Shown in pieces: positions 1 through 64,000 of a stretch of 64,000 nucleotides of DNA (position 1 is the first letter of the stretch; the number at the start of each line of letters is the position of its first letter). Origin of the DNA: an uncultured Clostridia bacterium (GTDB lineage: Bacteria > Bacillota > Clostridia > Christensenellales > UBA1242); assembly GCA_944349375.1 (NCBI GenBank), contig CALVMV010000002.1, forward strand, positions 35,448 through 99,447, given 5' to 3'. A program made the translations under genes and the position numbers. The notes under the pieces are model-generated. The model had not been told where the DNA came from, ran no database searches, and was given only the letters and a program-made list of their open reading frames with translations.

Positions 1-759
1 TTCTATTACTTTTAAAAAAGGAGCTACTTGTTCATCCCTTAACTTTTGCCAACTTTTTTGATCAGAAATTAAAGACTGCAATTTTTTATTTCGTAAAAGA
101 GGAGCACTAATATTAACTGCTCTGATTTTTTCTCCCCCTCTTATCCTTTCCAAAATATCTTTAAGAATAGTAAGGGTAGCTTTATCCACTTCTTCTCCAT
201 ATCCTTGATATGTATTATAATGTAGGACTCTTGCTTTAGGTGCAATGCCAATATTTTTCCCGCATAAATTAGAAAGGACTCCTGTGGCATGAAAATGATA
301 GCCTGTATCTTTAAATAAATCTACAATTTCAATATTTGCGTTAGCAAACTCAATATGTTTTTCATCTTGAAAACCAAAATCTATAGTTGCAACACAAATA
401 CCTTCGCCGTTCACTCCTCTTTTGTGTAGTTCTTTAATACCCATAAAAGGATTTTTTGCAAAGGCAATGATTTCATGTGGATTAAATCCTTTTGGCATTT
501 TTTCAACAGAAGGAAATATAGTGCTAGAATTAAATGGCACTTTCAATAAATGTTCCTTATCTACTTTCGTAAAATCGTAATTTGAAAGATCCCTGTAACA
601 GAAGCCAAAGTGTGTGAAAAGCATTCTTTTTTGTTTTTGGTTTTCATCTTCTATATTTGTATCTAACATTATATCAATCCACTCATTTGTTAATGTTAAA
701 GGTATGTCATAAAAAGATTTAACCATGCTAACATAATCATATGATTTGATTTTATCCAT
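1..759 (-). CDS. Subtilisin-like (S8) serine peptidase, N-terminal 253 codons; the C-terminus runs off the left edge of the window
   Basis: Absent from the ORF track because no stop lies in the window. Hand translation from the ATG at 757-759 (GGAGAT RBS just upstream) gives MDKIKSYDYVSM...GEGICVATIDFGF (Asp box) ...YHFHATGV (His box). No signal peptide. The Ser box would lie outside the window. Starts only 33 nt after the ABC permease stop, with no terminator between them. Confidence 0.5.
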   Translation of the reverse strand, partial: MDKIKSYDYVSMVKSFYDIPLTLTNEWIDIMLDTNIEDENQKQKRMLFTHFGFCYRDLSNYDFTKVDKEHLLKVPFNSSTIFPSVEKMPKGFNPHEIIAFAKNPFMGIKELHKRGVNGEGICVATIDFGFQDEKHIEFANANIEIVDLFKDTGYHFHATGVLSNLCGKNIGIAPKARVLHYNTYQGYGEEVDKATLTILKDILERIRGGEKIRAVNISAPLLRNKKLQSLISDQKSWQKLRDEQVAPFLKVIE

Positions 760-792
760 TTTTATCTCCTAACAAAGTCGCTTATAATGCTC

Positions 793-2382
793 TTATAAAG
801 GCAAATCTTTTTTGTCAAATCTAAATACCCCTATTATGATGCAAACAATACCTATACCTAACAAAACACCAAACTTCCACAAATAGCTTAATGTTCCATT
901 CAATATTGAAACAGTATCAAAGAAAGTTATTATTGAAAGATAATTAAAGAAATCCATGGAAGAAATTCTCATTGCACTAGGAACCACTGTTGAACCAAAA
1001 AGTCCCAAAATAGTGCAAACTAATGAGAATATTGTTAGTCCTCCACCAATTGAAAGTGAGTGTTTTGTTCTATTAAATAGAGCAGAGCACATAAAACAAA
1101 ATCCTGCTATTGCAAACATAGTCAAAAATGCACCAGCATTTAAAAGTAAAATTTCCGAATAATTAATTGCAAAATTATTCCCACCTGCTATGGCAACGGC
1201 AATTACACTGAAAACAGTTAACATTGCAAACATAGAGAATAATGCAAAAACCAAATATGCAAGTTGAGTTACGGTTACTGTTCTTCTTTTAGTTGGAGTG
1301 GACAAAACATATGCCATAGAACCAGAATCCACCTGCCCTGCTAATAATCCATTTGCTGTCATAATTACAAAAACCATAGGCAACAATAGACCAGCAATTC
1401 GGTAGAATATAGAGCCAATAATTAATCCATACATATCCATATTACCCAGCTCTTGCAAAGCTACTGCAACTTTTTCTGGAATCTCATCAGAAATACTCTT
1501 TGTAGCTTGTGATTTCGCTTCAACTTTAGCATCCTCAGTATCTCCCAACTCATTTAACCAAAGTTGATATGTATTTATTGCAGTATTAGAAATAACTTTT
1601 ACAGCAACACCATATTGTTTAATTTCATCTTCCGTCATGCCTGAGCCAGCTAAACTTTGTTCTGCTTGAGTTTGCATAAGCAAATTTACACAATTTGTAG
1701 CATCAGCAGAATAATTGTATTCGCTATTAGATTTATTTTTGTTATAAGAAGCTACTGCATCTTGACAAATATAACTAGAACTTGAAGCTTGAACTAAAGC
1801 TTCTTCTTCTGATTTTCCGTTTGCTATAGCATCTTGATATGTAACTTGATAAATAGTATTGCAATACGCATCAGAAAGCAATTTTTCATCAGTTAAAGAA
1901 GTTCCTTCTAATTGAGCATCACTGTAAACAGTAAGGTAATTGGTTAAAAATACTTTTACTAAGCTTTCATCCATTCCAAATCCAGCAGCCGCCCCACTCT
2001 CTATAATGCCAGAAACCATGGTAACAATTATCTGAGCTCTAACTTCTTTTGTCGCTTCAATTCCTTGTCCTTCCAATTCATCAATCTGATTATCGAACTG
2101 TGGCTGCAAAAATGCTAAAAGAGGTGCTTTACTTTCTATCGCCGAATATCCATCAATCATAGTAAAATAAGATTCATAGCCATCTACAGAATTTTCTTTT
2201 AAACTAGATTCTTGGTCTGCCTGCACAAACACATTTTTTAAAGAATCACGAATATCGTTTATCCCAAGATTTCCTAAAACGATTATAACAATCATAAGCA
2301 TAACACAAGTTGACAATGTAACAGAAAGCCACTTAATCCAATGTGCTTTGCAAGATTGTTTAAAAAGCGCTCTATTTATCAT
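793..2382 (-). CDS. ABC-2-type transporter permease with a ~300-aa extracytoplasmic domain
   Basis: 529 aa. One N-terminal TM helix (WLSVTLSTCVMLMIVIIVLG), a long soluble region, then about 5 C-terminal TM helices. The start overlaps the upstream NBD gene by 11 nt. RBS AAGGAGG. Confidence 0.6.
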   Translation of the reverse strand: MINRALFKQSCKAHWIKWLSVTLSTCVMLMIVIIVLGNLGINDIRDSLKNVFVQADQESSLKENSVDGYESYFTMIDGYSAIESKAPLLAFLQPQFDNQIDELEGQGIEATKEVRAQIIVTMVSGIIESGAAAGFGMDESLVKVFLTNYLTVYSDAQLEGTSLTDEKLLSDAYCNTIYQVTYQDAIANGKSEEEALVQASSSSYICQDAVASYNKNKSNSEYNYSADATNCVNLLMQTQAEQSLAGSGMTEDEIKQYGVAVKVISNTAINTYQLWLNELGDTEDAKVEAKSQATKSISDEIPEKVAVALQELGNMDMYGLIIGSIFYRIAGLLLPMVFVIMTANGLLAGQVDSGSMAYVLSTPTKRRTVTVTQLAYLVFALFSMFAMLTVFSVIAVAIAGGNNFAINYSEILLLNAGAFLTMFAIAGFCFMCSALFNRTKHSLSIGGGLTIFSLVCTILGLFGSTVVPSAMRISSMDFFNYLSIITFFDTVSILNGTLSYLWKFGVLLGIGIVCIIIGVFRFDKKDLPL

Positions 2383-3331
2383 GTTTTACATCCTCCTTTC
2401 CTGATTTTGTAGGTTTTAAAACAATATCATTCTTTTTATAAAATTCAGTCAAAACTTCCTTAAAATGTTTTTCCAAATCTTTTTTTACTTCGCTGATAAA
2501 CTTTAATTTAAAATTTTTTAAATCTTTAAATAATTTATTAATTTTAGAATTGTCAACTTGAATAGTAAATTGGTTATATTGTTCTTGCACTCTAACAATT
2601 TTATATTTAAATTTTTTAAACTTAATAAAATCTTCATGACTTAAAAATTCAATTTTAAATAGCTTATAAGGAAGATTTTTTAATTCTTTAATATCTGCAA
2701 TGTCAATAATTTTTCCATCTAAAATTAAGGCAACCCTATCACAAGTTATTTCAAGCTCATCAAACATTTGACTACTCATTATGATAGTTTTTCCTTTACT
2801 TTTTTCTTCAAGGATAATATCAAGAAAAGTTTCTCTCATGAGTGGGTCAAGCCCTGTGGTAGGCTCATCTAGAATAATTATATCTTTATCAGCCATTAAA
2901 GCTGCTACAATAGCAGTTTTTTGTTTCATCCCTTTGCTCATTCTTTTAAGATTCGCACTTGTGTCTAACTGCAATTTTTCAATCAATTTATTTGCATAAG
3001 ACATATCAGCTAATCCAAGTAATTCAGCTTGATTTTTCAAAAAAGTTGTTCCATCTCGCAAATCTGGGAAAGCGATTTCCCCCGGTATGTACTCAACATT
3101 TTTTTTAATTTCACAAGAATTTTTCCATGAATCCAAGCCAAGCACTTTTATTTCGCCTTTTTGAGGTTTTAAAAATCCCATGATATGTCGAATAATGGTT
3201 GTTTTTCCGCTTCCATTTGTTCCGACAAAACCAAAAACTTCACCTTTTTTTACATTAAAAGAAATATTAAAAACACCCTTATTTTCTCCATAATCTTTTG
3301 TGAGGTTTTCAACTTTAATAATATCTTCCAT
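2372..3331 (-). CDS. ABC transporter ATP-binding protein (second NBD paralog)
   Basis: Walker A GTNGSGKT, signature-like MSKGMKQK, Walker B IIILDEPTTGLD. TAATG 1-nt overlap with the upstream NBD gene. Confidence 0.85.
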   Translation of the reverse strand: MEDIIKVENLTKDYGENKGVFNISFNVKKGEVFGFVGTNGSGKTTIIRHIMGFLKPQKGEIKVLGLDSWKNSCEIKKNVEYIPGEIAFPDLRDGTTFLKNQAELLGLADMSYANKLIEKLQLDTSANLKRMSKGMKQKTAIVAALMADKDIIILDEPTTGLDPLMRETFLDIILEEKSKGKTIIMSSQMFDELEITCDRVALILDGKIIDIADIKELKNLPYKLFKIEFLSHEDFIKFKKFKYKIVRVQEQYNQFTIQVDNSKINKLFKDLKNFKLKFISEVKKDLEKHFKEVLTEFYKKNDIVLKPTKSGKEDVKHDK

Positions 3332-4299
3332 TAGAAAACACCTCCAAAATTTTTATCTTCTCTATAAAATTGCATAAAATAATCTTGTAAGGTCACTTTG
3401 TTTTCTGAAAAAGTCTCTATTTGATAATCACTTAACAATGGAACAAGTTGATTAATATCTTTGTCATTACAATAAGCAATTAGAGATTTACTATTTTTAT
3501 CAATTTTATTTATGTATGGTTTGCTAACCTTAATCTTTCTCTTTTTTGAAACAGGCAATAATTTTAAAAATTTATCAAATTCATCTTTTTTCTTAAATTT
3601 AATAAAGAAATTTTTGTTCTCATTATGCTTAATTGAATTAGCATCAAACATAGATACTATTCTGCCATCTTTAATTATCGCAATTCTATCACATGTGGCT
3701 TCAACTTCGTTAAACATATGCGAAGAAAGAAGAATAGTTTTTCCCCTTTTCTTTTCTTCTTTAATATAATCAATAAATACTTGTTGCATGACAGGATCAA
3801 GACCACTTGTTGGTTCATCTAAAATTAGAACTTTAGGGTCATTCATAAACGCAGCTACTATAGCAAGTTTTCTCTTATCCCCTAAACTCATTCTTTTAGT
3901 TTCGCCTTTAGGATTTAGCTTAAATCTTTCAAGAAGCATTTTAAGTCTAGTATTGTCGTGCAAATTTCTCAAATCTCCCATCATTTGCAAAAATTCCCAG
4001 CCTGTTAAGCCTTCAGGGAGAACTATTTCTCCTGGTAAATATCCTACATCTCCTAGAAAACGAAAATAATTACCAAAAGATTCCATACCTAATATACGAG
4101 TTTGACCTTTTTGAGGTTTAGAAAATCCCATTATATGCCTAATAGTTGTGCTTTTACCTGCTCCATTAGGTCCCAAAAAGCCAAATACTTCCCCTTCTTT
4201 GACATTAAATGTAACATCAAAAACACCACGACCATGGCCGTAATCCTTTGTTAAGTCATCGACTTCAATAAGGTTAATTTCTTTTGTCCCCATAGGCAT
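3331..4299 (-). CDS. ABC transporter ATP-binding protein (first NBD paralog)
   Basis: Walker A GPNGAGKS, signature-like MSLGDKRK, Walker B VLILDEPTSGLD. The true start may be the ATG at 4293 (AAGGAA RBS spacing fits better). Confidence 0.85.
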   Translation of the reverse strand: MPMGTKEINLIEVDDLTKDYGHGRGVFDVTFNVKEGEVFGFLGPNGAGKSTTIRHIMGFSKPQKGQTRILGMESFGNYFRFLGDVGYLPGEIVLPEGLTGWEFLQMMGDLRNLHDNTRLKMLLERFKLNPKGETKRMSLGDKRKLAIVAAFMNDPKVLILDEPTSGLDPVMQQVFIDYIKEEKKRGKTILLSSHMFNEVEATCDRIAIIKDGRIVSMFDANSIKHNENKNFFIKFKKKDEFDKFLKLLPVSKKRKIKVSKPYINKIDKNSKSLIAYCNDKDINQLVPLLSDYQIETFSENKVTLQDYFMQFYREDKNFGGVF

Positions 4300-4449
4300 T
4301 TCCTTTTTGAAAGTTATACAATGTTAGTTACTCTTACAATCTTATTATATCATAAAAAATTAAAAAAGTATAACTTTTGATATAATTTACATATTCACTA
4401 ATAAAAATAATTTCCATAAAAAAAACAAAAAATTTAAAACTTTTTGTTT

Positions 4450-4683
4450 TTAAAAGCAACAGATAAAATAGTTTAATATGCAAAATCTAAAACAGTAAAA
4501 CTTACATTTATTGCAATTTTGACAACACCATTGATCAAAATCGTAGTAATCATAGCACAATGCAGGCTTATCGGTTACATCAATAAGCAAAAGAATATTT
4601 GTTATTATTTCATTACTATTAAAAATTCTTTCTCCTTCTTCATCAGTAATTGAAATAGTTGAGATATTTTTTATTCAATTCAT
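4450..4683 (-). other. Cys-rich small ORF (74 sense codons). It is preceded in the same frame by RBS-ATG-AAT-TGA. Could be a nonsense-interrupted gene, a TGA read-through candidate, or a start-less ORF.
   Basis: Hand translation: GAGGT RBS, then ATG AAT TGA ATA AAA..., giving MN*IKNISTISITDEEGERIFNSNEIITNILLLIDVTDKPALCYDYYDFDQWCCQNCNKCKFYCFRFCILNYFICCF*. There are 9 Cys in the last 35 residues. No in-frame ATG follows the TGA. Not in the ORF track. Confidence 0.3.
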
Positions 4684-4695
4684 TTTATACCTCTA

Positions 4696-5097
4696 CTAAT
4701 TTACGGTAACATCAAATTCAACATTTCTAGACTCTCCTGCATTAATATCGCTTAAAGGAAAACCTGAAATAGAGTTATAACTTGGATAAGAAATGCCATC
4801 TATTTTCACGCTACCATCAACAAAAGTAATCCCACTTTGCAAGATATCTTTAAAGACAACATTTTTTGCAAGCTGACTCCCAGTATTTTCTACAATAGAA
4901 GTATATTGGAGCGTATCACCCATAATAGCATAAGATCTATCTACACTTTTTGTAACTTTAATTCCTGTGGAAATAACCGCAAAGCTAACAACATTAGTAT
5001 TTTGATTGAAAGTTTTGGTTCTAGATTGGTCAGAGACATCAAACTGTAATGATGTAAAATTTTCCACAACATCTTTAGTCTTTGGATTATTAGTCAA
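4696..5097 (-). CDS. DUF11 (conserved repeat domain) protein. The start is uncertain (TTG, no visible RBS). May be a fragment.
   Basis: The stretch KSVDRSYAIMGDTLQYTSIVENTGSQLAKNVVFKDILQSGITFVDGSVKIDG...AGESRNVEFDVTV matches the DUF11/TIGR01451-type repeat pattern as I recall it. The frame is open back to 5139 with no ATG. Ends in tandem TAG TAG. Confidence 0.45.
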   Translation of the reverse strand: MTNNPKTKDVVENFTSLQFDVSDQSRTKTFNQNTNVVSFAVISTGIKVTKSVDRSYAIMGDTLQYTSIVENTGSQLAKNVVFKDILQSGITFVDGSVKIDGISYPSYNSISGFPLSDINAGESRNVEFDVTVN

Positions 5098-5234
5098 AAC
5101 TAAATAATTAATTTTTGTGCTTTCTCCACAGTGACAAACTTATTATCAAATAAAAGATAAATCTACTTTAACATTTAAATTCTTTATTAAATTATTTTTA
5201 TTAATTCATATAAACTTATTGATGTAGTAGTAAC

Positions 5235-5263
5235 AATAAAAAAACACCTTTTTACAGGTGTTT
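5235..5263 (-). terminator. Rho-independent terminator after the SHOCT-domain gene
   Basis: Minus-strand AAACACCT-GTAAAA-AGGTGTTT followed by a T-run, directly after the stop at 5273. Confidence 0.7.
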
Positions 5264-5272
5264 AATGTTAAA

Positions 5273-6094
5273 TTACAACTCTGAATCTAAAAGACTTTTC
5301 TTTCTTTTCTCAAATTCTTCTTCTGAGATAAAACCTTTTTCTTTTAAGTTTTGAAGTTTTGCAAGTTTATCTTCCAAAGAATTTTTTTCTTTTCCTTCGC
5401 TTTTGCTTTCAACTACAGGTATAGCATATCTTGAGTTAAAACGATTTACTCTTTGCGCTCTTTCTTCGTTTTCTTTTTGCAAAATTGCGATAGCCTCTTC
5501 AGTCACTAAAAAATCAGGTTCTTTATATACATACGAAAATAAAATATAAAAAATTGTTGCGATTCCAAGCAAATAATTTGAAATACAAAGCAGATAAGAT
5601 CCAACATTAACTAAATTTTCGAAAGTAGTAAGTAAAACAGCAATGCCACTTAGGAGCCAAAAAAATGCAATTATAAGTTCTGCGAAAGCATTATAATATT
5701 TGTTTTTAAAGCCTAAAATTGAAATCAAAATTTTCCAAATTGCAAAAGCTAAAGCAAAAACAAATATGAAATATCTAATATCAACCTGAGCGTTTGGAAC
5801 AACCACAAAAACAATTCCAGCAACTGCGACTAAGATTGTTAGACAAATATAAAATATTCCATCAGCACATAGATATTTTTTTTGACTTTTATAATTTGAA
5901 AATACTCTTATTTGCATTGCTCCCATAAAAATTGCAGACACAAATGCAATAACACTAGAGCCAACGACAGAAAAATTTAAAAAATTCCCACCAATAAGCC
6001 CAACAATAACTAAAACCATTAAAGCAATTCCAATAAGGACACTGGTAACAACTGAAAAAGTTTTAGTTTCTTTTTTTAAAAATTTTTGTTCCAT
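5273..6094 (-). CDS. Polytopic membrane protein (DUF308/HdeD-like) with a C-terminal SHOCT domain
   Basis: 273 aa with about 6 TM helices. The C-terminal LEDKLAKLQNLKEKGFISEEEFEKRKKSLLD is a typical SHOCT motif. Confidence 0.6.
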   Translation of the reverse strand: MEQKFLKKETKTFSVVTSVLIGIALMVLVIVGLIGGNFLNFSVVGSSVIAFVSAIFMGAMQIRVFSNYKSQKKYLCADGIFYICLTILVAVAGIVFVVVPNAQVDIRYFIFVFALAFAIWKILISILGFKNKYYNAFAELIIAFFWLLSGIAVLLTTFENLVNVGSYLLCISNYLLGIATIFYILFSYVYKEPDFLVTEEAIAILQKENEERAQRVNRFNSRYAIPVVESKSEGKEKNSLEDKLAKLQNLKEKGFISEEEFEKRKKSLLDSEL

Positions 6095-6096
6095 AA

Positions 6097-6846
6097 CTAT
6101 CTCCTAATAAGTTTAAAGCTTGAAAAAATCAATTTTAACAGGAAATAAATTGCTTCAAATGCATTAATGATTACTTGCAAAACAACAAGTTTTTTCCAAG
6201 CAGAAAAAAGTTTTTTAATTCTTTTTTCTTCAGCTTCTTGTAAAATTCCCATATCAAGAATTAAAGATTGACCTACATTACAAGCTTTAATGTATCTACT
6301 TGCAGCTATTGCAGAAATAATAAAACTAATTAAAGCAATGGCTAGCCCAACTCCAGTCAAAGCAATAGTCCAAGTTCCAATAGATTCAGCCAAAACTAAA
6401 TCTAAAATTAAGCCTACAATCATTAAAGGCAACAACAGCATTGGCAACCAACCAAACCATCTATTGAATTCAACCAACCTTAAACCTTTAACGCCATCTG
6501 CATGCATTTTAGCTAGTCCTACAAGCCTGCAAACAACAGCTAAATTGGTAGCAGTTGACCTTCTTGCTGTTCCCCAACTTAATTTTATAATTTTTTTAGA
6601 AACACTATAAGTATTCCCAACAAACATAGAAGCAAAAAAACCACATTTTTTTACTTCAACATCTACAAGCCCATTTTCATCTAGCAATAACCTAGCATAT
6701 TCTTCCATAGGTTTATTTATATCAAGTTTTTTCAAACTAAACCAAATAGTAACCCTACTTGCATTCCATCTTATAAAACTTCCATATAAAGAAATTATAA
6801 ACAGAACCCCCAATATAACAAATAAAACAATTAATAATGGATTCAT
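6097..6846 (-). CDS. YugP-like membrane protein (putative neutral zinc metallopeptidase family) lacking the HExxH motif
   Basis: Family-like layout: N-terminal TM, ARLLLDENGLVDVEV..., KIIKLS..., C-terminal TM pair, and a GILQEAEEKRIKK segment. The position expected for HExxH reads VVCRLVGLA. Start moved to the ATG at 6846, because the AGGAGGAGAGGA RBS sits inside the longer track ORF. Confidence 0.5.
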   Translation of the reverse strand: MNPLLIVLFVILGVLFIISLYGSFIRWNASRVTIWFSLKKLDINKPMEEYARLLLDENGLVDVEVKKCGFFASMFVGNTYSVSKKIIKLSWGTARRSTATNLAVVCRLVGLAKMHADGVKGLRLVEFNRWFGWLPMLLLPLMIVGLILDLVLAESIGTWTIALTGVGLAIALISFIISAIAASRYIKACNVGQSLILDMGILQEAEEKRIKKLFSAWKKLVVLQVIINAFEAIYFLLKLIFSSFKLIRR

Positions 6847-7030
6847 TCCTCTCCTCCTCATTAAGAGTTTAACAGAAAAATTATATAAAAGTCAAATAAA
6901 TAAATAAAAAAAAATAACTATTTATTTTTTTTATTAATACACTCCACAATTTTCCCTATAATTCTTATTTTATTATAATATATGTTAAAACACTTTACTT
7001 TTGCGCATTTATTATAATAATATATTAACT

Positions 7031-8251
7031 ATGAAAAGATTATTTAATGTTGCTTCTGGATTGTTTTTCCTATCTATTTTTCCTATTTTATCCTGGATTT
7101 TATTGGGCATTACTTTAAATGACACAAATATATCTAATGTTTTTTCTTTAACTTACCCTATGCAATTTGTATGGGGAATTATAATAACTTTTTTTGGCAC
7201 TGCAGTAAATATAAAAAAATATAAAGAAAATAAAAATAATGATGTTGTTTTTAGTGGTATAATTTGGGGAAGCATTTTTGGATTAATAATTTTTGGAATT
7301 GTTGCGATTTTTGTAGATAAATACATAATTTTTATGAATATGGATCCACAAATTTATCATGATTTTTGTCTGTATTCACTTGGAAATTTGTTCTTTCAAC
7401 TAGTTTTTTCATTAATAATGGAAAAATTATATTTTGAGAACAAAGAAAAATTAGCAAATTTACACAGCTTTTGTTACAATTTTTTAAGTTTTGCTGTTTT
7501 AATAATAACATCTTTAATAACAAAAAACACAATTATTATTATATCTGTTACCTTATTCTCAGTTTTTATTTATAATATAATTTTATCTATATGGCAGTTT
7601 AAAAAATTTAAGTTTATACTTAATTTTCTTTCTTGTTTTAAATATGAATCAGCTGGACTATCTACAAACCTTTTTATGTTAATAATTTATTTATTTGGCT
7701 TTAAAAATTCATTTACATTTGGAAATGAATATATTATAGCAATAAATTTTGTTGCAATGATTACAGATGTACTCTGGGATTCGTTTGGTGCTATAAAAAA
7801 ATGTGCAAAGGTTGATATTTCTCAAAATAATTTCAAATTTAAAGAGTCATTAAAAAATGGATTTTTATTGATATCTTTAGGGACTACTTTATCAATTGTT
7901 TCATTCTTTAGTTTATTTAACACTTTTAAAGTAACATTAACAATCGGTTTAATTGTTTTGGCATTTCAGATTTTTGATTTTTATTTATCTTCAATAATAA
8001 ATACTCTATATCCTTTTTTACAATTACAATTTTCCGCTACAAAAACCACCATAATTGAAATTTTTGCACAAACAGTTCGTGTAATCTTGTCCGTCTTTTT
8101 ACCGACTGCTTATTGTACTGAAATAGGTCAATGTGTAGCATCAATTATTTTATTTAGCCTGTATTTATTTATAATTATAAAATATTATAAATTGGAAAAT
8201 GATTCTTTAATATTTAAAGAAAAAATAAATACAACATCACAAAATGATTAA
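7031..8251 (+). CDS. Polytopic membrane protein with about 12 TM helices (possibly a MOP/Wzx-like flippase)
   Basis: 406 aa from the ATG at 7031 (the track begins at a TTG at 7001). Hydrophobic throughout. Followed 50 nt later by an FkbM-family methyltransferase gene. The family assignment is a guess from topology and context. Confidence 0.45.
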   Translation: MKRLFNVASGLFFLSIFPILSWILLGITLNDTNISNVFSLTYPMQFVWGIIITFFGTAVNIKKYKENKNNDVVFSGIIWGSIFGLIIFGIVAIFVDKYIIFMNMDPQIYHDFCLYSLGNLFFQLVFSLIMEKLYFENKEKLANLHSFCYNFLSFAVLIITSLITKNTIIIISVTLFSVFIYNIILSIWQFKKFKFILNFLSCFKYESAGLSTNLFMLIIYLFGFKNSFTFGNEYIIAINFVAMITDVLWDSFGAIKKCAKVDISQNNFKFKESLKNGFLLISLGTTLSIVSFFSLFNTFKVTLTIGLIVLAFQIFDFYLSSIINTLYPFLQLQFSATKTTIIEIFAQTVRVILSVFLPTAYCTEIGQCVASIILFSLYLFIIIKYYKLENDSLIFKEKINTTSQND

Positions 8252-8301
8252 ATTTAACAAATTAAATCTCTATGTAATAAATAACTTATATGGAGAGAAA
8301 T

Positions 8302-9222
8302 ATGAATTTTTTTGATAAAGAATTTTACAATTTAATAAACGAATTTAAAACTAAGTCTATAATAAATTTATACACCCATAGTTTACACAAATTTAAAAGC
8401 TGTTCTATTGGAATGCAAAAATCTTTTGAAAAATTCTTCAATCAATTCCCCTACTGGGGAAAATTAGATATTCAGTCAGAAAACTATGAGTTTATTTACT
8501 TAAAAGCAAAAACTTTTAAAAAACATCATAAAGATTATGTCTGGCTATATGAAACCCTTTCAGATTTTAAGTCAAAACGAATTTTATATTCTATTTTAAA
8601 CAATTTTTATAATTTTAATTTTGAAGATTTAAAAACAGTAAAAGACAAACTACATTATTTTGACTTAGACTTATTGCCATCTATAAAAAACATGGTAATA
8701 GTTGATGTTGGTGCTTATACAGGCGATACTGTTTTAGATTGTATAAAAACTTATAATGAAAATTATAAAAAATTTTATTGTTTTGAAATAACACCAAGTG
8801 TCTGTAACGATTTGGAAAATAATTTAAAAGATTATAAAAATATTATTATAAAAAATAAGGCTGTAAGCGATAAAATTGAAACACTATTTTTAAAAGAAAA
8901 TAGTCATGCTTCAGGAAACCAAATTACTAACGCTGGCGATTTGCCTTTGCAAAGCACCACTCTTGATTTAGGAATCAAAGAAAAAATAGATTTGATTAAA
9001 ATGGACATTGAAGGAGCGGAAGAAAAAGCACTTTTAGGTTCAGTCGAACACATAAAAAAAGATAAACCGATATTATTAATATCAGTTTATCATAATAACG
9101 AAGACTTATATAAATTGCCACAAATTATAAAATCTTTAAATCAAGGTTATAAATTATATCTTAGGTATTATGGTGGGCCTTATTATGCAACAGAAATAGT
9201 TTTGTTTGCTATTCCAAATTAA
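8302..9222 (+). CDS. FkbM-family SAM-dependent methyltransferase
   Basis: Motifs VIVDVGAYTGDT (SAM-binding glycine loop) and IDLIKMDIEGAEEKAL (FkbM hallmark). GGAGAG RBS lies before the ATG at 8302. The ATG at 8290 is an alternative start. Confidence 0.75.
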   Translation: MNFFDKEFYNLINEFKTKSIINLYTHSLHKFKSCSIGMQKSFEKFFNQFPYWGKLDIQSENYEFIYLKAKTFKKHHKDYVWLYETLSDFKSKRILYSILNNFYNFNFEDLKTVKDKLHYFDLDLLPSIKNMVIVDVGAYTGDTVLDCIKTYNENYKKFYCFEITPSVCNDLENNLKDYKNIIIKNKAVSDKIETLFLKENSHASGNQITNAGDLPLQSTTLDLGIKEKIDLIKMDIEGAEEKALLGSVEHIKKDKPILLISVYHNNEDLYKLPQIIKSLNQGYKLYLRYYGGPYYATEIVLFAIPN

Positions 9223-9231
9223 AATTAACTA

Positions 9232-12200
9232 TTATTTCTTGCTTACTTTTTCTAAAATTTTTCGTTGTTTTTCTATTTCTTTTACTATATTACTTGCAAC
9301 TCCTTTATAATTGTGCCACCAATCTCTGCTCCAAACACGCATAATAGTCCAGCCTCTTGATTTAAGGAATTCGTTTCTATAAACATCTCTTTCTAAAATA
9401 GAGTTAGAACTATTTATAGCAGTTTGGTCAGTTTCTATTCCTAGTATGTATTTATCGAGTTTTTTGTCATATACAGCTACAGAAATTCTGCTGTCAGAGT
9501 TACCTAAGTTAATTTGTGCAGTATATCCCAATTTTGTAAGTTTATGCTGAATTTGCTGTTCAAGAGGCAAAATGCCAATAGTTTTATTTGGCTTTAATAT
9601 TCTTTGATTAAAACTATCCAAAATTGAACTAACTTCTTCCGAATTGCCTTTTGAAACAGCTCTAGCATAAGCTAAATAACTTCTTAAAAGTTTTGGTCCA
9701 GCATATTTAGCACCTTCAACTTTGAGTTCTTCTGGCTCTATACTTGTTACCACATAAATTTTTTGTTTAGCACGAGTAATCGCAACATTAAGTCTATTTT
9801 CCCCTCCTTCGTTTGAAAGAGAACCAAAAGATGCATTAACCTTTCCAAATTCATTTCTTGCATAACCTATTGAGAAAATGATTATATCTCTTTCATCACC
9901 CTGAACATTTTCAATGTTTTTAACAAAAAGTCCTACATCTTCATCATTTTCCACCCTACTTGTTTCTCTAATAAATTTACTTCTAAAACTTTCATCTTTA
10001 AAACATTCTTTATCAAACAAATCTTCTATTATGGCTTCTTGGTCTGCATTAAATGTAATAATACCAATTGTTTCATTATTTTTTCTAGTTTTCAAAATAT
10101 GTTTAGTAAGTTCAACTACTTTTTTAGCTTCTACAATATTTTTTCTATCTACCCATTTTCCATCTACTAAAATTCGTTCTATTGGTTTTTGCCTTAAATT
10201 TTTTGAAACATTTGGCGCAATTTGTAAATTACCAGAATAAAAAGCTTTGTTAGAAAAATCAATAAGCTCTTGATTTTTACTTCTATAATGGTATGTAATG
10301 TTTGCACTGTTAAATCTTGAAACTGCTAAATCTAATAAACTTTCAACTTCAAGAGCTGCTTGAGTAGATAAATCTACTTCATCATCTAAACTAGCTCCCA
10401 TATATCTCTTCATAAATGTTGTAGTTGGACGCAACTGTTTAGCATCACCAGCAACAACAACACATTTTCCCCTAAACATGGAAGGGACTGTATTTTCAAT
10501 AAATACTTGTGAAGCCTCATCAAAAAGGACAATATCAAACATATTTTTTTCTAAAGGCAAAATAGTCGAAACATTTTCAGGAGATAATAACCAACAAGGG
10601 AACATCTTAAACAAATAGTCCCCATAAACTTCTACCATTTTTCTTATAGGCCAGAAATTTTGTTTTTTGGAAATCTGGTAAAGAAAATCTTTACTTTGAC
10701 TATCTCCATTAAACATATTATTGTAATCTTCTACAAAGCTTTGCATTGAAATTTGTCTAGATAAAGCATTTTGCTCTTTTTTTATTGCTACAATTCTAGT
10801 TCTAATATTCTCAAAGTCAGTCATTTGAGCAAGTTGAACTTTCATTTTGTTTTCATATTCGATAATTTCATGATAAATTCTAAGAGGTAATAATTTATTT
10901 AAAATTTCAACATATTTATTGTAAGAATTTGCATGTTTATATGCAAAATTTAACACAAATTTTTGATTTTCTGTTAAATTGTTTAAAACTTGATTTATAT
11001 CTTGATTACCAATATAATTTTCAACAGCATTCAAAAGCAATTTCAAAATAGAATTATTACCACTTAAAATACCATCAACTGCCATTAAGTAGCCTTCTTC
11101 TGTCAATATTTCTTTAAGAAATTCATATTCTTCCAAATACTCTTGTAATGCAGAAATAGTTTTATCAAATTCTTTTGAAATAATTTTCTCTTTCTTTAAC
11201 ATGCTAAATTTAGCAATTGGATACAAAGGAAAAGCAAAATGACTTATTTCCAAAAATTTATTCGTTTTTTGATATTCTAATTTTGCAACCATTTTAATCA
11301 AAGTTTTTAAATTTGATTTTTCATTTAAACAAGATAAATAAGTCAAAATTTGTCTGCTATATTTATATTCTGCTCCATCAAACAAAGCTTGTCTTGTTGA
11401 GCAAAGATTTTCTAATTTGGACTGGCATTTTGCAAGCTCATGTAAAGATGCATCCTTCTTCAAATGATCAACAAAAGGATTTTTCTTTTTGCTTTCAACA
11501 AAATTGTAATAAAGTTGTACTTTATTTGATTCATTCAATAAACTTAATGCTTGACTTAACTGGTCAAAATTAAAAGATAACAATTTTTTAGATTTGAGCA
11601 TTTGTTGATAAATGCTATATTCTACCGAATGTTTGCCGATTTTGAAAGAGTTGTAATACATTTCTTGCAAAGATAACCCAAATGGAGTTTTCTCAGTTAA
11701 ACAATTATTTATTTCTTCTAATTTTTTTATTTCTTTTGAAAGTAATTCACTTTGTTGTTCAAATTTCTTGCCAATAGCATAATCAATATTAAAAGACTGC
11801 AACTTTTCATGTGATTTAAGGCATCTTTCATAAAAGCCTCTTTTTTCTTTTTCAGCATCAACAACAAACATTGCTCGGTTATTAAGAGAACCTAACCTAT
11901 TAAAAACTACATCTAATGCTGCTTTTTTCTGAGAAACAACTAAAACTTTTTTGTTTTTAGCAATGGCATCTGAAATAATATTAACAATAGTTTGACTCTT
12001 ACCCGTTCCTGGAGGTCCATATATAACCATGCTTCCATCTTCGTTAACTTTTGAAACAACTTGCTCTTGCGCATAGTCAACATTGTTAATTAAATATAAA
12101 TCTTTCGACTTATTATTTCTCTTAATTTTTACTTTTTTGTTTAACAACAAATTGATAGATTCATTTGTCAAATGTTTTTTCTCTAATTTAGCATAATCAT

Positions 12201-13002
12201 TATAAATTGAATTTGCTAGAGAGCATCTGGCAAGCAAGCACAAATTTTTAATTTCAGGAGCTTGTGAATGTTTTGGCTCAGAATATCTATCAAATGGAAA
12301 AATATTTTTTCTAGGGTTAGCACTTATTTTAACTCCAAAAGTAGCAAGATAGTCTAAGAGTTTTTGGATATTTGAAAATCTTGATTTCATACAATCGAAT
12401 TCCATATCCATTTCTTCAAGATTCAATCTCTTCGCATCTGCAAAGGCATACATTAAAGCTTTGTTTAATTGGACAGGCTCACCTGATTTTAAACAAATAC
12501 TTGCAGTTGAATCGTTTTCGATTTGCAACTCTACAGGGAACATTAATAATGGGGCTCTAAATGTATAGTTTTTAACATTTCCAAATACAAAAGGATAACA
12601 AACATAAAGTTCGCTACGCCCTGTTTCTTTTTCAATTTCGTCAATTTCTCTTTTTAAAGCAACAAGATTTTTAACCTCTTGTTCAATCATTTTCTTTGCT
12701 TGTTGTTTCTTTTGCTTTTCTAAATCAACTTTCCCTTCCTGAGAATTTGCTAATTCTTGGCTATCTTCAATCTTAATATTTTTCAAAAAAATATCTTTAT
12801 GCTCTTTGCCAATAAGTTCAATAGGACTAGTTCGACCATTCCAAAGATTATCTAAAAGTTCATTTGCAAAATCTTGATTTTGATATAAAAGTTTGCCTAT
12901 ATCATAACCATTTTTTTTGTTAAAGTTTTTTAAATATAGGCTTCTATTTTTTCCACTTATTTCAATTAATCTTTCTTTATAATATGTATAAATGCTTTTC
13001 AT
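9232..13002 (-). CDS. Large SF1 (Upf1/DNA2-like, AAA_11/AAA_12) helicase with an N-terminal DUF4011-like region and a C-terminal DUF559/Vsr-like PD-(D/E)xK endonuclease domain
   Basis: 1256 aa. Walker A GPPGTGKSQT (about aa 331), motif II LFDEASQ (about aa 829). Also VVAGDAKQLRP, YHYRS, GDERDIIIFS and NVAITRAK. C-terminal stretch ISVAVYD...LGIETDQ...RDVYRNEFLKSRGWTIMRVWSRDWW. RBS GAGG. Confidence 0.75.
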   Translation of the reverse strand: MKSIYTYYKERLIEISGKNRSLYLKNFNKKNGYDIGKLLYQNQDFANELLDNLWNGRTSPIELIGKEHKDIFLKNIKIEDSQELANSQEGKVDLEKQKKQQAKKMIEQEVKNLVALKREIDEIEKETGRSELYVCYPFVFGNVKNYTFRAPLLMFPVELQIENDSTASICLKSGEPVQLNKALMYAFADAKRLNLEEMDMEFDCMKSRFSNIQKLLDYLATFGVKISANPRKNIFPFDRYSEPKHSQAPEIKNLCLLARCSLANSIYNDYAKLEKKHLTNESINLLLNKKVKIKRNNKSKDLYLINNVDYAQEQVVSKVNEDGSMVIYGPPGTGKSQTIVNIISDAIAKNKKVLVVSQKKAALDVVFNRLGSLNNRAMFVVDAEKEKRGFYERCLKSHEKLQSFNIDYAIGKKFEQQSELLSKEIKKLEEINNCLTEKTPFGLSLQEMYYNSFKIGKHSVEYSIYQQMLKSKKLLSFNFDQLSQALSLLNESNKVQLYYNFVESKKKNPFVDHLKKDASLHELAKCQSKLENLCSTRQALFDGAEYKYSRQILTYLSCLNEKSNLKTLIKMVAKLEYQKTNKFLEISHFAFPLYPIAKFSMLKKEKIISKEFDKTISALQEYLEEYEFLKEILTEEGYLMAVDGILSGNNSILKLLLNAVENYIGNQDINQVLNNLTENQKFVLNFAYKHANSYNKYVEILNKLLPLRIYHEIIEYENKMKVQLAQMTDFENIRTRIVAIKKEQNALSRQISMQSFVEDYNNMFNGDSQSKDFLYQISKKQNFWPIRKMVEVYGDYLFKMFPCWLLSPENVSTILPLEKNMFDIVLFDEASQVFIENTVPSMFRGKCVVVAGDAKQLRPTTTFMKRYMGASLDDEVDLSTQAALEVESLLDLAVSRFNSANITYHYRSKNQELIDFSNKAFYSGNLQIAPNVSKNLRQKPIERILVDGKWVDRKNIVEAKKVVELTKHILKTRKNNETIGIITFNADQEAIIEDLFDKECFKDESFRSKFIRETSRVENDEDVGLFVKNIENVQGDERDIIIFSIGYARNEFGKVNASFGSLSNEGGENRLNVAITRAKQKIYVVTSIEPEELKVEGAKYAGPKLLRSYLAYARAVSKGNSEEVSSILDSFNQRILKPNKTIGILPLEQQIQHKLTKLGYTAQINLGNSDSRISVAVYDKKLDKYILGIETDQTAINSSNSILERDVYRNEFLKSRGWTIMRVWSRDWWHNYKGVASNIVKEIEKQRKILEKVSKK

Positions 13003-13044
13003 AAATTTTCCTCACAAATATTTTACACTTTTTTGCTAGAAAAT

Positions 13045-13078
13045 ACAAATAAAAAAAGCTCTATCTTAAGAGCTTTTT
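13045..13078. terminator. Symmetric Rho-independent terminator between eno and the helicase gene
   Basis: Perfect 10-bp stem AAAAAGCTCT/AGAGCTTTTT (13053-13062 and 13069-13078) with a 6-nt loop, flanked by A/T runs on both sides. Confidence 0.75.
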
Positions 13079-13079
13079 C

Positions 13080-14369
13080 TTAAAATTTTAATTCATTAAA
13101 TTTTGCCTTTTTGCCTAGTTCTTCTTCTATTCTTAATAATTGATTGTATTTTGCTACTCTTTCACTTCTACAAGGAGCCCCTGTTTTTATTTGTCCGCAA
13201 TTTAAAGCGACTACTAAATCTGAAATAAATGAATCTTCTGTTTCTCCACTTCTATGAGAAACAACCGCCGTCATATTGTTGTCATGTGCAAGATTAATAG
13301 CTTCTATAGCTTCTGTCAAAGTTCCAATTTGATTTACTTTTATTAAAATAGAATTTGCTACTTTTAACTCAATCCCTTTTTTAAGGCGTTGTGGATTTGT
13401 AACAAACAAATCATCTCCCACTAATTGAATTTTACCACCCAAAACCTTTGTAAGTTTTTGCCAGCCTGCCCAATCTTCTTCAGCAAGCCCATCTTCGATT
13501 GAAACAATAGGATATTTTTTTATCCATGATTGATAAAATTTTATTAACTGTTCAGCTGTAAATATTTCACCTGTTTTCCAAAAATAATATTTTCCTTCTT
13601 TTCCAATCTTTTTTGCTTCATCATACATTTCAGTCGAAGCCACATCTAAAGCAATTGCTACATCTTTTCCTTTTTTGAATCCAGAAACTTCTATAGCTTC
13701 AACTAAAAGTTTTAAAGCTTCTTCATCACTGGCAAGATTTGGTGCAAAGCCACCTTCATCACCTACTCCTGTTGAAAGTTTCTTTTCTTTTAATATTTTC
13801 TTAAGGTTTTGATAAATTCTTGAAGCCCATTCAATAGACTGAGAAAAAGTTTTAGCTCCAATAGGCATAATCATAAATTCTTGACAATTTAAATTATTAT
13901 CTGCGTGTTTTCCACCGTTTAGAATATTTAACATGGCAACAGGCAAAGTTGTTCCTTTACCTAAATATTTATATAAACTCACATTAGAAGCTTTAGCTCC
14001 AGCAACAGCAACAGCAAGAGATACCCCCAAAATAGCATTTGCTCCTAATTTGGATTTATTTTCTGTTCCATCTAATTCAATCATTTTTTTGTCAATTTTT
14101 TCCTGTGCAAATACATTCATACCAGCAACATTTTTTGCTATGATTTTATTTACATTTTCAACGGCTTTGAGCACTGATTTACCATTGAAATAATTTTTAT
14201 CATTATCTCTTAATTCGACAGCTTCAAACGCACCAGTAGATGCTCCAGAAGGAACAGCCGCTCTCCCCATAATTCCATTTTCAAGCCAAACATCAACCTC
14301 TACTGTTGGATTTGAACGAGAATCCAAAATTTGTCTTGCGTGAATTTTTTTAATTTTTAACTCTTTCAT
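13080..14369 (-). CDS. eno: Enolase (phosphopyruvate hydratase)
   Basis: [27 protein letters not shown]..., [31 protein letters not shown]. Start set at the ATG at 14369 with an AAAGGAGAAAG RBS. The track ORF adds 12 spurious codons. Confidence 0.95.
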
Positions 14370-14408
14370 ACTTTCTCCTTTTAACTTTTCAATAAGAATT
14401 ATCAACGC

Positions 14409-14866
14409 TTATAGACCCCTTGCATTTATTAACTCATTATAAAAAACATTAAACAATTTTTCATCTGCTTTTATATTTTGCCCAAAGTTTGTTCCCAAAT
14501 TAATATCACATTCTCTTTTAGACGACATTCCATGAAAATCAATTAAGTATTTTATATTGTGTTTTTTATTATCTTAAAAATTTTTTGCCTATAAAGGTTA
14601 ACTAAGTCAAAATTAGCATCCTCAAACAGATTTTCAGTTTTTATTATTAAAGAAGAATTAGTTTTTTCACTAATACAAATTGCAACTTTAGCACTACCTT
14701 CTTCAGAGTATTTTAATTTACCTAATCTATTTTGCGAAACACAGTGTGGAGCAGATAAAGAAAATCTCCTATTTTTGTTCTTGCTTTGTATCCTTTGCTA
14801 TCATCTGAAACGAATTTGCTAATTATTTGATTAAAACTTTTACACGTGTAATATTTCATCAGTCAT
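14409..14866 (-). pseudogene. Frameshifted, truncated gene remnant, tentatively N-formylglutamate amidohydrolase (FGase)-like
   Basis: Hand translation gives three fragments in different frames. First: MKYYTCKSFNQIISKFVSDDSKGYKARTKIGDF... Second: RRFSLSAPHCVSQNRLGKLKYSEEGSAKVAICISEKTNSSLIIKTENLFEDANFDLVNLYRQKIF. Third: LIDFHGMSSKRECDINLGTNFGQNIKADEKLFNVFYNELINARGL*. The APH...DFHGM...LGTNFG order resembles FGase-family motifs recalled from memory. Confidence 0.4.
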
Positions 14867-15018
14867 ATTATACATATTTTCGCCCTTTATTCAAAACGCT
14901 TTGATATACTATTTATATAAAAATTAAAAGATTAAAAAACAATTTTAAACCTTGAAGTATATTATTTGAAACAAATAACTGAAATTAAACACAAAAATAA
15001 ACAAAACAAAATTTAAAA

Positions 15019-15046
15019 TTGCTTTTTGTTTTTTATTTTCTATGAT
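15019..15046 (+). promoter_or_regulatory. Candidate sigma-A promoter for the flavin oxidoreductase gene
   Basis: TTGCTT (15019-15024), a 16-nt spacer, then TATGAT (15041-15046), about 25 nt upstream of the ATG at 15072. Confidence 0.35.
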
Positions 15047-15071
15047 AAAATAAAGGTAAATAGGAGGTCTT

Positions 15072-17126
15072 ATGAATAAAAAAATAGAACCATTATTTAC
15101 TCCATGGAAAATAGGTAATGTTGAAATTAAAAATAGAATTGTATTATGTCCAATGGGTGGCACTTCAGTTTTTGGTTGGATGGAACCACACCATTTAGAT
15201 AAAGATGCTTGCGATTTTTTTATGGATGTTGCAAAAAACAATGTCGGACTTATAATTCCTGGCATTGCACCTTTAAAAAATTTAATTGGAGGACAATGGC
15301 TTTATAAAAGCAAAAGAACATTTAAAAAACTCAAAAAATACATGCAAGAATTTCACAAAACCGGTGCAAAAATGTTTATTCAATTAACAGCTGGCTTTGG
15401 TAGATCCTTTTCAATTCCAAACTCATTAGCCAAAATTTGCAAATCAAAATTTTTATCAAACATTTTAAAACCTATTATTAATTTACCATATTTATGCGCA
15501 AGCCCTTCAAAACTTCCATCTAGATGGCTAGAAGGTTATACCTGTAGAGAACTTAAGAAAAAAGAAATAGAAAAAATGATTTATGCTTTTGCTCAAACTG
15601 CAAAACTATGTAAAGAAGCTGGAGTTGATGGCGTAGAAATTCATGCTGTTCATGAGGGATATTTGTTAGATCAATTTACACTTAACTACACAAACAAAAG
15701 AACAGATGAATATGGCGGAAGTTGGGAAAATAAATATCGTTTCGCAACTGAAGTTGTAAAAGCAATAAAGAAAGAATGCGGACAAGATTATCCTGTAAGT
15801 TTGCGTTTCTCTGCAGTGAGCAAAACTAAAGATTTTTGCGAAGGTATTTTACCTGGTGAAAAATATAAAGATATAGGTAGAGATATAGAAGAAGGTAAAA
15901 AAGCAGCCAAGTATTTACAAGATGCTGGATATGATATGCTTAATACTGACAATGGAACTTATGACGCATGGTATTGGGCTCACCCACCTCTTTATATGCC
16001 AAAAAATTGCAACCTTGAAGATGTCTCAAAAATAAAAGAAGTCGTCTCAATTCCTGTAGTATGTGCTGGCAAAATGGAGGCTGTAGATGCAGCCAAAGCT
16101 ATAAAAAATGGAAAAATTGATGCAATGGGTGTTGCTAGACAATTTCTTACAGATAGTCATTGGGTAACAAAACTAATTGAAGATAGACCAGAAGATATAC
16201 AGCCTTGTATTTATTGCCATAATGCTTGTTTAAATATGGCTCATTATAAAGGGGTATCAAATGATCAAGCAATGGAAGATTCAAAACATATGTCAAGATG
16301 TGCATTAAATCCTATGACCATGGATGGAGGCAAGTTTGACTTATCCCCTGCTAAAAAGAAGAAAAAAATAGCAGTTATTGGTGGCGGAGTCGGCGGAATG
16401 GAAGTTGCAAGAGTTGCAACTTTGCGAGGACATGATGTAACAATTTACGAAAAAACAAAAAATTTGGGTGGAGTATTCATTTCAGCAGGAAAATTTAGCT
16501 TTAAAGAAAGAGATAGAATGCTTTTAAAATGGTATAAAAAACAAATTAAAGACTTAAATATTAATGTAAAATATAATTGCGAAATAAAAGATATAAACGA
16601 AATTAAAGCAGATGAAATTGTTATTGCAACAGGAGCTAAAGCAAAAACAATAAAAATAAAAGGTATTGAAAATTCAATAGAAGCAATTGACTTTTTGGAG
16701 AATCCATCTGTTATGGGCGAAAAAGTGGCTATAATTGGTGGAGGTCTTACTGGATGTGAAATTGCTTATCAATTAGCTCTCGATGGCAAAAAGCCATTAA
16801 TAATCGAAGCAAAACAAGATTTAATGGCTGTTAGAGGCCTTTGTATGGCAAATTCTTCTTACTTAAAAGATTATTTCAAGCATAACAAAATCCCTGTTTA
16901 CCTCGAATCAAATGTAAAAGAAATAGGCAAAAATTACATCATAATAAATGACAAAAATAACACAGAGAAAAAATTAAAAGTTGATAATGTCATTTTGTCT
17001 ATAGGTTACACCCCTGCACCACTGACAACAAAAGGCAAGCATATTCATATTGTAGGCGATGCCTTTAAAGTAGGAAATTTAAGAACAGTAGTTTGGAGAG
17101 CATGGGAAATAGCAAAAAAATTATAA
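15072..17126 (+). CDS. Old-yellow-enzyme-family NADH:flavin oxidoreductase fused to an FAD/NAD(P)-binding domain (2-enoate / 2,4-dienoyl-CoA reductase family)
   Basis: 684 aa. TIM-barrel motifs VLCPMGG and EIHAVHEGYLLDQF. Cys cluster CIYCHNAC...RCALNP (4Fe-4S type). Two dinucleotide-binding loops, VIGGGVGGME and IIGGGLTGCE. RBS TAGGAGG. Confidence 0.8.
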   Translation: MNKKIEPLFTPWKIGNVEIKNRIVLCPMGGTSVFGWMEPHHLDKDACDFFMDVAKNNVGLIIPGIAPLKNLIGGQWLYKSKRTFKKLKKYMQEFHKTGAKMFIQLTAGFGRSFSIPNSLAKICKSKFLSNILKPIINLPYLCASPSKLPSRWLEGYTCRELKKKEIEKMIYAFAQTAKLCKEAGVDGVEIHAVHEGYLLDQFTLNYTNKRTDEYGGSWENKYRFATEVVKAIKKECGQDYPVSLRFSAVSKTKDFCEGILPGEKYKDIGRDIEEGKKAAKYLQDAGYDMLNTDNGTYDAWYWAHPPLYMPKNCNLEDVSKIKEVVSIPVVCAGKMEAVDAAKAIKNGKIDAMGVARQFLTDSHWVTKLIEDRPEDIQPCIYCHNACLNMAHYKGVSNDQAMEDSKHMSRCALNPMTMDGGKFDLSPAKKKKKIAVIGGGVGGMEVARVATLRGHDVTIYEKTKNLGGVFISAGKFSFKERDRMLLKWYKKQIKDLNINVKYNCEIKDINEIKADEIVIATGAKAKTIKIKGIENSIEAIDFLENPSVMGEKVAIIGGGLTGCEIAYQLALDGKKPLIIEAKQDLMAVRGLCMANSSYLKDYFKHNKIPVYLESNVKEIGKNYIIINDKNNTEKKLKVDNVILSIGYTPAPLTTKGKHIHIVGDAFKVGNLRTVVWRAWEIAKKL

Positions 17127-17157
17127 AAAGTCCATCTTTATAGATGAACTTTTTTTA
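17126..17157 (+). terminator. Rho-independent terminator after the oxidoreductase gene
   Basis: AGTCCATC-TTTATA-GATGAACT (one mismatch) followed by TTTTTT. Confidence 0.6.
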
Positions 17158-17200
17158 TTTACATATTGATTTGCAAACAAAATTATGATATAATGAAAAC

Positions 17201-18271
17201 ATGAAAAATAAAAAAATGGAAAAATATATTAATCTAGACTTTAAAAAGACTCCTTTGAGAATAGAAAATACCACACTTTACAGAATTAAAAGTTTCTTAA
17301 AGGGTGTAATTATTTTAGGATCATGTGTCGATATTTATTTAACATCTTCTACTTTGTATGTGCTTTATAATAACAAAGCTCAAAATCTCACAAACGATTT
17401 TGATACAGACAAAGTAATTGATGATAACGGAAATGAAATAGAAGTAGATGACAACGGCCAAATTAATCCATACCCTGTATCTGATGAAGAAAAACAACAA
17501 GTTATCTCTAAATATAAGCAATTTTTGAGTAATGAAACAAAAAATTTTGGGATCACTGATGTCATAAATAAAATAATTTCAGTAGATTGTATTCAAATAA
17601 GAGAGCAAATAATTGAGGATACTTACAAAAACTATTTAATTACAATTAAATTTGAAACAACTGATGAAAAGAACAATTCAAATACATATGAATTACAATA
17701 TTATGCTGATAAAGATTTTTCTTTAACTACATCTGACCAATCAGATGTTAACAAGTTAAATGAACTAATCAACTATTTACAAAATCCTGATTACTGTGCT
17801 TTGTATAATTTAAACCAAATGAGCGAACTATCAAAAGAAATTATGGACATTTTGATAAGTAGAGGCAATAAAGATATTTCTTTTGTTGGGCAAAGCATAA
17901 AAACACAGCACAATTCGGGTGATACATTATATTTAATACCAGTCTATCACACTGATGGCAAGATTGATGTCTTGACAACCTCGATTCAATCCACACAAGA
18001 CTTGGAATTTGAATTTGGAAGTTGGTATGAAGATCAATTAGCGCCTGAAAAAGCTTTTATTGAACAATTAGCGGGCAAAGATGAATATTTCACAAAAACT
18101 GAAAAATCATCAGGTTCTAGCTTAACTGAGATAAATTCTATTTTACAAGAGTATCAAGATTCTAATAAAGATGCTGAAGAAGATGAAAAAGAACAAGCAC
18201 AAAATCTAAAAAAAGAATACAATTTTTATAGCTATATAGATAAATTTTATAGCGAAATTATAGAGAAATAA
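17201..18271 (+). CDS. Hypothetical membrane-anchored protein with an acidic C-terminal region
   Basis: 356 aa. One predicted TM helix (VIILGSCVDIYLTSSTLYVLY). No motif I recognise. No clear RBS. The ATG at 17216 is an alternative start. Confidence 0.5.
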   Translation: MKNKKMEKYINLDFKKTPLRIENTTLYRIKSFLKGVIILGSCVDIYLTSSTLYVLYNNKAQNLTNDFDTDKVIDDNGNEIEVDDNGQINPYPVSDEEKQQVISKYKQFLSNETKNFGITDVINKIISVDCIQIREQIIEDTYKNYLITIKFETTDEKNNSNTYELQYYADKDFSLTTSDQSDVNKLNELINYLQNPDYCALYNLNQMSELSKEIMDILISRGNKDISFVGQSIKTQHNSGDTLYLIPVYHTDGKIDVLTTSIQSTQDLEFEFGSWYEDQLAPEKAFIEQLAGKDEYFTKTEKSSGSSLTEINSILQEYQDSNKDAEEDEKEQAQNLKKEYNFYSYIDKFYSEIIEK

Positions 18272-18302
18272 AAAAAACTTCTTGTTTTCAAGAAGTTTTT
18301 TT
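18272..18302. terminator. Bidirectional terminator shared by convergent genes
   Basis: AACTTCTT-GTTTTC-AAGAAGTT flanked by an A-run and a T-run. It lies between the stops at 18271 (+) and 18301 (-). Confidence 0.75.
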
Positions 18303-21300
18303 ATTCTTCATATTTTTTTAATTTTTTCTTATTTCTAATTAAGTAAATTATATAGCAAATTACAAATAATCCTAAGACTCCAATACAAACATAAGATACC
18401 ACATCAATCCAAGCATCGTTGTCTGTCATAATGACAAATTCTCCTAGTTCGTCAATGTTGATTACAATTTCTCCATTTTCATTTTGACAATTAACTAAAA
18501 CATATTCTCCATTTGTATTTTTATGATAAACATAAATATTGTTTCTATCTGCAAAACCATCTGTCAGCTTTATTGTTAATTGTATAGTGCTATCAAGATC
18601 AACTCTTTCTCCGTCTTTTTCAAGCCATATAGAAAAACCTGTTATTACTTGATATTTGTTTAGTCCCATATCTTCACGAGCAATATCAAAATTAATAAAA
18701 CTTAAATTTGTTCCGTTATATAAACAAGCACTATCTAAAGCTTCTATAACGACTGTTTCTTCTTCCGAAGCAAGTTTGTTATAAGTAATTGAACCTGTAA
18801 CATCTGTAGGAAGGATAAGATTATAATTATGAGCTTTGTCTCCAACTAAAGTTATATCATAAAAGGTAACAGGTAAATTATCTCCAACCTCAGATGTAGA
18901 AAATCTAGCACAATTGTTTTTATCATAATATAGAGAAACATTTTTATCAACTAACCCTGACACTACAGGTGCTTTTATTGTAGCTGTATCAGTTCCATCA
19001 TAAATCTTATCATAAACAGAAGCTAACATATAAACATCTTTTTTCTCAATTACTAAGTAAGCTTCTTCTATTGTAATGTTATAATTTACATTAGACAAAT
19101 TTGAAATCATTTTATAGACACCGACATCTTCACCTTGTTCCCTAGAAATATTACCATATAATATGTCGTTGTTAATAAGTTGCCCTTCTACAATTGTATA
19201 AGTAAACACTGGATCCATTTGACCATATATCTTTTCATAATTTTCGGTTTTGACAACTATTTCAATAGGCTTAATTACAAATACACCTTTTGTAAACACA
19301 ATAGTATAATTCCTACCAAGATTTAGACTGCTTCTAATATCATAAATACCAGCATTTTCGCCTGCAACACGGGTTATTGTACCTGTGATTTCATCACCAT
19401 CTAAAATTTCCCCGCTTATTATTTGATATTCAAGTTGTGGATCTTCTTCACCATAAATCTTACTTGCATCTAATGCTTTTATTTCTATTACTCTAGGAGT
19501 TACCTCAAAATAATAATTCTCAAAAATAATTTCATAATTATCGTGTTGTAAAGTTGAATAAATTTTATATGAACCAACATTTTCATATAAATATGGGTCG
19601 TTTTCTGTTGTTGGTTTATCACGATATAAATAACCACTTAACTCGTCATCATTAACCAAATTGCCAACTATGATATAGGTCATTTCAGGTTCATCTTCTC
19701 CATAAACTTTTGATAAGTTTTGTGGGATAATTTGTATTACTCTTTTTTCAATTACAAATTCATTTGAAACAAAAGTCAAAATGTAATTTTCGTTTAAAGT
19801 TAATGAACCTTGATAAATTTCATAAGAGCCAAGTGTTTCTCCTTGCGCTCTTGATAACGCACCAACAAAATCATCATCAAATTTAAGTTCTCCACTTGTG
19901 ATTTTATAACCAATTATTGGGTCTGCATCTCCATATTGCTTATTGGTTAAATTTGCAGTAACCTGTATCGTTTGTGGAACAATTTCTAAAATATTTGGTT
20001 CAAAAACAACTTGATAGTTTTGTCCTAAATTATATGTCCCTTGATTTATTTGGTATGTTCCTACATTTTCGCCTTGTTCACGAACCATTTGTCCTTGAAT
20101 TATATTTGATAAAATATCATTATTTTTAAGTAGTCCATCAACTATAATAGCATCATAATAAGGATCTTCATCACCATAAATTTTTACTTTTGATTCTGCT
20201 TTAAGCGTTATTTTGCTTTTAGTTATGTTTAAAACTCCTGGAACAAAAGTTATTGAATATCTAGAGTCATTAGATGACTCTAAGACCATTTCATACTCGC
20301 CCACATTTTCACCATAAACTCTTTTTATAGTTACATTTACAGGTTGCCCTTCCACTAAATTAGTCGCTGAATAAGTAAATTCGGGATCTTCATCTCCATA
20401 TACTTTTGTCGCATCATCTGCTACAATGGTTATAGGTCTTTTATTAATGATAAAATTTAAATCTTCAAAAATAATATTATAATTGTCGCTAAAAAGCATA
20501 TTATCAGTTTTAATATGATAAATACCTACATTTTCGCCTTCTTCTCTTGTTAAAATTCCAACAATAACATCTTCTAATGTATCATTAAATTGTAATTGCG
20601 ATGTATTTATAAGTGAAATATTAAATTCAGGATCTTCATCTCCATAAGTTTTTGACAAATTGTCAACTCTTAAATTAAGATCTCTTGGTAAAATTGAAAA
20701 TACATTATTTCCGTTAAGTGTTATAGAGTAATTAGGATTATTAGCACTATTTAAGTCATCTAAATAGTATAAATATTGCCCTACATCTTCTCCACTATTT
20801 CTTTTAACAGAGCCAGTTAGCGATTCGCCTTCAACAACATTTGAAACAGAAAACTTAATTTCTGGGTCATTATCTCCGTAAATTTTTGTTAAAGAATCTA
20901 CATTTACAACAACTTCTCTTGCTCTAATTTGAATATATTCATTTAAAAATACATAATCAAATTCAAAGTTACCAAGATTTTCTCCATTAATAGAATAATT
21001 TTGTACATTAACTTTAACTTTTCCAACATCTTTGCTCTCTAAATCTGCCTCTAACTGCAACTCAAGAACTTGATTTTGTAAAGCATTTTGGAATTTAACA
21101 GCGCTTGTTACTTGATTCGTTCCATCATACTGCTTATCTTCAAAAGTTATTTCTACTGAAATAGCCCTTGGTAAAATTTCAAGATATTCTTCTACAAAGG
21201 TTATATTATAATTAGAGTTAGACAATGAACCTAATTTGATAATATATCTTCCTATTTCTTCCCCATTTTCTCTTGACAGATTTCCTGAGAAACTATCTCC

Positions 21301-23508
21301 TTCAACCAAATTTTCTACTGAATATGTTAAAATAGGGTCTCCATCACCATATTCTTTTGTTTGGTGGTTTGCAGAAATTATTACATCTCTTTTTATAATT
21401 TCACAATTTGCACTAACAAATGTTATAGAATAATTTTCATTTGAAAGTGTTCCCAATAAAATTTGATGAACACCTACATTTTCATCTTCTATAGTTAGTT
21501 CCCCTTGCAAAGTATCTCCATCTAATAAATTTGCTCTATAAGTAAGTTCAAAATCATCTCCGTAAACAGCTTTAACACTTTCTGCTTCTACTGTTATTGA
21601 TTTTGGGATAATATTTCCATATAAAGTCGAAGTAGGCATAGATATCTGATAATTATCTTTGTCTTCTCCAATTAATTGATAACTTTGAATTATTACTTCT
21701 TTACCATAACCAGCATTTGCATCTTTATAATAAGCATTTATTTCGATACCAACATCTTCATTGTTGTAAATATTAGTGAGTTTTATGTTTAAAGGAACTT
21801 CATTGCTTTGGTCATAAACTTTATCTTCTGCATAAATTTGTGCAAAAGTTAATTGTCTTTTAGTTATTGTAAAATTATAATTCTCATTTGATAACTTTAT
21901 ATCATAATTTGAGTTTGACAAAGTTCCAAGGGATATTTTGTAAACGCCTACATTTTCACCACTTTCTCTAGTTAAGTTTCCCTGTAATGAATCATTTGGC
22001 AACAATCCTTCTGACACATAACTTATAATAGAATCAGCATCACCATATTGTTTTGATAGCGTTGTAGGAGTAATAATTAAATCTCGTTTTAAGATTTCTG
22101 CATAGCTCTGTGGAATCAGTTGACTTTTCAGTTTATAGTATTGTGAATCTTTACCATCAAGAGTAATTTTTGAAGCGTCTTCAACAACTATAGCTTTATT
22201 AGTGCCAGCACTTGCAGTAGCAAAAGAAAAAGTTGTTCCTGTTAAAAATACTTCATGATTTTCTTCAACACCATCAAAGTTGAAAATTATGTCATCTTGA
22301 TTTATATTAGTTGTTCCATCATAAATTTTATTATTTACTCCAATTGAAGTTACCGAAATTTCTTTAATAAATTTTGCATAAATAACATCGTTTGCATTGA
22401 CTGTGTATAGAAATTCAACATCAGTTGATTGTAAAGTCCCGTTTATATACCAGCCTTCAAATATAAAATTGCTTTGTGGAGTGTAATGCAAAAATATTTT
22501 TCTGCCTTGTAAATAAACACCTTCTCCTGTAATTTTTGGAGGATTTTGAAAGTCTGTTTGAACTTTTACTTCAACATAACTATCACTAACTGTTAATGTT
22601 AAAACTTTTTCGCTTAAAATATAATCATCACTATAAGAATTAGCTTTACATTTCGCCTGCACTTTTATGACTGTTGAATTTGGAGCATCATCTGAGATAT
22701 ATAAAGTATTTCCAATTATATCAACATATTGACTTCCTTGTAAAACATCGTAAATAATTGCGTGGTTTACTTTAGAAAAATTCAAAAAGTTACCACTGAC
22801 ATTATTCACAGATAAAACTTCGTTAGAAGCAGATAATTTAACAGAGCCTCCGGCTGAAACAATTTGATCATCATTTTCGAAAGAAACAGAATCTATTATA
22901 GTAAATAATTTAATAGTTGGCATAGACAAAACAAAATCACTATATTTGCCTACTTCAGTTTTTGCAAGAGTGGACCATTCAAATTTTAATTCAGACGAAG
23001 ATGAATCTATTTTAATCATTTCACTTGCATATTCTGTAATATTGCCACCGTTATAATTTGTGGAAACAGATGTCTGGTTGTTTCCTTGAGTAAATGTAAC
23101 TTTTATATTTGACTGCGAGTTGCTGTTTTTTGCTTGAAAAGAAAAAGCAACTTGTGCATATACAACACCTTTTTCAATTAATACATTTATGTCGTTTGTT
23201 GTTCTAACAATAGCATACCCCGAGCTTGTTTTCCCTAATAGAAGCCCAGATGTTGGCACTAATGAATAGTAATCTCCCCCTTCATTAGAAGCCTTTGCAT
23301 TGACCAAAGTCGAATTGTTACTTTTGTCTCTAAAATAATGTTCATTAGTGTTACCGATACCCGCAGTAAGCACATAATTATTCCCTGAAATAGCTTCAAT
23401 GTCAGCCTTAACTTGTGAAATAGGATAAAAAATTGAAAGGAAAAAGAATATGCTAAGTAAAGATAGCAATAAAATTAAAATTTTTGAATTTAAAAATTTA
23501 ATTTTCAT
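18301..23508 (-). CDS. Giant surface protein (1735 aa): signal peptide, Listeria-Bacteroides-type repeat, 11 MBG (YGX-type) and 4 YDG-type modules, C-terminal TM anchor
   Basis: Signal peptide ends ...SQVKADIEA. FIFEGWYINGT fits the List_Bact repeat. Eleven recurrences of K-x-YG-(D/E)-x-DP...L-x-G-x-L-x-R-x-x-GE-x-VG-x-Y-x-I...NY-x-I-x-F. Four K-x-YDG(T) modules. C-terminal VVSYVCIGVLGLFVICYIIYLIRNKKK with no LPXTG. Confidence 0.85.
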   Translation of the reverse strand: MKIKFLNSKILILLLSLLSIFFFLSIFYPISQVKADIEAISGNNYVLTAGIGNTNEHYFRDKSNNSTLVNAKASNEGGDYYSLVPTSGLLLGKTSSGYAIVRTTNDINVLIEKGVVYAQVAFSFQAKNSNSQSNIKVTFTQGNNQTSVSTNYNGGNITEYASEMIKIDSSSSELKFEWSTLAKTEVGKYSDFVLSMPTIKLFTIIDSVSFENDDQIVSAGGSVKLSASNEVLSVNNVSGNFLNFSKVNHAIIYDVLQGSQYVDIIGNTLYISDDAPNSTVIKVQAKCKANSYSDDYILSEKVLTLTVSDSYVEVKVQTDFQNPPKITGEGVYLQGRKIFLHYTPQSNFIFEGWYINGTLQSTDVEFLYTVNANDVIYAKFIKEISVTSIGVNNKIYDGTTNINQDDIIFNFDGVEENHEVFLTGTTFSFATASAGTNKAIVVEDASKITLDGKDSQYYKLKSQLIPQSYAEILKRDLIITPTTLSKQYGDADSIISYVSEGLLPNDSLQGNLTRESGENVGVYKISLGTLSNSNYDIKLSNENYNFTITKRQLTFAQIYAEDKVYDQSNEVPLNIKLTNIYNNEDVGIEINAYYKDANAGYGKEVIIQSYQLIGEDKDNYQISMPTSTLYGNIIPKSITVEAESVKAVYGDDFELTYRANLLDGDTLQGELTIEDENVGVHQILLGTLSNENYSITFVSANCEIIKRDVIISANHQTKEYGDGDPILTYSVENLVEGDSFSGNLSRENGEEIGRYIIKLGSLSNSNYNITFVEEYLEILPRAISVEITFEDKQYDGTNQVTSAVKFQNALQNQVLELQLEADLESKDVGKVKVNVQNYSINGENLGNFEFDYVFLNEYIQIRAREVVVNVDSLTKIYGDNDPEIKFSVSNVVEGESLTGSVKRNSGEDVGQYLYYLDDLNSANNPNYSITLNGNNVFSILPRDLNLRVDNLSKTYGDEDPEFNISLINTSQLQFNDTLEDVIVGILTREEGENVGIYHIKTDNMLFSDNYNIIFEDLNFIINKRPITIVADDATKVYGDEDPEFTYSATNLVEGQPVNVTIKRVYGENVGEYEMVLESSNDSRYSITFVPGVLNITKSKITLKAESKVKIYGDEDPYYDAIIVDGLLKNNDILSNIIQGQMVREQGENVGTYQINQGTYNLGQNYQVVFEPNILEIVPQTIQVTANLTNKQYGDADPIIGYKITSGELKFDDDFVGALSRAQGETLGSYEIYQGSLTLNENYILTFVSNEFVIEKRVIQIIPQNLSKVYGEDEPEMTYIIVGNLVNDDELSGYLYRDKPTTENDPYLYENVGSYKIYSTLQHDNYEIIFENYYFEVTPRVIEIKALDASKIYGEEDPQLEYQIISGEILDGDEITGTITRVAGENAGIYDIRSSLNLGRNYTIVFTKGVFVIKPIEIVVKTENYEKIYGQMDPVFTYTIVEGQLINNDILYGNISREQGEDVGVYKMISNLSNVNYNITIEEAYLVIEKKDVYMLASVYDKIYDGTDTATIKAPVVSGLVDKNVSLYYDKNNCARFSTSEVGDNLPVTFYDITLVGDKAHNYNLILPTDVTGSITYNKLASEEETVVIEALDSACLYNGTNLSFINFDIAREDMGLNKYQVITGFSIWLEKDGERVDLDSTIQLTIKLTDGFADRNNIYVYHKNTNGEYVLVNCQNENGEIVINIDELGEFVIMTDNDAWIDVVSYVCIGVLGLFVICYIIYLIRNKKKLKKYEE

Positions 23509-23523
23509 ATTCTAATTCCTTTT

Positions 23524-26500
23524 TTAATTTAAAAATCCTAAATCTTCATCACGACGAGGTTGTCTTGTTTCAGCCAAAATTACTTGATCCCCTTCGTATG
23601 TAGTTTCTGGTTTTATGTATGGATTATTATTAGTTGCAGTCAGCAATTTAAAATCAAAATCAACAATAAATATTGCTTCTTTTATACTGCCAGTCAAGTT
23701 GGCATCAGCATAATTAAATTTGGTATTTAATTGACCTTTGTCGATTATCGCATTACTTTGGAATTCTACAATACCATTAAGAATCGCATAAATATCAACA
23801 ATTCCAAAAAGATAATAATCTTTATCACCAATAGTGTATTTATAATCTGTATAGTTTGTTCTTATGATATCTTTTAATTTAGCTATTACCCTATCAACCA
23901 TATCGCCAGCACCATAATCTTCAAAAAATCCCAAAATTGAATCTCCTTGAAATTCATCGAGAGTGAGCCAGTTATATAATCTTAAATCACCAACTATAGT
24001 CAATTTGCTTTCATATCCTTCAAGTTTAGAAGATTCATCTGGAGTAAAGCAAATACAACTAAGTAAATTTCTTGAGAAAATGCAATCTTCGACAGTAACA
24101 TCTGATGCAACAGTATCATTTTTAATTCTGTTTATTACCAATCCACCTGAATAAGAATTCCTTATGATGCAACCTTTAAAAGTTGCTTGTGCGCTCAATA
24201 CTTCTGTCGTTATAAATGCGTTTTCTATTATAGTATTGTAAATTAAAACATTTGTTGCGTGATTTGTTATAAGTAAAACTTTCCCCTTCCCATCTAGTTC
24301 AGCCAATTCTCCTTCTGATGAGAAAGATGTTCCTCTTAAGATAGCATTATCAATAACAATATTGCTTCTAGTAACATTCATTTTTACATACGCAGTATCA
24401 TTGGTGAAATCTATCATATAACCATTTCCATAAATATTAAAGTTTACATCATGATTTTCCAATGTTTTTTCAATAATTATATCTCCTTGTAAAACTATAG
24501 CAGAATAATTATTTGTTTTGTTTTCATTTGAAGTTTTAGCAAGACCTACTGCAACTAAATACTGAGAATAGTTATAAACATTATATCCATCAACAACATA
24601 GAAAGTATATGAATCTGAAACAACATTAGCACCATCATAAGGAGCAATTTGCCTTGCAGTAATAGTTACAATACCTGTTCCATAGAAAGTTATTTCGCCA
24701 TTTTGATTAACTGAGGCAATTTTGCTATTGCTAGTGGACCATTCAATCAACGAAGAATAGTCGTCATCATTAGGATAAGTTGAGTAATTCATTACATAAG
24801 AATTTGTTTGCTTTCCTGTTGAAGAAATAAATTTATTTCCGAAAACTCTATAACCACCAAAGCCATAAGAATCCTCAACTTCATCTAATTCTAGTTTAAT
24901 ATCATTGAGCTTTGTAAAGAATGTAAATGTTTTGCTATAAAAAATATCAGTATTATCAACTTTCAATGTTACTGTTACTTCACCTTCTTTCAAACCTCTA
25001 AGCCTGTAAGTTCCATCACTAACTTTAGTCAAAGATGCAATTTGAGCATTGTCTAAACTAAAAGTATATGTAAATCCTTCTGCATCTATAGGGTAAGGCA
25101 AAACTGTTAAATTAACATATTCGTTTACATACATCTTATCCTTTGTATCCGTGAAAGAGATGCTTTTTATTTCTTTGGTATATTCAATTGTGATTTGTTT
25201 TTTAATTGAACTATCATTTTTTAAAGAAATGGTAATTGTAACTTTGCCAAGCCCTGAAAATTCAACTGCACCATAATCATCTACTGTCGCTATAGAAGGG
25301 TTGCTTGATGAATATGTAAGAAGTTTATCATTGGCGTCGCTAGGCAAAACTGTGGCATTAATTTGATATCCTGGACTAGATACGAAAACTTCTTGCGATT
25401 CTACTGAAATCGAAGTAGCTTTTCTTTCAACTTTAACAGTATAAGAACCTAGATTAATATTATTAGCATAGATATCAAAAGTTGCTTGCCCGCCGTTTAA
25501 AGCCCTAATAACACCATCTTCAAATTCTATTACAGCTTTTTGTGAATCATTTCTTTGCTCTACTAAATTTTTAATAGTAATTTCAACATTTGCATTATCA
25601 CTTGGCACAACTTTATTGAGAACAAGTTTCTTTTCTTCTCCAGCTTGCATTGTTAAAATATTATTCTCAAATGATGAAGTATCAAGTGATGCTTCAATTA
25701 ATGTATCCCCTGCATAGTAGAAAATGTAAGAAACCGATTTTACTCCATTTGTAGTATCTTCACTAGTAAATGTAATGGTAACTGTTCCTATCTCATTAAA
25801 AGTTATGAGTCCTTTTTCAACTGTAGCTTTGCTCTTATCTGAAACTGTATAAACAAAATTCCTATTTGTAGCATCTAAAGGATAAACTAATTCTTCAAAA
25901 GAAATTTGATTTTTGCTCGTTACATAGTAGTTTTGATAAAATTCGAGTCCTTGTCCAAAATCAATTTCAATTTTTTCAACAGGACTGCTTACCGTGATTA
26001 TGCAATCAGAATAAATTTCTTGTCCTAAAGAATTAAGTGTATAAATGCGTACAGTTGCTGTTCCACCATACAAACCTTGAATTAACCATTTATCTCCACT
26101 TTGAGTTAAACTGATAACATCATTATCACTTCCATCTGCTGAGTTTTGAGATACAATTTTATACTGAATATCTTTGTTTGTAGCATTTGCAGGCTGCATT
26201 TGAGTAACATAAAGAGTAAAACTACTATTTTTTGAAATTGTCTTTTCTTGTGCATTTAATGTCAAACTATAAAGGTAACCCATAGTGCTTGTAACTGTAA
26301 CTTGTTTTGTCAAGTTGCTTCCATCCATAGTAGAAATAGTTACAACCACAGTTCCAGCACTTGTAAAGATAACTTTGTTTCCATCTAAAGTTGCAAAATC
26401 AACTTTTGGCATAGAATAAGATAAATTTTTGTTGGTCGCAGTGCTAGGAAGAACAGAAGCATTTATAGTGGCTTGGGCTAGTGCAGTAACAATATTTTCT

Positions 26501-29500
26501 TCACTGACTTGAATAGATGAAACCTTTTTTATAACATTAATTTTGATATTTTTAGTTATTCCATTTGAAAGTTCTATGATAATTTGACTATATCCACCAC
26601 TTAAAGCAGTTATTGTAAGATTTCCACTATCAATCGAAACAACATTAACACCTGTTGTGTGATTTATTTCTCTAATCAAAATCTGTTTGTTTGTAGTATC
26701 ATAAGGCACCCATTTTTCAACTTCAACCTTGATGCTCTCTCCAACATTTAAAGATATTTCATCATCTATGTTAATTTCTGCATCTAAAGCATCGCCGCCA
26801 GTATATCTAAAATTAAAATTCTTTGAGCAATTACCATCAGCAGAACTTACTTTTAATGTCAGAGTTCCAGATTTTGCCCAATATAACTTTCCACCATTTA
26901 TATAAGCAATACTCTCCGAAACACCATTTGAATTGTATGAACTAACTATAGAGAAATTGAAATCAACATTTGAAGCACTAGATGGCATAGCAGAAAAAGT
27001 TAAATCAACTTCTTCTTTTGCTGTAGTAAGATACTCATTATACTGTTCAATATCTCCACTATAGATGATATTTTCAACAAGTTGAGAAATTATTATCTTG
27101 ATTTGATAACTTTTTATTGGACTTCCAAATTGGTCATACAAATAACAAACTATTTCAGTTTCTCCATTTGCAACAGCTATTATTGTTTCTCCATCAATTA
27201 TCAAAACATCTTGGTTTGCACCCTCAGCAAAAACAATTTCGATTTGATTATAATCAATTCCTTGCCCTGAAAAATCTAATTTATTACTATCACCAACAAA
27301 CATTTCAATTTCGTCAAGATCTGGATCAATAGTGCCTGTTCCTTTAGCAATCTTTTCAATTGTAAAAGAATAAGTTGCTTGCTGATTATCCTCACTTCTA
27401 GCAAGAATCTCTACTACTCCATCTTTTAAGAAATACAAAATATTGCCTTCTATATATGCTAACTCTGGGTTAAGCACTTCAAAAATAACATTCTTGTTTG
27501 TTGCATCAATAGGTTTAACTATCGCATCCAACTCAATACTTGAATTTGTAGTTTGTATATTTGATGGTGATATTTCAATACTTTCTACTTTTTGGTAAAC
27601 TTCAATTTCATAAGTAAGAACAACAGTCGCAGAAACATAGACTGTTAAAGTTGCTTTCCCGCCAGCAATAGCAGTCAGAGTGTTTCCATTAACTTGCAAA
27701 ACCTTGCCTAAAGGGCTTGAAGTCGATTGGTTTGATACTTTTAATGTTATATTTTTATTCATTGTATTTGAAGGGAAAATGTTTCTGATTGCAATTATAT
27801 AACTTTCCCCCACACTAATCTGAGAAGGCATTATTTCAACGCCATTGTCTGTTAAAATTCCAACTTCTGCTGAAATAGGATATGAACCTGTATATCTTAC
27901 TTGAACTTCTTCTTGTAAACCACCTATAGATGTTGCAATTAAGGTAACCGTTCCTGTTTGGTTAAATTTAAAAGTTTCTCCCAAAATTACCGCTATACTC
28001 TTATCATCAACAGACCAAGAAATATTTTTATTTGTAGCATCACTAGGATAAGAAACTGCACTAAATGAAACAGTGTTTTCGGCAGTTATGTAAACACCAT
28101 CTTCTTGCTCTAGATCAATAAATATTTCTATTCTTTCAATTTCTCTTAAAACTGTTACTTGCAAAGTCTCAGTCTTTTTCTCACCATTTATTAAAACAAG
28201 CGATACTTCTACAGTAGCAGTTCCTCCACCTATACCATGAATAGAGCCATCAGGCAAAACTTCAATAACATCTCCCTCTCCGGAATTATTTTGCTGTGAA
28301 AGAATTGATAATTGTATAGCTTTTGTGTCTGCATTTGAAGGGAATAATATATAGTCTATCAATTTTGATTGTCCATAATTTAAAGTAAGAGAATTCTCAG
28401 AAAGACTAAATTCTTTTGCTTTCCCTGCTGTATATTCAACTTGAATTGAAGTTGAAATATCACTGTAATCATTATTTGCAAAAATAGTAATAGTAGCAGT
28501 TGTGTGATTATCTGTTAAGAAAGTTACCAATCCACTATCGCTAACTGAAACATTAGAACTGCTAGAATGATAGAAAAATTTATTATTTGTTGAATCTTCT
28601 GGGAATGAAGTCGGAGCAAGCTGAACAGTCTTTTGCGCAGTAACTACATCATCGATTAATATGCCTGTTGCAGGACTTTCAACATAAACAATAATTTGTT
28701 GTGTAATATATTGCCCTTTAGACTTTTCAACTTTAACAGTAATTGTAGCAGTTCCACCACCTACAAAATATAAGTAACCATTGCTAACAAATGCGATATC
28801 CTCATTAGACGATGAAAAAGAAACTTCTGTGCTAGCTAAAGAGGAAGGCACTGTAGAGTATTCTATAACTTGTGCAGCATCTCCAATAGTAGCAGAAATA
28901 GAATATTTTTCTAGCGTTAAACTTTGTGCATAACCAGCAGTATAAACTATAGTCATAGTTTTAGAAAATCCACCATCTACTGTTGTTAAAGTTACATTGA
29001 CCTGTCCAGCCTTTAAGAATGTAACTCTACCTAAACTATTAACAGATGCAACAGTTGGGTCATCAATTGTAAATTCAACAGATGTATTTGTTGCATTGCT
29101 AGGATAAATTTGATAACCAATAAAATAAGTGTCTTCACCAGTAATTGCATAATCAGTATTTAAAATGATATCACTTACAGGATTGATTATAGCTAAATTT
29201 ACAAAATCGGTATAATTTCCATCTTCAGAAACAGCAGTTATAGTAACATAACCAACTTTTAATCCTGTTACTAAGCCATTTTGGTCAACTTTTGCAATAG
29301 TAGGATCTGAAGAAACAAAACTAACATTTTTATTTTCAGCTTCGTTCGGCAACACCGTTGCTGACAATTGAACAGTTGTTCCCACATGAACATCTGTATA
29401 AGGTGCTGTCAAAATTACTTGGTGAACAGCAGTATCGGTAACATAGAAATAACAGCTAGCCATTTTATTTCCATCAGCAGTCGTTGCTGTGATATAACCA

Positions 29501-29781
29501 TTACCAAATCCAACAAAAGTTACATTGCCATCAAGGTCAATTCTAGCAACATTCTCGTTAGTACTAACCCAAATAATCTCTTGATTTGTAGCATTTGAAG
29601 GATAAATAGTTGCTTCAAGTGAAATCTTATCATCTATATTTGCAATAACTTCAGTTTTATCTAACTCTATTCTATCAACGGATATAGAAACATTGCCGAT
29701 AACAACCTCGACAGTAAAATTAACCAAGATTATAATTACAAGAGGAATTGCAATCATTAAAAATATCATTAATTTTTTCAT
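23524..29781 (-). CDS. Giant surface protein (2085 aa): N-terminal signal anchor, 19 Big_2-like Ig modules, C-terminal right-handed beta-helix-like domain
   Basis: N-terminal TM MIFLMIAIPLVIIILVNF. Nineteen recurrences of the P-x-(D/N)-A-T-N-(K/Q)-x-(I/V) ... V-(D/S)-x-x-G-x-(V/I)-T-x-x-x-x-G-x-(A/V)-T-(I/V) pattern. The C-terminal ~430 aa carry repeated hydrophobic-Asn/Ile rungs (NIVIDNAILRG, NVLIYNTIIENA, FKGCIIRNS, VTVEDCIFSRN). ATGA start/stop overlap with the upstream permease. Confidence 0.85.
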   Translation of the reverse strand: MKKLMIFLMIAIPLVIIILVNFTVEVVIGNVSISVDRIELDKTEVIANIDDKISLEATIYPSNATNQEIIWVSTNENVARIDLDGNVTFVGFGNGYITATTADGNKMASCYFYVTDTAVHQVILTAPYTDVHVGTTVQLSATVLPNEAENKNVSFVSSDPTIAKVDQNGLVTGLKVGYVTITAVSEDGNYTDFVNLAIINPVSDIILNTDYAITGEDTYFIGYQIYPSNATNTSVEFTIDDPTVASVNSLGRVTFLKAGQVNVTLTTVDGGFSKTMTIVYTAGYAQSLTLEKYSISATIGDAAQVIEYSTVPSSLASTEVSFSSSNEDIAFVSNGYLYFVGGGTATITVKVEKSKGQYITQQIIVYVESPATGILIDDVVTAQKTVQLAPTSFPEDSTNNKFFYHSSSSNVSVSDSGLVTFLTDNHTTATITIFANNDYSDISTSIQVEYTAGKAKEFSLSENSLTLNYGQSKLIDYILFPSNADTKAIQLSILSQQNNSGEGDVIEVLPDGSIHGIGGGTATVEVSLVLINGEKKTETLQVTVLREIERIEIFIDLEQEDGVYITAENTVSFSAVSYPSDATNKNISWSVDDKSIAVILGETFKFNQTGTVTLIATSIGGLQEEVQVRYTGSYPISAEVGILTDNGVEIMPSQISVGESYIIAIRNIFPSNTMNKNITLKVSNQSTSSPLGKVLQVNGNTLTAIAGGKATLTVYVSATVVLTYEIEVYQKVESIEISPSNIQTTNSSIELDAIVKPIDATNKNVIFEVLNPELAYIEGNILYFLKDGVVEILARSEDNQQATYSFTIEKIAKGTGTIDPDLDEIEMFVGDSNKLDFSGQGIDYNQIEIVFAEGANQDVLIIDGETIIAVANGETEIVCYLYDQFGSPIKSYQIKIIISQLVENIIYSGDIEQYNEYLTTAKEEVDLTFSAMPSSASNVDFNFSIVSSYNSNGVSESIAYINGGKLYWAKSGTLTLKVSSADGNCSKNFNFRYTGGDALDAEINIDDEISLNVGESIKVEVEKWVPYDTTNKQILIREINHTTGVNVVSIDSGNLTITALSGGYSQIIIELSNGITKNIKINVIKKVSSIQVSEENIVTALAQATINASVLPSTATNKNLSYSMPKVDFATLDGNKVIFTSAGTVVVTISTMDGSNLTKQVTVTSTMGYLYSLTLNAQEKTISKNSSFTLYVTQMQPANATNKDIQYKIVSQNSADGSDNDVISLTQSGDKWLIQGLYGGTATVRIYTLNSLGQEIYSDCIITVSSPVEKIEIDFGQGLEFYQNYYVTSKNQISFEELVYPLDATNRNFVYTVSDKSKATVEKGLITFNEIGTVTITFTSEDTTNGVKSVSYIFYYAGDTLIEASLDTSSFENNILTMQAGEEKKLVLNKVVPSDNANVEITIKNLVEQRNDSQKAVIEFEDGVIRALNGGQATFDIYANNINLGSYTVKVERKATSISVESQEVFVSSPGYQINATVLPSDANDKLLTYSSSNPSIATVDDYGAVEFSGLGKVTITISLKNDSSIKKQITIEYTKEIKSISFTDTKDKMYVNEYVNLTVLPYPIDAEGFTYTFSLDNAQIASLTKVSDGTYRLRGLKEGEVTVTLKVDNTDIFYSKTFTFFTKLNDIKLELDEVEDSYGFGGYRVFGNKFISSTGKQTNSYVMNYSTYPNDDDYSSLIEWSTSNSKIASVNQNGEITFYGTGIVTITARQIAPYDGANVVSDSYTFYVVDGYNVYNYSQYLVAVGLAKTSNENKTNNYSAIVLQGDIIIEKTLENHDVNFNIYGNGYMIDFTNDTAYVKMNVTRSNIVIDNAILRGTSFSSEGELAELDGKGKVLLITNHATNVLIYNTIIENAFITTEVLSAQATFKGCIIRNSYSGGLVINRIKNDTVASDVTVEDCIFSRNLLSCICFTPDESSKLEGYESKLTIVGDLRLYNWLTLDEFQGDSILGFFEDYGAGDMVDRVIAKLKDIIRTNYTDYKYTIGDKDYYLFGIVDIYAILNGIVEFQSNAIIDKGQLNTKFNYADANLTGSIKEAIFIVDFDFKLLTATNNNPYIKPETTYEGDQVILAETRQPRRDEDLGFLN

Positions 29782-31391
29782 GCTTCAATACTCCTATATC
29801 TATTCTCAAGCTTATAAAATAAGCGGAAAAGTTCAATACACATATAAGGGATACCAAACCCAAACAAAACAATATAGATTGCAGGAACAGATACAAACAT
29901 TGAAACTACAATGGCACCTATCCCCATAAGAACTGCTATAATAAACCCTATACTAATGCTTGCGTTGATATTGCTATTTGTAGTTGTAATCTCTTTATTA
30001 TCAAGAAACATAAATTGAGGTCTTTTTATATCAATAAGTATTGCACTTGAAATTGAACCGATAACAATCATGCAAACTGCTAAAGCAATAAGCATAGAAT
30101 TTGCATAAGACAAAAATCCTGCAAGTGAAAGTACTAAGCAACTCACAATAACTGAAGGAATAGATACAATAACATACATCAAAAATTTAACTGTTATTTG
30201 TTTTCTGAAAGAAACAGGAATGATTTTAGTGTGGAAGAAATTCCCACCTTCTCTAGTAATGGAAGTAGCAGCAAAAGAAGTCCCCATGCTCAAAAACATT
30301 AATAACACAAGAACGGCAATCCCCGGCAAAATACCTGCCCCAACTTGTCCAACTCCAATATTAGAAGCAATTTGACTTGAGAAGAAAACCATTAAAGGCG
30401 TTGTAATGATGATAGTCAAATATTGAAAAGAATAATTAACTGAACGGAAAATTGATAAAAATTCTCTAAAGAATAGTGCCTTAGTAACACTTCTTTGTTT
30501 TATAACTGATTTGTTTCGATAAACACTACCACCATTTTCAATGTTGTTTAAAAGTATGTTCAAATAAGATTTGTTTGCAAACACCAATACGAGCAATAAA
30601 AGAACAAAGGCAACAGTTATGTTAACAATCGCACTAGGCCAAAAACGATATAACAACAAACTGTTTTTAAATAGTAAAGGCAAATACAAAAAGTTTGCAA
30701 TAAACTTAATGTCAATTATAACTTGTGTTTGTAAAATGGAAGATACATCTGAACTATTTAATATTTCCATAATGAACTTAAGTCCATAAGTATAAATTGT
30801 AAAGCCAGCAGCAACAAAAATGATATACAAAAACAGCATAACAACAAATTTATTTTTCAAATAACCAACGATATACATAGCAGGAACAGAAAGCAAAACA
30901 CCAATTAAAAAAGGTATCACTGGCAAAAAAATAAGATTTGGCAAAAGCATAATATAAAAAATAGCCGATTGCATTGTTTGTATCCCATATATAATAAATA
31001 CAGGCAAAGTCAAAAATGTAGTAAAAAGAAATTCATAGATGAAAAGATATGTAATTTTTGCTAAAAATATCATTTTCCCATTTAAAGGTAATTTCAACAA
31101 ATCGGAATCTGAGTTATAGAAAAGAGTTTTTGTGGTTAGACTAAGCCCAAAAAATAACTGTACAATTTGAATTAAACAAGTGTAATAAACTATAAATTCT
31201 TGTGCTAAATCAGCTTTAACACAAATTCTAATAAGACTATTAAAAACATACAATAAAGCTCCAACTAATACACAAAGACCTAAAATTGTAATTAAATATT
31301 TTAATATTTTCAAAAAAAGATGCCCCTTAACCCTATTTTTAGGTGCACGATTTAAAAACTCAAGTTTTAAAAGTGTTAAGAATTGAGTCAT
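29778..31391 (-). CDS. Polytopic membrane permease of a putative ABC exporter (ABC_export-like)
   Basis: 537 aa with about 12 or more TM helices. Sits 17 nt downstream of the ABC ATPase gene. RBS AAAGGAGAAAAG. The family name is recalled from size and topology, not searched. Confidence 0.6.
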   Translation of the reverse strand: MTQFLTLLKLEFLNRAPKNRVKGHLFLKILKYLITILGLCVLVGALLYVFNSLIRICVKADLAQEFIVYYTCLIQIVQLFFGLSLTTKTLFYNSDSDLLKLPLNGKMIFLAKITYLFIYEFLFTTFLTLPVFIIYGIQTMQSAIFYIMLLPNLIFLPVIPFLIGVLLSVPAMYIVGYLKNKFVVMLFLYIIFVAAGFTIYTYGLKFIMEILNSSDVSSILQTQVIIDIKFIANFLYLPLLFKNSLLLYRFWPSAIVNITVAFVLLLLVLVFANKSYLNILLNNIENGGSVYRNKSVIKQRSVTKALFFREFLSIFRSVNYSFQYLTIIITTPLMVFFSSQIASNIGVGQVGAGILPGIAVLVLLMFLSMGTSFAATSITREGGNFFHTKIIPVSFRKQITVKFLMYVIVSIPSVIVSCLVLSLAGFLSYANSMLIALAVCMIVIGSISSAILIDIKRPQFMFLDNKEITTTNSNINASISIGFIIAVLMGIGAIVVSMFVSVPAIYIVLFGFGIPYMCIELFRLFYKLENRYRSIEA

Positions 31392-31408
31392 CTTTTCTCC
31401 TTTATCTT

Positions 31409-32449
31409 TTATTTTTTATCTTTTTGAATTTTAGATTTTAAAACTTCTAACTGCTCTTTAATTTTTTTAGAGTATTCTTCGTTAAGTTTCTTTGATTGAA
31501 GTTTCTTTTCTGATTTTATATCTCTTATTTCTTTTTTGGTTGTTTTTTTAACTTGCAAATTTTCTGCTTTAATTTTTTTATCTTCTTCTTTCTTTTCTTT
31601 TGCAAGGATAGCTTTTTGTTCTTTTTCAGCTTTTAATTTTTCATCTCTTTCTTTTTTCTTTTGTGCTTTTTCAGCTTTAAGTTTCAATTTTTTCTCTTTT
31701 TTATCTTCAAACTTAATAACTTTTGCTTTGCTATCTTTAGTCATATTTAAGAAATAAGTTTCAAGAGGGACTTCACTTTCTTTCATAAATTTTTTGACAT
31801 CAATTATTTCCATAAGCTGACCACGATTCATAATAGCCACCCTATCACAAAGCTTTTCAACCATATCAATATTATGAGATGAGAAAAATACGCAATTACC
31901 CAGTCTTTTATGCTCTTTCATGTATTCCCTAATTTCAAAAGTGCTTTGAGGATCTAAGCCCATTAGAGGTTCATCAAGCACCCAAAATTTTGGATTATGT
32001 ATTAAAGCTGCAATAATACAGATTTTTTGTTTCATACCATGAGAATAAGAACGAATTTGATTATCTATCGCATGAGACATACTAAACAAATTAGCAAACT
32101 TTTCAATTCTTTCTTCTATTATATCTTTTGGCACTCTATAGATGTTTCCCATATAGTTGACATATTCTCTTCCTGTCAAATTTTCATAAACAGCATGATT
32201 ATCAGGGACATAACCAATATTTAACTTGGCTTCAATAGGATTTTTTTGAATATCATAACCACAAACTTTTATAGTTCCTTCATCAAAAGGCAATATTCCT
32301 GTTAAACATTTAATTGTAGTACTTTTTCCAGCACCATTTTTACCCAAAAAGCCAAAAATTTCCCCTTCATTTAAAGTGAGATTTAAATTTTTTACTGAAT
32401 AAAAGTTTGAATTTTTATATCTTTTTGTAAGACCGACAATTTCTAACAT
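31409..32449 (-). CDS. ABC transporter ATP-binding protein with a ~100-aa Lys/Glu-rich C-terminal tail
   Basis: Walker A GKNGAGKST, signature YSHGMKQK, Walker B WVLDEPLMGLD. Tail: KKEKKLKLKAEKAQKKKERDEKLKAEKEQK... Start set at the ATG at 32449, because the track TTG at 32503 coincides with the -35 box. Confidence 0.85.
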   Translation of the reverse strand: MLEIVGLTKRYKNSNFYSVKNLNLTLNEGEIFGFLGKNGAGKSTTIKCLTGILPFDEGTIKVCGYDIQKNPIEAKLNIGYVPDNHAVYENLTGREYVNYMGNIYRVPKDIIEERIEKFANLFSMSHAIDNQIRSYSHGMKQKICIIAALIHNPKFWVLDEPLMGLDPQSTFEIREYMKEHKRLGNCVFFSSHNIDMVEKLCDRVAIMNRGQLMEIIDVKKFMKESEVPLETYFLNMTKDSKAKVIKFEDKKEKKLKLKAEKAQKKKERDEKLKAEKEQKAILAKEKKEEDKKIKAENLQVKKTTKKEIRDIKSEKKLQSKKLNEEYSKKIKEQLEVLKSKIQKDKK

Positions 32450-32474
32450 ATTTAATCCTTTTTTTTCGATAAAA

Positions 32475-32503
32475 ATTTTACCACATAATTGCCAAAATGT
32501 CAA
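32475..32503 (-). promoter_or_regulatory. Strong sigma-A-type promoter of the ABC / giant-protein operon
   Basis: Minus strand: TTGACA (32503-32498), a 17-nt spacer, then TGG-TAAAAT (extended -10, 32480-32475), about 25 nt upstream of the ATG at 32449. Confidence 0.6.
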
Positions 32504-32587
32504 TATTCTTTTTTAAAACAAAACTTTACATAGCAAACTGTAAAAAAGGGTATAAATATTATTAAACTAAAATAAAAAACAACTTAA

Positions 32588-32615
32588 TCAAAAAAACGAT
32601 ACTTAAGTATCGTTT
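32588..32615 (-). terminator. Rho-independent terminator overlapping the murC stop codon
   Basis: Minus strand: AAACGATAC-TTAA-GTATCGTTT followed by TTTTTT. The left arm includes the last murC codons. Confidence 0.7.
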
Positions 32616-33964
32616 CTTTTAAATTTATAAGCTAAATCAACAATATCTCCTGCTCCTAATATAAGAAAAACAGATTCTTCTTTTTCGATCTTTTTTATAA
32701 ACCTAAAACACTTATCAAAATTTGAAAAATATCTCACATTTTCATTAAATCTTGAAATACCTTTAGCTAAAAATTTAGAAGTAATTTTTGCAATAGGTTT
32801 TTCGCGTGCAGGATAAATCGGAAGAAGCCAAACCTCATCAGCTTCAATAAAGCAATGACAAAATTCATAATACAAATCTCGTGTTCGAGAAAAAGTATGT
32901 GGCTGAAAAATACATATTAATTTTTTATCAAAAGATTGTTTTATCGCTTTAATTGTTGCAACAATTTCATCTGGGTGATGTGCATAATCATGAATTATGA
33001 CGCTTTTATAGTCATCTTTTATAATTTCAAGCCTTCTTTCAACCCCTTCATATAAACTTAAAGCTTCTTTAATTTCTTGCAGAGATATTCCACAAATAAT
33101 CCCAACGGCTATCGCACTTAATGCGTTATAAATGTTATGCTCTCCTAAACATTTTATTTTAAAATTTCCAAAATCTAACCCCATATAAAACAAATCAAAT
33201 TGTAAGTATCCATTTTGCCTATGAATATTTTTTGCTTGCAAATCTGCTTTATTTTTAATTGCGTATGTAAAAATATTGTTTGTTTTTAATTTTCTTGCAA
33301 ATAAATCGTCATTATTAACTACCAAAACACCGGTTTTTTTTGTATTTTTTGCATATTTTTCAAAAGATTTATAATAATTTTCTTTAGTTTTAAAATAATC
33401 TAAATGATCTGGATCTTCATTTAGAACGACACTTACATCACTAAATAACTCTAAAAAACTATCTTTATATTCACAAGCTTCTGTGATGAAATATTTGCCT
33501 TCCCCTATCATCACATTACTATTTAATTTTTTCATTATTCCCCCAACATGAATTGTTGGGCTTTTATTTGCATATAAAAATATTTCGCCAATCATAGAAG
33601 TCGCTGTTGTTTTTCCATGACTTCCTGCTACAGATATTGTGTAATAATTTTTTGCAATCTCACCAAGAAGCTCTGCTCTTGAAACGACTCTTTTATTTAA
33701 TTTTGTTGCTAAAATAAGTTGCTCATCATCTTTTGGAATCGCACTAGAATATACAACTAAATCTGCTTTTTCAATTAATTCATACTCTATTTTGTTAGAT
33801 ACTGTAATTCCTTCTTGTTGTAATTTTTGCGTTATCTTTGAAAAAACTTTATCAGAACCTGAAACAAATTTCCCCTGTGCTTTTAATATCAAGGCTAAAG
33901 CAGACAAACTTATTCCTCCAATTCCGATAATATGAACATTTTTTATAGTGTCTAAAAAACTCAT
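32603..33964 (-). CDS. murC: UDP-N-acetylmuramate--L-alanine ligase
   Basis: 453 aa. N-terminal VHIIGIGGISLSALALIL...VSGSD and the ATP-binding loop VAGSHGKTTATSMI. Confidence 0.9.
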   Translation of the reverse strand: MSFLDTIKNVHIIGIGGISLSALALILKAQGKFVSGSDKVFSKITQKLQQEGITVSNKIEYELIEKADLVVYSSAIPKDDEQLILATKLNKRVVSRAELLGEIAKNYYTISVAGSHGKTTATSMIGEIFLYANKSPTIHVGGIMKKLNSNVMIGEGKYFITEACEYKDSFLELFSDVSVVLNEDPDHLDYFKTKENYYKSFEKYAKNTKKTGVLVVNNDDLFARKLKTNNIFTYAIKNKADLQAKNIHRQNGYLQFDLFYMGLDFGNFKIKCLGEHNIYNALSAIAVGIICGISLQEIKEALSLYEGVERRLEIIKDDYKSVIIHDYAHHPDEIVATIKAIKQSFDKKLICIFQPHTFSRTRDLYYEFCHCFIEADEVWLLPIYPAREKPIAKITSKFLAKGISRFNENVRYFSNFDKCFRFIKKIEKEESVFLILGAGDIVDLAYKFKRNDT

Positions 33965-34034
33965 ATAAAAATATATGAAAGGTAATTAAAAAAGTTTCTT
34001 TAACAAAAATAATAGAAATCACATATATTTCACT

Positions 34035-34901
34035 ATGAAAAATAAGATATATAAAAAAATTTCAGAATTTACCAGCATAGGTGTCGGTGGAGAATGTAGA
34101 GGAATATTTTTGCCAGAAACTACAGAAAAGTTTATCAAAATTATGCAAGACTTTGATAAACAGTCAATTCCCTATAAAGTAATTGGAAATGGAACAAATT
34201 TATTATTCAGTGATGAATTTCAAGATTATTTTGTAATTTCAACAAGAAAAATAGCAAAAAAAATGTCGAAAAGGAATAATTATGTTACTTTTTCATCTTC
34301 AGTAAATCTTTTTGATGCATATAATTTTTGTTTAAAAAATAATTTAAGTGGATTTGAAAAATTGGCATCTATACCTGGAAATATTGGTGGAGCTATAGCT
34401 AGTGGAGCAAGTTGCTACGGTGTAAGCATTTTTGATAATTTAAAAAATATTTCAATTTATCACAATGGAGAAGTAAGAACCGTTTCAATTAAACAATTAA
34501 AAAAAAGTTATCACAGTTCTTGTTTTTTAGAAAACACTTTTATTAAACCCAAAATTATCTTAAGTGCCAAATTTGAATTACAAGTCAACAATCCGTGCAC
34601 AATTCAAAAAACATATTTAAATTATATTTCAAAAAGGATATTAACTCAACCATATGGTAGAAGCTTTGGCTGTGTATTTAAAAATATAAATGGACTCAGT
34701 GCTGGCAAATTACTAGATGAATGTGGATTAAAAGGATTACAAAAAAATGATGCTTTTATTTCAGATAAACACGCCAATTTTATAATAAACAAATCTAAAG
34801 CATCATTTAATGATATTTATTTTTTAATTCAAACAATGGAGAATAAAATTAAAGAAAAATACAATATTACTCTTGAAAAAGATGTCGAAATAATTAAATA
34901 A
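34035..34901 (+). CDS. murB: UDP-N-acetylenolpyruvoylglucosamine reductase
   Basis: 288 aa. Contains TSIGVGGECRGIF, VIGNGTNLLFSD, and a C-terminal GCVFKN...SAGKLLDECGLKG...ISDKHANFIIN pattern. Divergent from murC. Confidence 0.85.
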   Translation: MKNKIYKKISEFTSIGVGGECRGIFLPETTEKFIKIMQDFDKQSIPYKVIGNGTNLLFSDEFQDYFVISTRKIAKKMSKRNNYVTFSSSVNLFDAYNFCLKNNLSGFEKLASIPGNIGGAIASGASCYGVSIFDNLKNISIYHNGEVRTVSIKQLKKSYHSSCFLENTFIKPKIILSAKFELQVNNPCTIQKTYLNYISKRILTQPYGRSFGCVFKNINGLSAGKLLDECGLKGLQKNDAFISDKHANFIINKSKASFNDIYFLIQTMENKIKEKYNITLEKDVEIIK

Positions 34902-34903
34902 AA

Positions 34904-35740
34904 TTAATAACCAAAATCTTTTAAACTTTTATCTTTATTTCGCCAATCTTTATCTACCTTAACAAATAGTTTTAATAAAACTTTGTTTCCTAATAATTCT
35001 TCGGCAAATTTTCGACTTTCTTGCCCAATCTTTTTTAAAACATTCCCACCTTTTCCAATTACAATCCCCTTGTGTCTTTCCTGCTCTACAACAATAGTTC
35101 CTTCAATAATCACAATGTTTTCTTTTTCATCAAATTTATCAATAACAACAGCAATTCCATGTGGGATTTCATCATTTAAAAGGTTTAAAGCATTTTGCCT
35201 AATTTCTTCTGCAACCAAAAACTTAACACTTTTATCGGTATAATAATCTTCTTCAAAAGCAAAATTTTTTACTTTACTTTTAGGCATTTGTGATATTATA
35301 TAATTTTTCAAATTTTCTAAGCCTGCCCCGGAAAGAGAAGATATTTCAAAATCTGATTTAAAATCGTTAATGTTTTTTTTATCAATTTTTGTTTTAATGA
35401 GCAGTTTAGGTTCTGGCAAATGTTCATAATACTGTATTTCTTCTTCATCTAATTCTTTACTACCATCAGCCAAATAAAGAATAAGATCTACACCAGAAAT
35501 CGCACTACGAACACTTTTCATCATTTTTTTATCGAGTTTATTTTTAGTATGATGGACTCCGGGAGTGTCAACAAGAACAACTTGATAATTTCCCCCATTC
35601 AATATACCTAAAATGTTATCCCTTGTCGTTTGTGGCCTTTTAGTTACAATAGCGATCTTTTCTCCTACTAAAGCATTAACCAAACTACTTTTTCCAGCAT
35701 TGGTTTTCCCAACAACTGCGACATAACCAAAACTATACAT
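34904..35740 (-). CDS. era: GTPase Era
   Basis: G1 VAVVGKTNAGKSSL, G3 DTPG. C-terminal KH domain GIVIGKGGNVLKKIG. Overlaps the ybeY stop by 8 nt. RBS GAGGG. Confidence 0.9.
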   Translation of the reverse strand: MYSFGYVAVVGKTNAGKSSLVNALVGEKIAIVTKRPQTTRDNILGILNGGNYQVVLVDTPGVHHTKNKLDKKMMKSVRSAISGVDLILYLADGSKELDEEEIQYYEHLPEPKLLIKTKIDKKNINDFKSDFEISSLSGAGLENLKNYIISQMPKSKVKNFAFEEDYYTDKSVKFLVAEEIRQNALNLLNDEIPHGIAVVIDKFDEKENIVIIEGTIVVEQERHKGIVIGKGGNVLKKIGQESRKFAEELLGNKVLLKLFVKVDKDWRNKDKSLKDFGY

Positions 35741-36215
35741 TTTTCCCTCGTTTTATATTCAAACTTTGCAAAATTTTCTCACAAGTTTCGTTCATTACTT
35801 TCTCATCTTCAGTTTCGATGTGGTCATAACCAAGTAAATGCAATAACCCATGCAAAGCAAGAAATGATAATTCTCTTTTATAGCTATGACCATATTCTTT
35901 TGCTTGCGCTTTAGCCCTTTCTTTGCAAATGATAATATCCCCTAATCTTAAAGTTCCATCAGGTTCACATTCTGATTTATAGTCTTCCAATTTTTCAGGA
36001 TATTTAATGTTTAAAAGTGGAAATGACAAAACATCTGTAACTTTATCGACATTTCTATACTGTAAATTACATTTGCGAATTTCCTCAGCAGAAACAAAAG
36101 ATAGTTCAATGATAGCATCTACACTATAATTTTTAGTTACAAACATAGCTACATTGTAAATTTTTTTTACTAACTTTCTACAAGAAAAATTAACTTTGTG
36201 GAAATTGATAACCAT
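35733..36215 (-). CDS. ybeY: rRNA maturation endoribonuclease YbeY
   Basis: Zinc motif HGLLHLLGYDH. The start is uncertain: 36215 overlaps yqfD by 26 nt, and the ATG at 36146 is an alternative. Confidence 0.85.
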   Translation of the reverse strand: MVINFHKVNFSCRKLVKKIYNVAMFVTKNYSVDAIIELSFVSAEEIRKCNLQYRNVDKVTDVLSFPLLNIKYPEKLEDYKSECEPDGTLRLGDIIICKERAKAQAKEYGHSYKRELSFLALHGLLHLLGYDHIETEDEKVMNETCEKILQSLNIKRGKNV

Positions 36216-37332
36216 AACTTTCTCCTATATCTTTTTCGATTGTAATAGTATAACTTAAATAATAAATGCCTCCTGCATTATTAATTGAGCATTTCTCATC
36301 TTTTATTATCTCATTTTCAGACAAAGAAATCAAGGATTTTGCACGAAGTTTTTCAATCACTTCATCTTTTTCTTCTTCAAAATTTCTATTTATTTCAATA
36401 GTTTTTGTTTCATAAAATGTGTACTTTGCATAAATAAATGGTAAAATATTGTTTTTTGTTAAATAATAACTCTCTACTTCACTTTCGTAATTATCAAAAG
36501 AATTTTCTTTAGTATTAGAATAAATAATTAGATTAAAAAGCGAAACCTCAGAACAAACTATTTTTCTACCTGTCCTTTCTTCTTTAATCAAATATTCATA
36601 AAAAACATCTTCACTTTTTATCCATACATCTGCTTGGATTTGAGCTTTAGGTTGAACAGCCATTTGCTCTCCATCCGCATCATAAATGTATGGATATACC
36701 AAGACATCTCCTTTTTGAACGATATCTCCTACTTGAACATTACATGTCCCTTGCACAAGATTTATATCTGTAACAAGACCATCATATTGACTTATTATAG
36801 GAGAAAACTCTCCTTCCATTTCATCGGGCAAAACAGCTTCGTTGATACTAACTATCAAACTTTGACCAACAATAGCAATACTTACTGAACTTACTTTTTC
36901 GAAGTTGTTTTTAACTGCAATTTCAATTTCTTTTGTGTTAATAAAATATCTAAATTTGCTATTTAATTGATTTTCAACAAAAGAAATCAGTTCTTTATCA
37001 CTAAGATTTTCACATCCCCAAACTTCAATTTTAAATACAAAAAAATATTGAAAACAATATGCACACAGTCCTAAAATAAGACCAACAATAACACCCCACA
37101 TTTTTAAAAGAGTTTTTAACTTGAAGCCCTTATGTTTCACCGACAATTCTTTGACATTGTTTTTTAATAAAATAGTTTCAATTTTTTCGCCATCTTCTTT
37201 ATTTGAATCAAATTCGATGTATCTATCTGTTTGTTTTATATTAAAAAGAAGATAATCTTTACTTAAATTATTTAATATTTTTTCTTTATTTAAGGCTTTA
37301 ATTTTAAAATGAGAACGATTATTCTTCTTCAT
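36190..37332 (-). CDS. yqfD: Sporulation protein YqfD
   Basis: 380 aa. N-terminal soluble part, a single TM helix (MWGVIVGLILGLCAYCFQYFF), and a C-terminal domain. Sits between yqfC and ybeY-era, as in the Bacillus yqfC-yqfD...ybeY...era cluster. Confidence 0.7.
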   Translation of the reverse strand: MKKNNRSHFKIKALNKEKILNNLSKDYLLFNIKQTDRYIEFDSNKEDGEKIETILLKNNVKELSVKHKGFKLKTLLKMWGVIVGLILGLCAYCFQYFFVFKIEVWGCENLSDKELISFVENQLNSKFRYFINTKEIEIAVKNNFEKVSSVSIAIVGQSLIVSINEAVLPDEMEGEFSPIISQYDGLVTDINLVQGTCNVQVGDIVQKGDVLVYPYIYDADGEQMAVQPKAQIQADVWIKSEDVFYEYLIKEERTGRKIVCSEVSLFNLIIYSNTKENSFDNYESEVESYYLTKNNILPFIYAKYTFYETKTIEINRNFEEEKDEVIEKLRAKSLISLSENEIIKDEKCSINNAGGIYYLSYTITIEKDIGESYGYQFPQS

Positions 37333-37589
37333 TAAAATTCCTCAACTTTTTTTATATTACCTTCTATTTTTAATGTGTTTTGACTTAATTCGCTTAAAAA
37401 CAAATCGGTTCCTTCAACAATAATTCTGCCTTTTTTTATTTTAAACGAAATAACCGTAGGAGATAAAATAGTCAACCCACAATGTCCTTCTACATATAAA
37501 ATCTTACCAGACAAATTAATTAAATTATAAGATGGCAAGAAATCATTTTTTTTTAAATTTTGTTTTATTTCATCAAAAAAATTAAACAT
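37332..37589 (-). CDS. yqfC: Sporulation protein YqfC
   Basis: 85 aa from the ATG at 37589 (GGGGA RBS). Sequence LINLSGKILYVEGHCGLTILSPTVISFKIKKGRIIVEGTDLFLSELSQNTLKIEGNI fits the YqfC pattern. 1-nt overlap with yqfD. Confidence 0.7.
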   Translation of the reverse strand: MFNFFDEIKQNLKKNDFLPSYNLINLSGKILYVEGHCGLTILSPTVISFKIKKGRIIVEGTDLFLSELSQNTLKIEGNIKKVEEF

Positions 37590-37730
37590 ATATCCCCGCT
37601 TGAATAAAAGGCATAAACATCTTCCTAAATACATTAATAGCTTTTAAAATTTTTTCTTTAACACTTAGTACAAAAACAAAATGTCCTTTTATAATTTATA
37701 AATTAAATATATGTTTATAAAATAAATAAT

Positions 37731-37760
37731 ATTATAAAAAAAAAGATGCTTGCGCATCTT
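37731..37760 (-). terminator. Rho-independent terminator after the floA-coupled gene
   Basis: Minus strand: AAGATGC-GCAA-GCATCTT followed by a run of at least 9 T. Overlaps the stop at 37759. Confidence 0.7.
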
Positions 37761-38301
37761 AATCATCAAATTTATTAAAAATGTTACCTAAAAGTAAAGC
37801 TTTTACTTTAGGAGACAGATTTTTTAGTTGTTTCATTAAATCTTTATCTCCTACAGCACGAGTGTAAGAATATTCATTTAAAAAATTTTCAAAATCTTGA
37901 TCTCTTTTTTCTTCATTTTCTTTATTTTCGGGTTCTGGTTCAAATCCTGCAACTTTCCTCTTTACAAAAGGATTTTCTTCTTTATTTGTTACTTCTTCAT
38001 TCTCGAAAGCAGTACTTTCTTCTAAACTTTCAATTTGAACTTTTTTGTTTAGCTTCTCTTGTAATTTTTTTGTTTTAACAGAAACTTTCTCTTCTTTCTT
38101 AATTTCTTTGACTTTTTTTTGAGCTAATGATTTATCTGAACTATCAACTTGCCCATTATTTAAATTTTTATATTTTTCTATTTCTTTATCTAGTTTGCTT
38201 TTTTGTCCACGCTTGTTTAAATGTCTCCATAAGAAAAGCAAAAATAAAATCAAACCTCCACAGACTGAGCAAACTACAATAATTGCAGTTATATTTCCCA
38301 T
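37759..38301 (-). CDS. Hypothetical single-pass membrane protein with a Lys/Glu-rich cytoplasmic region
   Basis: 180 aa. N-terminal TM ITAIIVVCSVCGGLILFLLFLW. TAATG 1-nt overlap with the floA stop. Confidence 0.6.
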   Translation of the reverse strand: MGNITAIIVVCSVCGGLILFLLFLWRHLNKRGQKSKLDKEIEKYKNLNNGQVDSSDKSLAQKKVKEIKKEEKVSVKTKKLQEKLNKKVQIESLEESTAFENEEVTNKEENPFVKRKVAGFEPEPENKENEEKRDQDFENFLNEYSYTRAVGDKDLMKQLKNLSPKVKALLLGNIFNKFDD

Positions 38302-39344
38302 TAATCAAAATCTCCAAAATCAGTATCGTCATCATCACTTGAACTTTCTTTTTTATCTTCTTCTCCAGAAATAATACTTCTTCTTAAAGCAGTATCAGCT
38401 TGCAAATTCATAAGCTTATAATAATCCATTACTGAGAATCTTCCTTCTTTTATCGCTTGTGAAATAGCTAAAGGCACTTGTGCTTCAGCTTCTAAAAGAC
38501 TAGCTTTGGTTTGTTCTGTCTTAGTTCTAGATTGCAATTCTTTCATTTGCTCTGCGTTTTTCATCCTATCGGCCTGTATTTGAGCATAAATTCTTTCTTT
38601 TTCAACTTTTGCAATTTCCATTTCGTTTGCCAAATTTTTTCCAATAGAAATGTTTGCAATTCTAACATCTTTCAAAATATATGCTGTATCTCTTCCAGCT
38701 TCTTCAAAATTAAATTTACAAATTGAATTAGGATCGTTAAATACTTCGTCTTTAGATAATAAATAGACTTTTTTAATAATTTCTTGCACAACATAAGATT
38801 TTATTTTATCAACAGATAGCCCAAAGAGATATTTAGGGATATTTAATTTAAGTATTAAGCTAATATCTAAAACTAATTCAATGTTGTCTTTAGTAACCGC
38901 TTTTGCTTGAGAAATTGTTTCAGTAACACTTTCTGTTGCACTTTTAACAATTTCAAGAGATTTTTTTGTTTTTAATTCTAAAGCTGAAGCAAGCGAGAAA
39001 GGCATTTGAATATTTGCCTCTTTTGCAAGTTTCATGGCATTAATCATGTCAATAGCATTCCCACCAGAAAGTAAGACAGCTTCTATTTGATTTACTTTCA
39101 AATCAAGACCTGATTTTTTTGATAAAATATAAGCTTGCACCAAGTTCATAGGGTCTAATTTACAATTTTTAAAAGCAGTTAACTTTAACATAGAAATATG
39201 TGCTTTGGCAAACAAAGCAGTAAAATAAGCCTTAACTGGCACAATGATAAAAAGCAAAACAATTAATGCTAAGACAACTACTCCAATAACAGTAAAAGTA
39301 ATTTCTACAGCACTGAAATTTGCAAGCAATGATAATCCTTTCAT
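38301..39344 (-). CDS. floA: Flotillin-like protein FloA (UPF0365/YqfA family)
   Basis: 347 aa. N-terminal TM, with family-like segments LLSGGNAIDMINAMKLAKEANI and EAEAQVPLAISQAIKEGRFSVMDYYKLMNLQADT. Extra acidic tail SSSDDDDTDFGDFD. Confidence 0.85.
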   Translation of the reverse strand: MKGLSLLANFSAVEITFTVIGVVVLALIVLLFIIVPVKAYFTALFAKAHISMLKLTAFKNCKLDPMNLVQAYILSKKSGLDLKVNQIEAVLLSGGNAIDMINAMKLAKEANIQMPFSLASALELKTKKSLEIVKSATESVTETISQAKAVTKDNIELVLDISLILKLNIPKYLFGLSVDKIKSYVVQEIIKKVYLLSKDEVFNDPNSICKFNFEEAGRDTAYILKDVRIANISIGKNLANEMEIAKVEKERIYAQIQADRMKNAEQMKELQSRTKTEQTKASLLEAEAQVPLAISQAIKEGRFSVMDYYKLMNLQADTALRRSIISGEEDKKESSSDDDDTDFGDFD

Positions 39345-39442
39345 ATAAATTTTCTCCTTTCGCAGTTTTAAACTTTAAAAGTTCAGAAACATTATAACAT
39401 ATAAAAATATCATTGTAAATACCAAAATTAATCTTTTTTCAA

Positions 39443-39470
39443 TAAAAAAAGCAGTTAAAAATTAACTGCC
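39443..39470 (-). terminator. Rho-independent terminator after ogg
   Basis: Minus strand: GCAGTTAA-TTT-TTAACTGC followed by TTTTTTT. Confidence 0.7.
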
Positions 39471-39479
39471 ATAATTTCA

Positions 39480-40304
39480 TTAATGAATAAAAGACCTTTG
39501 GTAATAAAATAGATATTGTTGGGCATAACCTGATAAATTTTTAAATTGCATAATAAGATTTTCTCTTATCTTTTGACGATTATCTAATTTAGAATAAAAT
39601 TTATTATACATTTGATTAATCCAAGTATCTACAGGAAAAACATCTTTTTTGCCATAACCAAAAAGCAAAATACAATCTGAAACCTTTGGTCCTACTCCAG
39701 AAAGAGAAATAAGTTTTTTTTGCAGCTCATTCGTATTGAGTTTCTCCCAATCTTTTAAAATTGCTGGTGTTATTTCTTTTAAAACATTAACCAAGTATTT
39801 AGCTCTATATCCGCACCCCATATTTTTAAAAAATTGTTCATTTTGATTCGAAAGTTGAAGATAAGTTGGAAAAATTTTACCATTGTTTTCTTTTTGAAAA
39901 TACTCTCTTAAATTGTCTAAAATTAATTTGATCCTTTTAATATTGTTATTAGCAGAAATAATAAATGATATTAAAGTTTCAAATAAATCCTGTTTCAAAA
40001 TTCTTATTCCATAGCCAAAATTTAAAGGTCCTTTAAGCAACTCGAATTTTTTTAACGACCTTTTAATTTGTAAATAATCTGTTTCTAAATCAAAATAATT
40101 TTCAAAAAAATTTACATCTTTTGTAATTATGTGGTATCCATCATCTTTTTCAATAACTTTTGCAAATTTATCTTGAGGGAAAACAGAATAGCCTTCTTCA
40201 TCTTTTTTAAAGCAAAAAACTTGCCCACATTCAAGAATATGAGTAGGATTAAACTGCGACTTATCAATAATAATTATCTCGTTTTTTAATTTTTTATAAA
40301 TCAT
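39480..40304 (-). CDS. ogg: 8-oxoguanine DNA glycosylase / AP lyase (Ogg, HhH-GPD superfamily)
   Basis: 274 aa. N-terminal ILECGQVFCF and the HhH-GPD segment LISLSGVGPKVSDCILLFGYGKKDVFPVDTW. No visible SD sequence. Confidence 0.8.
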   Translation of the reverse strand: MIYKKLKNEIIIIDKSQFNPTHILECGQVFCFKKDEEGYSVFPQDKFAKVIEKDDGYHIITKDVNFFENYFDLETDYLQIKRSLKKFELLKGPLNFGYGIRILKQDLFETLISFIISANNNIKRIKLILDNLREYFQKENNGKIFPTYLQLSNQNEQFFKNMGCGYRAKYLVNVLKEITPAILKDWEKLNTNELQKKLISLSGVGPKVSDCILLFGYGKKDVFPVDTWINQMYNKFYSKLDNRQKIRENLIMQFKNLSGYAQQYLFYYQRSFIH

Positions 40305-40318
40305 AATTTTAAAACATT

Positions 40319-40343
40319 TAAAAAAGCAGGTTAACCCTGCTTA
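40319..40343 (-). terminator. Terminator-like hairpin after rpmA
   Basis: Minus strand: AAGCAGG-GTTAA-CCTGCTT followed by TTT (short T-run). Only about 15 nt upstream of the ogg ATG. Confidence 0.55.
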
Positions 40344-40347
40344 ATCA

Positions 40348-40623
40348 CTACTGCGCAACAATAGCGACAACTTTTTTGCCGTTGCTTACGCCAAATTTAA
40401 CAACGCCATCACATAAAGCAAACAAAGTATAATCTTTACCCATACCAACATTTGTGCTAGGATAAACTTTAGTTCCTTTTTGTCTAACAATTATACTGCC
40501 TGCAGTTACTTTTTGACCACCATAAGCCTTAACTCCAAGTCTTTTGCTTTGAGAATCACGACCATTTTTGGTGCTACCACCACCTTTTTTGTGAGCAAAA
40601 AGTTGAGCATTAAACTTAAACAT
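40348..40623 (-). CDS. rpmA: 50S ribosomal protein L27 with an N-terminal propeptide
   Basis: MFKFNAQLF|[23 protein letters not shown]. The 9-aa extension before AHKK is the Prp cleavage substrate typical of Firmicutes. Confidence 0.95.
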
Positions 40624-40939
40624 TTTTTACCTCCAATTTTGCAAATTTCTTTTCACCTTGAATAACAGATTGAAATGATAAAAAACAAGTTTTAAACAAA
40701 AATTGAATATCATTTTTTTGAGCATTTTTAAAATTTACGAGAATTTTTAAAAATCCATCTGAAATTTCACAAAATTCTTCTACTTTTGCGATTTCTTTTA
40801 ATCCAACAACTGCAAGTTGAGCAATTGTTGAGATCTGACAGCAAAGTAAATCTTTGCCAATTTCATCTTTTCCAGTATGCCCAGAAATTTCAAATCCAGT
40901 TATTAAGTCATTTTTTTTAAAAAAAGTAATTTTTGTCAT
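40616..40939 (-). CDS. prp: Ribosomal-processing cysteine protease Prp
   Basis: 107 aa between rplU and rpmA. Contains [24 protein letters not shown] (His...Cys dyad region). Confidence 0.8.
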
Positions 40940-40947
40940 ATAAAACC

Positions 40948-41256
40948 TTACTTTTTAATAGATAAAATTTTAATTTGAGTAAATGGTTGTCTGTGTCCTT
41001 GCTTTTTTCTCTCATTTTTCTTAGGCTTATATTTGAAAACAACAATTTTATCGCCTTTGCCATGAGCTACAACTTCAGCTTCACAAACTGCATTTTTAAC
41101 TGATGGATTACCAGCTACAACATTTCCGTTGTCAGAAACAAGTAAAACTTCTAAATTAACTTTATCTCCAACAGCTCTATCAAGTTTTTCAACACTGATA
41201 ATGTCGCCTTCGCTTACTTTATATTGTTTTCCACCAGATTGAACAATAGCAAACAT
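40948..41256 (-). CDS. rplU: 50S ribosomal protein L21
   Basis: [18 protein letters not shown]... Start set at the ATG at 41256 with a GAGGAGG RBS. The track ORF adds 31 leader-derived codons. Confidence 0.95.
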
Positions 41257-41333
41257 ATTTTTTACCTCCTCTAACCAAACTCGCTGTTTAACAGGTGCCA
41301 TTAAGGACTTTATAACCCTACACATGCGGATAC
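41257..41333 (-). promoter_or_regulatory. 5' leader of the rplU-prp-rpmA operon (possible L21-leader-type element)
   Basis: A leader of about 75 nt lies between the predicted TSS and the RBS. Firmicute rplU operons commonly carry an L21 leader RNA. Not verified by a covariance model. Confidence 0.35.
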
Positions 41334-41339
41334 TGTGAT

Positions 41340-41368
41340 ATTGTACCATAATAAAAAATGTTTGTCAA
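41340..41368 (-). promoter_or_regulatory. Near-consensus sigma-A promoter of the rplU operon
   Basis: Minus strand: TTGACA (41368-41363), a 17-nt spacer ending in TGG, then TACAAT (41345-41340). Confidence 0.6.
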
Positions 41369-41491
41369 GAAAAATTAACAAAATCAAAATGTTAAAATGC
41401 TTATATGCGATTTTATGCTAATGTCGAAATGAAAAATTAATTTGTTTTGTCCAATTTTAATATATTTTTTTATTTTTAATACAAATTTTTA

Positions 41492-41520
41492 ATAAAAAAA
41501 ACTCACTATAAGTGAGCTTT
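41492..41520 (-). terminator. Rho-independent terminator after the 1360-aa surface protein gene
   Basis: Minus strand: CTCACT-TAT-AGTGAG followed by TTTTTTTT, 5 nt after the stop at 41525. Confidence 0.65.
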
Positions 41521-41524
41521 TTTA

Positions 41525-44500
41525 TTATTTAGATTTTTTGCTTCCTTTGTTTTCTTTAACTTTAGAAACTACAAAGTAAACTACAACACCTGCAAGAATT
41601 GCTACTGAAATTCCAATCAATACTTTACCAACAACTTCAGTAACATTAATAGGGTTTGATTCATCATCACCTACAGTGAATGTGAACTCTTTTGTAGAGC
41701 TCTTGTTTCCAGCTTCATCTTTTACATAGATTGAAACTGTATAACTTCCTTCTTTCTCAATTTCATAAGAATAAGCATAATCGCCAGCTACATCAGAAGT
41801 ATTTTCAAGTGTTGTTGTAGTGTTAGCGCTTGTGTTTTTAACCTGAATTACAATATCCTTTAAGAGTGTATCTCTATCAGTTGTAATGTTATCAGAAACT
41901 ACAATTTTATCAATTCTTATATCTAAAACATCACCTACATTGTAAGTTGTCTTGATAAACTCATTATTTGTATTGTCAATTTCAATATCAGGAGAAATTA
42001 CATCACCAACAGAAAGCTCATAAGAAATTGTCTTTTCACTACCTACTGTAGCTCCCATACCATCTTTAGCTTTTACAGTATACTTAATTGTATATTTACC
42101 ATTAGTATTAAGGTTAAGAATTAGATTACCATTTTCATCATTGTAAATATCACTATTTTTTGAAACATTTTTCCAATCATTGATGCTTACAGTAGCGATA
42201 GTTTTAACTGTGCTACCAGATGATACTGAAATACTAACATTTGATTTATCTTTATCAATACTTCCAGAACCAGAAACTTCAGCATCAATAGGTTTAACAA
42301 TTATTGAACTTGATGTATCTTCATATTTAGTTTTTTGGTAAGCTGAAGAATCCATTTTTAAATTAACAGCAACTTCTCCTGCAGTATAAGTAATGATATC
42401 ACTAACCATTGGGTGAAGTTGAACAGCAAGAGCAGCTGGTAATTGGTCTATACCCATCTCGGCTCCAGTTCCTTTAACACTTGAGTTAATCTTTAAAACA
42501 TAATCCCCTGTTTCTGTTTGGTCAGCATAAATGTAATATACATCTCCAGCAGTTGCTGTAGCAGGTTTCCCTTCGGCATTTGTAATAGATTCAGTACCTT
42601 TTGCTTTGTATGCCAAAATTTTATTAGAAATATTTTCAGAAGCCGTCGTCAAGAATAATTTCCCGTTTTCTCCACCTTCTAAAGCGCTAAAACTTTTTTC
42701 TTGAGTTGAATAACTAATAACAAATACATTGTATTGAAGTTTATATGTTCCTCTAGAATTTGCTACAAATACATTTCCATTTAAATTGTAGTCTGTGTTA
42801 TCAGCAGAAATTACTGAAATATTGTAGTAATCAGAAGTTTTTTCACTATCATATTCAGAGATACCAATATAACCGACATCTTCGTTTTCAGAAACGGAAA
42901 GCTTTGGAACTGGTAAAATTTGTTCTTCACCAATTACTATTTCTTTGTTTTCAGTGTTAATATTTGTAATTTCAGGACTTTCCACAACTGTAACACTAGC
43001 AACATCATAAGTGAAATAAGTTGTTATTGAATGATTGCCAGCATCAGTAACAGTAACTGCTACCAAATAATCACCACCCGTAGCTGCATTGAATGATCCA
43101 GCAGAAACAACATATGTTCCTCTTATAGTATCATAACGAGTTGACATGTTTGAACTATGCACAACTGTTTGGTTTCCTTCTTTATCTACCTTATAAACAA
43201 CAACACCAGCATTCATATATTGTGGCATATTGTCGTCAAAATAAAGTGTAGGAAGAACAATTGTTTCATTAGTTACATATCCTTCAGGTTTATCGACTTC
43301 ATCTACTTGATATAGATATGGAGCGAAATTATCTTGAATATCAGAAACATAAATTTGTTTATCATAGAAACCAACATTCCCTTCATCATCAATAGCATAA
43401 GAGAAGAATTCAATATAAGCAGCACCTTTTGGCTTATTTTTTAATTTGATTTCGTATTCAGATTTTCCTTCAAGGATTGTCCAACCTGAAGATGCAACAA
43501 CACCATTTACATCTTGAATATACCATTTGCTAGAAGAAATACCAATCTTTGAGGCACTATTAATTAAATATGATATATCTTGTCCAACACTTGTGATAGG
43601 ATTTCTAGAAGAATCCAAATATCTATAAGCATTTACAAGAGTAACTCTTGAATCTCCTCCTTCATCAGAAGCTGTAGGAGCAGTCAATTTTATAGTATCC
43701 TCTTTAAGATATGAAGATTGAAACTCTGTTGAATATAAAATTGATGGAACAGCCATATCATCAGTGCTTTCAACAACTTCAACAGTATAAGGAACTTGTT
43801 TAGCATTATTTCCACTAACATTATCATTAGCTATATAGTAGAATGTGTAAGATTGAGCAGAGAATGAAAGGTTAGGGTTAGATGGCTCAACAAAAGCATA
43901 TCCTTTTTCTTTAAGTTGTTCATCGGTTAACTCTGCGCCATATTCTTCCCCACTGATTGGATCTACAGTTCTACTATTAGTAACAATCAAATATTGATTA
44001 TTAATTAACCAATTTTTAATTGTTTCATCATCACTCTTAGTTTCTCCACCAAGAATCATTTGTTCTCTAATATGGAAATTGTCATCATAAATAGTTTTGT
44101 AAACAGTTGAAGAATCTTTAGCTTTAGCATTAAAAATTAAATTATAATCATTATAATCTGAAATTTGATAGAACAAAGAACCTGTTCCTGTTCTAATTTC
44201 TCTTGTTAATGTTAAATCTTTTTCATCAACAGCATTGTCATAGCCACCAATAGCATACATAACAATATTTCTACTAATGGTCTTTGATTTTAAGTATGAT
44301 TCTGCACTTTTATATGATTCTGTTTCTTTGTTATATTTAGCTGTTTTATCAGCAGCATCATAAATATAAGGAGTTGCAGAAACAGTATCCTTAACATCAT
44401 TTAAAAGAATTTCTTTTGTAACGCTTTGTCCATAGAAATCAGTAATAACATACTCAATTTTATAATCTCCTGCAGTTGGAGCTATAAAATTATTATCTTT

Positions 44501-45607
44501 ATCAACAGCATCTTTAACTATATCCCAACCACTATTATTTCTCTTGTAAACATTTATAGTATAAGATACAGAAACAGTTTCGTTTGCTGGGGAATCTGTT
44601 GAAGAAGTAGTTGCAGTAATTGAAGGTAATGCTTTAGCTACCTTAACTGTAGCAGAAGAAGGTTGTGAAGTTGAGAATGATGCAGTTAATTTATACCCTG
44701 CTTTGTTTTCACTATTAGTGTAATATTTATCTTCAACACTAAAAGTTTTATCAGTAGAAGCAATTTGAACACCATTTTGGAAGAATTTATAAACAATTTT
44801 AAATTCATAACCATTAGCATTTTTAAGCGATTCTCCAGAAATATAATAATTGCCACTTTCATTTTTTGCAATTTTTACATCTTCTGAATAAGCTTGATCA
44901 ATAGAAATTTGCATGTAATCAGTATCTTTAGCAGGAGCTTCTTCTCCATCTAAAATAACTGTTATGTTTTCTTTTTTATCTCCATCTTCTGATAATACTG
45001 AAGGAATTGGTAAAATAATATCTCTATTTTTACCATCTTCACCCTTGCTTATAGAAAGATCATAAACACTAGGAATAATATTTGAATCATTTGTTTTAAA
45101 TTCAAATGTTACATCGTTTACAATACATTTTAATTCAAGTTTATAGTTATAAGTAAGTCCATTTTCAGTAACTGAATATTCTACAATATACTTACCAATT
45201 CTATCTGCACCAAAAGTCGCTTTTGGATATTTTTCTGGTTGAGAAGAGTCGTAAACTACAGAACCATCTGCTTCATAGTAAGCAACCACTTTAGATTCGG
45301 TAATGCTCTCAGTTGTCCCTGATCCAATTTTATGAGGCTCATTAGTTTTACCAAAATATAAACCAGTAGGGATGTTAAAATTCCCACCTTTTGCAACAGT
45401 AGTTTCTACCTCACTAGCATCAACTTCAATTCTGTTTGTCCCTTGCGCAACTTCTCCAGCATTCTCAGAAGGATTATTATCTTGCGAGATTGTTTTAGCC
45501 AAAGCATTAATAGCTCCTACAGGGACAAAGGAGCCACATAACATCATGGCAACACCAAAAACAAAACCTTTGAAGATACCTTTATTTTTAATATTCTTTT
45601 TACTCAT
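41525..45607 (-). CDS. Large surface protein (1360 aa): signal peptide, repeated Ig-like/beta-sandwich modules, C-terminal TM anchor
   Basis: Signal peptide FVFGVAMMLCGSFVPVGAINALA. Recurrent G-x-Y-x-(V/I)-x-Y-x-(V/A)-x-D-x-x-G-N type strands (GDYKIEYVITDFYGQ, GDYLVAVTVTDAGNH, GSYTVSIYVKDEAGN). C-terminal VLIGISVAILAGVVVYFVVSKVKENKGSKKSK with no LPXTG. Confidence 0.8.
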   Translation of the reverse strand: MSKKNIKNKGIFKGFVFGVAMMLCGSFVPVGAINALAKTISQDNNPSENAGEVAQGTNRIEVDASEVETTVAKGGNFNIPTGLYFGKTNEPHKIGSGTTESITESKVVAYYEADGSVVYDSSQPEKYPKATFGADRIGKYIVEYSVTENGLTYNYKLELKCIVNDVTFEFKTNDSNIIPSVYDLSISKGEDGKNRDIILPIPSVLSEDGDKKENITVILDGEEAPAKDTDYMQISIDQAYSEDVKIAKNESGNYYISGESLKNANGYEFKIVYKFFQNGVQIASTDKTFSVEDKYYTNSENKAGYKLTASFSTSQPSSATVKVAKALPSITATTSSTDSPANETVSVSYTINVYKRNNSGWDIVKDAVDKDNNFIAPTAGDYKIEYVITDFYGQSVTKEILLNDVKDTVSATPYIYDAADKTAKYNKETESYKSAESYLKSKTISRNIVMYAIGGYDNAVDEKDLTLTREIRTGTGSLFYQISDYNDYNLIFNAKAKDSSTVYKTIYDDNFHIREQMILGGETKSDDETIKNWLINNQYLIVTNSRTVDPISGEEYGAELTDEQLKEKGYAFVEPSNPNLSFSAQSYTFYYIANDNVSGNNAKQVPYTVEVVESTDDMAVPSILYSTEFQSSYLKEDTIKLTAPTASDEGGDSRVTLVNAYRYLDSSRNPITSVGQDISYLINSASKIGISSSKWYIQDVNGVVASSGWTILEGKSEYEIKLKNKPKGAAYIEFFSYAIDDEGNVGFYDKQIYVSDIQDNFAPYLYQVDEVDKPEGYVTNETIVLPTLYFDDNMPQYMNAGVVVYKVDKEGNQTVVHSSNMSTRYDTIRGTYVVSAGSFNAATGGDYLVAVTVTDAGNHSITTYFTYDVASVTVVESPEITNINTENKEIVIGEEQILPVPKLSVSENEDVGYIGISEYDSEKTSDYYNISVISADNTDYNLNGNVFVANSRGTYKLQYNVFVISYSTQEKSFSALEGGENGKLFLTTASENISNKILAYKAKGTESITNAEGKPATATAGDVYYIYADQTETGDYVLKINSSVKGTGAEMGIDQLPAALAVQLHPMVSDIITYTAGEVAVNLKMDSSAYQKTKYEDTSSSIIVKPIDAEVSGSGSIDKDKSNVSISVSSGSTVKTIATVSINDWKNVSKNSDIYNDENGNLILNLNTNGKYTIKYTVKAKDGMGATVGSEKTISYELSVGDVISPDIEIDNTNNEFIKTTYNVGDVLDIRIDKIVVSDNITTDRDTLLKDIVIQVKNTSANTTTTLENTSDVAGDYAYSYEIEKEGSYTVSIYVKDEAGNKSSTKEFTFTVGDDESNPINVTEVVGKVLIGISVAILAGVVVYFVVSKVKENKGSKKSK

Positions 45608-45873
45608 GTTAAAATCCTTTTATAGTATAAATTTTATAACAATGCTATTTTATAATATTTTGGTTTCTAAGTCAACAAAATACTGCATATATTACGAAAA
45701 TATTTTGTGAAAAAGGCTTGGTTATATGCGAAAGAAAAAGCACTAGTTTTGTCGAAAAACAGTTATAAAATAATATTTTTATAAAACTTAAGCACATTTT
45801 TTATGCAAGATGCGTAGTATGATAATGTGAAAGCGAAAAGAACTTTCAATTACATAAGATTAGGAGGATACAA

Positions 45874-46080
45874 ATGAATTTCTTTAACGGATGCCAAGGT
45901 GGCGGTTTCGGTGGTTGTGGTAACTGCTGTGATCCATGCTCTCTTATACTTTGGATAATCATTTTACAAAGCCTTTGCGGTTGTGGTAACAACAATGGTT
46001 GTTGCGGAATTGATGCCTGCACACTTGTAATTTTATTACTTTTATGTGGTGGTTGTGGGTGCAACAATTCTTGCAAATAA
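45874..46080 (+). CDS. Small Cys/Gly-rich protein with two tandem YjcZ-like (tiny-TM sporulation peptide) modules
   Basis: 68 aa: MNFFNGCQGGGFGGCGNCCDPCSLILWIIILQSLCGCGNNNGCCGIDACTLVILLLLCGGCGCNNSCK. It reads as two (G/C-rich)-(hydrophobic)-(CGC) units. Strong RBS TAGGAGG with 7-nt spacing, and a terminator follows. Confidence 0.6.
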   Translation: MNFFNGCQGGGFGGCGNCCDPCSLILWIIILQSLCGCGNNNGCCGIDACTLVILLLLCGGCGCNNSCK

Positions 46081-46096
46081 TAAAATAATAGCAAAA

Positions 46097-46126
46097 AGCA
46101 AGCTAATTTAGGCTTGCTTTTTTATT
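46097..46126 (+). terminator. Rho-independent terminator after the Cys/Gly-rich ORF
   Basis: AGCAAGC-TAATTTAG-GCTTGCT followed by TTTTTT. Confidence 0.7.
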
Positions 46127-46198
46127 TTTTTAAAAATTTCTCTTTACTTTTATTTAAAAATAATGTATCATATGTATATATAGAATTTGGAGGATAAA

Positions 46199-46582
46199 AT
46201 GAAATTTGATAAAGACTGTGAAGTTGTATGGCATGATAGAAAAAGATTTATGGGTATGCCATTATCATTTACAAGATATTACATTGTAAAAAAAGGTAAT
46301 GAATGGATAAAATTGTTTAGACATAAAGGATTTTTGTCTTCAGTAATAGATGAAGTCAATCTTTATAGATGCTTTGACTTAACCTTAACTGCAACTTTAG
46401 CAGATAAAATTTTTGGAACAGGATCAATAAAAGTTGAAAGTAATGATGCTGGAGTGCCTGAATTTCATATGTATCATATTTCAAATCCATATAAAATTAG
46501 AGATTTACTTTCTAATCTTATTGAAATTGAGCGTAAAAAACGCCGTGTTGGAATCACAGAATTTCAAGCACCACAAGACTAA
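46199..46582 (+). CDS. Bacterial PH (bPH_2/YdbT-like) domain protein
   Basis: 127 aa from the ATG at 46199 (the track TTG at 46187 is part of the GGAGG RBS). ...FTRYYIVKKGNEWIKLFRHKGFLSSVIDEVNLYRCFDLTL...GTGSIKV resembles bPH_2 domains. No flanking TM helices. Confidence 0.5.
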   Translation: MKFDKDCEVVWHDRKRFMGMPLSFTRYYIVKKGNEWIKLFRHKGFLSSVIDEVNLYRCFDLTLTATLADKIFGTGSIKVESNDAGVPEFHMYHISNPYKIRDLLSNLIEIERKKRRVGITEFQAPQD

Positions 46583-46611
46583 TTATTTTACAGGATTAGT
46601 TTTTAATAAGT

Positions 46612-46648
46612 AAAAAAAGAGAAGAAATCAATTCTTCTCTTTTATTTT
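46612..46648. terminator. Bidirectional terminator between the PH-domain gene and rluD
   Basis: AGAGAAGAA-ATCAA-TTCTTCTCT flanked by an A-run (left) and a T-run (right). The right arm lies in the last rluD codons. Confidence 0.65.
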
Positions 46649-47533
46649 AGTCAAATATTCTTTAAAATACTCTGGCAAACCAATTTGAAAAGACATTTCT
46701 TTATTTGTTGATGGGTGAATAAATTTAATTTTATAAGAATGGAGCAGTTGCCCTTTTAAGTTCTTTTCTGCTTTTCCATAAATGTCATCTCCTACTATCG
46801 GATGCCCAATAAATTTACAGTGAACACGAATTTGATGAGTCCTTCCTGTTTGCAATGAAAATTCTACTAAAGTTTTGTTCGTGTAACGTTTCAAAACCTT
46901 AAAATCTGTAATAGCTATTTTTCCCTTACTAGAAACAGCATATTTTTTTCTATCACTTTTACTTCTTTCCAAATATGTCTTTATTTCGCCTTCATCTTTG
47001 TTAAAGACTCCTTCACAAAGAGCAATATAACTTCGTTTACAAGTTTTATTTTTTATTTGTTCTGCTAAAGAAATATGAGCTTTGTCATTTTTAGCGACTA
47101 CCATTAATCCCGATGTATTTTTATCAAGCCTATGGACAATTCCTGGTCTTAACACCCCATTTATACCACTTAAATCTTTAATTTTATCTAAAAGTCCATT
47201 TACTAAAGTACCTTTCTTGGTTGAAGAGCAGGGATGAACAACTAATCCTTGTGGCTTATTAACAACAATCAAATCTTTATCTTGATAAACAATTTCAAAG
47301 TCAATATTCTCAGGTTGGACTTGTAGAGGTTCTAAATCTTCAAAATCATAACTTACTATTTGATTAAATTTAACTTTTTCACCTGACTTTACAGTTTTTC
47401 CGTTTAATAAAATCTTTCCTTCACCAATCAAGTTTTTAATATGAGAACGAGAGAAGTCTTTAAAATGGTTATTAAAAACCATATCCAACCTTGAATTTTG
47501 TTCGTCACAGCTTATTTTAAAATCCCCTTTCAA
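46628..47533 (-). CDS. rluD: 23S rRNA pseudouridine synthase, RluD subfamily
   Basis: 301 aa. N-terminal S4-like region and the catalytic HRLDKNTSGLMVVAK. TTG start with an AAGGAG RBS 5 nt upstream. Confidence 0.85.
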   Translation of the reverse strand: MKGDFKISCDEQNSRLDMVFNNHFKDFSRSHIKNLIGEGKILLNGKTVKSGEKVKFNQIVSYDFEDLEPLQVQPENIDFEIVYQDKDLIVVNKPQGLVVHPCSSTKKGTLVNGLLDKIKDLSGINGVLRPGIVHRLDKNTSGLMVVAKNDKAHISLAEQIKNKTCKRSYIALCEGVFNKDEGEIKTYLERSKSDRKKYAVSSKGKIAITDFKVLKRYTNKTLVEFSLQTGRTHQIRVHCKFIGHPIVGDDIYGKAEKNLKGQLLHSYKIKFIHPSTNKEMSFQIGLPEYFKEYLTKIKEKN

Positions 47534-47556
47534 AATTACTCCTTATATTTTAATTA

Positions 47557-48222
47557 TTAATCATCTTTATCTTTTGCGTCTTTATTGATATCATTTTTTT
47601 TCTTAGCATTATTTAGATTATTGTTATTATTACGATCTCTTATTAAAGTTTCTGTCAATTTTTCTTTAAATTCTTCTGTTTCAAAATTATTATCTGCATG
47701 GTCGTTTTTCAATTTTTTTTCTGTTTTGATAGCTTTAACATAATCTAAAATAATATAAATTACAAAAAGTATAACCCCTACGGTAATAGCACAGTCTGCA
47801 ATATTAAATACAGGGAAATCTATAAACTCAAAATTTATGAAGTCCCTAACATATCCAAAAACAATTCTATCATAAAGATTTCCTAAACATCCCCCAACTA
47901 AAAATCCAACAGTAATTGATATTAACACATTATTTTTAGATTTTTCATTATTTATCTTTTTTATATACAACCATAAAATACCAACCAAAATTAAAACGGA
48001 AATTATAATAAGAAAATACATCTGACCACTTAAAATTCCCCAACTTGCTCCTTTATTTTGTACATGAACAAAATTAATAAAGCCATCAATAAAAGGAGCT
48101 ACATCACCCACTTGTGGAATAAGAGTTGGAATTAAAATATATTTTGTTAACATATCAAAAAGTAAAACAAAAAAGGTAATCGAAATTACTAAAAAATATG
48201 TTTTAAAAAAATTATTCTTCAA
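47557..48222 (-). CDS. lspA: Lipoprotein signal peptidase II with a ~60-aa charged C-terminal extension
   Basis: Motifs GASWGIL, NLYDRIVFGYVRDF and FNIADCAITVG. The tail is Asn/Lys/Asp-rich. TTG start with GGAGGG 9 nt upstream. Overlaps sepF by 11 nt. Confidence 0.85.
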   Translation of the reverse strand: MKNNFFKTYFLVISITFFVLLFDMLTKYILIPTLIPQVGDVAPFIDGFINFVHVQNKGASWGILSGQMYFLIIISVLILVGILWLYIKKINNEKSKNNVLISITVGFLVGGCLGNLYDRIVFGYVRDFINFEFIDFPVFNIADCAITVGVILFVIYIILDYVKAIKTEKKLKNDHADNNFETEEFKEKLTETLIRDRNNNNNLNNAKKKNDINKDAKDKDD

Positions 48223-48577
48223 TTTCCATACCCTCCGGCAAATATAAGAAAAGCTTACCAGTTTCTATTTCATGCTGAGATGCTGAAAGAGCAAAACAAA
48301 CTCCTTCAAAATAACTTATAACTCTTTCTGATAAATCTTTTTCGCAATATTCTATAGATATTATTAAAGGATTACCCTTCTTCAAAATTTCAGCAAAATC
48401 TTTAACTTGCAAAAAACTTTCAGGATAATAAACAGGGATACCATCTATTTCTTCTGCCCTTGACTTTATTTTTCCATCTTTTATCTTAAAACTTGCTTTC
48501 GTTTTGTTCTTTTTAGGCTTAACTTTTTCTTCATTTTCAAATCCAAAAGCTTTAAATATTTTACCAATTATTCCCAT
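48212..48577 (-). CDS. sepF: Cell division protein SepF (short form)
   Basis: 121 aa. The C-terminal domain PVYYPESFLQVKDFAEILKKGNPLIISIEYCEKDLSERVISYFEGVCFALSASQHEIETGKLFLYLP fits the SepF/DUF552 pattern. Confidence 0.7.
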   Translation of the reverse strand: MGIIGKIFKAFGFENEEKVKPKKNKTKASFKIKDGKIKSRAEEIDGIPVYYPESFLQVKDFAEILKKGNPLIISIEYCEKDLSERVISYFEGVCFALSASQHEIETGKLFLYLPEGMEIEE

Positions 48578-48740
48578 AATTCCACCTTTGAATAATTATA
48601 TCACAAAATTTTTAAATATAAAAACAAAAATTATTTAAATTTTTATAACCTATATTTTTAACAATTAACTAAAATTTGAAAAAATATAAAAAATATAATT
48701 ATTTAAATATAAGAAACACAGTAATATTTTTTATTAAAAA

Positions 48741-48777
48741 GCAAAAAAAAGATTATGCAAAACGCACAATCTTTTTT
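48741..48777 (-). terminator. Strong Rho-independent terminator after tuf
   Basis: Minus strand: AAAAAGAUUGUGC-GUUUU-GCAUAAUCUUUUU (13 bp including one G-U pair) followed by a T-run. Confidence 0.75.
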
Positions 48778-48792
48778 AAATATTTATAAATA

Positions 48793-49995
48793 TTATTCAA
48801 TGATTGTTGAAACAACCCCAGAACCAACTGTTCTTCCGCCTTCACGAATAGCGAAACGAAGTCCTTGTTCGATAGCGATAGGATTGATAAGAGTGATAGT
48901 CATCTTAACATGGTCGCCAGGCATAACCATTTCAACACCTTTTTCAAGTTCAATAACACCAGTGATATCTGTTGTTCTGAAATAGAATTGAGGTCTATAT
49001 CCGTTAAAGAATGGAGTATGACGTCCGCCTTCTTCTTTCTTTAATACATAAACTTCAGCAGTGAATTTAGTGTGTGGGTGAATTGAACCTGGTTTGCAAA
49101 GAACTTGTCCTCTTTCGATATCTGTTCTTTGGATACCACGAAGAAGAAGACCAGCATTATCTCCTGCAATAGCAGCATCAAGAGATTTATGGAACATTTC
49201 AACCCCTGTAATAACAGTTTGTTTAGAAGCTCCAAGTCCTACGATTTCAACAGTATCACCAACTTTTACAGAACCTCTTTCAACTCTACCAGTTGCAACA
49301 GTTCCACGACCAGTAATTGTGAAAACGTCTTCAACAGGCATAAGGAAAGGTTTATCTGTTTCTCTTTGAGGTTCAGGGATATAAGAATCAAGAGCATCAA
49401 GAAGTTCTTGGATGCAGTTGCAAGAAGCATCAGCTACATTACCAGCTTGAGCAGCTTCCAAAGCTTTTAAAGCTGAACCTTTGATGATAGGAGTTTTATC
49501 TCCAGGGAAACCATATTCAGTAAGAAGATCTCTGATTTCCATTTCAACAAGTTCAAGAAGTTCAGGATCATCAACTTGATCAGTTTTGTTCATAAATACA
49601 ACGATGTAAGGAACACCAACTTGTCTAGCAAGAAGGATATGTTCTCTAGTTTGAGGCATAGGACCATCTGTTGCAGCAACAACAAGGATAGCGCCATCCA
49701 TTTGAGCAGCACCAGTAATCATGTTTTTAACATAGTCTGCGTGTCCTGGGCAGTCTACGTGAGCGTAGTGACGTTTGTCAGTTTCGTATTCAACGTGAGC
49801 TGTATTGATAGTAATACCTCTAGCTTTTTCTTCTGGGGCTTTATCAATTTCGTCATATCTCATTTTTTGTGCAAAACCCTTAGCAGCTGAATACATAGTA
49901 ATAGCAGCAGTAAGAGTAGTTTTGCCGTGGTCAACGTGACCAATAGTTCCAACGTTTACATGTGGTTTTTTTCTTTCATAAACACCAATAGCCAT
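48793..49995 (-). CDS. tuf: Elongation factor Tu
   Basis: 400 aa. Motifs [18 protein letters not shown] and NKTD. Full-length conservation. RBS AAGGAG. Confidence 0.98.
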
Positions 49996-50029
49996 TTTAA
50001 AAAATCTCCTTTTTTTGTTTTACTACGAT

Positions 50030-50057
50030 ATGATAACATATTTTTTTTAAAAAGCAA
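50030..50057 (-). promoter_or_regulatory. Candidate internal promoter for tuf in the fusA-tuf spacer
   Basis: Minus strand: TTGCTT (50057-50052), a 16-nt spacer, then TGT-TATCAT (extended -10, 50035-50030). Overlaps a small GCAAA/TTTGC hairpin. Confidence 0.35.
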
Positions 50058-50130
50058 AATGATTTTGCGTTATTTTTTTTAATTTTGTAGAAAATTCAAT
50101 TTATTTAAAACAAAAATTATAAATAACTTT

Positions 50131-52203
50131 TTATTTCTTAGCTCTTTCACCAATAATAGTTTGAGCAATAGATTTAGGAACTTCTTGATATTTAAGAGGT
50201 TCCATTACATAGTTACCTCTACCTTGAGTTTGAGAACGAAGGTCAGTTGCATAACCAAACATTTCAGCAAGAGGAACTTCTGCATTTACTATTTGAATAC
50301 CTGCTGAAGATTCTGTACCAGTAAGCATACCCCTACGAGATGTAAGGTTACCCATAACTGTTCCCAAGTATTCATCAGGAACTTCAACAGAAACTTTCAT
50401 TATAGGTTCCAATAAAACAGTGTCAGCTTTTTTAGCACCATCTTGGAAAGCCATAGAACCAGCGATTTTGAAAGCCATTTCAGAAGAGTCAACTTCGTGA
50501 TAAGAACCATCAACCAAAGTAACTCTAAAGTCAACAGTTTCATATCCAGCAAGAACACCATTCATTCTAGCTTCATTGATACCATTATTGATAGGTTGGA
50601 TATATTCTTTAGGAACAGAACCACCAACTGTTTTATCAACAAATTGATAGCCTTCACCTGGAGCAAGAGGTTCCATTTCAATAATACAATGTCCGTATTG
50701 ACCTTTACCACCAGATTGTCTGATAAATTTTCCTTCAGCTCTAACTGCTTTCTTGATAGCTTCACGATAAGAAACTTGAGGTTTACCAACAGTTGCTTCA
50801 ACTTTAAATTCTCTTAAAAGTCTGTCAACAATGATTTCAAGGTGTAATTCACCCATACCAGCAATCAAAGTTTGACCTGTTTCTTGGTTAGTGCTAACTC
50901 TAAAAGAAGGGTCTTCTCTAGAAAGTTTAGCTAAAGCCAATGCCATTTTTTCTTGCATATCTTTAGTTTTAGGTTCAATAGCAAGTTGAATAACAGGTTC
51001 TGGGAAATCCATACTTTCAAGTTGAATAGGATGTTTTTCATCGCATAAAGTATGTCCTGTTATTGTATCTTTAAGACCAACAATAGCAGCAATATCCCCT
51101 GCCCCTACTTCTGTGATTTCTTGTCTGTTGTTAGCATGCATTCTTATTAAACGACCAACTCTTTCTGTTTTGCCATTATTAGAATTGTAAACATAAGATC
51201 CAGCAGTAAGTTTTCCACTATAAACACGGAAGAAAGTCAATCCACCAACATATGGGTCAGTCATGATTTTAAATGCAAGGCCAGCAAGTGGTGCATTTTC
51301 ATCAGGAGCTCTATCTTCTTCTTCTCCAGTATCAGGATTAATACCTTTGATATGATCAATATCTAAAGGACTAGGCAGATATTCAACCATTGCATCTAAT
51401 AGCATTTGAACACCCTTATTCTTGTATGAAGAACCACAAAGAACAGGTACTAAAGCCTTGCTAATTGTAGCCTTTCTTATAGCTTTTTTAAGTTCATCAA
51501 GAGAAATTTTTTCTCCTTCAAAATATCTTTCAAGCAAAGCATCATCAGTTTCAACGATTTTTTCAATCATCTTATTGTGTTCTTCTTCAGCTTTAGCCTT
51601 TAATTCAGCTGGGATATCAGTAACTTCAATTTCCTTACCCATATCATCCTTATATATTTCAGCCTTCATTGTAAGAAGGTCAATAATACCTGTAAAAGTA
51701 TCAGCTTCTCCAATAGGCATCTGTATAGGTAATGGATTAGTTTTTAATCTTCTTTGAATAGACTCTACACAGCCAAAAAAGTCAGCTGCATCTCTATCCA
51801 TTTTGTTAACATAGATAATAGTAGGTACTTTATATTTGTTAGATTGACGCCAAACAGTTTCTGTTTGAGGTTGAACCTTGTCACGAGCAGAAAGAACTAA
51901 AACAGCACCATCAAGAACTTTTAAAGAACGCTCAACTTCAATTGTGAAGTCAACGTGTCCAGGAGTATCAATGATGTTAATTTTATGACCTTTCCAAGAA
52001 CAAGTAGTACAAGCAGAAGTAATAGTAATACCTCTTTCTTGTTCTTGCGCCATCCAATCCATTGTAGCTGCGCCATCATGAACTTCACCTATTTTGTGGC
52101 TTTTACCAGTGTAATACAAAATACGTTCAGTTGTAGTAGTTTTACCAGCATCAATGTGGGCCATAATACCGACATTTCTAGTTAATTCTAGATTGTTTGC
52201 CAT
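50131..52203 (-). CDS. fusA: Elongation factor G
   Basis: 690 aa. Motifs [20 protein letters not shown] and NKMD. Full-length conservation. Confidence 0.98.
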
Positions 52204-52268
52204 ATTTTTCTCCTATTAAAATTAAATTTGTTTTAATAAATATTCTTTAATAAACTAAAGATAATTTA

Positions 52269-52742
52269 TTACCATTTGAAATGAGCAAAAGCTTTATTAG
52301 CTTCAGCCATTCTGTGCATTTCATCACGTTTTTTGATTGCTCCACCAGTAGAATTGAAAGCATCAATAATTTCGCCAGCAAGTCTAGCTTGCATTCCTCT
52401 TTCGCCTGTTCTTTTTCTAGCAAAAGTAACAAGCCAACGAATAGCAAGAGTTTGTCTTCTATCAGGTCTAATTTCCATAGGAACTTGATAAGTAGCTCCT
52501 CCAACTCTTCTTGACTTAGTTTCAAGCACTGGTTTAACATTTTCAAGTGCAGTTAAGAAAACCTCTAAAGGTTCTTGTTCTAATTTTTCTTTAATTATGT
52601 CAAAAGCTCCATAAACAATTCTTTGAGCAAGTCCTTTTTTACCAGACTCCATAACTTGGTTAACAAGTTTTGTAACAACTTTGCTCTTATAAATTGGATC
52701 TGGGAGAACATCTTTTTTGACAGCACAATTTCTTCTTGGCAT
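52269..52742 (-). CDS. rpsG: 30S ribosomal protein S7
   Basis: 157 aa: [28 protein letters not shown]...[10 protein letters not shown]. Confidence 0.97.
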
Positions 52743-52796
52743 AATAATTTTCTCCTTTTAATATAATTTTAAAATTTTTTTTAAAGCAAAGTTAAA

Positions 52797-53177
52797 TTAC
52801 TTTGTTTTCTTTGGACGCTTAGCGCCATATTTTGAACGACCTTGTTTTCTGTTTTGAACACCAGCAGTATCAAGAGTTCCACGAATAATGTGATATCTTA
52901 CACCAGGTAAGTCCCTAACTCTTCCGCCTCTTACAAGAACAACACTGTGCTCTTGAAGATTGTGCCCAATTCCAGGAATGTAGCAAGTTCCTTCTTGACC
53001 ATTTGAAAGTTTAACTCTAGCGATTTTTCTTAAAGCAGAGTTAGGTTTCTTAGGTGTAGCAGTTCTAACAGATAAGCAAACACCTCTTTTTTGAGGACAT
53101 TCTTCCAAAAGTGGAGCTTTGGATTTTTTCTCAAAAGTTTCTCTACCCTTTCTAACAAGTTGGTTTATTGTAGGCAT
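52797..53177 (-). CDS. rpsL: 30S ribosomal protein S12
   Basis: 126 aa: [13 protein letters not shown]...[19 protein letters not shown]...[19 protein letters not shown]. Confidence 0.97.
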
Positions 53178-53222
53178 TGTTTTCTCCTTTTAACTCAAAT
53201 ACTTGAGAATATATTTTTGTCG

Positions 53223-53262
53223 AATAAAAAGCACGACCAGTTTGTAAACTGTTGTCGTGCAC
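53223..53262 (-). promoter_or_regulatory. Terminator-like hairpin inside the rpsL 5' leader (candidate attenuator)
   Basis: Minus strand: GCACGAC-AA-CAGU...ACUG-GUCGUGC (7 bp plus 4 bp) followed by UUUUUAUU. The T-run ends about 45 nt upstream of the rpsL ATG and lies downstream of the predicted promoter. Confidence 0.5.
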
Positions 53263-53433
53263 GAAAAATGCTTTTCTTTTTTGTAAAACATGAACAACAC
53301 GATTGCAATCATGCAACTCCGCAAAAGCGAATCGGCGATTAAGGGAAATCAAGTATAAAAATCACCTGCTGTTTGTTTATGCTTATCCTTTGAGAATAAA
53401 GCACTGCCTCCGACAACGAAGCATACATGACTA

Positions 53434-53461
53434 ATTATATAGATTTGCAAAGTTTTGTCAA
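53434..53461 (-). promoter_or_regulatory. Consensus sigma-A promoter of the str operon
   Basis: Minus strand: TTGACA (53461-53456), a 16-nt spacer, then TATAAT (53439-53434). This predicts a leader of about 250 nt before rpsL. Confidence 0.6.
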
Positions 53462-53599
53462 GTTATTTTTGTAATTTTATAATTTATTTTTCAATTTTTT
53501 TAATAACTATTTTATAAACACTCTTTAGACAAAAAACATTAAATTTATAATCTTTAACACTTTTTACAACTTTATGACCACAGATTAAGCCATTATTAA

Positions 53600-53640
53600 A
53601 AATAAAAAAATGTTTGAAGATAAATCAAACATTTTTTCTT
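53600..53640 (-). terminator. Rho-independent terminator after the 385-aa hypothetical gene
   Basis: Minus strand: AAAAATGTTTGA-TTTATCT-TCAAACATTTTT followed by a T-run, about 10 nt after the stop at 53650. Confidence 0.7.
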
Positions 53641-53649
53641 TCATTGCAG

Positions 53650-54807
53650 CTATTTATTTTTAGACTCCATCTCTTGAGAATATATATTTCCAGTAAATGT
53701 TTTACAAGCTTCCAAAATTTGCACATCATTTTCTATTGAAATAAACATATTTTGAACTTTTTCTTTTATTGCCACAAAATCGTTTTCATCACAGCTCTCT
53801 AATAAAGATTGAGTATCTGCCAAATTATTTGATAAAGAAGCCATACGAGAATTTGTAATTTCAATCAATTCTTGCCCACCATTGTAATTTAAAATACCTT
53901 CTATTATACCACCTCGTTCATTACTACTGCTTACAATTTCAATAATGCTTGGATCTGTAAAGACTTTATCAGCAAGAATAATTTGTGCTCTTTTCATATA
54001 TGACTGAAGCGTATTTTTTGCTTCATCTAAATCTTTAAGATTATGGCTTGCATTGATTTCTTTTATTTTTCCGATAAATCCCACAACAAGACCTATATCC
54101 TGCTTAATATTTTCAGAAATTTCCTTTAATTGTTTAATATGTTCATCACAACCTAAACCTACAGCTTCACGAATTTGTATATTCTCTACAAGGCCATTTT
54201 CTTCTTCAAACGCAGTATTAATTTTTACCACAAGATCATCTAGCATTTCGCAGAACCCTTCACTTGTTGAGAAATTTCCTCCCATCCAAGTCATTGGAGA
54301 ACAGTTTATCTGCTGATAATTCTGGTCAATAAGAACTAGATCCTTTTGGCTAAAATCTTTTATTCCTTTTATATTAGCAGAATAAATTTCTTTTACATAA
54401 TTCATAGCCCCTTTGTCACGTTCAAAAACATCTAGCACATCCTCTATTTGTTTTAAATTAACAGCTTTAGAATTCGATGCTTCCAAATATTCTGAGTAAA
54501 TTGTTTGTTCATCAAAACTATAATCACTCACATTATTTACAGATTCAACTATTGCTGCAACGCTTAAAGCTGACACAGGTATAGCAGCTCCTGCAGCAAT
54601 ATAACCTACCTTTCCGGCCCAATTTTTGCTTTTAAATTTATTTTTAAAATCTTGAAAATATATATCTGCAGCTATTCTAAATTCTTGCCACTTAGAAAAT
54701 CTTTTTGTTTCCTTTAATGATTCATTGCTAGCAAGCTCAACATCTGTGCGACGATTTTTAATTTTTCCCTTAATATAATTCATTAAACCACTTTTCTTTT
54801 TTCCCAT
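53650..54807 (-). CDS. Hypothetical membrane-anchored protein
   Basis: 385 aa from the ATG at 54807 (the track adds 18 codons). Basic N-terminus, one TM helix (VGYIAAGAAIPVSALSVAAIV), then a ~290-aa helical-looking domain. No motif I recognise. Confidence 0.6.
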   Translation of the reverse strand: MGKKKSGLMNYIKGKIKNRRTDVELASNESLKETKRFSKWQEFRIAADIYFQDFKNKFKSKNWAGKVGYIAAGAAIPVSALSVAAIVESVNNVSDYSFDEQTIYSEYLEASNSKAVNLKQIEDVLDVFERDKGAMNYVKEIYSANIKGIKDFSQKDLVLIDQNYQQINCSPMTWMGGNFSTSEGFCEMLDDLVVKINTAFEEENGLVENIQIREAVGLGCDEHIKQLKEISENIKQDIGLVVGFIGKIKEINASHNLKDLDEAKNTLQSYMKRAQIILADKVFTDPSIIEIVSSSNERGGIIEGILNYNGGQELIEITNSRMASLSNNLADTQSLLESCDENDFVAIKEKVQNMFISIENDVQILEACKTFTGNIYSQEMESKNK

Positions 54808-54883
54808 CTTAACAACCCTTTTAACTAAGCCTATTATAGCACAAAATAAGAGAGATGTCAATATGTGTTATTATTGAACATCC

Positions 54884-55318
54884 TTATTTTTCAATTTCTT
54901 CACTTTCGATATTAATATTTTTTTCGTTTAAAGGCATTTCTTCTTCAGAGTTTTTTACTCCTACATTTTCATCAAACATCTTTTCTTTTTCTGCAATAGC
55001 TTTTTTCTTTTCTATTTCTGCTTTTAATTGTTTTTCTAGTTGCTCGATAAAAATTTTATAATTAGAAACACTCATTGCATTTTTAAAAGTTTTCCAAACT
55101 CCAGCCAAAGCACCTAAAGCAGTAAAACCAACTATCCAATTCCCCTCGCAAGTTGTTTGTGCAAATTGATATAAGTATCCCCCTAGTAACAAACTAAATA
55201 AAAAAATGCAAGCACCACCAAATGATCGTTTTAAACATTCAATGCCTCTTCTATTAGCCACTTTTAATCGTTCTTCAGTATTTTTTATAACACTTTCAAT
55301 ATTTTCTCTATTTTCCAT
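54884..55318 (-). CDS. Hypothetical two-TM membrane protein with a Lys/Glu-rich tail
   Basis: 144 aa. RBS GAGGT. TM helices GGACIFLFSLLLGGYLY and WIVGFTALGALAGVW. Confidence 0.6.
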   Translation of the reverse strand: MENRENIESVIKNTEERLKVANRRGIECLKRSFGGACIFLFSLLLGGYLYQFAQTTCEGNWIVGFTALGALAGVWKTFKNAMSVSNYKIFIEQLEKQLKAEIEKKKAIAEKEKMFDENVGVKNSEEEMPLNEKNINIESEEIEK

Positions 55319-55392
55319 AATTTACCTCGAGCAAAATAATACCATAATTTGTAAATCTTGTCAATATTAAAAATTAAATTTACATCGTTTTA

Positions 55393-55436
55393 AATAAAAA
55401 CACAAAAGGCTTTGTTTTTGCAAAGCCTTTTTGTGT
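55393..55436 (-). terminator. Rho-independent terminator after ligA
   Basis: Minus strand: a stem of about 14 bp, CACAAAAAGGCTTTG/CAAAGCCTTTTGTG (one bulged base), followed by a T-run. Confidence 0.75.
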
Positions 55437-57385
55437 TATTTTATCATTTTGTTAAAGTCTTGTTCACTAATTATTGTTAAATTTAATTGTTTTGCTTTAT
55501 CAAGCTTACTACCTGCATCTTCTCCCACTAAAACATAATCTGTGTTCTTTGAAACGGAACTAGAGCATTTGCCACCATGCTTTTCAATAATTTTTTCTAT
55601 TTCTTTCCTAGGTCTTGACAAAGCACCTGTCAAAACGAAGGTTTTACCCTCAAATCGCAAATTCGTTAAATTCTCTAAATTTTCTTTTATTTTAATACCC
55701 TGCTTAAATAAATCTTCAATTTCTTTCAAATTATTTTTATCTCTAAAAAACTGGTAAATATTGTTTGCAATAACTTCGCCAATGTCTTGCACCTGCAAAA
55801 GTTCATTTATATCAGCCCTTTCAAGATTTTCAAATGTTTTAAAATGTTTTACTAAATCTTTTGCAGTTTTTATACCTACTTCTTCAATACCTAACGAAAA
55901 AATAAATTTTGCCAAATCCACATTTTTACTTTTTTCTAGTGAAGAAAGCACATTACTTGCCTTTTTGTCTTTAAAATTTTCTAAAGTCAATAATTGTTCT
56001 TTTGTAATCTTATACAAATCACCTAATTCATGTACATCAAAATTGTCATAGAAAGCTTGTATTGTTTTTCCAGACAAGCCTTCTATATTCATAGCTTCTC
56101 TACTTGCAAAATGGACAAGCCTATCAATAACTTGAGCTGGACAATCAAAATGGTTTGGACAAAACAACAACGGTCCTTTTAATATTAATTTACTTGAGCA
56201 AACAGGACAAACTTTTGGTAATTCAATCTTTTGACTATCATCATATTTTTCAGCAAGTCCCATGACTTCTGGTATTACTTCGTTACTTCTTCTGACAAAA
56301 ACTCGAGCCTTTTTATAAAGATTTTTTCTATTTATATCCTCGATATTATTTAATGTAGCTCTGCTTATCGTCGCTCCAGCAAGTTCTACAGGTTCCAAAA
56401 TTGCAATAGGTGTAACCCTGCCTGTCCTCCCAACTTGCCATACAACATCATTTAGCATTGTTGATACTTCCATAGCTTCAAACTTAAAAGCTACTGCCCA
56501 TTTAGGAAATTTTGCAGTATAGCCAATTTCTTCCCTAGGAGAAACTTTATTTATTTTTATAACCATACCATCTATCAAAACATCTAATTTGCTCTTTACC
56601 TTATCAACTTCTTTGATATTTTGTATGATCTCTTCAACAGATGAGCAAATTTTAAAATAATCTCCTGTTTTAAAACCATTATCTTCAAGAAAATCATGCA
56701 TTTGTTTTTGTGTTTGAAAATCTTTCCCTTCACATTTTAAAATAGAATAGCAAAAATAATCTAACTTTCTTTTCGCAGTTTCTTTTGGATCTAGATTTCT
56801 TACTGCACCTGCCGCGGCATTTCTAGGATTCTTTAATTTTTCAACAGCCGTTTTGTTGTATAATTCAAAATTTTTATTTGTCATCATACATTCGCCTTGA
56901 ACAATCAATTTCCCTTCAAAATTAATTTTTAAAGGGACAGATTTTATAGTTTTAACTTGCAAAGTTACATCTTCTCCAACTATTCCATTTCCCCTAGTAG
57001 TAGCAGATACAAAAAGCCCTTTGTCATATTCAAGAACCATTTGCAAACCATCAAACTTGTATTCTAATGCAAAATCCGTCCCTTTTGCTAAATCTTTCAT
57101 ATCTTTAGCCCAATCACGCAGATCATCAAAATCTCGAACTTTATTTAAAGAATATAAATTTACTTCATGTCTTTTCTTTGTAAAGCCCTCAAGAACTTGA
57201 TCCCCAACTCTTTGAGTAGGAGAGAAAGGTAAAATAACACCCGTTTCTTTTTCTAAATCAACAAGTTGATAATAAAGCTTGTCATATTCTCTATCAGAAA
57301 TAGTTGGATTATCCAAAACATAATAGTTGTAATTATGCTTCTCGATTTCTTTAATCAAAGCTTTCATTTGCTCTATTTTGTCCAT
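55436..57385 (-). CDS. ligA: NAD-dependent DNA ligase
   Basis: 649 aa. Adenylation motif EYKFDGLQM (KxDG), Zn finger CPVCSSKL...CPNHFDCPAQ, HhH region, and a C-terminal BRCT (FVLTGAL...). Confidence 0.95.
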   Translation of the reverse strand: MDKIEQMKALIKEIEKHNYNYYVLDNPTISDREYDKLYYQLVDLEKETGVILPFSPTQRVGDQVLEGFTKKRHEVNLYSLNKVRDFDDLRDWAKDMKDLAKGTDFALEYKFDGLQMVLEYDKGLFVSATTRGNGIVGEDVTLQVKTIKSVPLKINFEGKLIVQGECMMTNKNFELYNKTAVEKLKNPRNAAAGAVRNLDPKETAKRKLDYFCYSILKCEGKDFQTQKQMHDFLEDNGFKTGDYFKICSSVEEIIQNIKEVDKVKSKLDVLIDGMVIKINKVSPREEIGYTAKFPKWAVAFKFEAMEVSTMLNDVVWQVGRTGRVTPIAILEPVELAGATISRATLNNIEDINRKNLYKKARVFVRRSNEVIPEVMGLAEKYDDSQKIELPKVCPVCSSKLILKGPLLFCPNHFDCPAQVIDRLVHFASREAMNIEGLSGKTIQAFYDNFDVHELGDLYKITKEQLLTLENFKDKKASNVLSSLEKSKNVDLAKFIFSLGIEEVGIKTAKDLVKHFKTFENLERADINELLQVQDIGEVIANNIYQFFRDKNNLKEIEDLFKQGIKIKENLENLTNLRFEGKTFVLTGALSRPRKEIEKIIEKHGGKCSSSVSKNTDYVLVGEDAGSKLDKAKQLNLTIISEQDFNKMIK

Positions 57386-57394
57386 TATCCCCTC

Positions 57395-59551
57395 CTACAA
57401 AATTTCAAGTGGTGCTAATTCTAACATTAAACTTTTTTTGCCAAAATCTTCAAAAATTATATCTCCAACAAGTCCATCATCAGAAATTTCAACTATTTGT
57501 CCATCTCCGAATCTAGGGTGCGAAACTTTTTGCCCAACTTTATAAATAGAAACATCTTTATGCTCTTTTTCTTCTTTCTTAAAAACTTGCTTAAGCATTT
57601 GCTGAACTTTATCATTCTCTGACATTTTAGGTTTTGCCTCAAATTTTGGCTTAATATTTGAAAAGCTATTCAGTCCGAGTTCTTTACAAAATCTGCTTGG
57701 CATTTGATACTGCCTGCTAGAATACAAATATCTTTTTGTGCAATGAGTTAAATACAATCTTTCTTCTGCTCTTGTCAAAGCAACATACATTAGCCTTCTT
57801 TCTTCTTCCAGTTCGTGATTTGAATTAAATGCCCTTGATATTGGAAAAACACCTTCTTCTAGTCCAATAACAAAAACCACTTTAAATTCAAGACCTTTCA
57901 CTGCATGAACAGTGGCAATAGTTACAGCTCCCCCTTGACCAATTTCATCAGTGTCTGAGCTAAGGGTTATCATTTCCAAAAATTGTCCAAGGTCAGCATC
58001 TGGATTTAAAGATTCGAAATCTTTAACTGAAGAAACAAACTGCTCAATATTAAGAATTTTGTTTAAATCGTCTTCGTCTTTTGGATTATATGCAAGTTTA
58101 AGTGCAAAACTAGAAATCACATCTTGAACAAAATCGGATAATTTCTTATAATTATTCCCCGAAATTTCTTTATAAATTTTTATAAAATCTTCAAACTTTT
58201 TGTATAACAAATTATTTTTAAATTCATCGGACAATAATCGCTCAATTAAACTTTTTTCGCCACTTATTTCTTCTAATTTTGCAATTGTTCCATCTCCGAT
58301 ACCTCTTTTAGGAAAGTTTATAATACGAATAAAAGAGATATCATCTTTAGGATTAACAAAGATTCGCAGATATGCAATCAAATTTTTGATTTCAACTCTT
58401 TCATAGAACTTAAATCCACCGTAAATTCTATGAGGAATATTGTAAGATAAGAAAGCCTCTTCAAGATTGCGAGAAAGAGCATTCATTCTCATTAGAACAG
58501 CAAAATCATCGTATTTATAATTTTGTGCAGCAATTAACTTTTCAATATTTTGAGCTACATATAACGCTTCATCTCTTTCATCATAAGCATTATATAAAAC
58601 GGGTTGTTCCCCTTCTGTTTTTTCAGTCCACATTTTTTTATCAAGTCGAGTTGAATTATTTTTTATAACATTGTTGGCGATTTGTAAAATAGGAGCTGTT
58701 GAACGATAATTTCTTTCTAATTTAAAGACTTTTACATTTGGGAAATCTTTTTTAAATTTGAAGATATTTTCAAAATTTGCTCCTCTCCAAGAATAAATAC
58801 ATTGATCTTCATCACCAACAACAAATACATTGCCATATGCACTTGCAAGCATTTTAACAAGTTGATACTGGACAGTGTTTGTATCTTGAAACTCATCTAC
58901 TAGTATATACCTAAATCTATTTGAATAATACTCTAAAACTTCAGGGAATTTTTTAAAAAGTTCTATTGTTTTAATTAGCAAATCATCAAAATCGAGAGCA
59001 TTATTTTTTTTCAGATAATCATCATACATTACAATTGCTTTGCCTATCTCTTGCATATTGAATTCGCATGAATGAGTAAGCAAATAATCATTCAAAGCTT
59101 GTCCTGAGTTTTTAAAATTTGACAGCTGTGATATAAAAACTTTTTTAAATTTATCATCTTTATAATTTAATTCATCTAAAATTTTTTTTATTGCTTTATC
59201 ACTATCACTTTCGCTAAAAATAGTAAAATTTTTATTATAAGGAGAAAGCCTATAAATATCTTGTCTTAAGATACGAACACACATGGAATGGAATGTAGAT
59301 ATCCAAACCTTATTAGCACCTTCAACCATATCTGCGACTCTTTCTTGCATTTCTTTTGTTGCTTTATTTGTAAAAGTAATAGCCAAAATATTATATGGGC
59401 TTACCCCACACTCTTTAATTAGATATGCAATTCTATGTGTTAAGAGTCTAGTCTTGCCACTTCCAGCTCCAGCAGTAACCAAAACAGCCCCTTCAGTTTC
59501 TTTTAATGCTTTTATTTGTTCATCATTTAATGAGTTAAGATTATATTCCAT
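57395..59551 (-). CDS. pcrA: ATP-dependent DNA helicase PcrA (UvrD family)
   Basis: 718 aa. Motifs AGAGSGKTRLLTHRIAYLI, LVDEFQDTN and VALTRAEERLYL. 9 nt upstream of ligA. Confidence 0.92.
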   Translation of the reverse strand: MEYNLNSLNDEQIKALKETEGAVLVTAGAGSGKTRLLTHRIAYLIKECGVSPYNILAITFTNKATKEMQERVADMVEGANKVWISTFHSMCVRILRQDIYRLSPYNKNFTIFSESDSDKAIKKILDELNYKDDKFKKVFISQLSNFKNSGQALNDYLLTHSCEFNMQEIGKAIVMYDDYLKKNNALDFDDLLIKTIELFKKFPEVLEYYSNRFRYILVDEFQDTNTVQYQLVKMLASAYGNVFVVGDEDQCIYSWRGANFENIFKFKKDFPNVKVFKLERNYRSTAPILQIANNVIKNNSTRLDKKMWTEKTEGEQPVLYNAYDERDEALYVAQNIEKLIAAQNYKYDDFAVLMRMNALSRNLEEAFLSYNIPHRIYGGFKFYERVEIKNLIAYLRIFVNPKDDISFIRIINFPKRGIGDGTIAKLEEISGEKSLIERLLSDEFKNNLLYKKFEDFIKIYKEISGNNYKKLSDFVQDVISSFALKLAYNPKDEDDLNKILNIEQFVSSVKDFESLNPDADLGQFLEMITLSSDTDEIGQGGAVTIATVHAVKGLEFKVVFVIGLEEGVFPISRAFNSNHELEEERRLMYVALTRAEERLYLTHCTKRYLYSSRQYQMPSRFCKELGLNSFSNIKPKFEAKPKMSENDKVQQMLKQVFKKEEKEHKDVSIYKVGQKVSHPRFGDGQIVEISDDGLVGDIIFEDFGKKSLMLELAPLEIL

Positions 59552-59603
59552 GTGGTTATTTTATCAAAAATTCAAATTAAATCAAAATTATTTAGCAAAA
59601 TAA

Positions 59604-59638
59604 ATAAAAAAGCAGACATTTAAGTCTGCTTTGTTTTT
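59604..59638. terminator. Terminator after spoIVA (symmetric flanks)
   Basis: AGCAGAC-ATTTAA-GTCTGCT flanked by an A-run and a T-rich run. Confidence 0.65.
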
Positions 59639-59646
59639 GCTCTTTA

Positions 59647-61122
59647 TTATAATAAGATACAAATAACCCCACCTTTTCCTTCGTTAACAATTCTTCCAAG
59701 AGTTTTTCTCATTTTTCTTTGTGCTTCAATAGGCATCATTACAAGTTTTGAGTTAATGTTATCTTCAACAAGTTCTGATAAACTTCTTCCCAAAATATTA
59801 GTTTGCCAAATAGATTGAGGGTCGCTTTCAAATTGGTCAACAAGATTTTTAGCTAGGTCTTGAGATTGATCTTCTGTCCCTACAAGTGGAGTAACTTCAG
59901 TTTCGACATCAACTCGCATAATATGAAGACTTGGAGCAGTTGCTTTTATTTTAACACCATATCTAGAACCTTGCTTAATAATTTCTGGCTCGCCAAGTTC
60001 AAAATCAGTAGGTTTAGGTTCTACGACACCATATCCAGTTTGAGAAACTTGTTCAAGAGCATTTTTGAGTTTATCATATTCAATTTTTGCAATAGACAAC
60101 TCTTTAATATTGCTGATAAGTTCATAATCGCTTTTAATTTCTATTCCACATTCTTCTGATAGTACTCTGTAGAAAAGCCCTTCTTTAGGAATAACATTGA
60201 ATTTTATCACTCCTTGCCCCGCTTCAATATTAGAATAGGTAATAGGGTCAAAGCAATCGCTTTCTGCAAAAGCTATTTGATTTTTGTCTGCATCACTAAG
60301 TTTGTTAATTTTGCTTCCAAGATTTCTCATTTCGTTAGAAATTTCACTAATAATTGCACTATTAAAATCTAAAGCTCTTAACCAGTCGGGCATTGAAATA
60401 CGAATAGATTTAACTGGGAATTCCATTAAAAGATTTTCGAATATTTTATCTACATCATTTTCTTTAAGGTCTAAAGCATTCAAAGGGATAACAGGTGCAT
60501 CATATTTTTCTTGCAGAGAAGTTGCAAGTTTTTTTGTTTCATTATTTTGTGGATGAGCACTATTCAAAACAATAACAAAAGGCTTTCCTACTGCTTTTAA
60601 CTCTTTAACTACTTTTTCTTCTGCTTCAATGTAATTAGAGCGTGCAATATCAGTTACAGATCCATCTGTTGTAACCATAATTCCAATAGTAGAATGTTCT
60701 TTAATAACTTTGTCTGTGCCTAGAGTAGCAGCATCTTCAAAAGGTATTTCCTCATCTGTCCAAGGCGTTTTTACAAGTCTTGGTTTTTCTCCTTCAATAT
60801 GTCCCATAGCACCAGAAATAAGATAACCAACACAATCAATCATACGAACAGACATTTCAGCATTAGCAACTTTTATCTTTACCGCTTCATTTGGAACAAA
60901 ATGAGGCTGGGTTGTCATAATAGTTTTTCCATCAGCACTTTGTGGTAGTTCATCAATAGTTCTTTCTTTAGAATTTTTTTCACTGATATTAGGAAGCACA
61001 AGTTTTTGCATAAATTGAGTAATAAAAGTTGATTTTCCAACACGAACAGGGCCAACAACTCCTATATAAATATCTCCATTGGTTCTTTCCTTAATATCAT
61101 CATAGATTTGAAATTTTTCCAT
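59647..61122 (-). CDS. spoIVA: Stage IV sporulation protein A (spore coat morphogenetic ATPase)
   Basis: 491 aa from the ATG at 61122 (the track TTG lies within the GGAGG RBS). MEKFQIYDDIKERTNGDIYIGVVGPVRVGKSTFI (Walker A). Conserved throughout. C-terminal KGGVICILL. Confidence 0.93.
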   Translation of the reverse strand: MEKFQIYDDIKERTNGDIYIGVVGPVRVGKSTFITQFMQKLVLPNISEKNSKERTIDELPQSADGKTIMTTQPHFVPNEAVKIKVANAEMSVRMIDCVGYLISGAMGHIEGEKPRLVKTPWTDEEIPFEDAATLGTDKVIKEHSTIGIMVTTDGSVTDIARSNYIEAEEKVVKELKAVGKPFVIVLNSAHPQNNETKKLATSLQEKYDAPVIPLNALDLKENDVDKIFENLLMEFPVKSIRISMPDWLRALDFNSAIISEISNEMRNLGSKINKLSDADKNQIAFAESDCFDPITYSNIEAGQGVIKFNVIPKEGLFYRVLSEECGIEIKSDYELISNIKELSIAKIEYDKLKNALEQVSQTGYGVVEPKPTDFELGEPEIIKQGSRYGVKIKATAPSLHIMRVDVETEVTPLVGTEDQSQDLAKNLVDQFESDPQSIWQTNILGRSLSELVEDNINSKLVMMPIEAQRKMRKTLGRIVNEGKGGVICILL

Positions 61123-61145
61123 TATAACCTCCAATGATACATTTT

Positions 61146-61175
61146 ATATTATGAGGTCGATAATGCAAATATAAC
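61146..61175 (-). promoter_or_regulatory. Candidate sigma-E-type (mother-cell) promoter of spoIVA
   Basis: Minus strand: GTTATATT, 14 nt, then CATAATAT. This resembles the Bacillus sigma-E consensus as I recall it (ATA-N16-18-CATACAnT). It lies about 24 nt upstream of the ATG. Confidence 0.35.
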
Positions 61176-61235
61176 TATTTGATAGAGAATTAAAAGGTTT
61201 TAATTTTAAAATTTTATTCATTTAAAAATAAAAAG

Positions 61236-61272
61236 ATTAAAAAAAACTATGCCTAGAATTTTGCATAGTTTT
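61236..61272 (-). terminator. Rho-independent terminator after the der-plsY-S41-hypothetical operon
   Basis: Minus strand: AACTATGC-(10-nt loop)-GCATAGTT followed by TTTTTTT. Confidence 0.6.
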
Positions 61273-61278
61273 AATAGA

Positions 61279-61572
61279 TTAATCTTTTTGAGAATTTAAG
61301 TATTCATCAACAATGTTTTTTATTTTCGGATTTTTTAATAAGATTTTAGCAATTTGTTCACTACAATCTTTGGGCAATCGATAGCTATAATGTTCAAATA
61401 TGTTTAACAAAAATTCAATATCATCAACTTCACATATTTCATCTACCAAAAGCCCTATAGAAATTTTATCACCATACTTCAATTCTTCTTCAAGCTTGTT
61501 AGAAAAATATAAAAAATATTTTATTGTGTCTTTATCCATATCCATAACTAACTCCAATATAGAGTTTATCAT
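61279..61572 (-). CDS. Hypothetical small acidic protein
   Basis: 97 aa. The ATG at 61545 with a GGAG RBS is the more likely start (88 aa). No motif I recognise. Confidence 0.5.
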   Translation of the reverse strand: MINSILELVMDMDKDTIKYFLYFSNKLEEELKYGDKISIGLLVDEICEVDDIEFLLNIFEHYSYRLPKDCSEQIAKILLKNPKIKNIVDEYLNSQKD

Positions 61573-61620
61573 AAAACCATTTTACTGTCAATGCTTAAAA
61601 TATTTAGTGATATTTTAATT

Positions 61621-62688
61621 TCAATCTTTTTCATTGTCAGTTTTTAAAAGCTCTAAGGCAAAATCAAGTTCTCTATCCTTTCCATTTCTCAAATCATCGA
61701 TACTTTGTTTTAAATAATAATCTGGCTTAGTCCCACCATCGTAGTCATACACATTTGAAAAATCAAAATATTTTGTAGAATAACTATAATTTATTCCTTC
61801 AATTTCTTTAACAATACAATTTCCATATGATCTAATAGCCCCACCCGTTGTCTGTCCTATTGTAGGTGTATTAAATGCTTTTTTAAATCTTGGTGGGATA
61901 AATCTAGCAGAAGAAAATGTCCCCCTGTTCATTATAATAACACCTTTTAAAGATAATTTCTCTATTAATCTCATAAAAGGATTTATGATTTCACTATTCC
62001 CACCACCATTATTTCTTATATCTAATACATATTTTCTGATGCCGTTTGCATTTAAATCTTTTTCAATTTGTTCTAAAAAATCACAAAATTTTAATTCATC
62101 TTCACAGCATCTTCTATAACGCAAATAAAGAATATCTCCAATAAATCTATATTCATAACTAGGCTTTGGTTGATAGTTAGTTTTACAAACAAATTTATTT
62201 AATTCTAATTTTTCTCCATTTTGAAGCTCAACATCAAGTTTTTGCGTATTTTTATCAATTAACCCTAAAATTTTGTAGCTATTAATATTGTTTAATCTAT
62301 TTTCTATTAAGTGATCTCTCCATTCTTCTGTTTCATAACACAAAATAGGCTCAATCATTTTTATAAGGTTTTCTATTTCAATATTGCATATCGTTTTTAC
62401 TTCTAAAAAGTTATGTCTTTCATCTTTAAAATAAACTTTTCCATTTAAGTAACAAAAGAAATTTTCAAATGGCTCAAATTTAAAATTAACTCGAGTGTGG
62501 GCATCTTTAAAAAGTGCAAAAATCTTTGACAACTCATAAATAAACTCCTCATCATTCAATGAGTTTGCTTTTGAAATTAATTTTTCAATCTCTTTATCTA
62601 CAACTTCTTTCTCAACTGAATGAAATAGATTTTTATGGTTATTTTTCAAATCTTCAAAAATTTCTTTTACAATATCTACTTTATCCAT
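61621..62688 (-). CDS. S41-family (C-terminal processing / tricorn-core-like) peptidase homolog without a signal peptide
   Basis: 355 aa. LDIRNNGGGNSEII and NRGTFSSARF resemble the S41 DxRxNxGG and catalytic-Ser regions. RBS AGAGGAAAAG. Confidence 0.55.
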   Translation of the reverse strand: MDKVDIVKEIFEDLKNNHKNLFHSVEKEVVDKEIEKLISKANSLNDEEFIYELSKIFALFKDAHTRVNFKFEPFENFFCYLNGKVYFKDERHNFLEVKTICNIEIENLIKMIEPILCYETEEWRDHLIENRLNNINSYKILGLIDKNTQKLDVELQNGEKLELNKFVCKTNYQPKPSYEYRFIGDILYLRYRRCCEDELKFCDFLEQIEKDLNANGIRKYVLDIRNNGGGNSEIINPFMRLIEKLSLKGVIIMNRGTFSSARFIPPRFKKAFNTPTIGQTTGGAIRSYGNCIVKEIEGINYSYSTKYFDFSNVYDYDGGTKPDYYLKQSIDDLRNGKDRELDFALELLKTDNEKD

Positions 62689-62696
62689 CTTTTCCT

Positions 62697-63440
62697 CTAT
62701 TGTTTATCTTCTTTATCTTCCTCTACTACTATTTCCTTTTCTGGTTCTTGCTTTACTTCTTCTTCGTTGATAATTTCTTCTCCAGATTTCTTTTTAAAAA
62801 ATTCTCTCAATTTTCTTTTAAAATCTATTTTGTTTTCGCAATGATTTAAAAGTCTTTTTATATTTGATCTATGTCTAACCAAAGTTAAAATCATAAGTAG
62901 CCAAATTATCAAAGTAATTGCCCATGCATAAGGGACAGACAATAACCAAACATATAAAGTTGTCGCAATAGAAAGAGCCCCTAAGTAGATTAAAGAAATC
63001 ACAAAAGGATATTCTATAAATAAGAACAATATAAAACAAACAACAAACCAGATTAAAGCAACATACCATATTGAAGAAAACAGGAAAATTCCAGCAAAGC
63101 AGGCTACCCCCTTCCCGCCTTTAAAATTGCTCCAAATAGGGAAATTATAACCTAAGAGAATAAAAGCTCCAGCAAAATAATAAATAATATCCGCCGTCTG
63201 TGGAAAGATTGTTTTAAAAATTAGACAGGTTAGTCCAGCTTTAACTACTTCAGCTGTAAAGGTAAAGATTGCTAGTCCGAACCCATAACTGCGAAGCATA
63301 TTCATAGTTCCAGGGTTACCACTTCCAATTTTAGTGATATCCCTATGCCTAAAGTACCAAGAGAAGATTTTAGAAAAATTAATAGTTCCCACTAAATAAC
63401 TAATAACTGCGACTAGGCAAAAAATCGAAACTGTATTCAC
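62697..63440 (-). CDS. plsY: Glycerol-3-phosphate acyltransferase PlsY with a ~50-aa charged C-terminal extension
   Basis: Motifs GSGNPGTMN and KGGKGVA. GTG start with a GGGAGGA RBS. 4-nt overlap with der. Tail: ...KKSGEEIINEEEVKQEPEKEIVVEEDKEDKQ. Confidence 0.85.
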   Translation of the reverse strand: MNTVSIFCLVAVISYLVGTINFSKIFSWYFRHRDITKIGSGNPGTMNMLRSYGFGLAIFTFTAEVVKAGLTCLIFKTIFPQTADIIYYFAGAFILLGYNFPIWSNFKGGKGVACFAGIFLFSSIWYVALIWFVVCFILFLFIEYPFVISLIYLGALSIATTLYVWLLSVPYAWAITLIIWLLMILTLVRHRSNIKRLLNHCENKIDFKRKLREFFKKKSGEEIINEEEVKQEPEKEIVVEEDKEDKQ

Positions 63441-64000
63441 TCTTTATCCTCCCTTCCTCTTATAACTATTTTTATAGGCGAGCCAGAAAAATCAATCTTT
63501 TCTCTAATTTTATTTTCAAGATATCTTCTATATGAAAAATTTACTAACTTTGCGTCATTAACAAAAATTACAAAAGTCGGTGGATTAGTCGATGGTTGAG
63601 TTATATACTGCACTTTACATCTTTTCCCTTTGTGAGCAGGTGGCTGATAATTTAAAATTGCATCATGTAAAATTTCATTTAAAAGACCTGTAGAAATTCG
63701 CTTGCTTGCGTTCTGGTAAACCTGTTCAACTTTTTCCATGATTTGCCCAACACTTTCTCCTGTTAATGCAGAAACATAGATACTTTTAAAATAATCCATA
63801 AACGCCAAATCTTTTTTTAAGATTTCTTCAAAAGCGTTTTTGTTAGAATTTTTTATATCCCATTTATTTACAACTACAACACTTGGCTTACCAGCTTCAT
63901 GAACGAAACCTGCAATTCTAAAATCTTGCTCAGATAACTTTTCTTCACTTCCATCAAACACAATCAAAACTACATCTGCTTCTTCAATAGCATTCATAGT
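63437..64000 (-). CDS. der: GTPase Der (EngA), C-terminal part; the N-terminus is outside the window
   Basis: The frame is open to position 64000. Contains ...AIEEADVVLIVFD..., G4 VVVNKWD, and the C-terminal KH-like PPTFVIFVNDAKLVNFSYRRYLENKIRE. Confidence 0.9.
   Translation of the reverse strand, partial: TMNAIEEADVVLIVFDGSEEKLSEQDFRIAGFVHEAGKPSVVVVNKWDIKNSNKNAFEEILKKDLAFMDYFKSIYVSALTGESVGQIMEKVEQVYQNASKRISTGLLNEILHDAILNYQPPAHKGKRCKVQYITQPSTNPPTFVIFVNDAKLVNFSYRRYLENKIREKIDFSGSPIKIVIRGREDKE

What the first reader, a model, noticed from the sequence alone, without database searches (positions are those of the whole stretch)
18301..32503. One-promoter 14-kb operon couples an ABC exporter to two giant TM-anchored repeat proteins
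Seen in the sequence:
- A near-consensus extended -10 promoter lies at 32475-32503.
- It is followed, with no intervening terminator, by an ABC ATPase carrying a 100-aa Lys/Glu tail and a 537-aa polytopic permease.
- Next comes a 2085-aa protein with an N-terminal signal anchor, 19 Big_2-like modules and a beta-helix-like C-terminus.
- Last is a 1735-aa protein with a signal peptide, a List-Bact repeat, 11 MBG and 4 YDG modules, and a C-terminal TM anchor.
- The permease stop and the Big_2 gene start overlap as ATGA, and the two giant genes are 15 nt apart. This implies co-transcription, and translational coupling at the permease/Big_2 junction.
- Neither giant protein has an LPXTG, SLH or choline-binding anchor that I can see.

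Inference: this is a dedicated module in which an ABC system of unknown substrate works with a two-component giant adhesin or sheath. It could act in secretion, surface maturation or glycan handling via the beta-helix domain. I am not aware of a characterised system with this gene order.
Basis: partly seen in the sequence, partly recalled or inferred. Interest (0 to 1): 0.6.

Follow-up and report, generated by a model that had tools for sequence, protein, structure and literature searches.

The report
ABC-coupled giant surface fibre operon
A four-gene operon in uncultured gut Clostridia links an ABC-type membrane ATPase machine to two giant, constant-length cell-surface fibre proteins; the pairing recurs in distant relatives, and I found no characterised counterpart.

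Summary
Four minus-strand genes lie between two strong terminators, behind one extended -10 promoter: ATPase 32449-31409, 537-aa permease, 2085-aa Big_2 protein and 1735-aa MBG/YDG protein. The junctions are ATGA and 15 nt.

Comparative genomics supports a dedicated module. In 45 of 45 informative orthologous loci (permease identity 42-88%) the Big_2 giant directly follows the permease, while the flanking genes change. The promoter is conserved in 36/42 loci, against 0-1 upstream of the internal genes.

The ancestral core is the ATPase, a PF16949-type permease and a Big_2 protein with a family-specific C-terminal domain. This core recurs at 29-33% permease identity in about 12 further lineages. 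The MBG giant is a later, lineage-specific addition.

New findings:
- The Big_2 protein's N-terminal hydrophobic helix is among its most conserved segments (71% against 44% overall; the top-ranked window in the distant family). The MBG signal peptide is not conserved.
- Both giants keep near-constant lengths.
- The C-terminal domain shows no residue typical of a catalytic site conserved in both families.

Best reading (confidence about 0.4): the ABC-2-class complex is a dedicated membrane partner that acts on that helix to assemble or hold a surface fibre. The mechanism is untested. I rate it a new variant of a known kind, interest about 0.6.

The parts
32594..32615 (-). Intrinsic terminator of the upstream murC gene. 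It insulates the operon from read-through.
   Evidence: Hairpin AAACGATAC-TTAA-GTATCGTTT followed by a T-run on the minus strand. MurC was identified by Pfam.
32475..32503 (-). Sigma-70-type promoter with an extended -10: TTGACA, 17 nt, TGgTAAAAT.
   Evidence: Best site in 17-34 kb. Conserved 46-68 nt upstream of the ATPase ATG in 36/42 orthologous loci (28 with TGn), against 0-1 loci for the internal genes.
31409..32449 (-). ABC ATPase, 346 aa, of the DrrA/ABCA/NosF (ABC-2) class. Walker A, signature, Walker B (LDEP) and H-loop motifs are intact.
   Evidence: PF00005 at 3e-30. The best NCBIfam hit is drrA, below its cutoff. The best PDB hits are ABCA4/ABCA1 and, among prokaryotes, NosF. The 346-aa product is on record in the public protein collection.
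31412..31711 (-). Lys/Glu-rich C-terminal tail of the ATPase, 100 aa, 54% K+E. It is a labile, lineage-specific appendage.
   Evidence: Composition and orthologue tail lengths of 0-263 aa; the tail is absent in 12/44 orthologues.
29778..31391 (-). Polytopic permease, 537 aa, 10-12 TM helices, with no large extracytoplasmic domain. It belongs to a PF16949-type (ABC-2 clan) family.
   Evidence: The direct PF16949 hit is below threshold (19.7 bits against 25.7). The profile-profile match to PF16949-annotated homologues has 100% probability, E 5e-71, over the full length. Of 30 family members, 18 hit PF16949 and 11 hit ABC2_membrane_4. The AF2 model is all-helical, pLDDT 67.
23524..29781 (-). Big_2 giant, 2085 aa: N-terminal hydrophobic helix, 18-19 Big_2 modules and a family-specific C-terminal domain. 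Its start overlaps the permease stop (ATGA).
   Evidence: There are 37 complete orthologues of 2047-2156 aa, SD 23. All 16 full-length same-species variants listed, of an 18-member cluster, are exactly 2085 aa.
29707..29781 (-). N-terminal hydrophobic helix of the Big_2 protein, MKKLMIFLMIAIPLVIIILVNFTVE. It is unusually conserved and is the proposed recognition or docking element for the permease.
   Evidence: Identity is 71% against 44% for the whole protein, rank 14 of 2061 windows. The equivalent MKKFLIxxIxxIPIVV helix ranks 1 of 908 in the distant family, whereas the MBG signal peptide is only 29% conserved.
23527..24591 (-). C-terminal domain of the Big_2 protein (residues 1731-2085). 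It is beta-helix-like with a conserved P-[FY]-I-K-P-G motif near the end, and is probably the distal tip.
   Evidence: PF13229 hits in 5/34 orthologues. The domain profile hits distant-family proteins at E 1e-7 to 4e-23. Only 48 hits were found in 1.84 billion representative proteins, all C-terminal. No D/E/K/R/H residue is conserved in both families. The AF2 model is poor, pLDDT 52.
18301..23508 (-). MBG/YDG giant, 1735 aa: cleavable-type signal peptide, unknown N-terminal domain of about 285 aa, a weak Flg_new_2 repeat, 4 YDG and 11 MBG_2 modules, a C-terminal domain and a TM anchor. It is a lineage-specific addition.
   Evidence: Orthologues are 1703, 1764 and 1778 aa. The gene is absent in L037, L047 and L071, where dapB follows.
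18337..18402 (-). C-terminal TM anchor of the MBG protein (residues 1703-1724), followed by the basic tail RNKKKLKKYEE.
   Evidence: Hydropathy score 2.64. The TM segment, the basic tail and the juxtamembrane motif ELGEFVIMTDNDxWID are conserved in the L072 orthologue.
18271..18302 (.). Bidirectional intrinsic terminator directly after the MBG stop codon. It marks the end of the operon.
   Evidence: A 14-bp stem flanked by A-runs and T-runs.

Best explanation
What it is:
- The four genes are one transcription unit that encodes a cell-surface fibre system.
- Its ancient core has three parts: an ABC-2-class ATPase, a PF16949-type polytopic permease of 10-12 TM helices, and a Sec-inserted Big_2 stalk protein.
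- The stalk has about 18-19 Ig-like modules (probably several tens of nm long, by my own estimate of a few nm per module, not computed) and is tipped by a family-specific, probably non-catalytic, beta-helix-like domain.
- In this gut Clostridia lineage a second stalk protein (MBG/YDG) has been appended. It has the opposite polarity, is held by a C-terminal TM anchor, and is of comparable, equally constant length.

Proposed mechanism:
- The ABC complex does not pump a small solute. It is the dedicated membrane partner of the Big_2 protein.
- It recognises the protein's unusually conserved N-terminal hydrophobic helix inside the bilayer.
- It uses ATP binding and hydrolysis to assemble, hold or release the base of the fibre. 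This resembles ABC complexes that work with bitopic or extracytoplasmic partners.

Shown versus inferred:
- Shown: operon structure, co-conservation, domain architecture, helix conservation and length constancy.
- Inferred: helix-permease contact, the role of ATP, and any pairing of the two giants.
For: - Gene order: ATPase-permease-Big_2 is kept in 45/45 informative orthologous loci although the flanks differ. It is also kept in about 12 distinct distant loci at 29-33% permease identity.
- Reverse test: starting from the C-terminal-domain side, the ABC pair again lies immediately upstream.
- Translational-coupling distances: permease to Big_2 is -4 to +23 nt, median 1, n=45. Big_2 to MBG is -11 to +42 nt, median 12, n=33.
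- A single conserved promoter.
- The C-terminal domain is essentially exclusive to these proteins: 48 hits in 1.84e9 representatives.
- The N-terminal helix is 71% conserved against 44% overall, and 72% against 39% in the distant family, where it ranks 1 of 908. The control signal peptide of the MBG protein is 29% against 39%.
- Conservation decreases from the membrane-proximal end to the tip.
- One ABC pair serves 1-4 tandem paralogues, all of which keep the same helix.
- Lengths are constant, and the internal repeats are old: 27% and 38% pairwise identity.
- The ATPase motifs are intact and of the ABC-2 class.
Against: - There is no direct evidence of a helix-permease contact. No complex model could be run.
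- A conserved V-x-G at residues 27-29 could be a signal-peptidase site. If it is, the helix would be removed from the mature protein.
- The permease model is only moderate (pLDDT 67) and has no significant structural match.
- In several distant loci, nucleotide-sugar biosynthesis genes lie next to the module. That fits a glycan-export role at least as well.
- No transcript, protein or phenotype data exist, because every carrier is a metagenome-assembled genome.
Confidence: 0.4

Rival explanations
1. Glycopolymer or lipid-linked glycan exporter. The ABC-2 pair exports a surface glycan, and the Big_2/beta-helix protein binds, processes or is decorated by it.
For: - The ATPase belongs to the class that includes Wzt/KpsT/TagH-type exporters.
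- The weak shape matches of the permease model include KpsM and Wzm.
- In distant loci the module sits beside NagB, SIS, PGM/PMM, a GlmU-like hexapeptide transferase and a membrane CapD/PglF-type dehydratase.
- Beta-helix domains often bind carbohydrate (PMC9210967).
Against: - No glycosyltransferase or sugar-nucleotide gene lies in or beside the operon in the window, and none was among the flank genes annotated in three orthologous loci.
- The permease is one long 10-12-TM protein with no match to solved ABC-2 permeases.
- The C-terminal domain is the least conserved part and has no D/E/K/R/H conserved in both families.
- This reading does not explain the extreme conservation of the N-terminal helix.
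Confidence: 0.22
2. NosDFY-like mechanotransmission. ATP-driven movements of the permease are passed to a docked beta-helix domain, which then performs an extracytoplasmic task.
For: - The pairing of an ABC-2-class ATPase with a beta-helix partner is the NosDFY logic.
- NosF is among the best prokaryotic PDB matches to the ATPase.
- NosY halves are among the weak structural matches to the permease model.
- One orthologue hits the NosD Pfam family at E 0.0024.
Against: - The beta-helix domain is at the far end of 18-19 Ig modules, away from the membrane helix.
- Only 1/34 orthologues gives a weak NosD hit.
- The permease is not NosY-like in length or sequence.
- No nosZ or nosL was seen in the window ORFs scanned.
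Confidence: 0.1
3. Dedicated protein exporter, analogous to type I secretion. The ABC system itself translocates or releases the giant proteins across the membrane.
For: - Giant Ig-repeat adhesins of Gram-negative bacteria depend on dedicated ABC exporters (my own knowledge of the LapA and SiiE systems).
- One ABC pair serves 1-4 paralogous giants.
- The conserved N-terminus could be a targeting signal.
Against: - Both giants carry Sec-type N-terminal hydrophobic signals.
- The operon has no ABC_membrane (PF00664), C39, HlyD or TolC component and no RTX repeats.
- To my knowledge, ABC-2 permeases are not known to pass polypeptides of about 2000 aa.
Confidence: 0.08
4. Functionally unrelated neighbours. 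The ABC pair is a drug, peptide or ion efflux or immunity pump that merely shares a promoter with adhesin genes.
For: - The ATPase scores with DrrA, lantibiotic-protection and PSM-export families, all below their cutoffs.
- No substrate is known.
Against: - Adjacency with coupling-range spacing persists across more than 55 loci and two families at 29% identity, while all flanking genes change.
- The C-terminal domain occurs nowhere else.
Confidence: 0.05

Closest known systems
PF16949 (ABC_tran_2) putative ABC exporter permeases paired with a DrrA-class ATPase
   Same: The window permease aligns over its full length with PF16949-annotated proteins (hhalign 100%, E 5e-71). They share the motifs FRSxNYSFQY and SFAATSxxREGxNFxHTK and the same gene neighbours.
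   Different: The window subfamily scores below the Pfam threshold (19.7 bits against 25.7). The family has no described function; in the searchable literature it appears only in a list of accessions.
NosDFY (ABC-2 transporter NosFY with the periplasmic beta-helix protein NosD; PDB 7o0y and related entries)
   Same: An ABC-2-class ATPase and permease are genetically coupled to an extracytoplasmic beta-helix protein rather than to a transported solute.
   Different: NosY is a 6-TM homodimer, whereas this permease is a single 537-aa protein. NosD docks directly on NosY, whereas here the beta-helix-like domain sits behind 18-19 Ig modules. There is no nos gene context, and the NosD Pfam family is hit by only 1/34 orthologues.
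LptB2FG-LptC and MlaFEDB (ABC complexes with a bitopic partner whose N-terminal TM helix packs against the permease; my own knowledge)
   Same: A single-pass N-terminal helix belongs to an elongated extracytoplasmic partner encoded next to the ABC genes. That fits the conserved helix seen here.
   Different: Those are Gram-negative lipid-transport machines with beta-jellyroll or MCE domains. No sequence or significant structural relationship was found.
Fibrillar adhesins (repeat stalk plus tip domain; PMC9210967)
   Same: Both giants have Big_2, Flg_new-like and MBG/YDG stalk modules and a distinct terminal domain. Beta-helix or pectate-lyase-like tips are a recognised class.
   Different: Their lengths are constant across 37 species and within species, and their repeats are old (27-38% identity). 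They lack LPXTG, SLH and choline-binding anchors, have TM segments instead, and are obligately linked to an ABC pair.
Type I secretion of giant Ig-repeat adhesins (LapA/LapBCE and SiiE; my own knowledge)
   Same: A giant repeat adhesin is encoded together with a dedicated ABC ATPase system.
   Different: There is no HlyB-type exporter, membrane-fusion protein, outer-membrane component or C-terminal RTX signal. The host is a spore-forming Clostridia lineage, and the giants carry N-terminal Sec-type signals.
Dedicated signal peptides of Gram-positive giant adhesins (YSIRK/GS and the accessory-Sec KxYKxGKxW motif; my own knowledge)
   Same: An N-terminal signal conserved beyond what generic Sec targeting requires is associated with a dedicated handling pathway.
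   Different: The motif is different (MKK[LF][LM]Ix5[IL]P[ILV][IV][VI]). There are no SecA2/SecY2 genes, and the partner here is an ABC-2-class pair.

Membership tests
PF16949 (ABC_tran_2) permease family | Score at or above Pfam's gathering threshold for the model | tested here: not met
   The window permease scores 19.7 bits against a cutoff of 25.7. Of 30 family members, 18 match at E<=0.01, best 5e-14.
PF16949 (ABC_tran_2) permease family | Full-length homology to annotated members | tested here: met
   hhalign of A1 against A4: 100% probability, E 4.9e-71, 525 aligned columns.
ABC-2 / type V ABC exporters | Nucleotide-binding subunit of the DrrA/ABCA/NosF class with intact catalytic motifs | tested here: met
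   drrA subfamily at 7.7e-68, below its curated cutoff. ABCA4, ABCA1 and NosF are the top PDB hits. The catalytic motifs were read directly from the sequence.
ABC-2 / type V ABC exporters | Membrane subunit matching the ABC2_membrane clan and fold | tested here: inconclusive
   - The window protein itself has no ABC2_membrane hit.
- Of 30 relatives, 11 hit PF12730 (best 9e-6) and 1 hits PF01061.
- Foldseek gave no match with E<0.4. The best-shaped matches are KpsM, NosY and CcmB halves (TM about 0.5) and the fused permease 8k1m_B (TM 0.41).
- No internal duplication is detectable.
NosDFY | NosD-family beta-helix partner (PF05048) | tested here: not met
   Only 1 of 34 orthologous C-terminal domains hits NosD (E 0.0024). 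The window sequence has no hit.
NosDFY | 6-TM NosY permease and nosZ/nosL gene context | tested here: not met
   The permease is 537 aa with 10-12 TM helices. No nos genes were seen in the window ORFs scanned.
Type I secretion adhesin systems | HlyB-type ABC (PF00664 membrane domain), membrane-fusion protein and RTX or C-terminal secretion signal | tested here: not met
   None of these families is hit by the four proteins or the neighbouring ORFs scanned.
Sortase-anchored (LPXTG) surface proteins | An LPXTG motif immediately before a C-terminal hydrophobic segment and basic tail | tested here: not met
   The regex finds only LPSTA at residue 1111 of the Big_2 protein and VPTSG at residue 84 of the MBG protein, far from the C-termini. 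The MBG protein has the hydrophobic segment and basic tail but no motif.
Fibrillar adhesins (operational class) | Repeat stalk, distinct terminal domain and surface anchor | tested here: met
   18 Big_2, 11 MBG_2 and 4 YDG modules; separate terminal domains; TM segments.
Fibrillar adhesins (operational class) | Demonstrated adhesive function of the tip domain | not testable with these tools
   No ligand or binding data exist. The models of the tip domains are poor or could not be made.

The most novel reading that the evidence does not exclude
The PF16949-type ABC pair together with the conserved N-terminal helix defines an unrecognised pathway in monoderm bacteria. In this pathway an ABC-2-class machine recognises a dedicated membrane helix and assembles, anchors or releases giant Ig-stalk fibres. 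It would be a new surface-display or secretion route, comparable in standing to accessory Sec or sortase pathways. The two constant-length giants would form a paired fibre of fixed height.
Probability: 0.25. Interest if true: 0.8.

Novelty: new variant of a known kind. Interest (0 to 1): 0.6.

Why it matters
- The module is fixed in dozens of species-level lineages of uncultured Clostridia from human, mouse and rabbit guts. Its core extends to anaerobic-digester, sludge and other communities, yet none of its parts has a known role.
- It gives the orphan PF16949 permease family a concrete and testable partner.
- It points to a specific element, the conserved N-terminal helix, that can be mutated or swapped.
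- It suggests how wall-anchor-less giant proteins may be held on, or delivered to, a Gram-positive-type surface.
- If the ABC machine acts on a protein helix rather than a solute, that widens the known functions of ABC-2 systems. It may also explain how these unculturable gut bacteria build long surface fibres.

Tried and rejected
- Structure of the C-terminal domain: only 3 admissible homologues were available. The model had pLDDT 51.6, and Foldseek matched only the leading Big_2 module.
- Word-indexed homologue searches for that domain returned mostly generic Big_2 proteins.
- PDB sequence searches with the permease profiles, the C-terminal domain and the MBG N-terminal domain found nothing.
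- Internal duplication of the permease: not detectable. There is also no similarity to the window's other ABC-2 permease.
- PADLOC: only generic ATPase similarity, so there is no link to a defence system.
- Literature: PF16949 appears only in an accession list. The MBG/YDG and giant-protein/ABC searches were unproductive.
- Families considered and rejected as memberships: NosDFY, type I secretion and LPXTG/sortase anchoring. A catalytic role for the beta-helix-like domain was also rejected, because it has no D/E/K/R/H conserved in both families.
- The 364-aa ATPase ORF that starts at TTG 32503 was rejected as an artefact.
Full report
**Observation**

The window is low-GC DNA (about 29% GC) from the chromosome of a spore-forming Clostridia lineage. 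It carries enolase, MurC, MurB, Era, YbeY, YqfD, SpoIVA, EF-Tu and EF-G genes. Four consecutive minus-strand ORFs occupy 32449-18301.

The promoter reads TTGACA (32503-32498), 17 nt, TGgTAAAAT (32480-32475), and is the best-scoring site between 17 and 34 kb. The mechanical ORF list extends the ATPase to a TTG that is in fact the -35 box. The real start is ATG 32449, giving 346 aa, and this product is on record in the public protein collection.

The unit is bracketed by the murC terminator (32615-32594) and by a 14-bp bidirectional hairpin that begins at the MBG stop codon (18302-18271). Inside the unit there is only a weak 6-bp hairpin. The permease stop and the Big_2 start overlap as ATGA, and 15 nt separate the two giant genes.

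**Domains**

- The ATPase has PF00005 and scores best with DrrA-type families. In the PDB it scores best with ABCA proteins and, among prokaryotic entries, with NosF. Its tail is 100 aa and 54% Lys+Glu.
- The permease gives only a sub-threshold PF16949 hit.
- The 2085-aa protein has one hydrophobic segment (residues 4-22) and 18 Big_2 modules by iterative HMM. A 125-aa gap could hold a nineteenth.
- The last 355 aa of that protein have no Pfam hit of their own. Among 34 orthologues, 5 hit Beta_helix (best 5e-10), 5 hit Pectate_lyase_5 and 1 hits NosD.
- The 1735-aa protein has 11 MBG_2 and 4 YDG modules and a sub-threshold Flg_new_2 repeat. It also has a classical signal peptide and a C-terminal TM segment with a basic tail.
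- Neither giant has LPXTG near its C-terminus or any wall-binding domain hit.

A profile of permease homologues retrieved 48 species-level loci from genome assemblies. All are uncultured gut Clostridia MAGs, and one is labelled Christensenellales. Annotating them against the window proteins gave the following:

- The order ATPase-permease-Big_2 giant holds in every one of the 45 loci that extend past the permease, down to 42% permease identity.
- The MBG giant follows in 33 of those loci.
- The MurC/MurB/Era/YbeY/YqfD synteny is seen only in the closer loci (11 of 48, permease identity 50-88%). In the other loci the flanks are unrelated.
- The deepest branch (L037, L047, L071) has the Big_2 giant but then dapB, so it has no MBG gene.
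- Gaps stay in the translational-coupling range. Permease to Big_2 is -4 to +23 nt (median 1), and Big_2 to MBG is -11 to +42 nt (median 12).
- A TTGAC[AT]-17-TGnTAnAAT promoter lies 46-68 nt upstream of the ATPase start in 36/42 loci. The same pattern occurs upstream of the permease, Big_2 and MBG genes in 0/45, 1/45 and 0/31 loci.

**A deeper core**

Homologues at 29-33% identity carry PF16949. The two permease families align over their full length (100% probability, E 5e-71).

In every distant locus that extends far enough, the ABC pair is followed by one to four paralogous proteins of 800-950 aa. This covers L049, L053, L057-L066/68, L073 and L076, from digesters, sludge and guts. These proteins have Big_2 domains, and most have a C-terminal domain that the window-family profile detects at E 1e-7 to 4e-23. 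Their N-terminus reads MKKFLIxxIxxIPIVV, which clearly resembles the window's MKKLMIFLMIAIPLVIIILV.

L034 carries an orthologous and a paralogous module side by side.

An exhaustive phmmer search with the C-terminal domain against 1.84 billion representative proteins found only 48 hits. All lie at the extreme C-terminus of proteins of about 2020-2100 aa or about 800-885 aa, or in fragments. The domain is therefore essentially private to this module.

**New features bearing on mechanism**

1. The N-terminal 25 residues of the Big_2 protein are 71% identical across 37 orthologues, against 44% for the whole protein (rank 14 of 2061 windows). The most conserved blocks all lie in residues 1-405, and the C-terminal domain is the least conserved part at 38%. 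In the distant family the helix is the single most conserved window (72% against 39%, rank 1 of 908). The signal peptide of the MBG protein serves as an internal control: it is less conserved than its mature part (29% against 39%).
2. Lengths are fixed. The Big_2 protein is 2047-2156 aa (SD 23) across 37 species, and all 16 full-length same-species variants listed are exactly 2085 aa. The MBG protein is 1703-1778 aa across four species, and all 13 full-length same-species variants listed are 1735 aa. The internal repeats are old, at 27% and 38% mean pairwise identity.
3. Residues conserved in the C-terminal domains of both families are Asn, Gly, Cys, Tyr, Trp and Pro only. No Asp, Glu, Lys, Arg or His is conserved in both.
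4. The MBG C-terminal TM segment, its basic tail and the juxtamembrane motif ELGEFVIMTDNDxWID are conserved in the one orthologue whose 3' end was recovered.
5. The Lys/Glu tail varies from 0 to 263 aa and is absent in 12/44 orthologues.

**Interpretation**

The dedicated-module idea is well supported. Most likely (about 0.4), the ABC-2-class complex is the obligate membrane partner of the Big_2 fibre and acts on its conserved N-terminal helix. This reading explains four things:

- the translational coupling to the permease gene;
- the retention of the same helix in all tandem paralogues served by one ABC pair;
- the proximal-to-distal conservation gradient;
- the lack of catalytic signatures at the tip.

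Whether the helix stays as an anchor or is cleaved at the conserved V-x-G (residues 27-29) cannot be decided here.

The main rival (about 0.22) is export of a glycan. It is suggested by the nucleotide-sugar genes beside several distant modules and by the ATPase class. No such genes accompany the operon in the window or among the flank genes annotated in three orthologous loci, and this rival does not explain the helix. The NosDFY-like, type-I-like and 'unrelated neighbours' readings are less likely for the reasons listed under the rival explanations.

**Limits**

- The permease model is moderate (pLDDT 67) and has no significant PDB match. Its weak matches are type V ABC membrane domains.
- The model of the C-terminal domain is poor.
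- No complex prediction, transcript data or cultured carrier was available.
- A literature search found no description of the system.

**Verdict**

I rate the system a new variant of a known kind: an ABC machine with a dedicated extracytoplasmic partner, combined with fibrillar surface proteins. Interest is about 0.6.

Noticed in passing
window 41525-45607 (-): Another large ORF of 1360 aa with only a weak Big_13 hit. It is probably a further surface protein of this genome.
   Followed up: no
window 9232-13002 (-): A 1256-aa protein that combines DUF4011, an SF1 helicase (AAA_11/AAA_12) and a C-terminal MTES_1575/DUF559 nuclease domain. This is a defence-like helicase-nuclease architecture.
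   Followed up: no
window 793-4299 (-): A second, unrelated ABC-2 system: two ATPase genes (322 and 319 aa) and a 529-aa ABC2_membrane_2 permease. It shows no similarity to the operon's permease.
   Followed up: partly
L034 370-5859 and 8647-21014: One rabbit-gut MAG carries two modules in tandem. The first is a paralogous set: ATPase at 47% identity, permease at 27%, and a 1058-aa Big_2 protein with a related N-terminal helix. The orthologous four-gene set follows.
   Followed up: partly
window 23527-23620 (-), and the C-termini of the Big_2/C-terminal-domain proteins in L001-L076: A motif P-[FY]-I-[KE]-P-G lies about 25-30 residues before the stop codon and is conserved in both the close and the distant family. 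Pro2058 is invariant. No explanation was found.
   Followed up: partly
L049, L053, L059, L063, L068 (downstream of the distant modules): Recurrent neighbours of the distant modules are:
- an N-anchored protein of about 330 aa without a Pfam hit;
- a PNP_UDP_1 protein;
- a membrane CapD/PglF-type dehydratase;
- PGM/PMM and a GlmU-like transferase;
- a giant TM-anchored protein of 1500-4100 aa, which is Flg_new_2-bearing where Pfam data are available.
   Followed up: partly
window 22715-22744 (-): A promoter-like site (TTTACA, 18 nt, TATAAT, with TG; 11/12) lies inside the MBG coding region. It is not conserved in orthologues and is consistent with chance in AT-rich DNA.
   Followed up: yes
window 17201-18271 (+): A 356-aa ORF without any Pfam hit converges on the same bidirectional terminator. 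A weak homologue (26% identity) sits in the same position in L072.
   Followed up: partly
L070 1-3974 and L071 1-2977: Further giant genes with no recorded Pfam hit (products of 3330 and 2588 aa) lie near the module in other lineages. These genomes appear rich in giant proteins.
   Followed up: no
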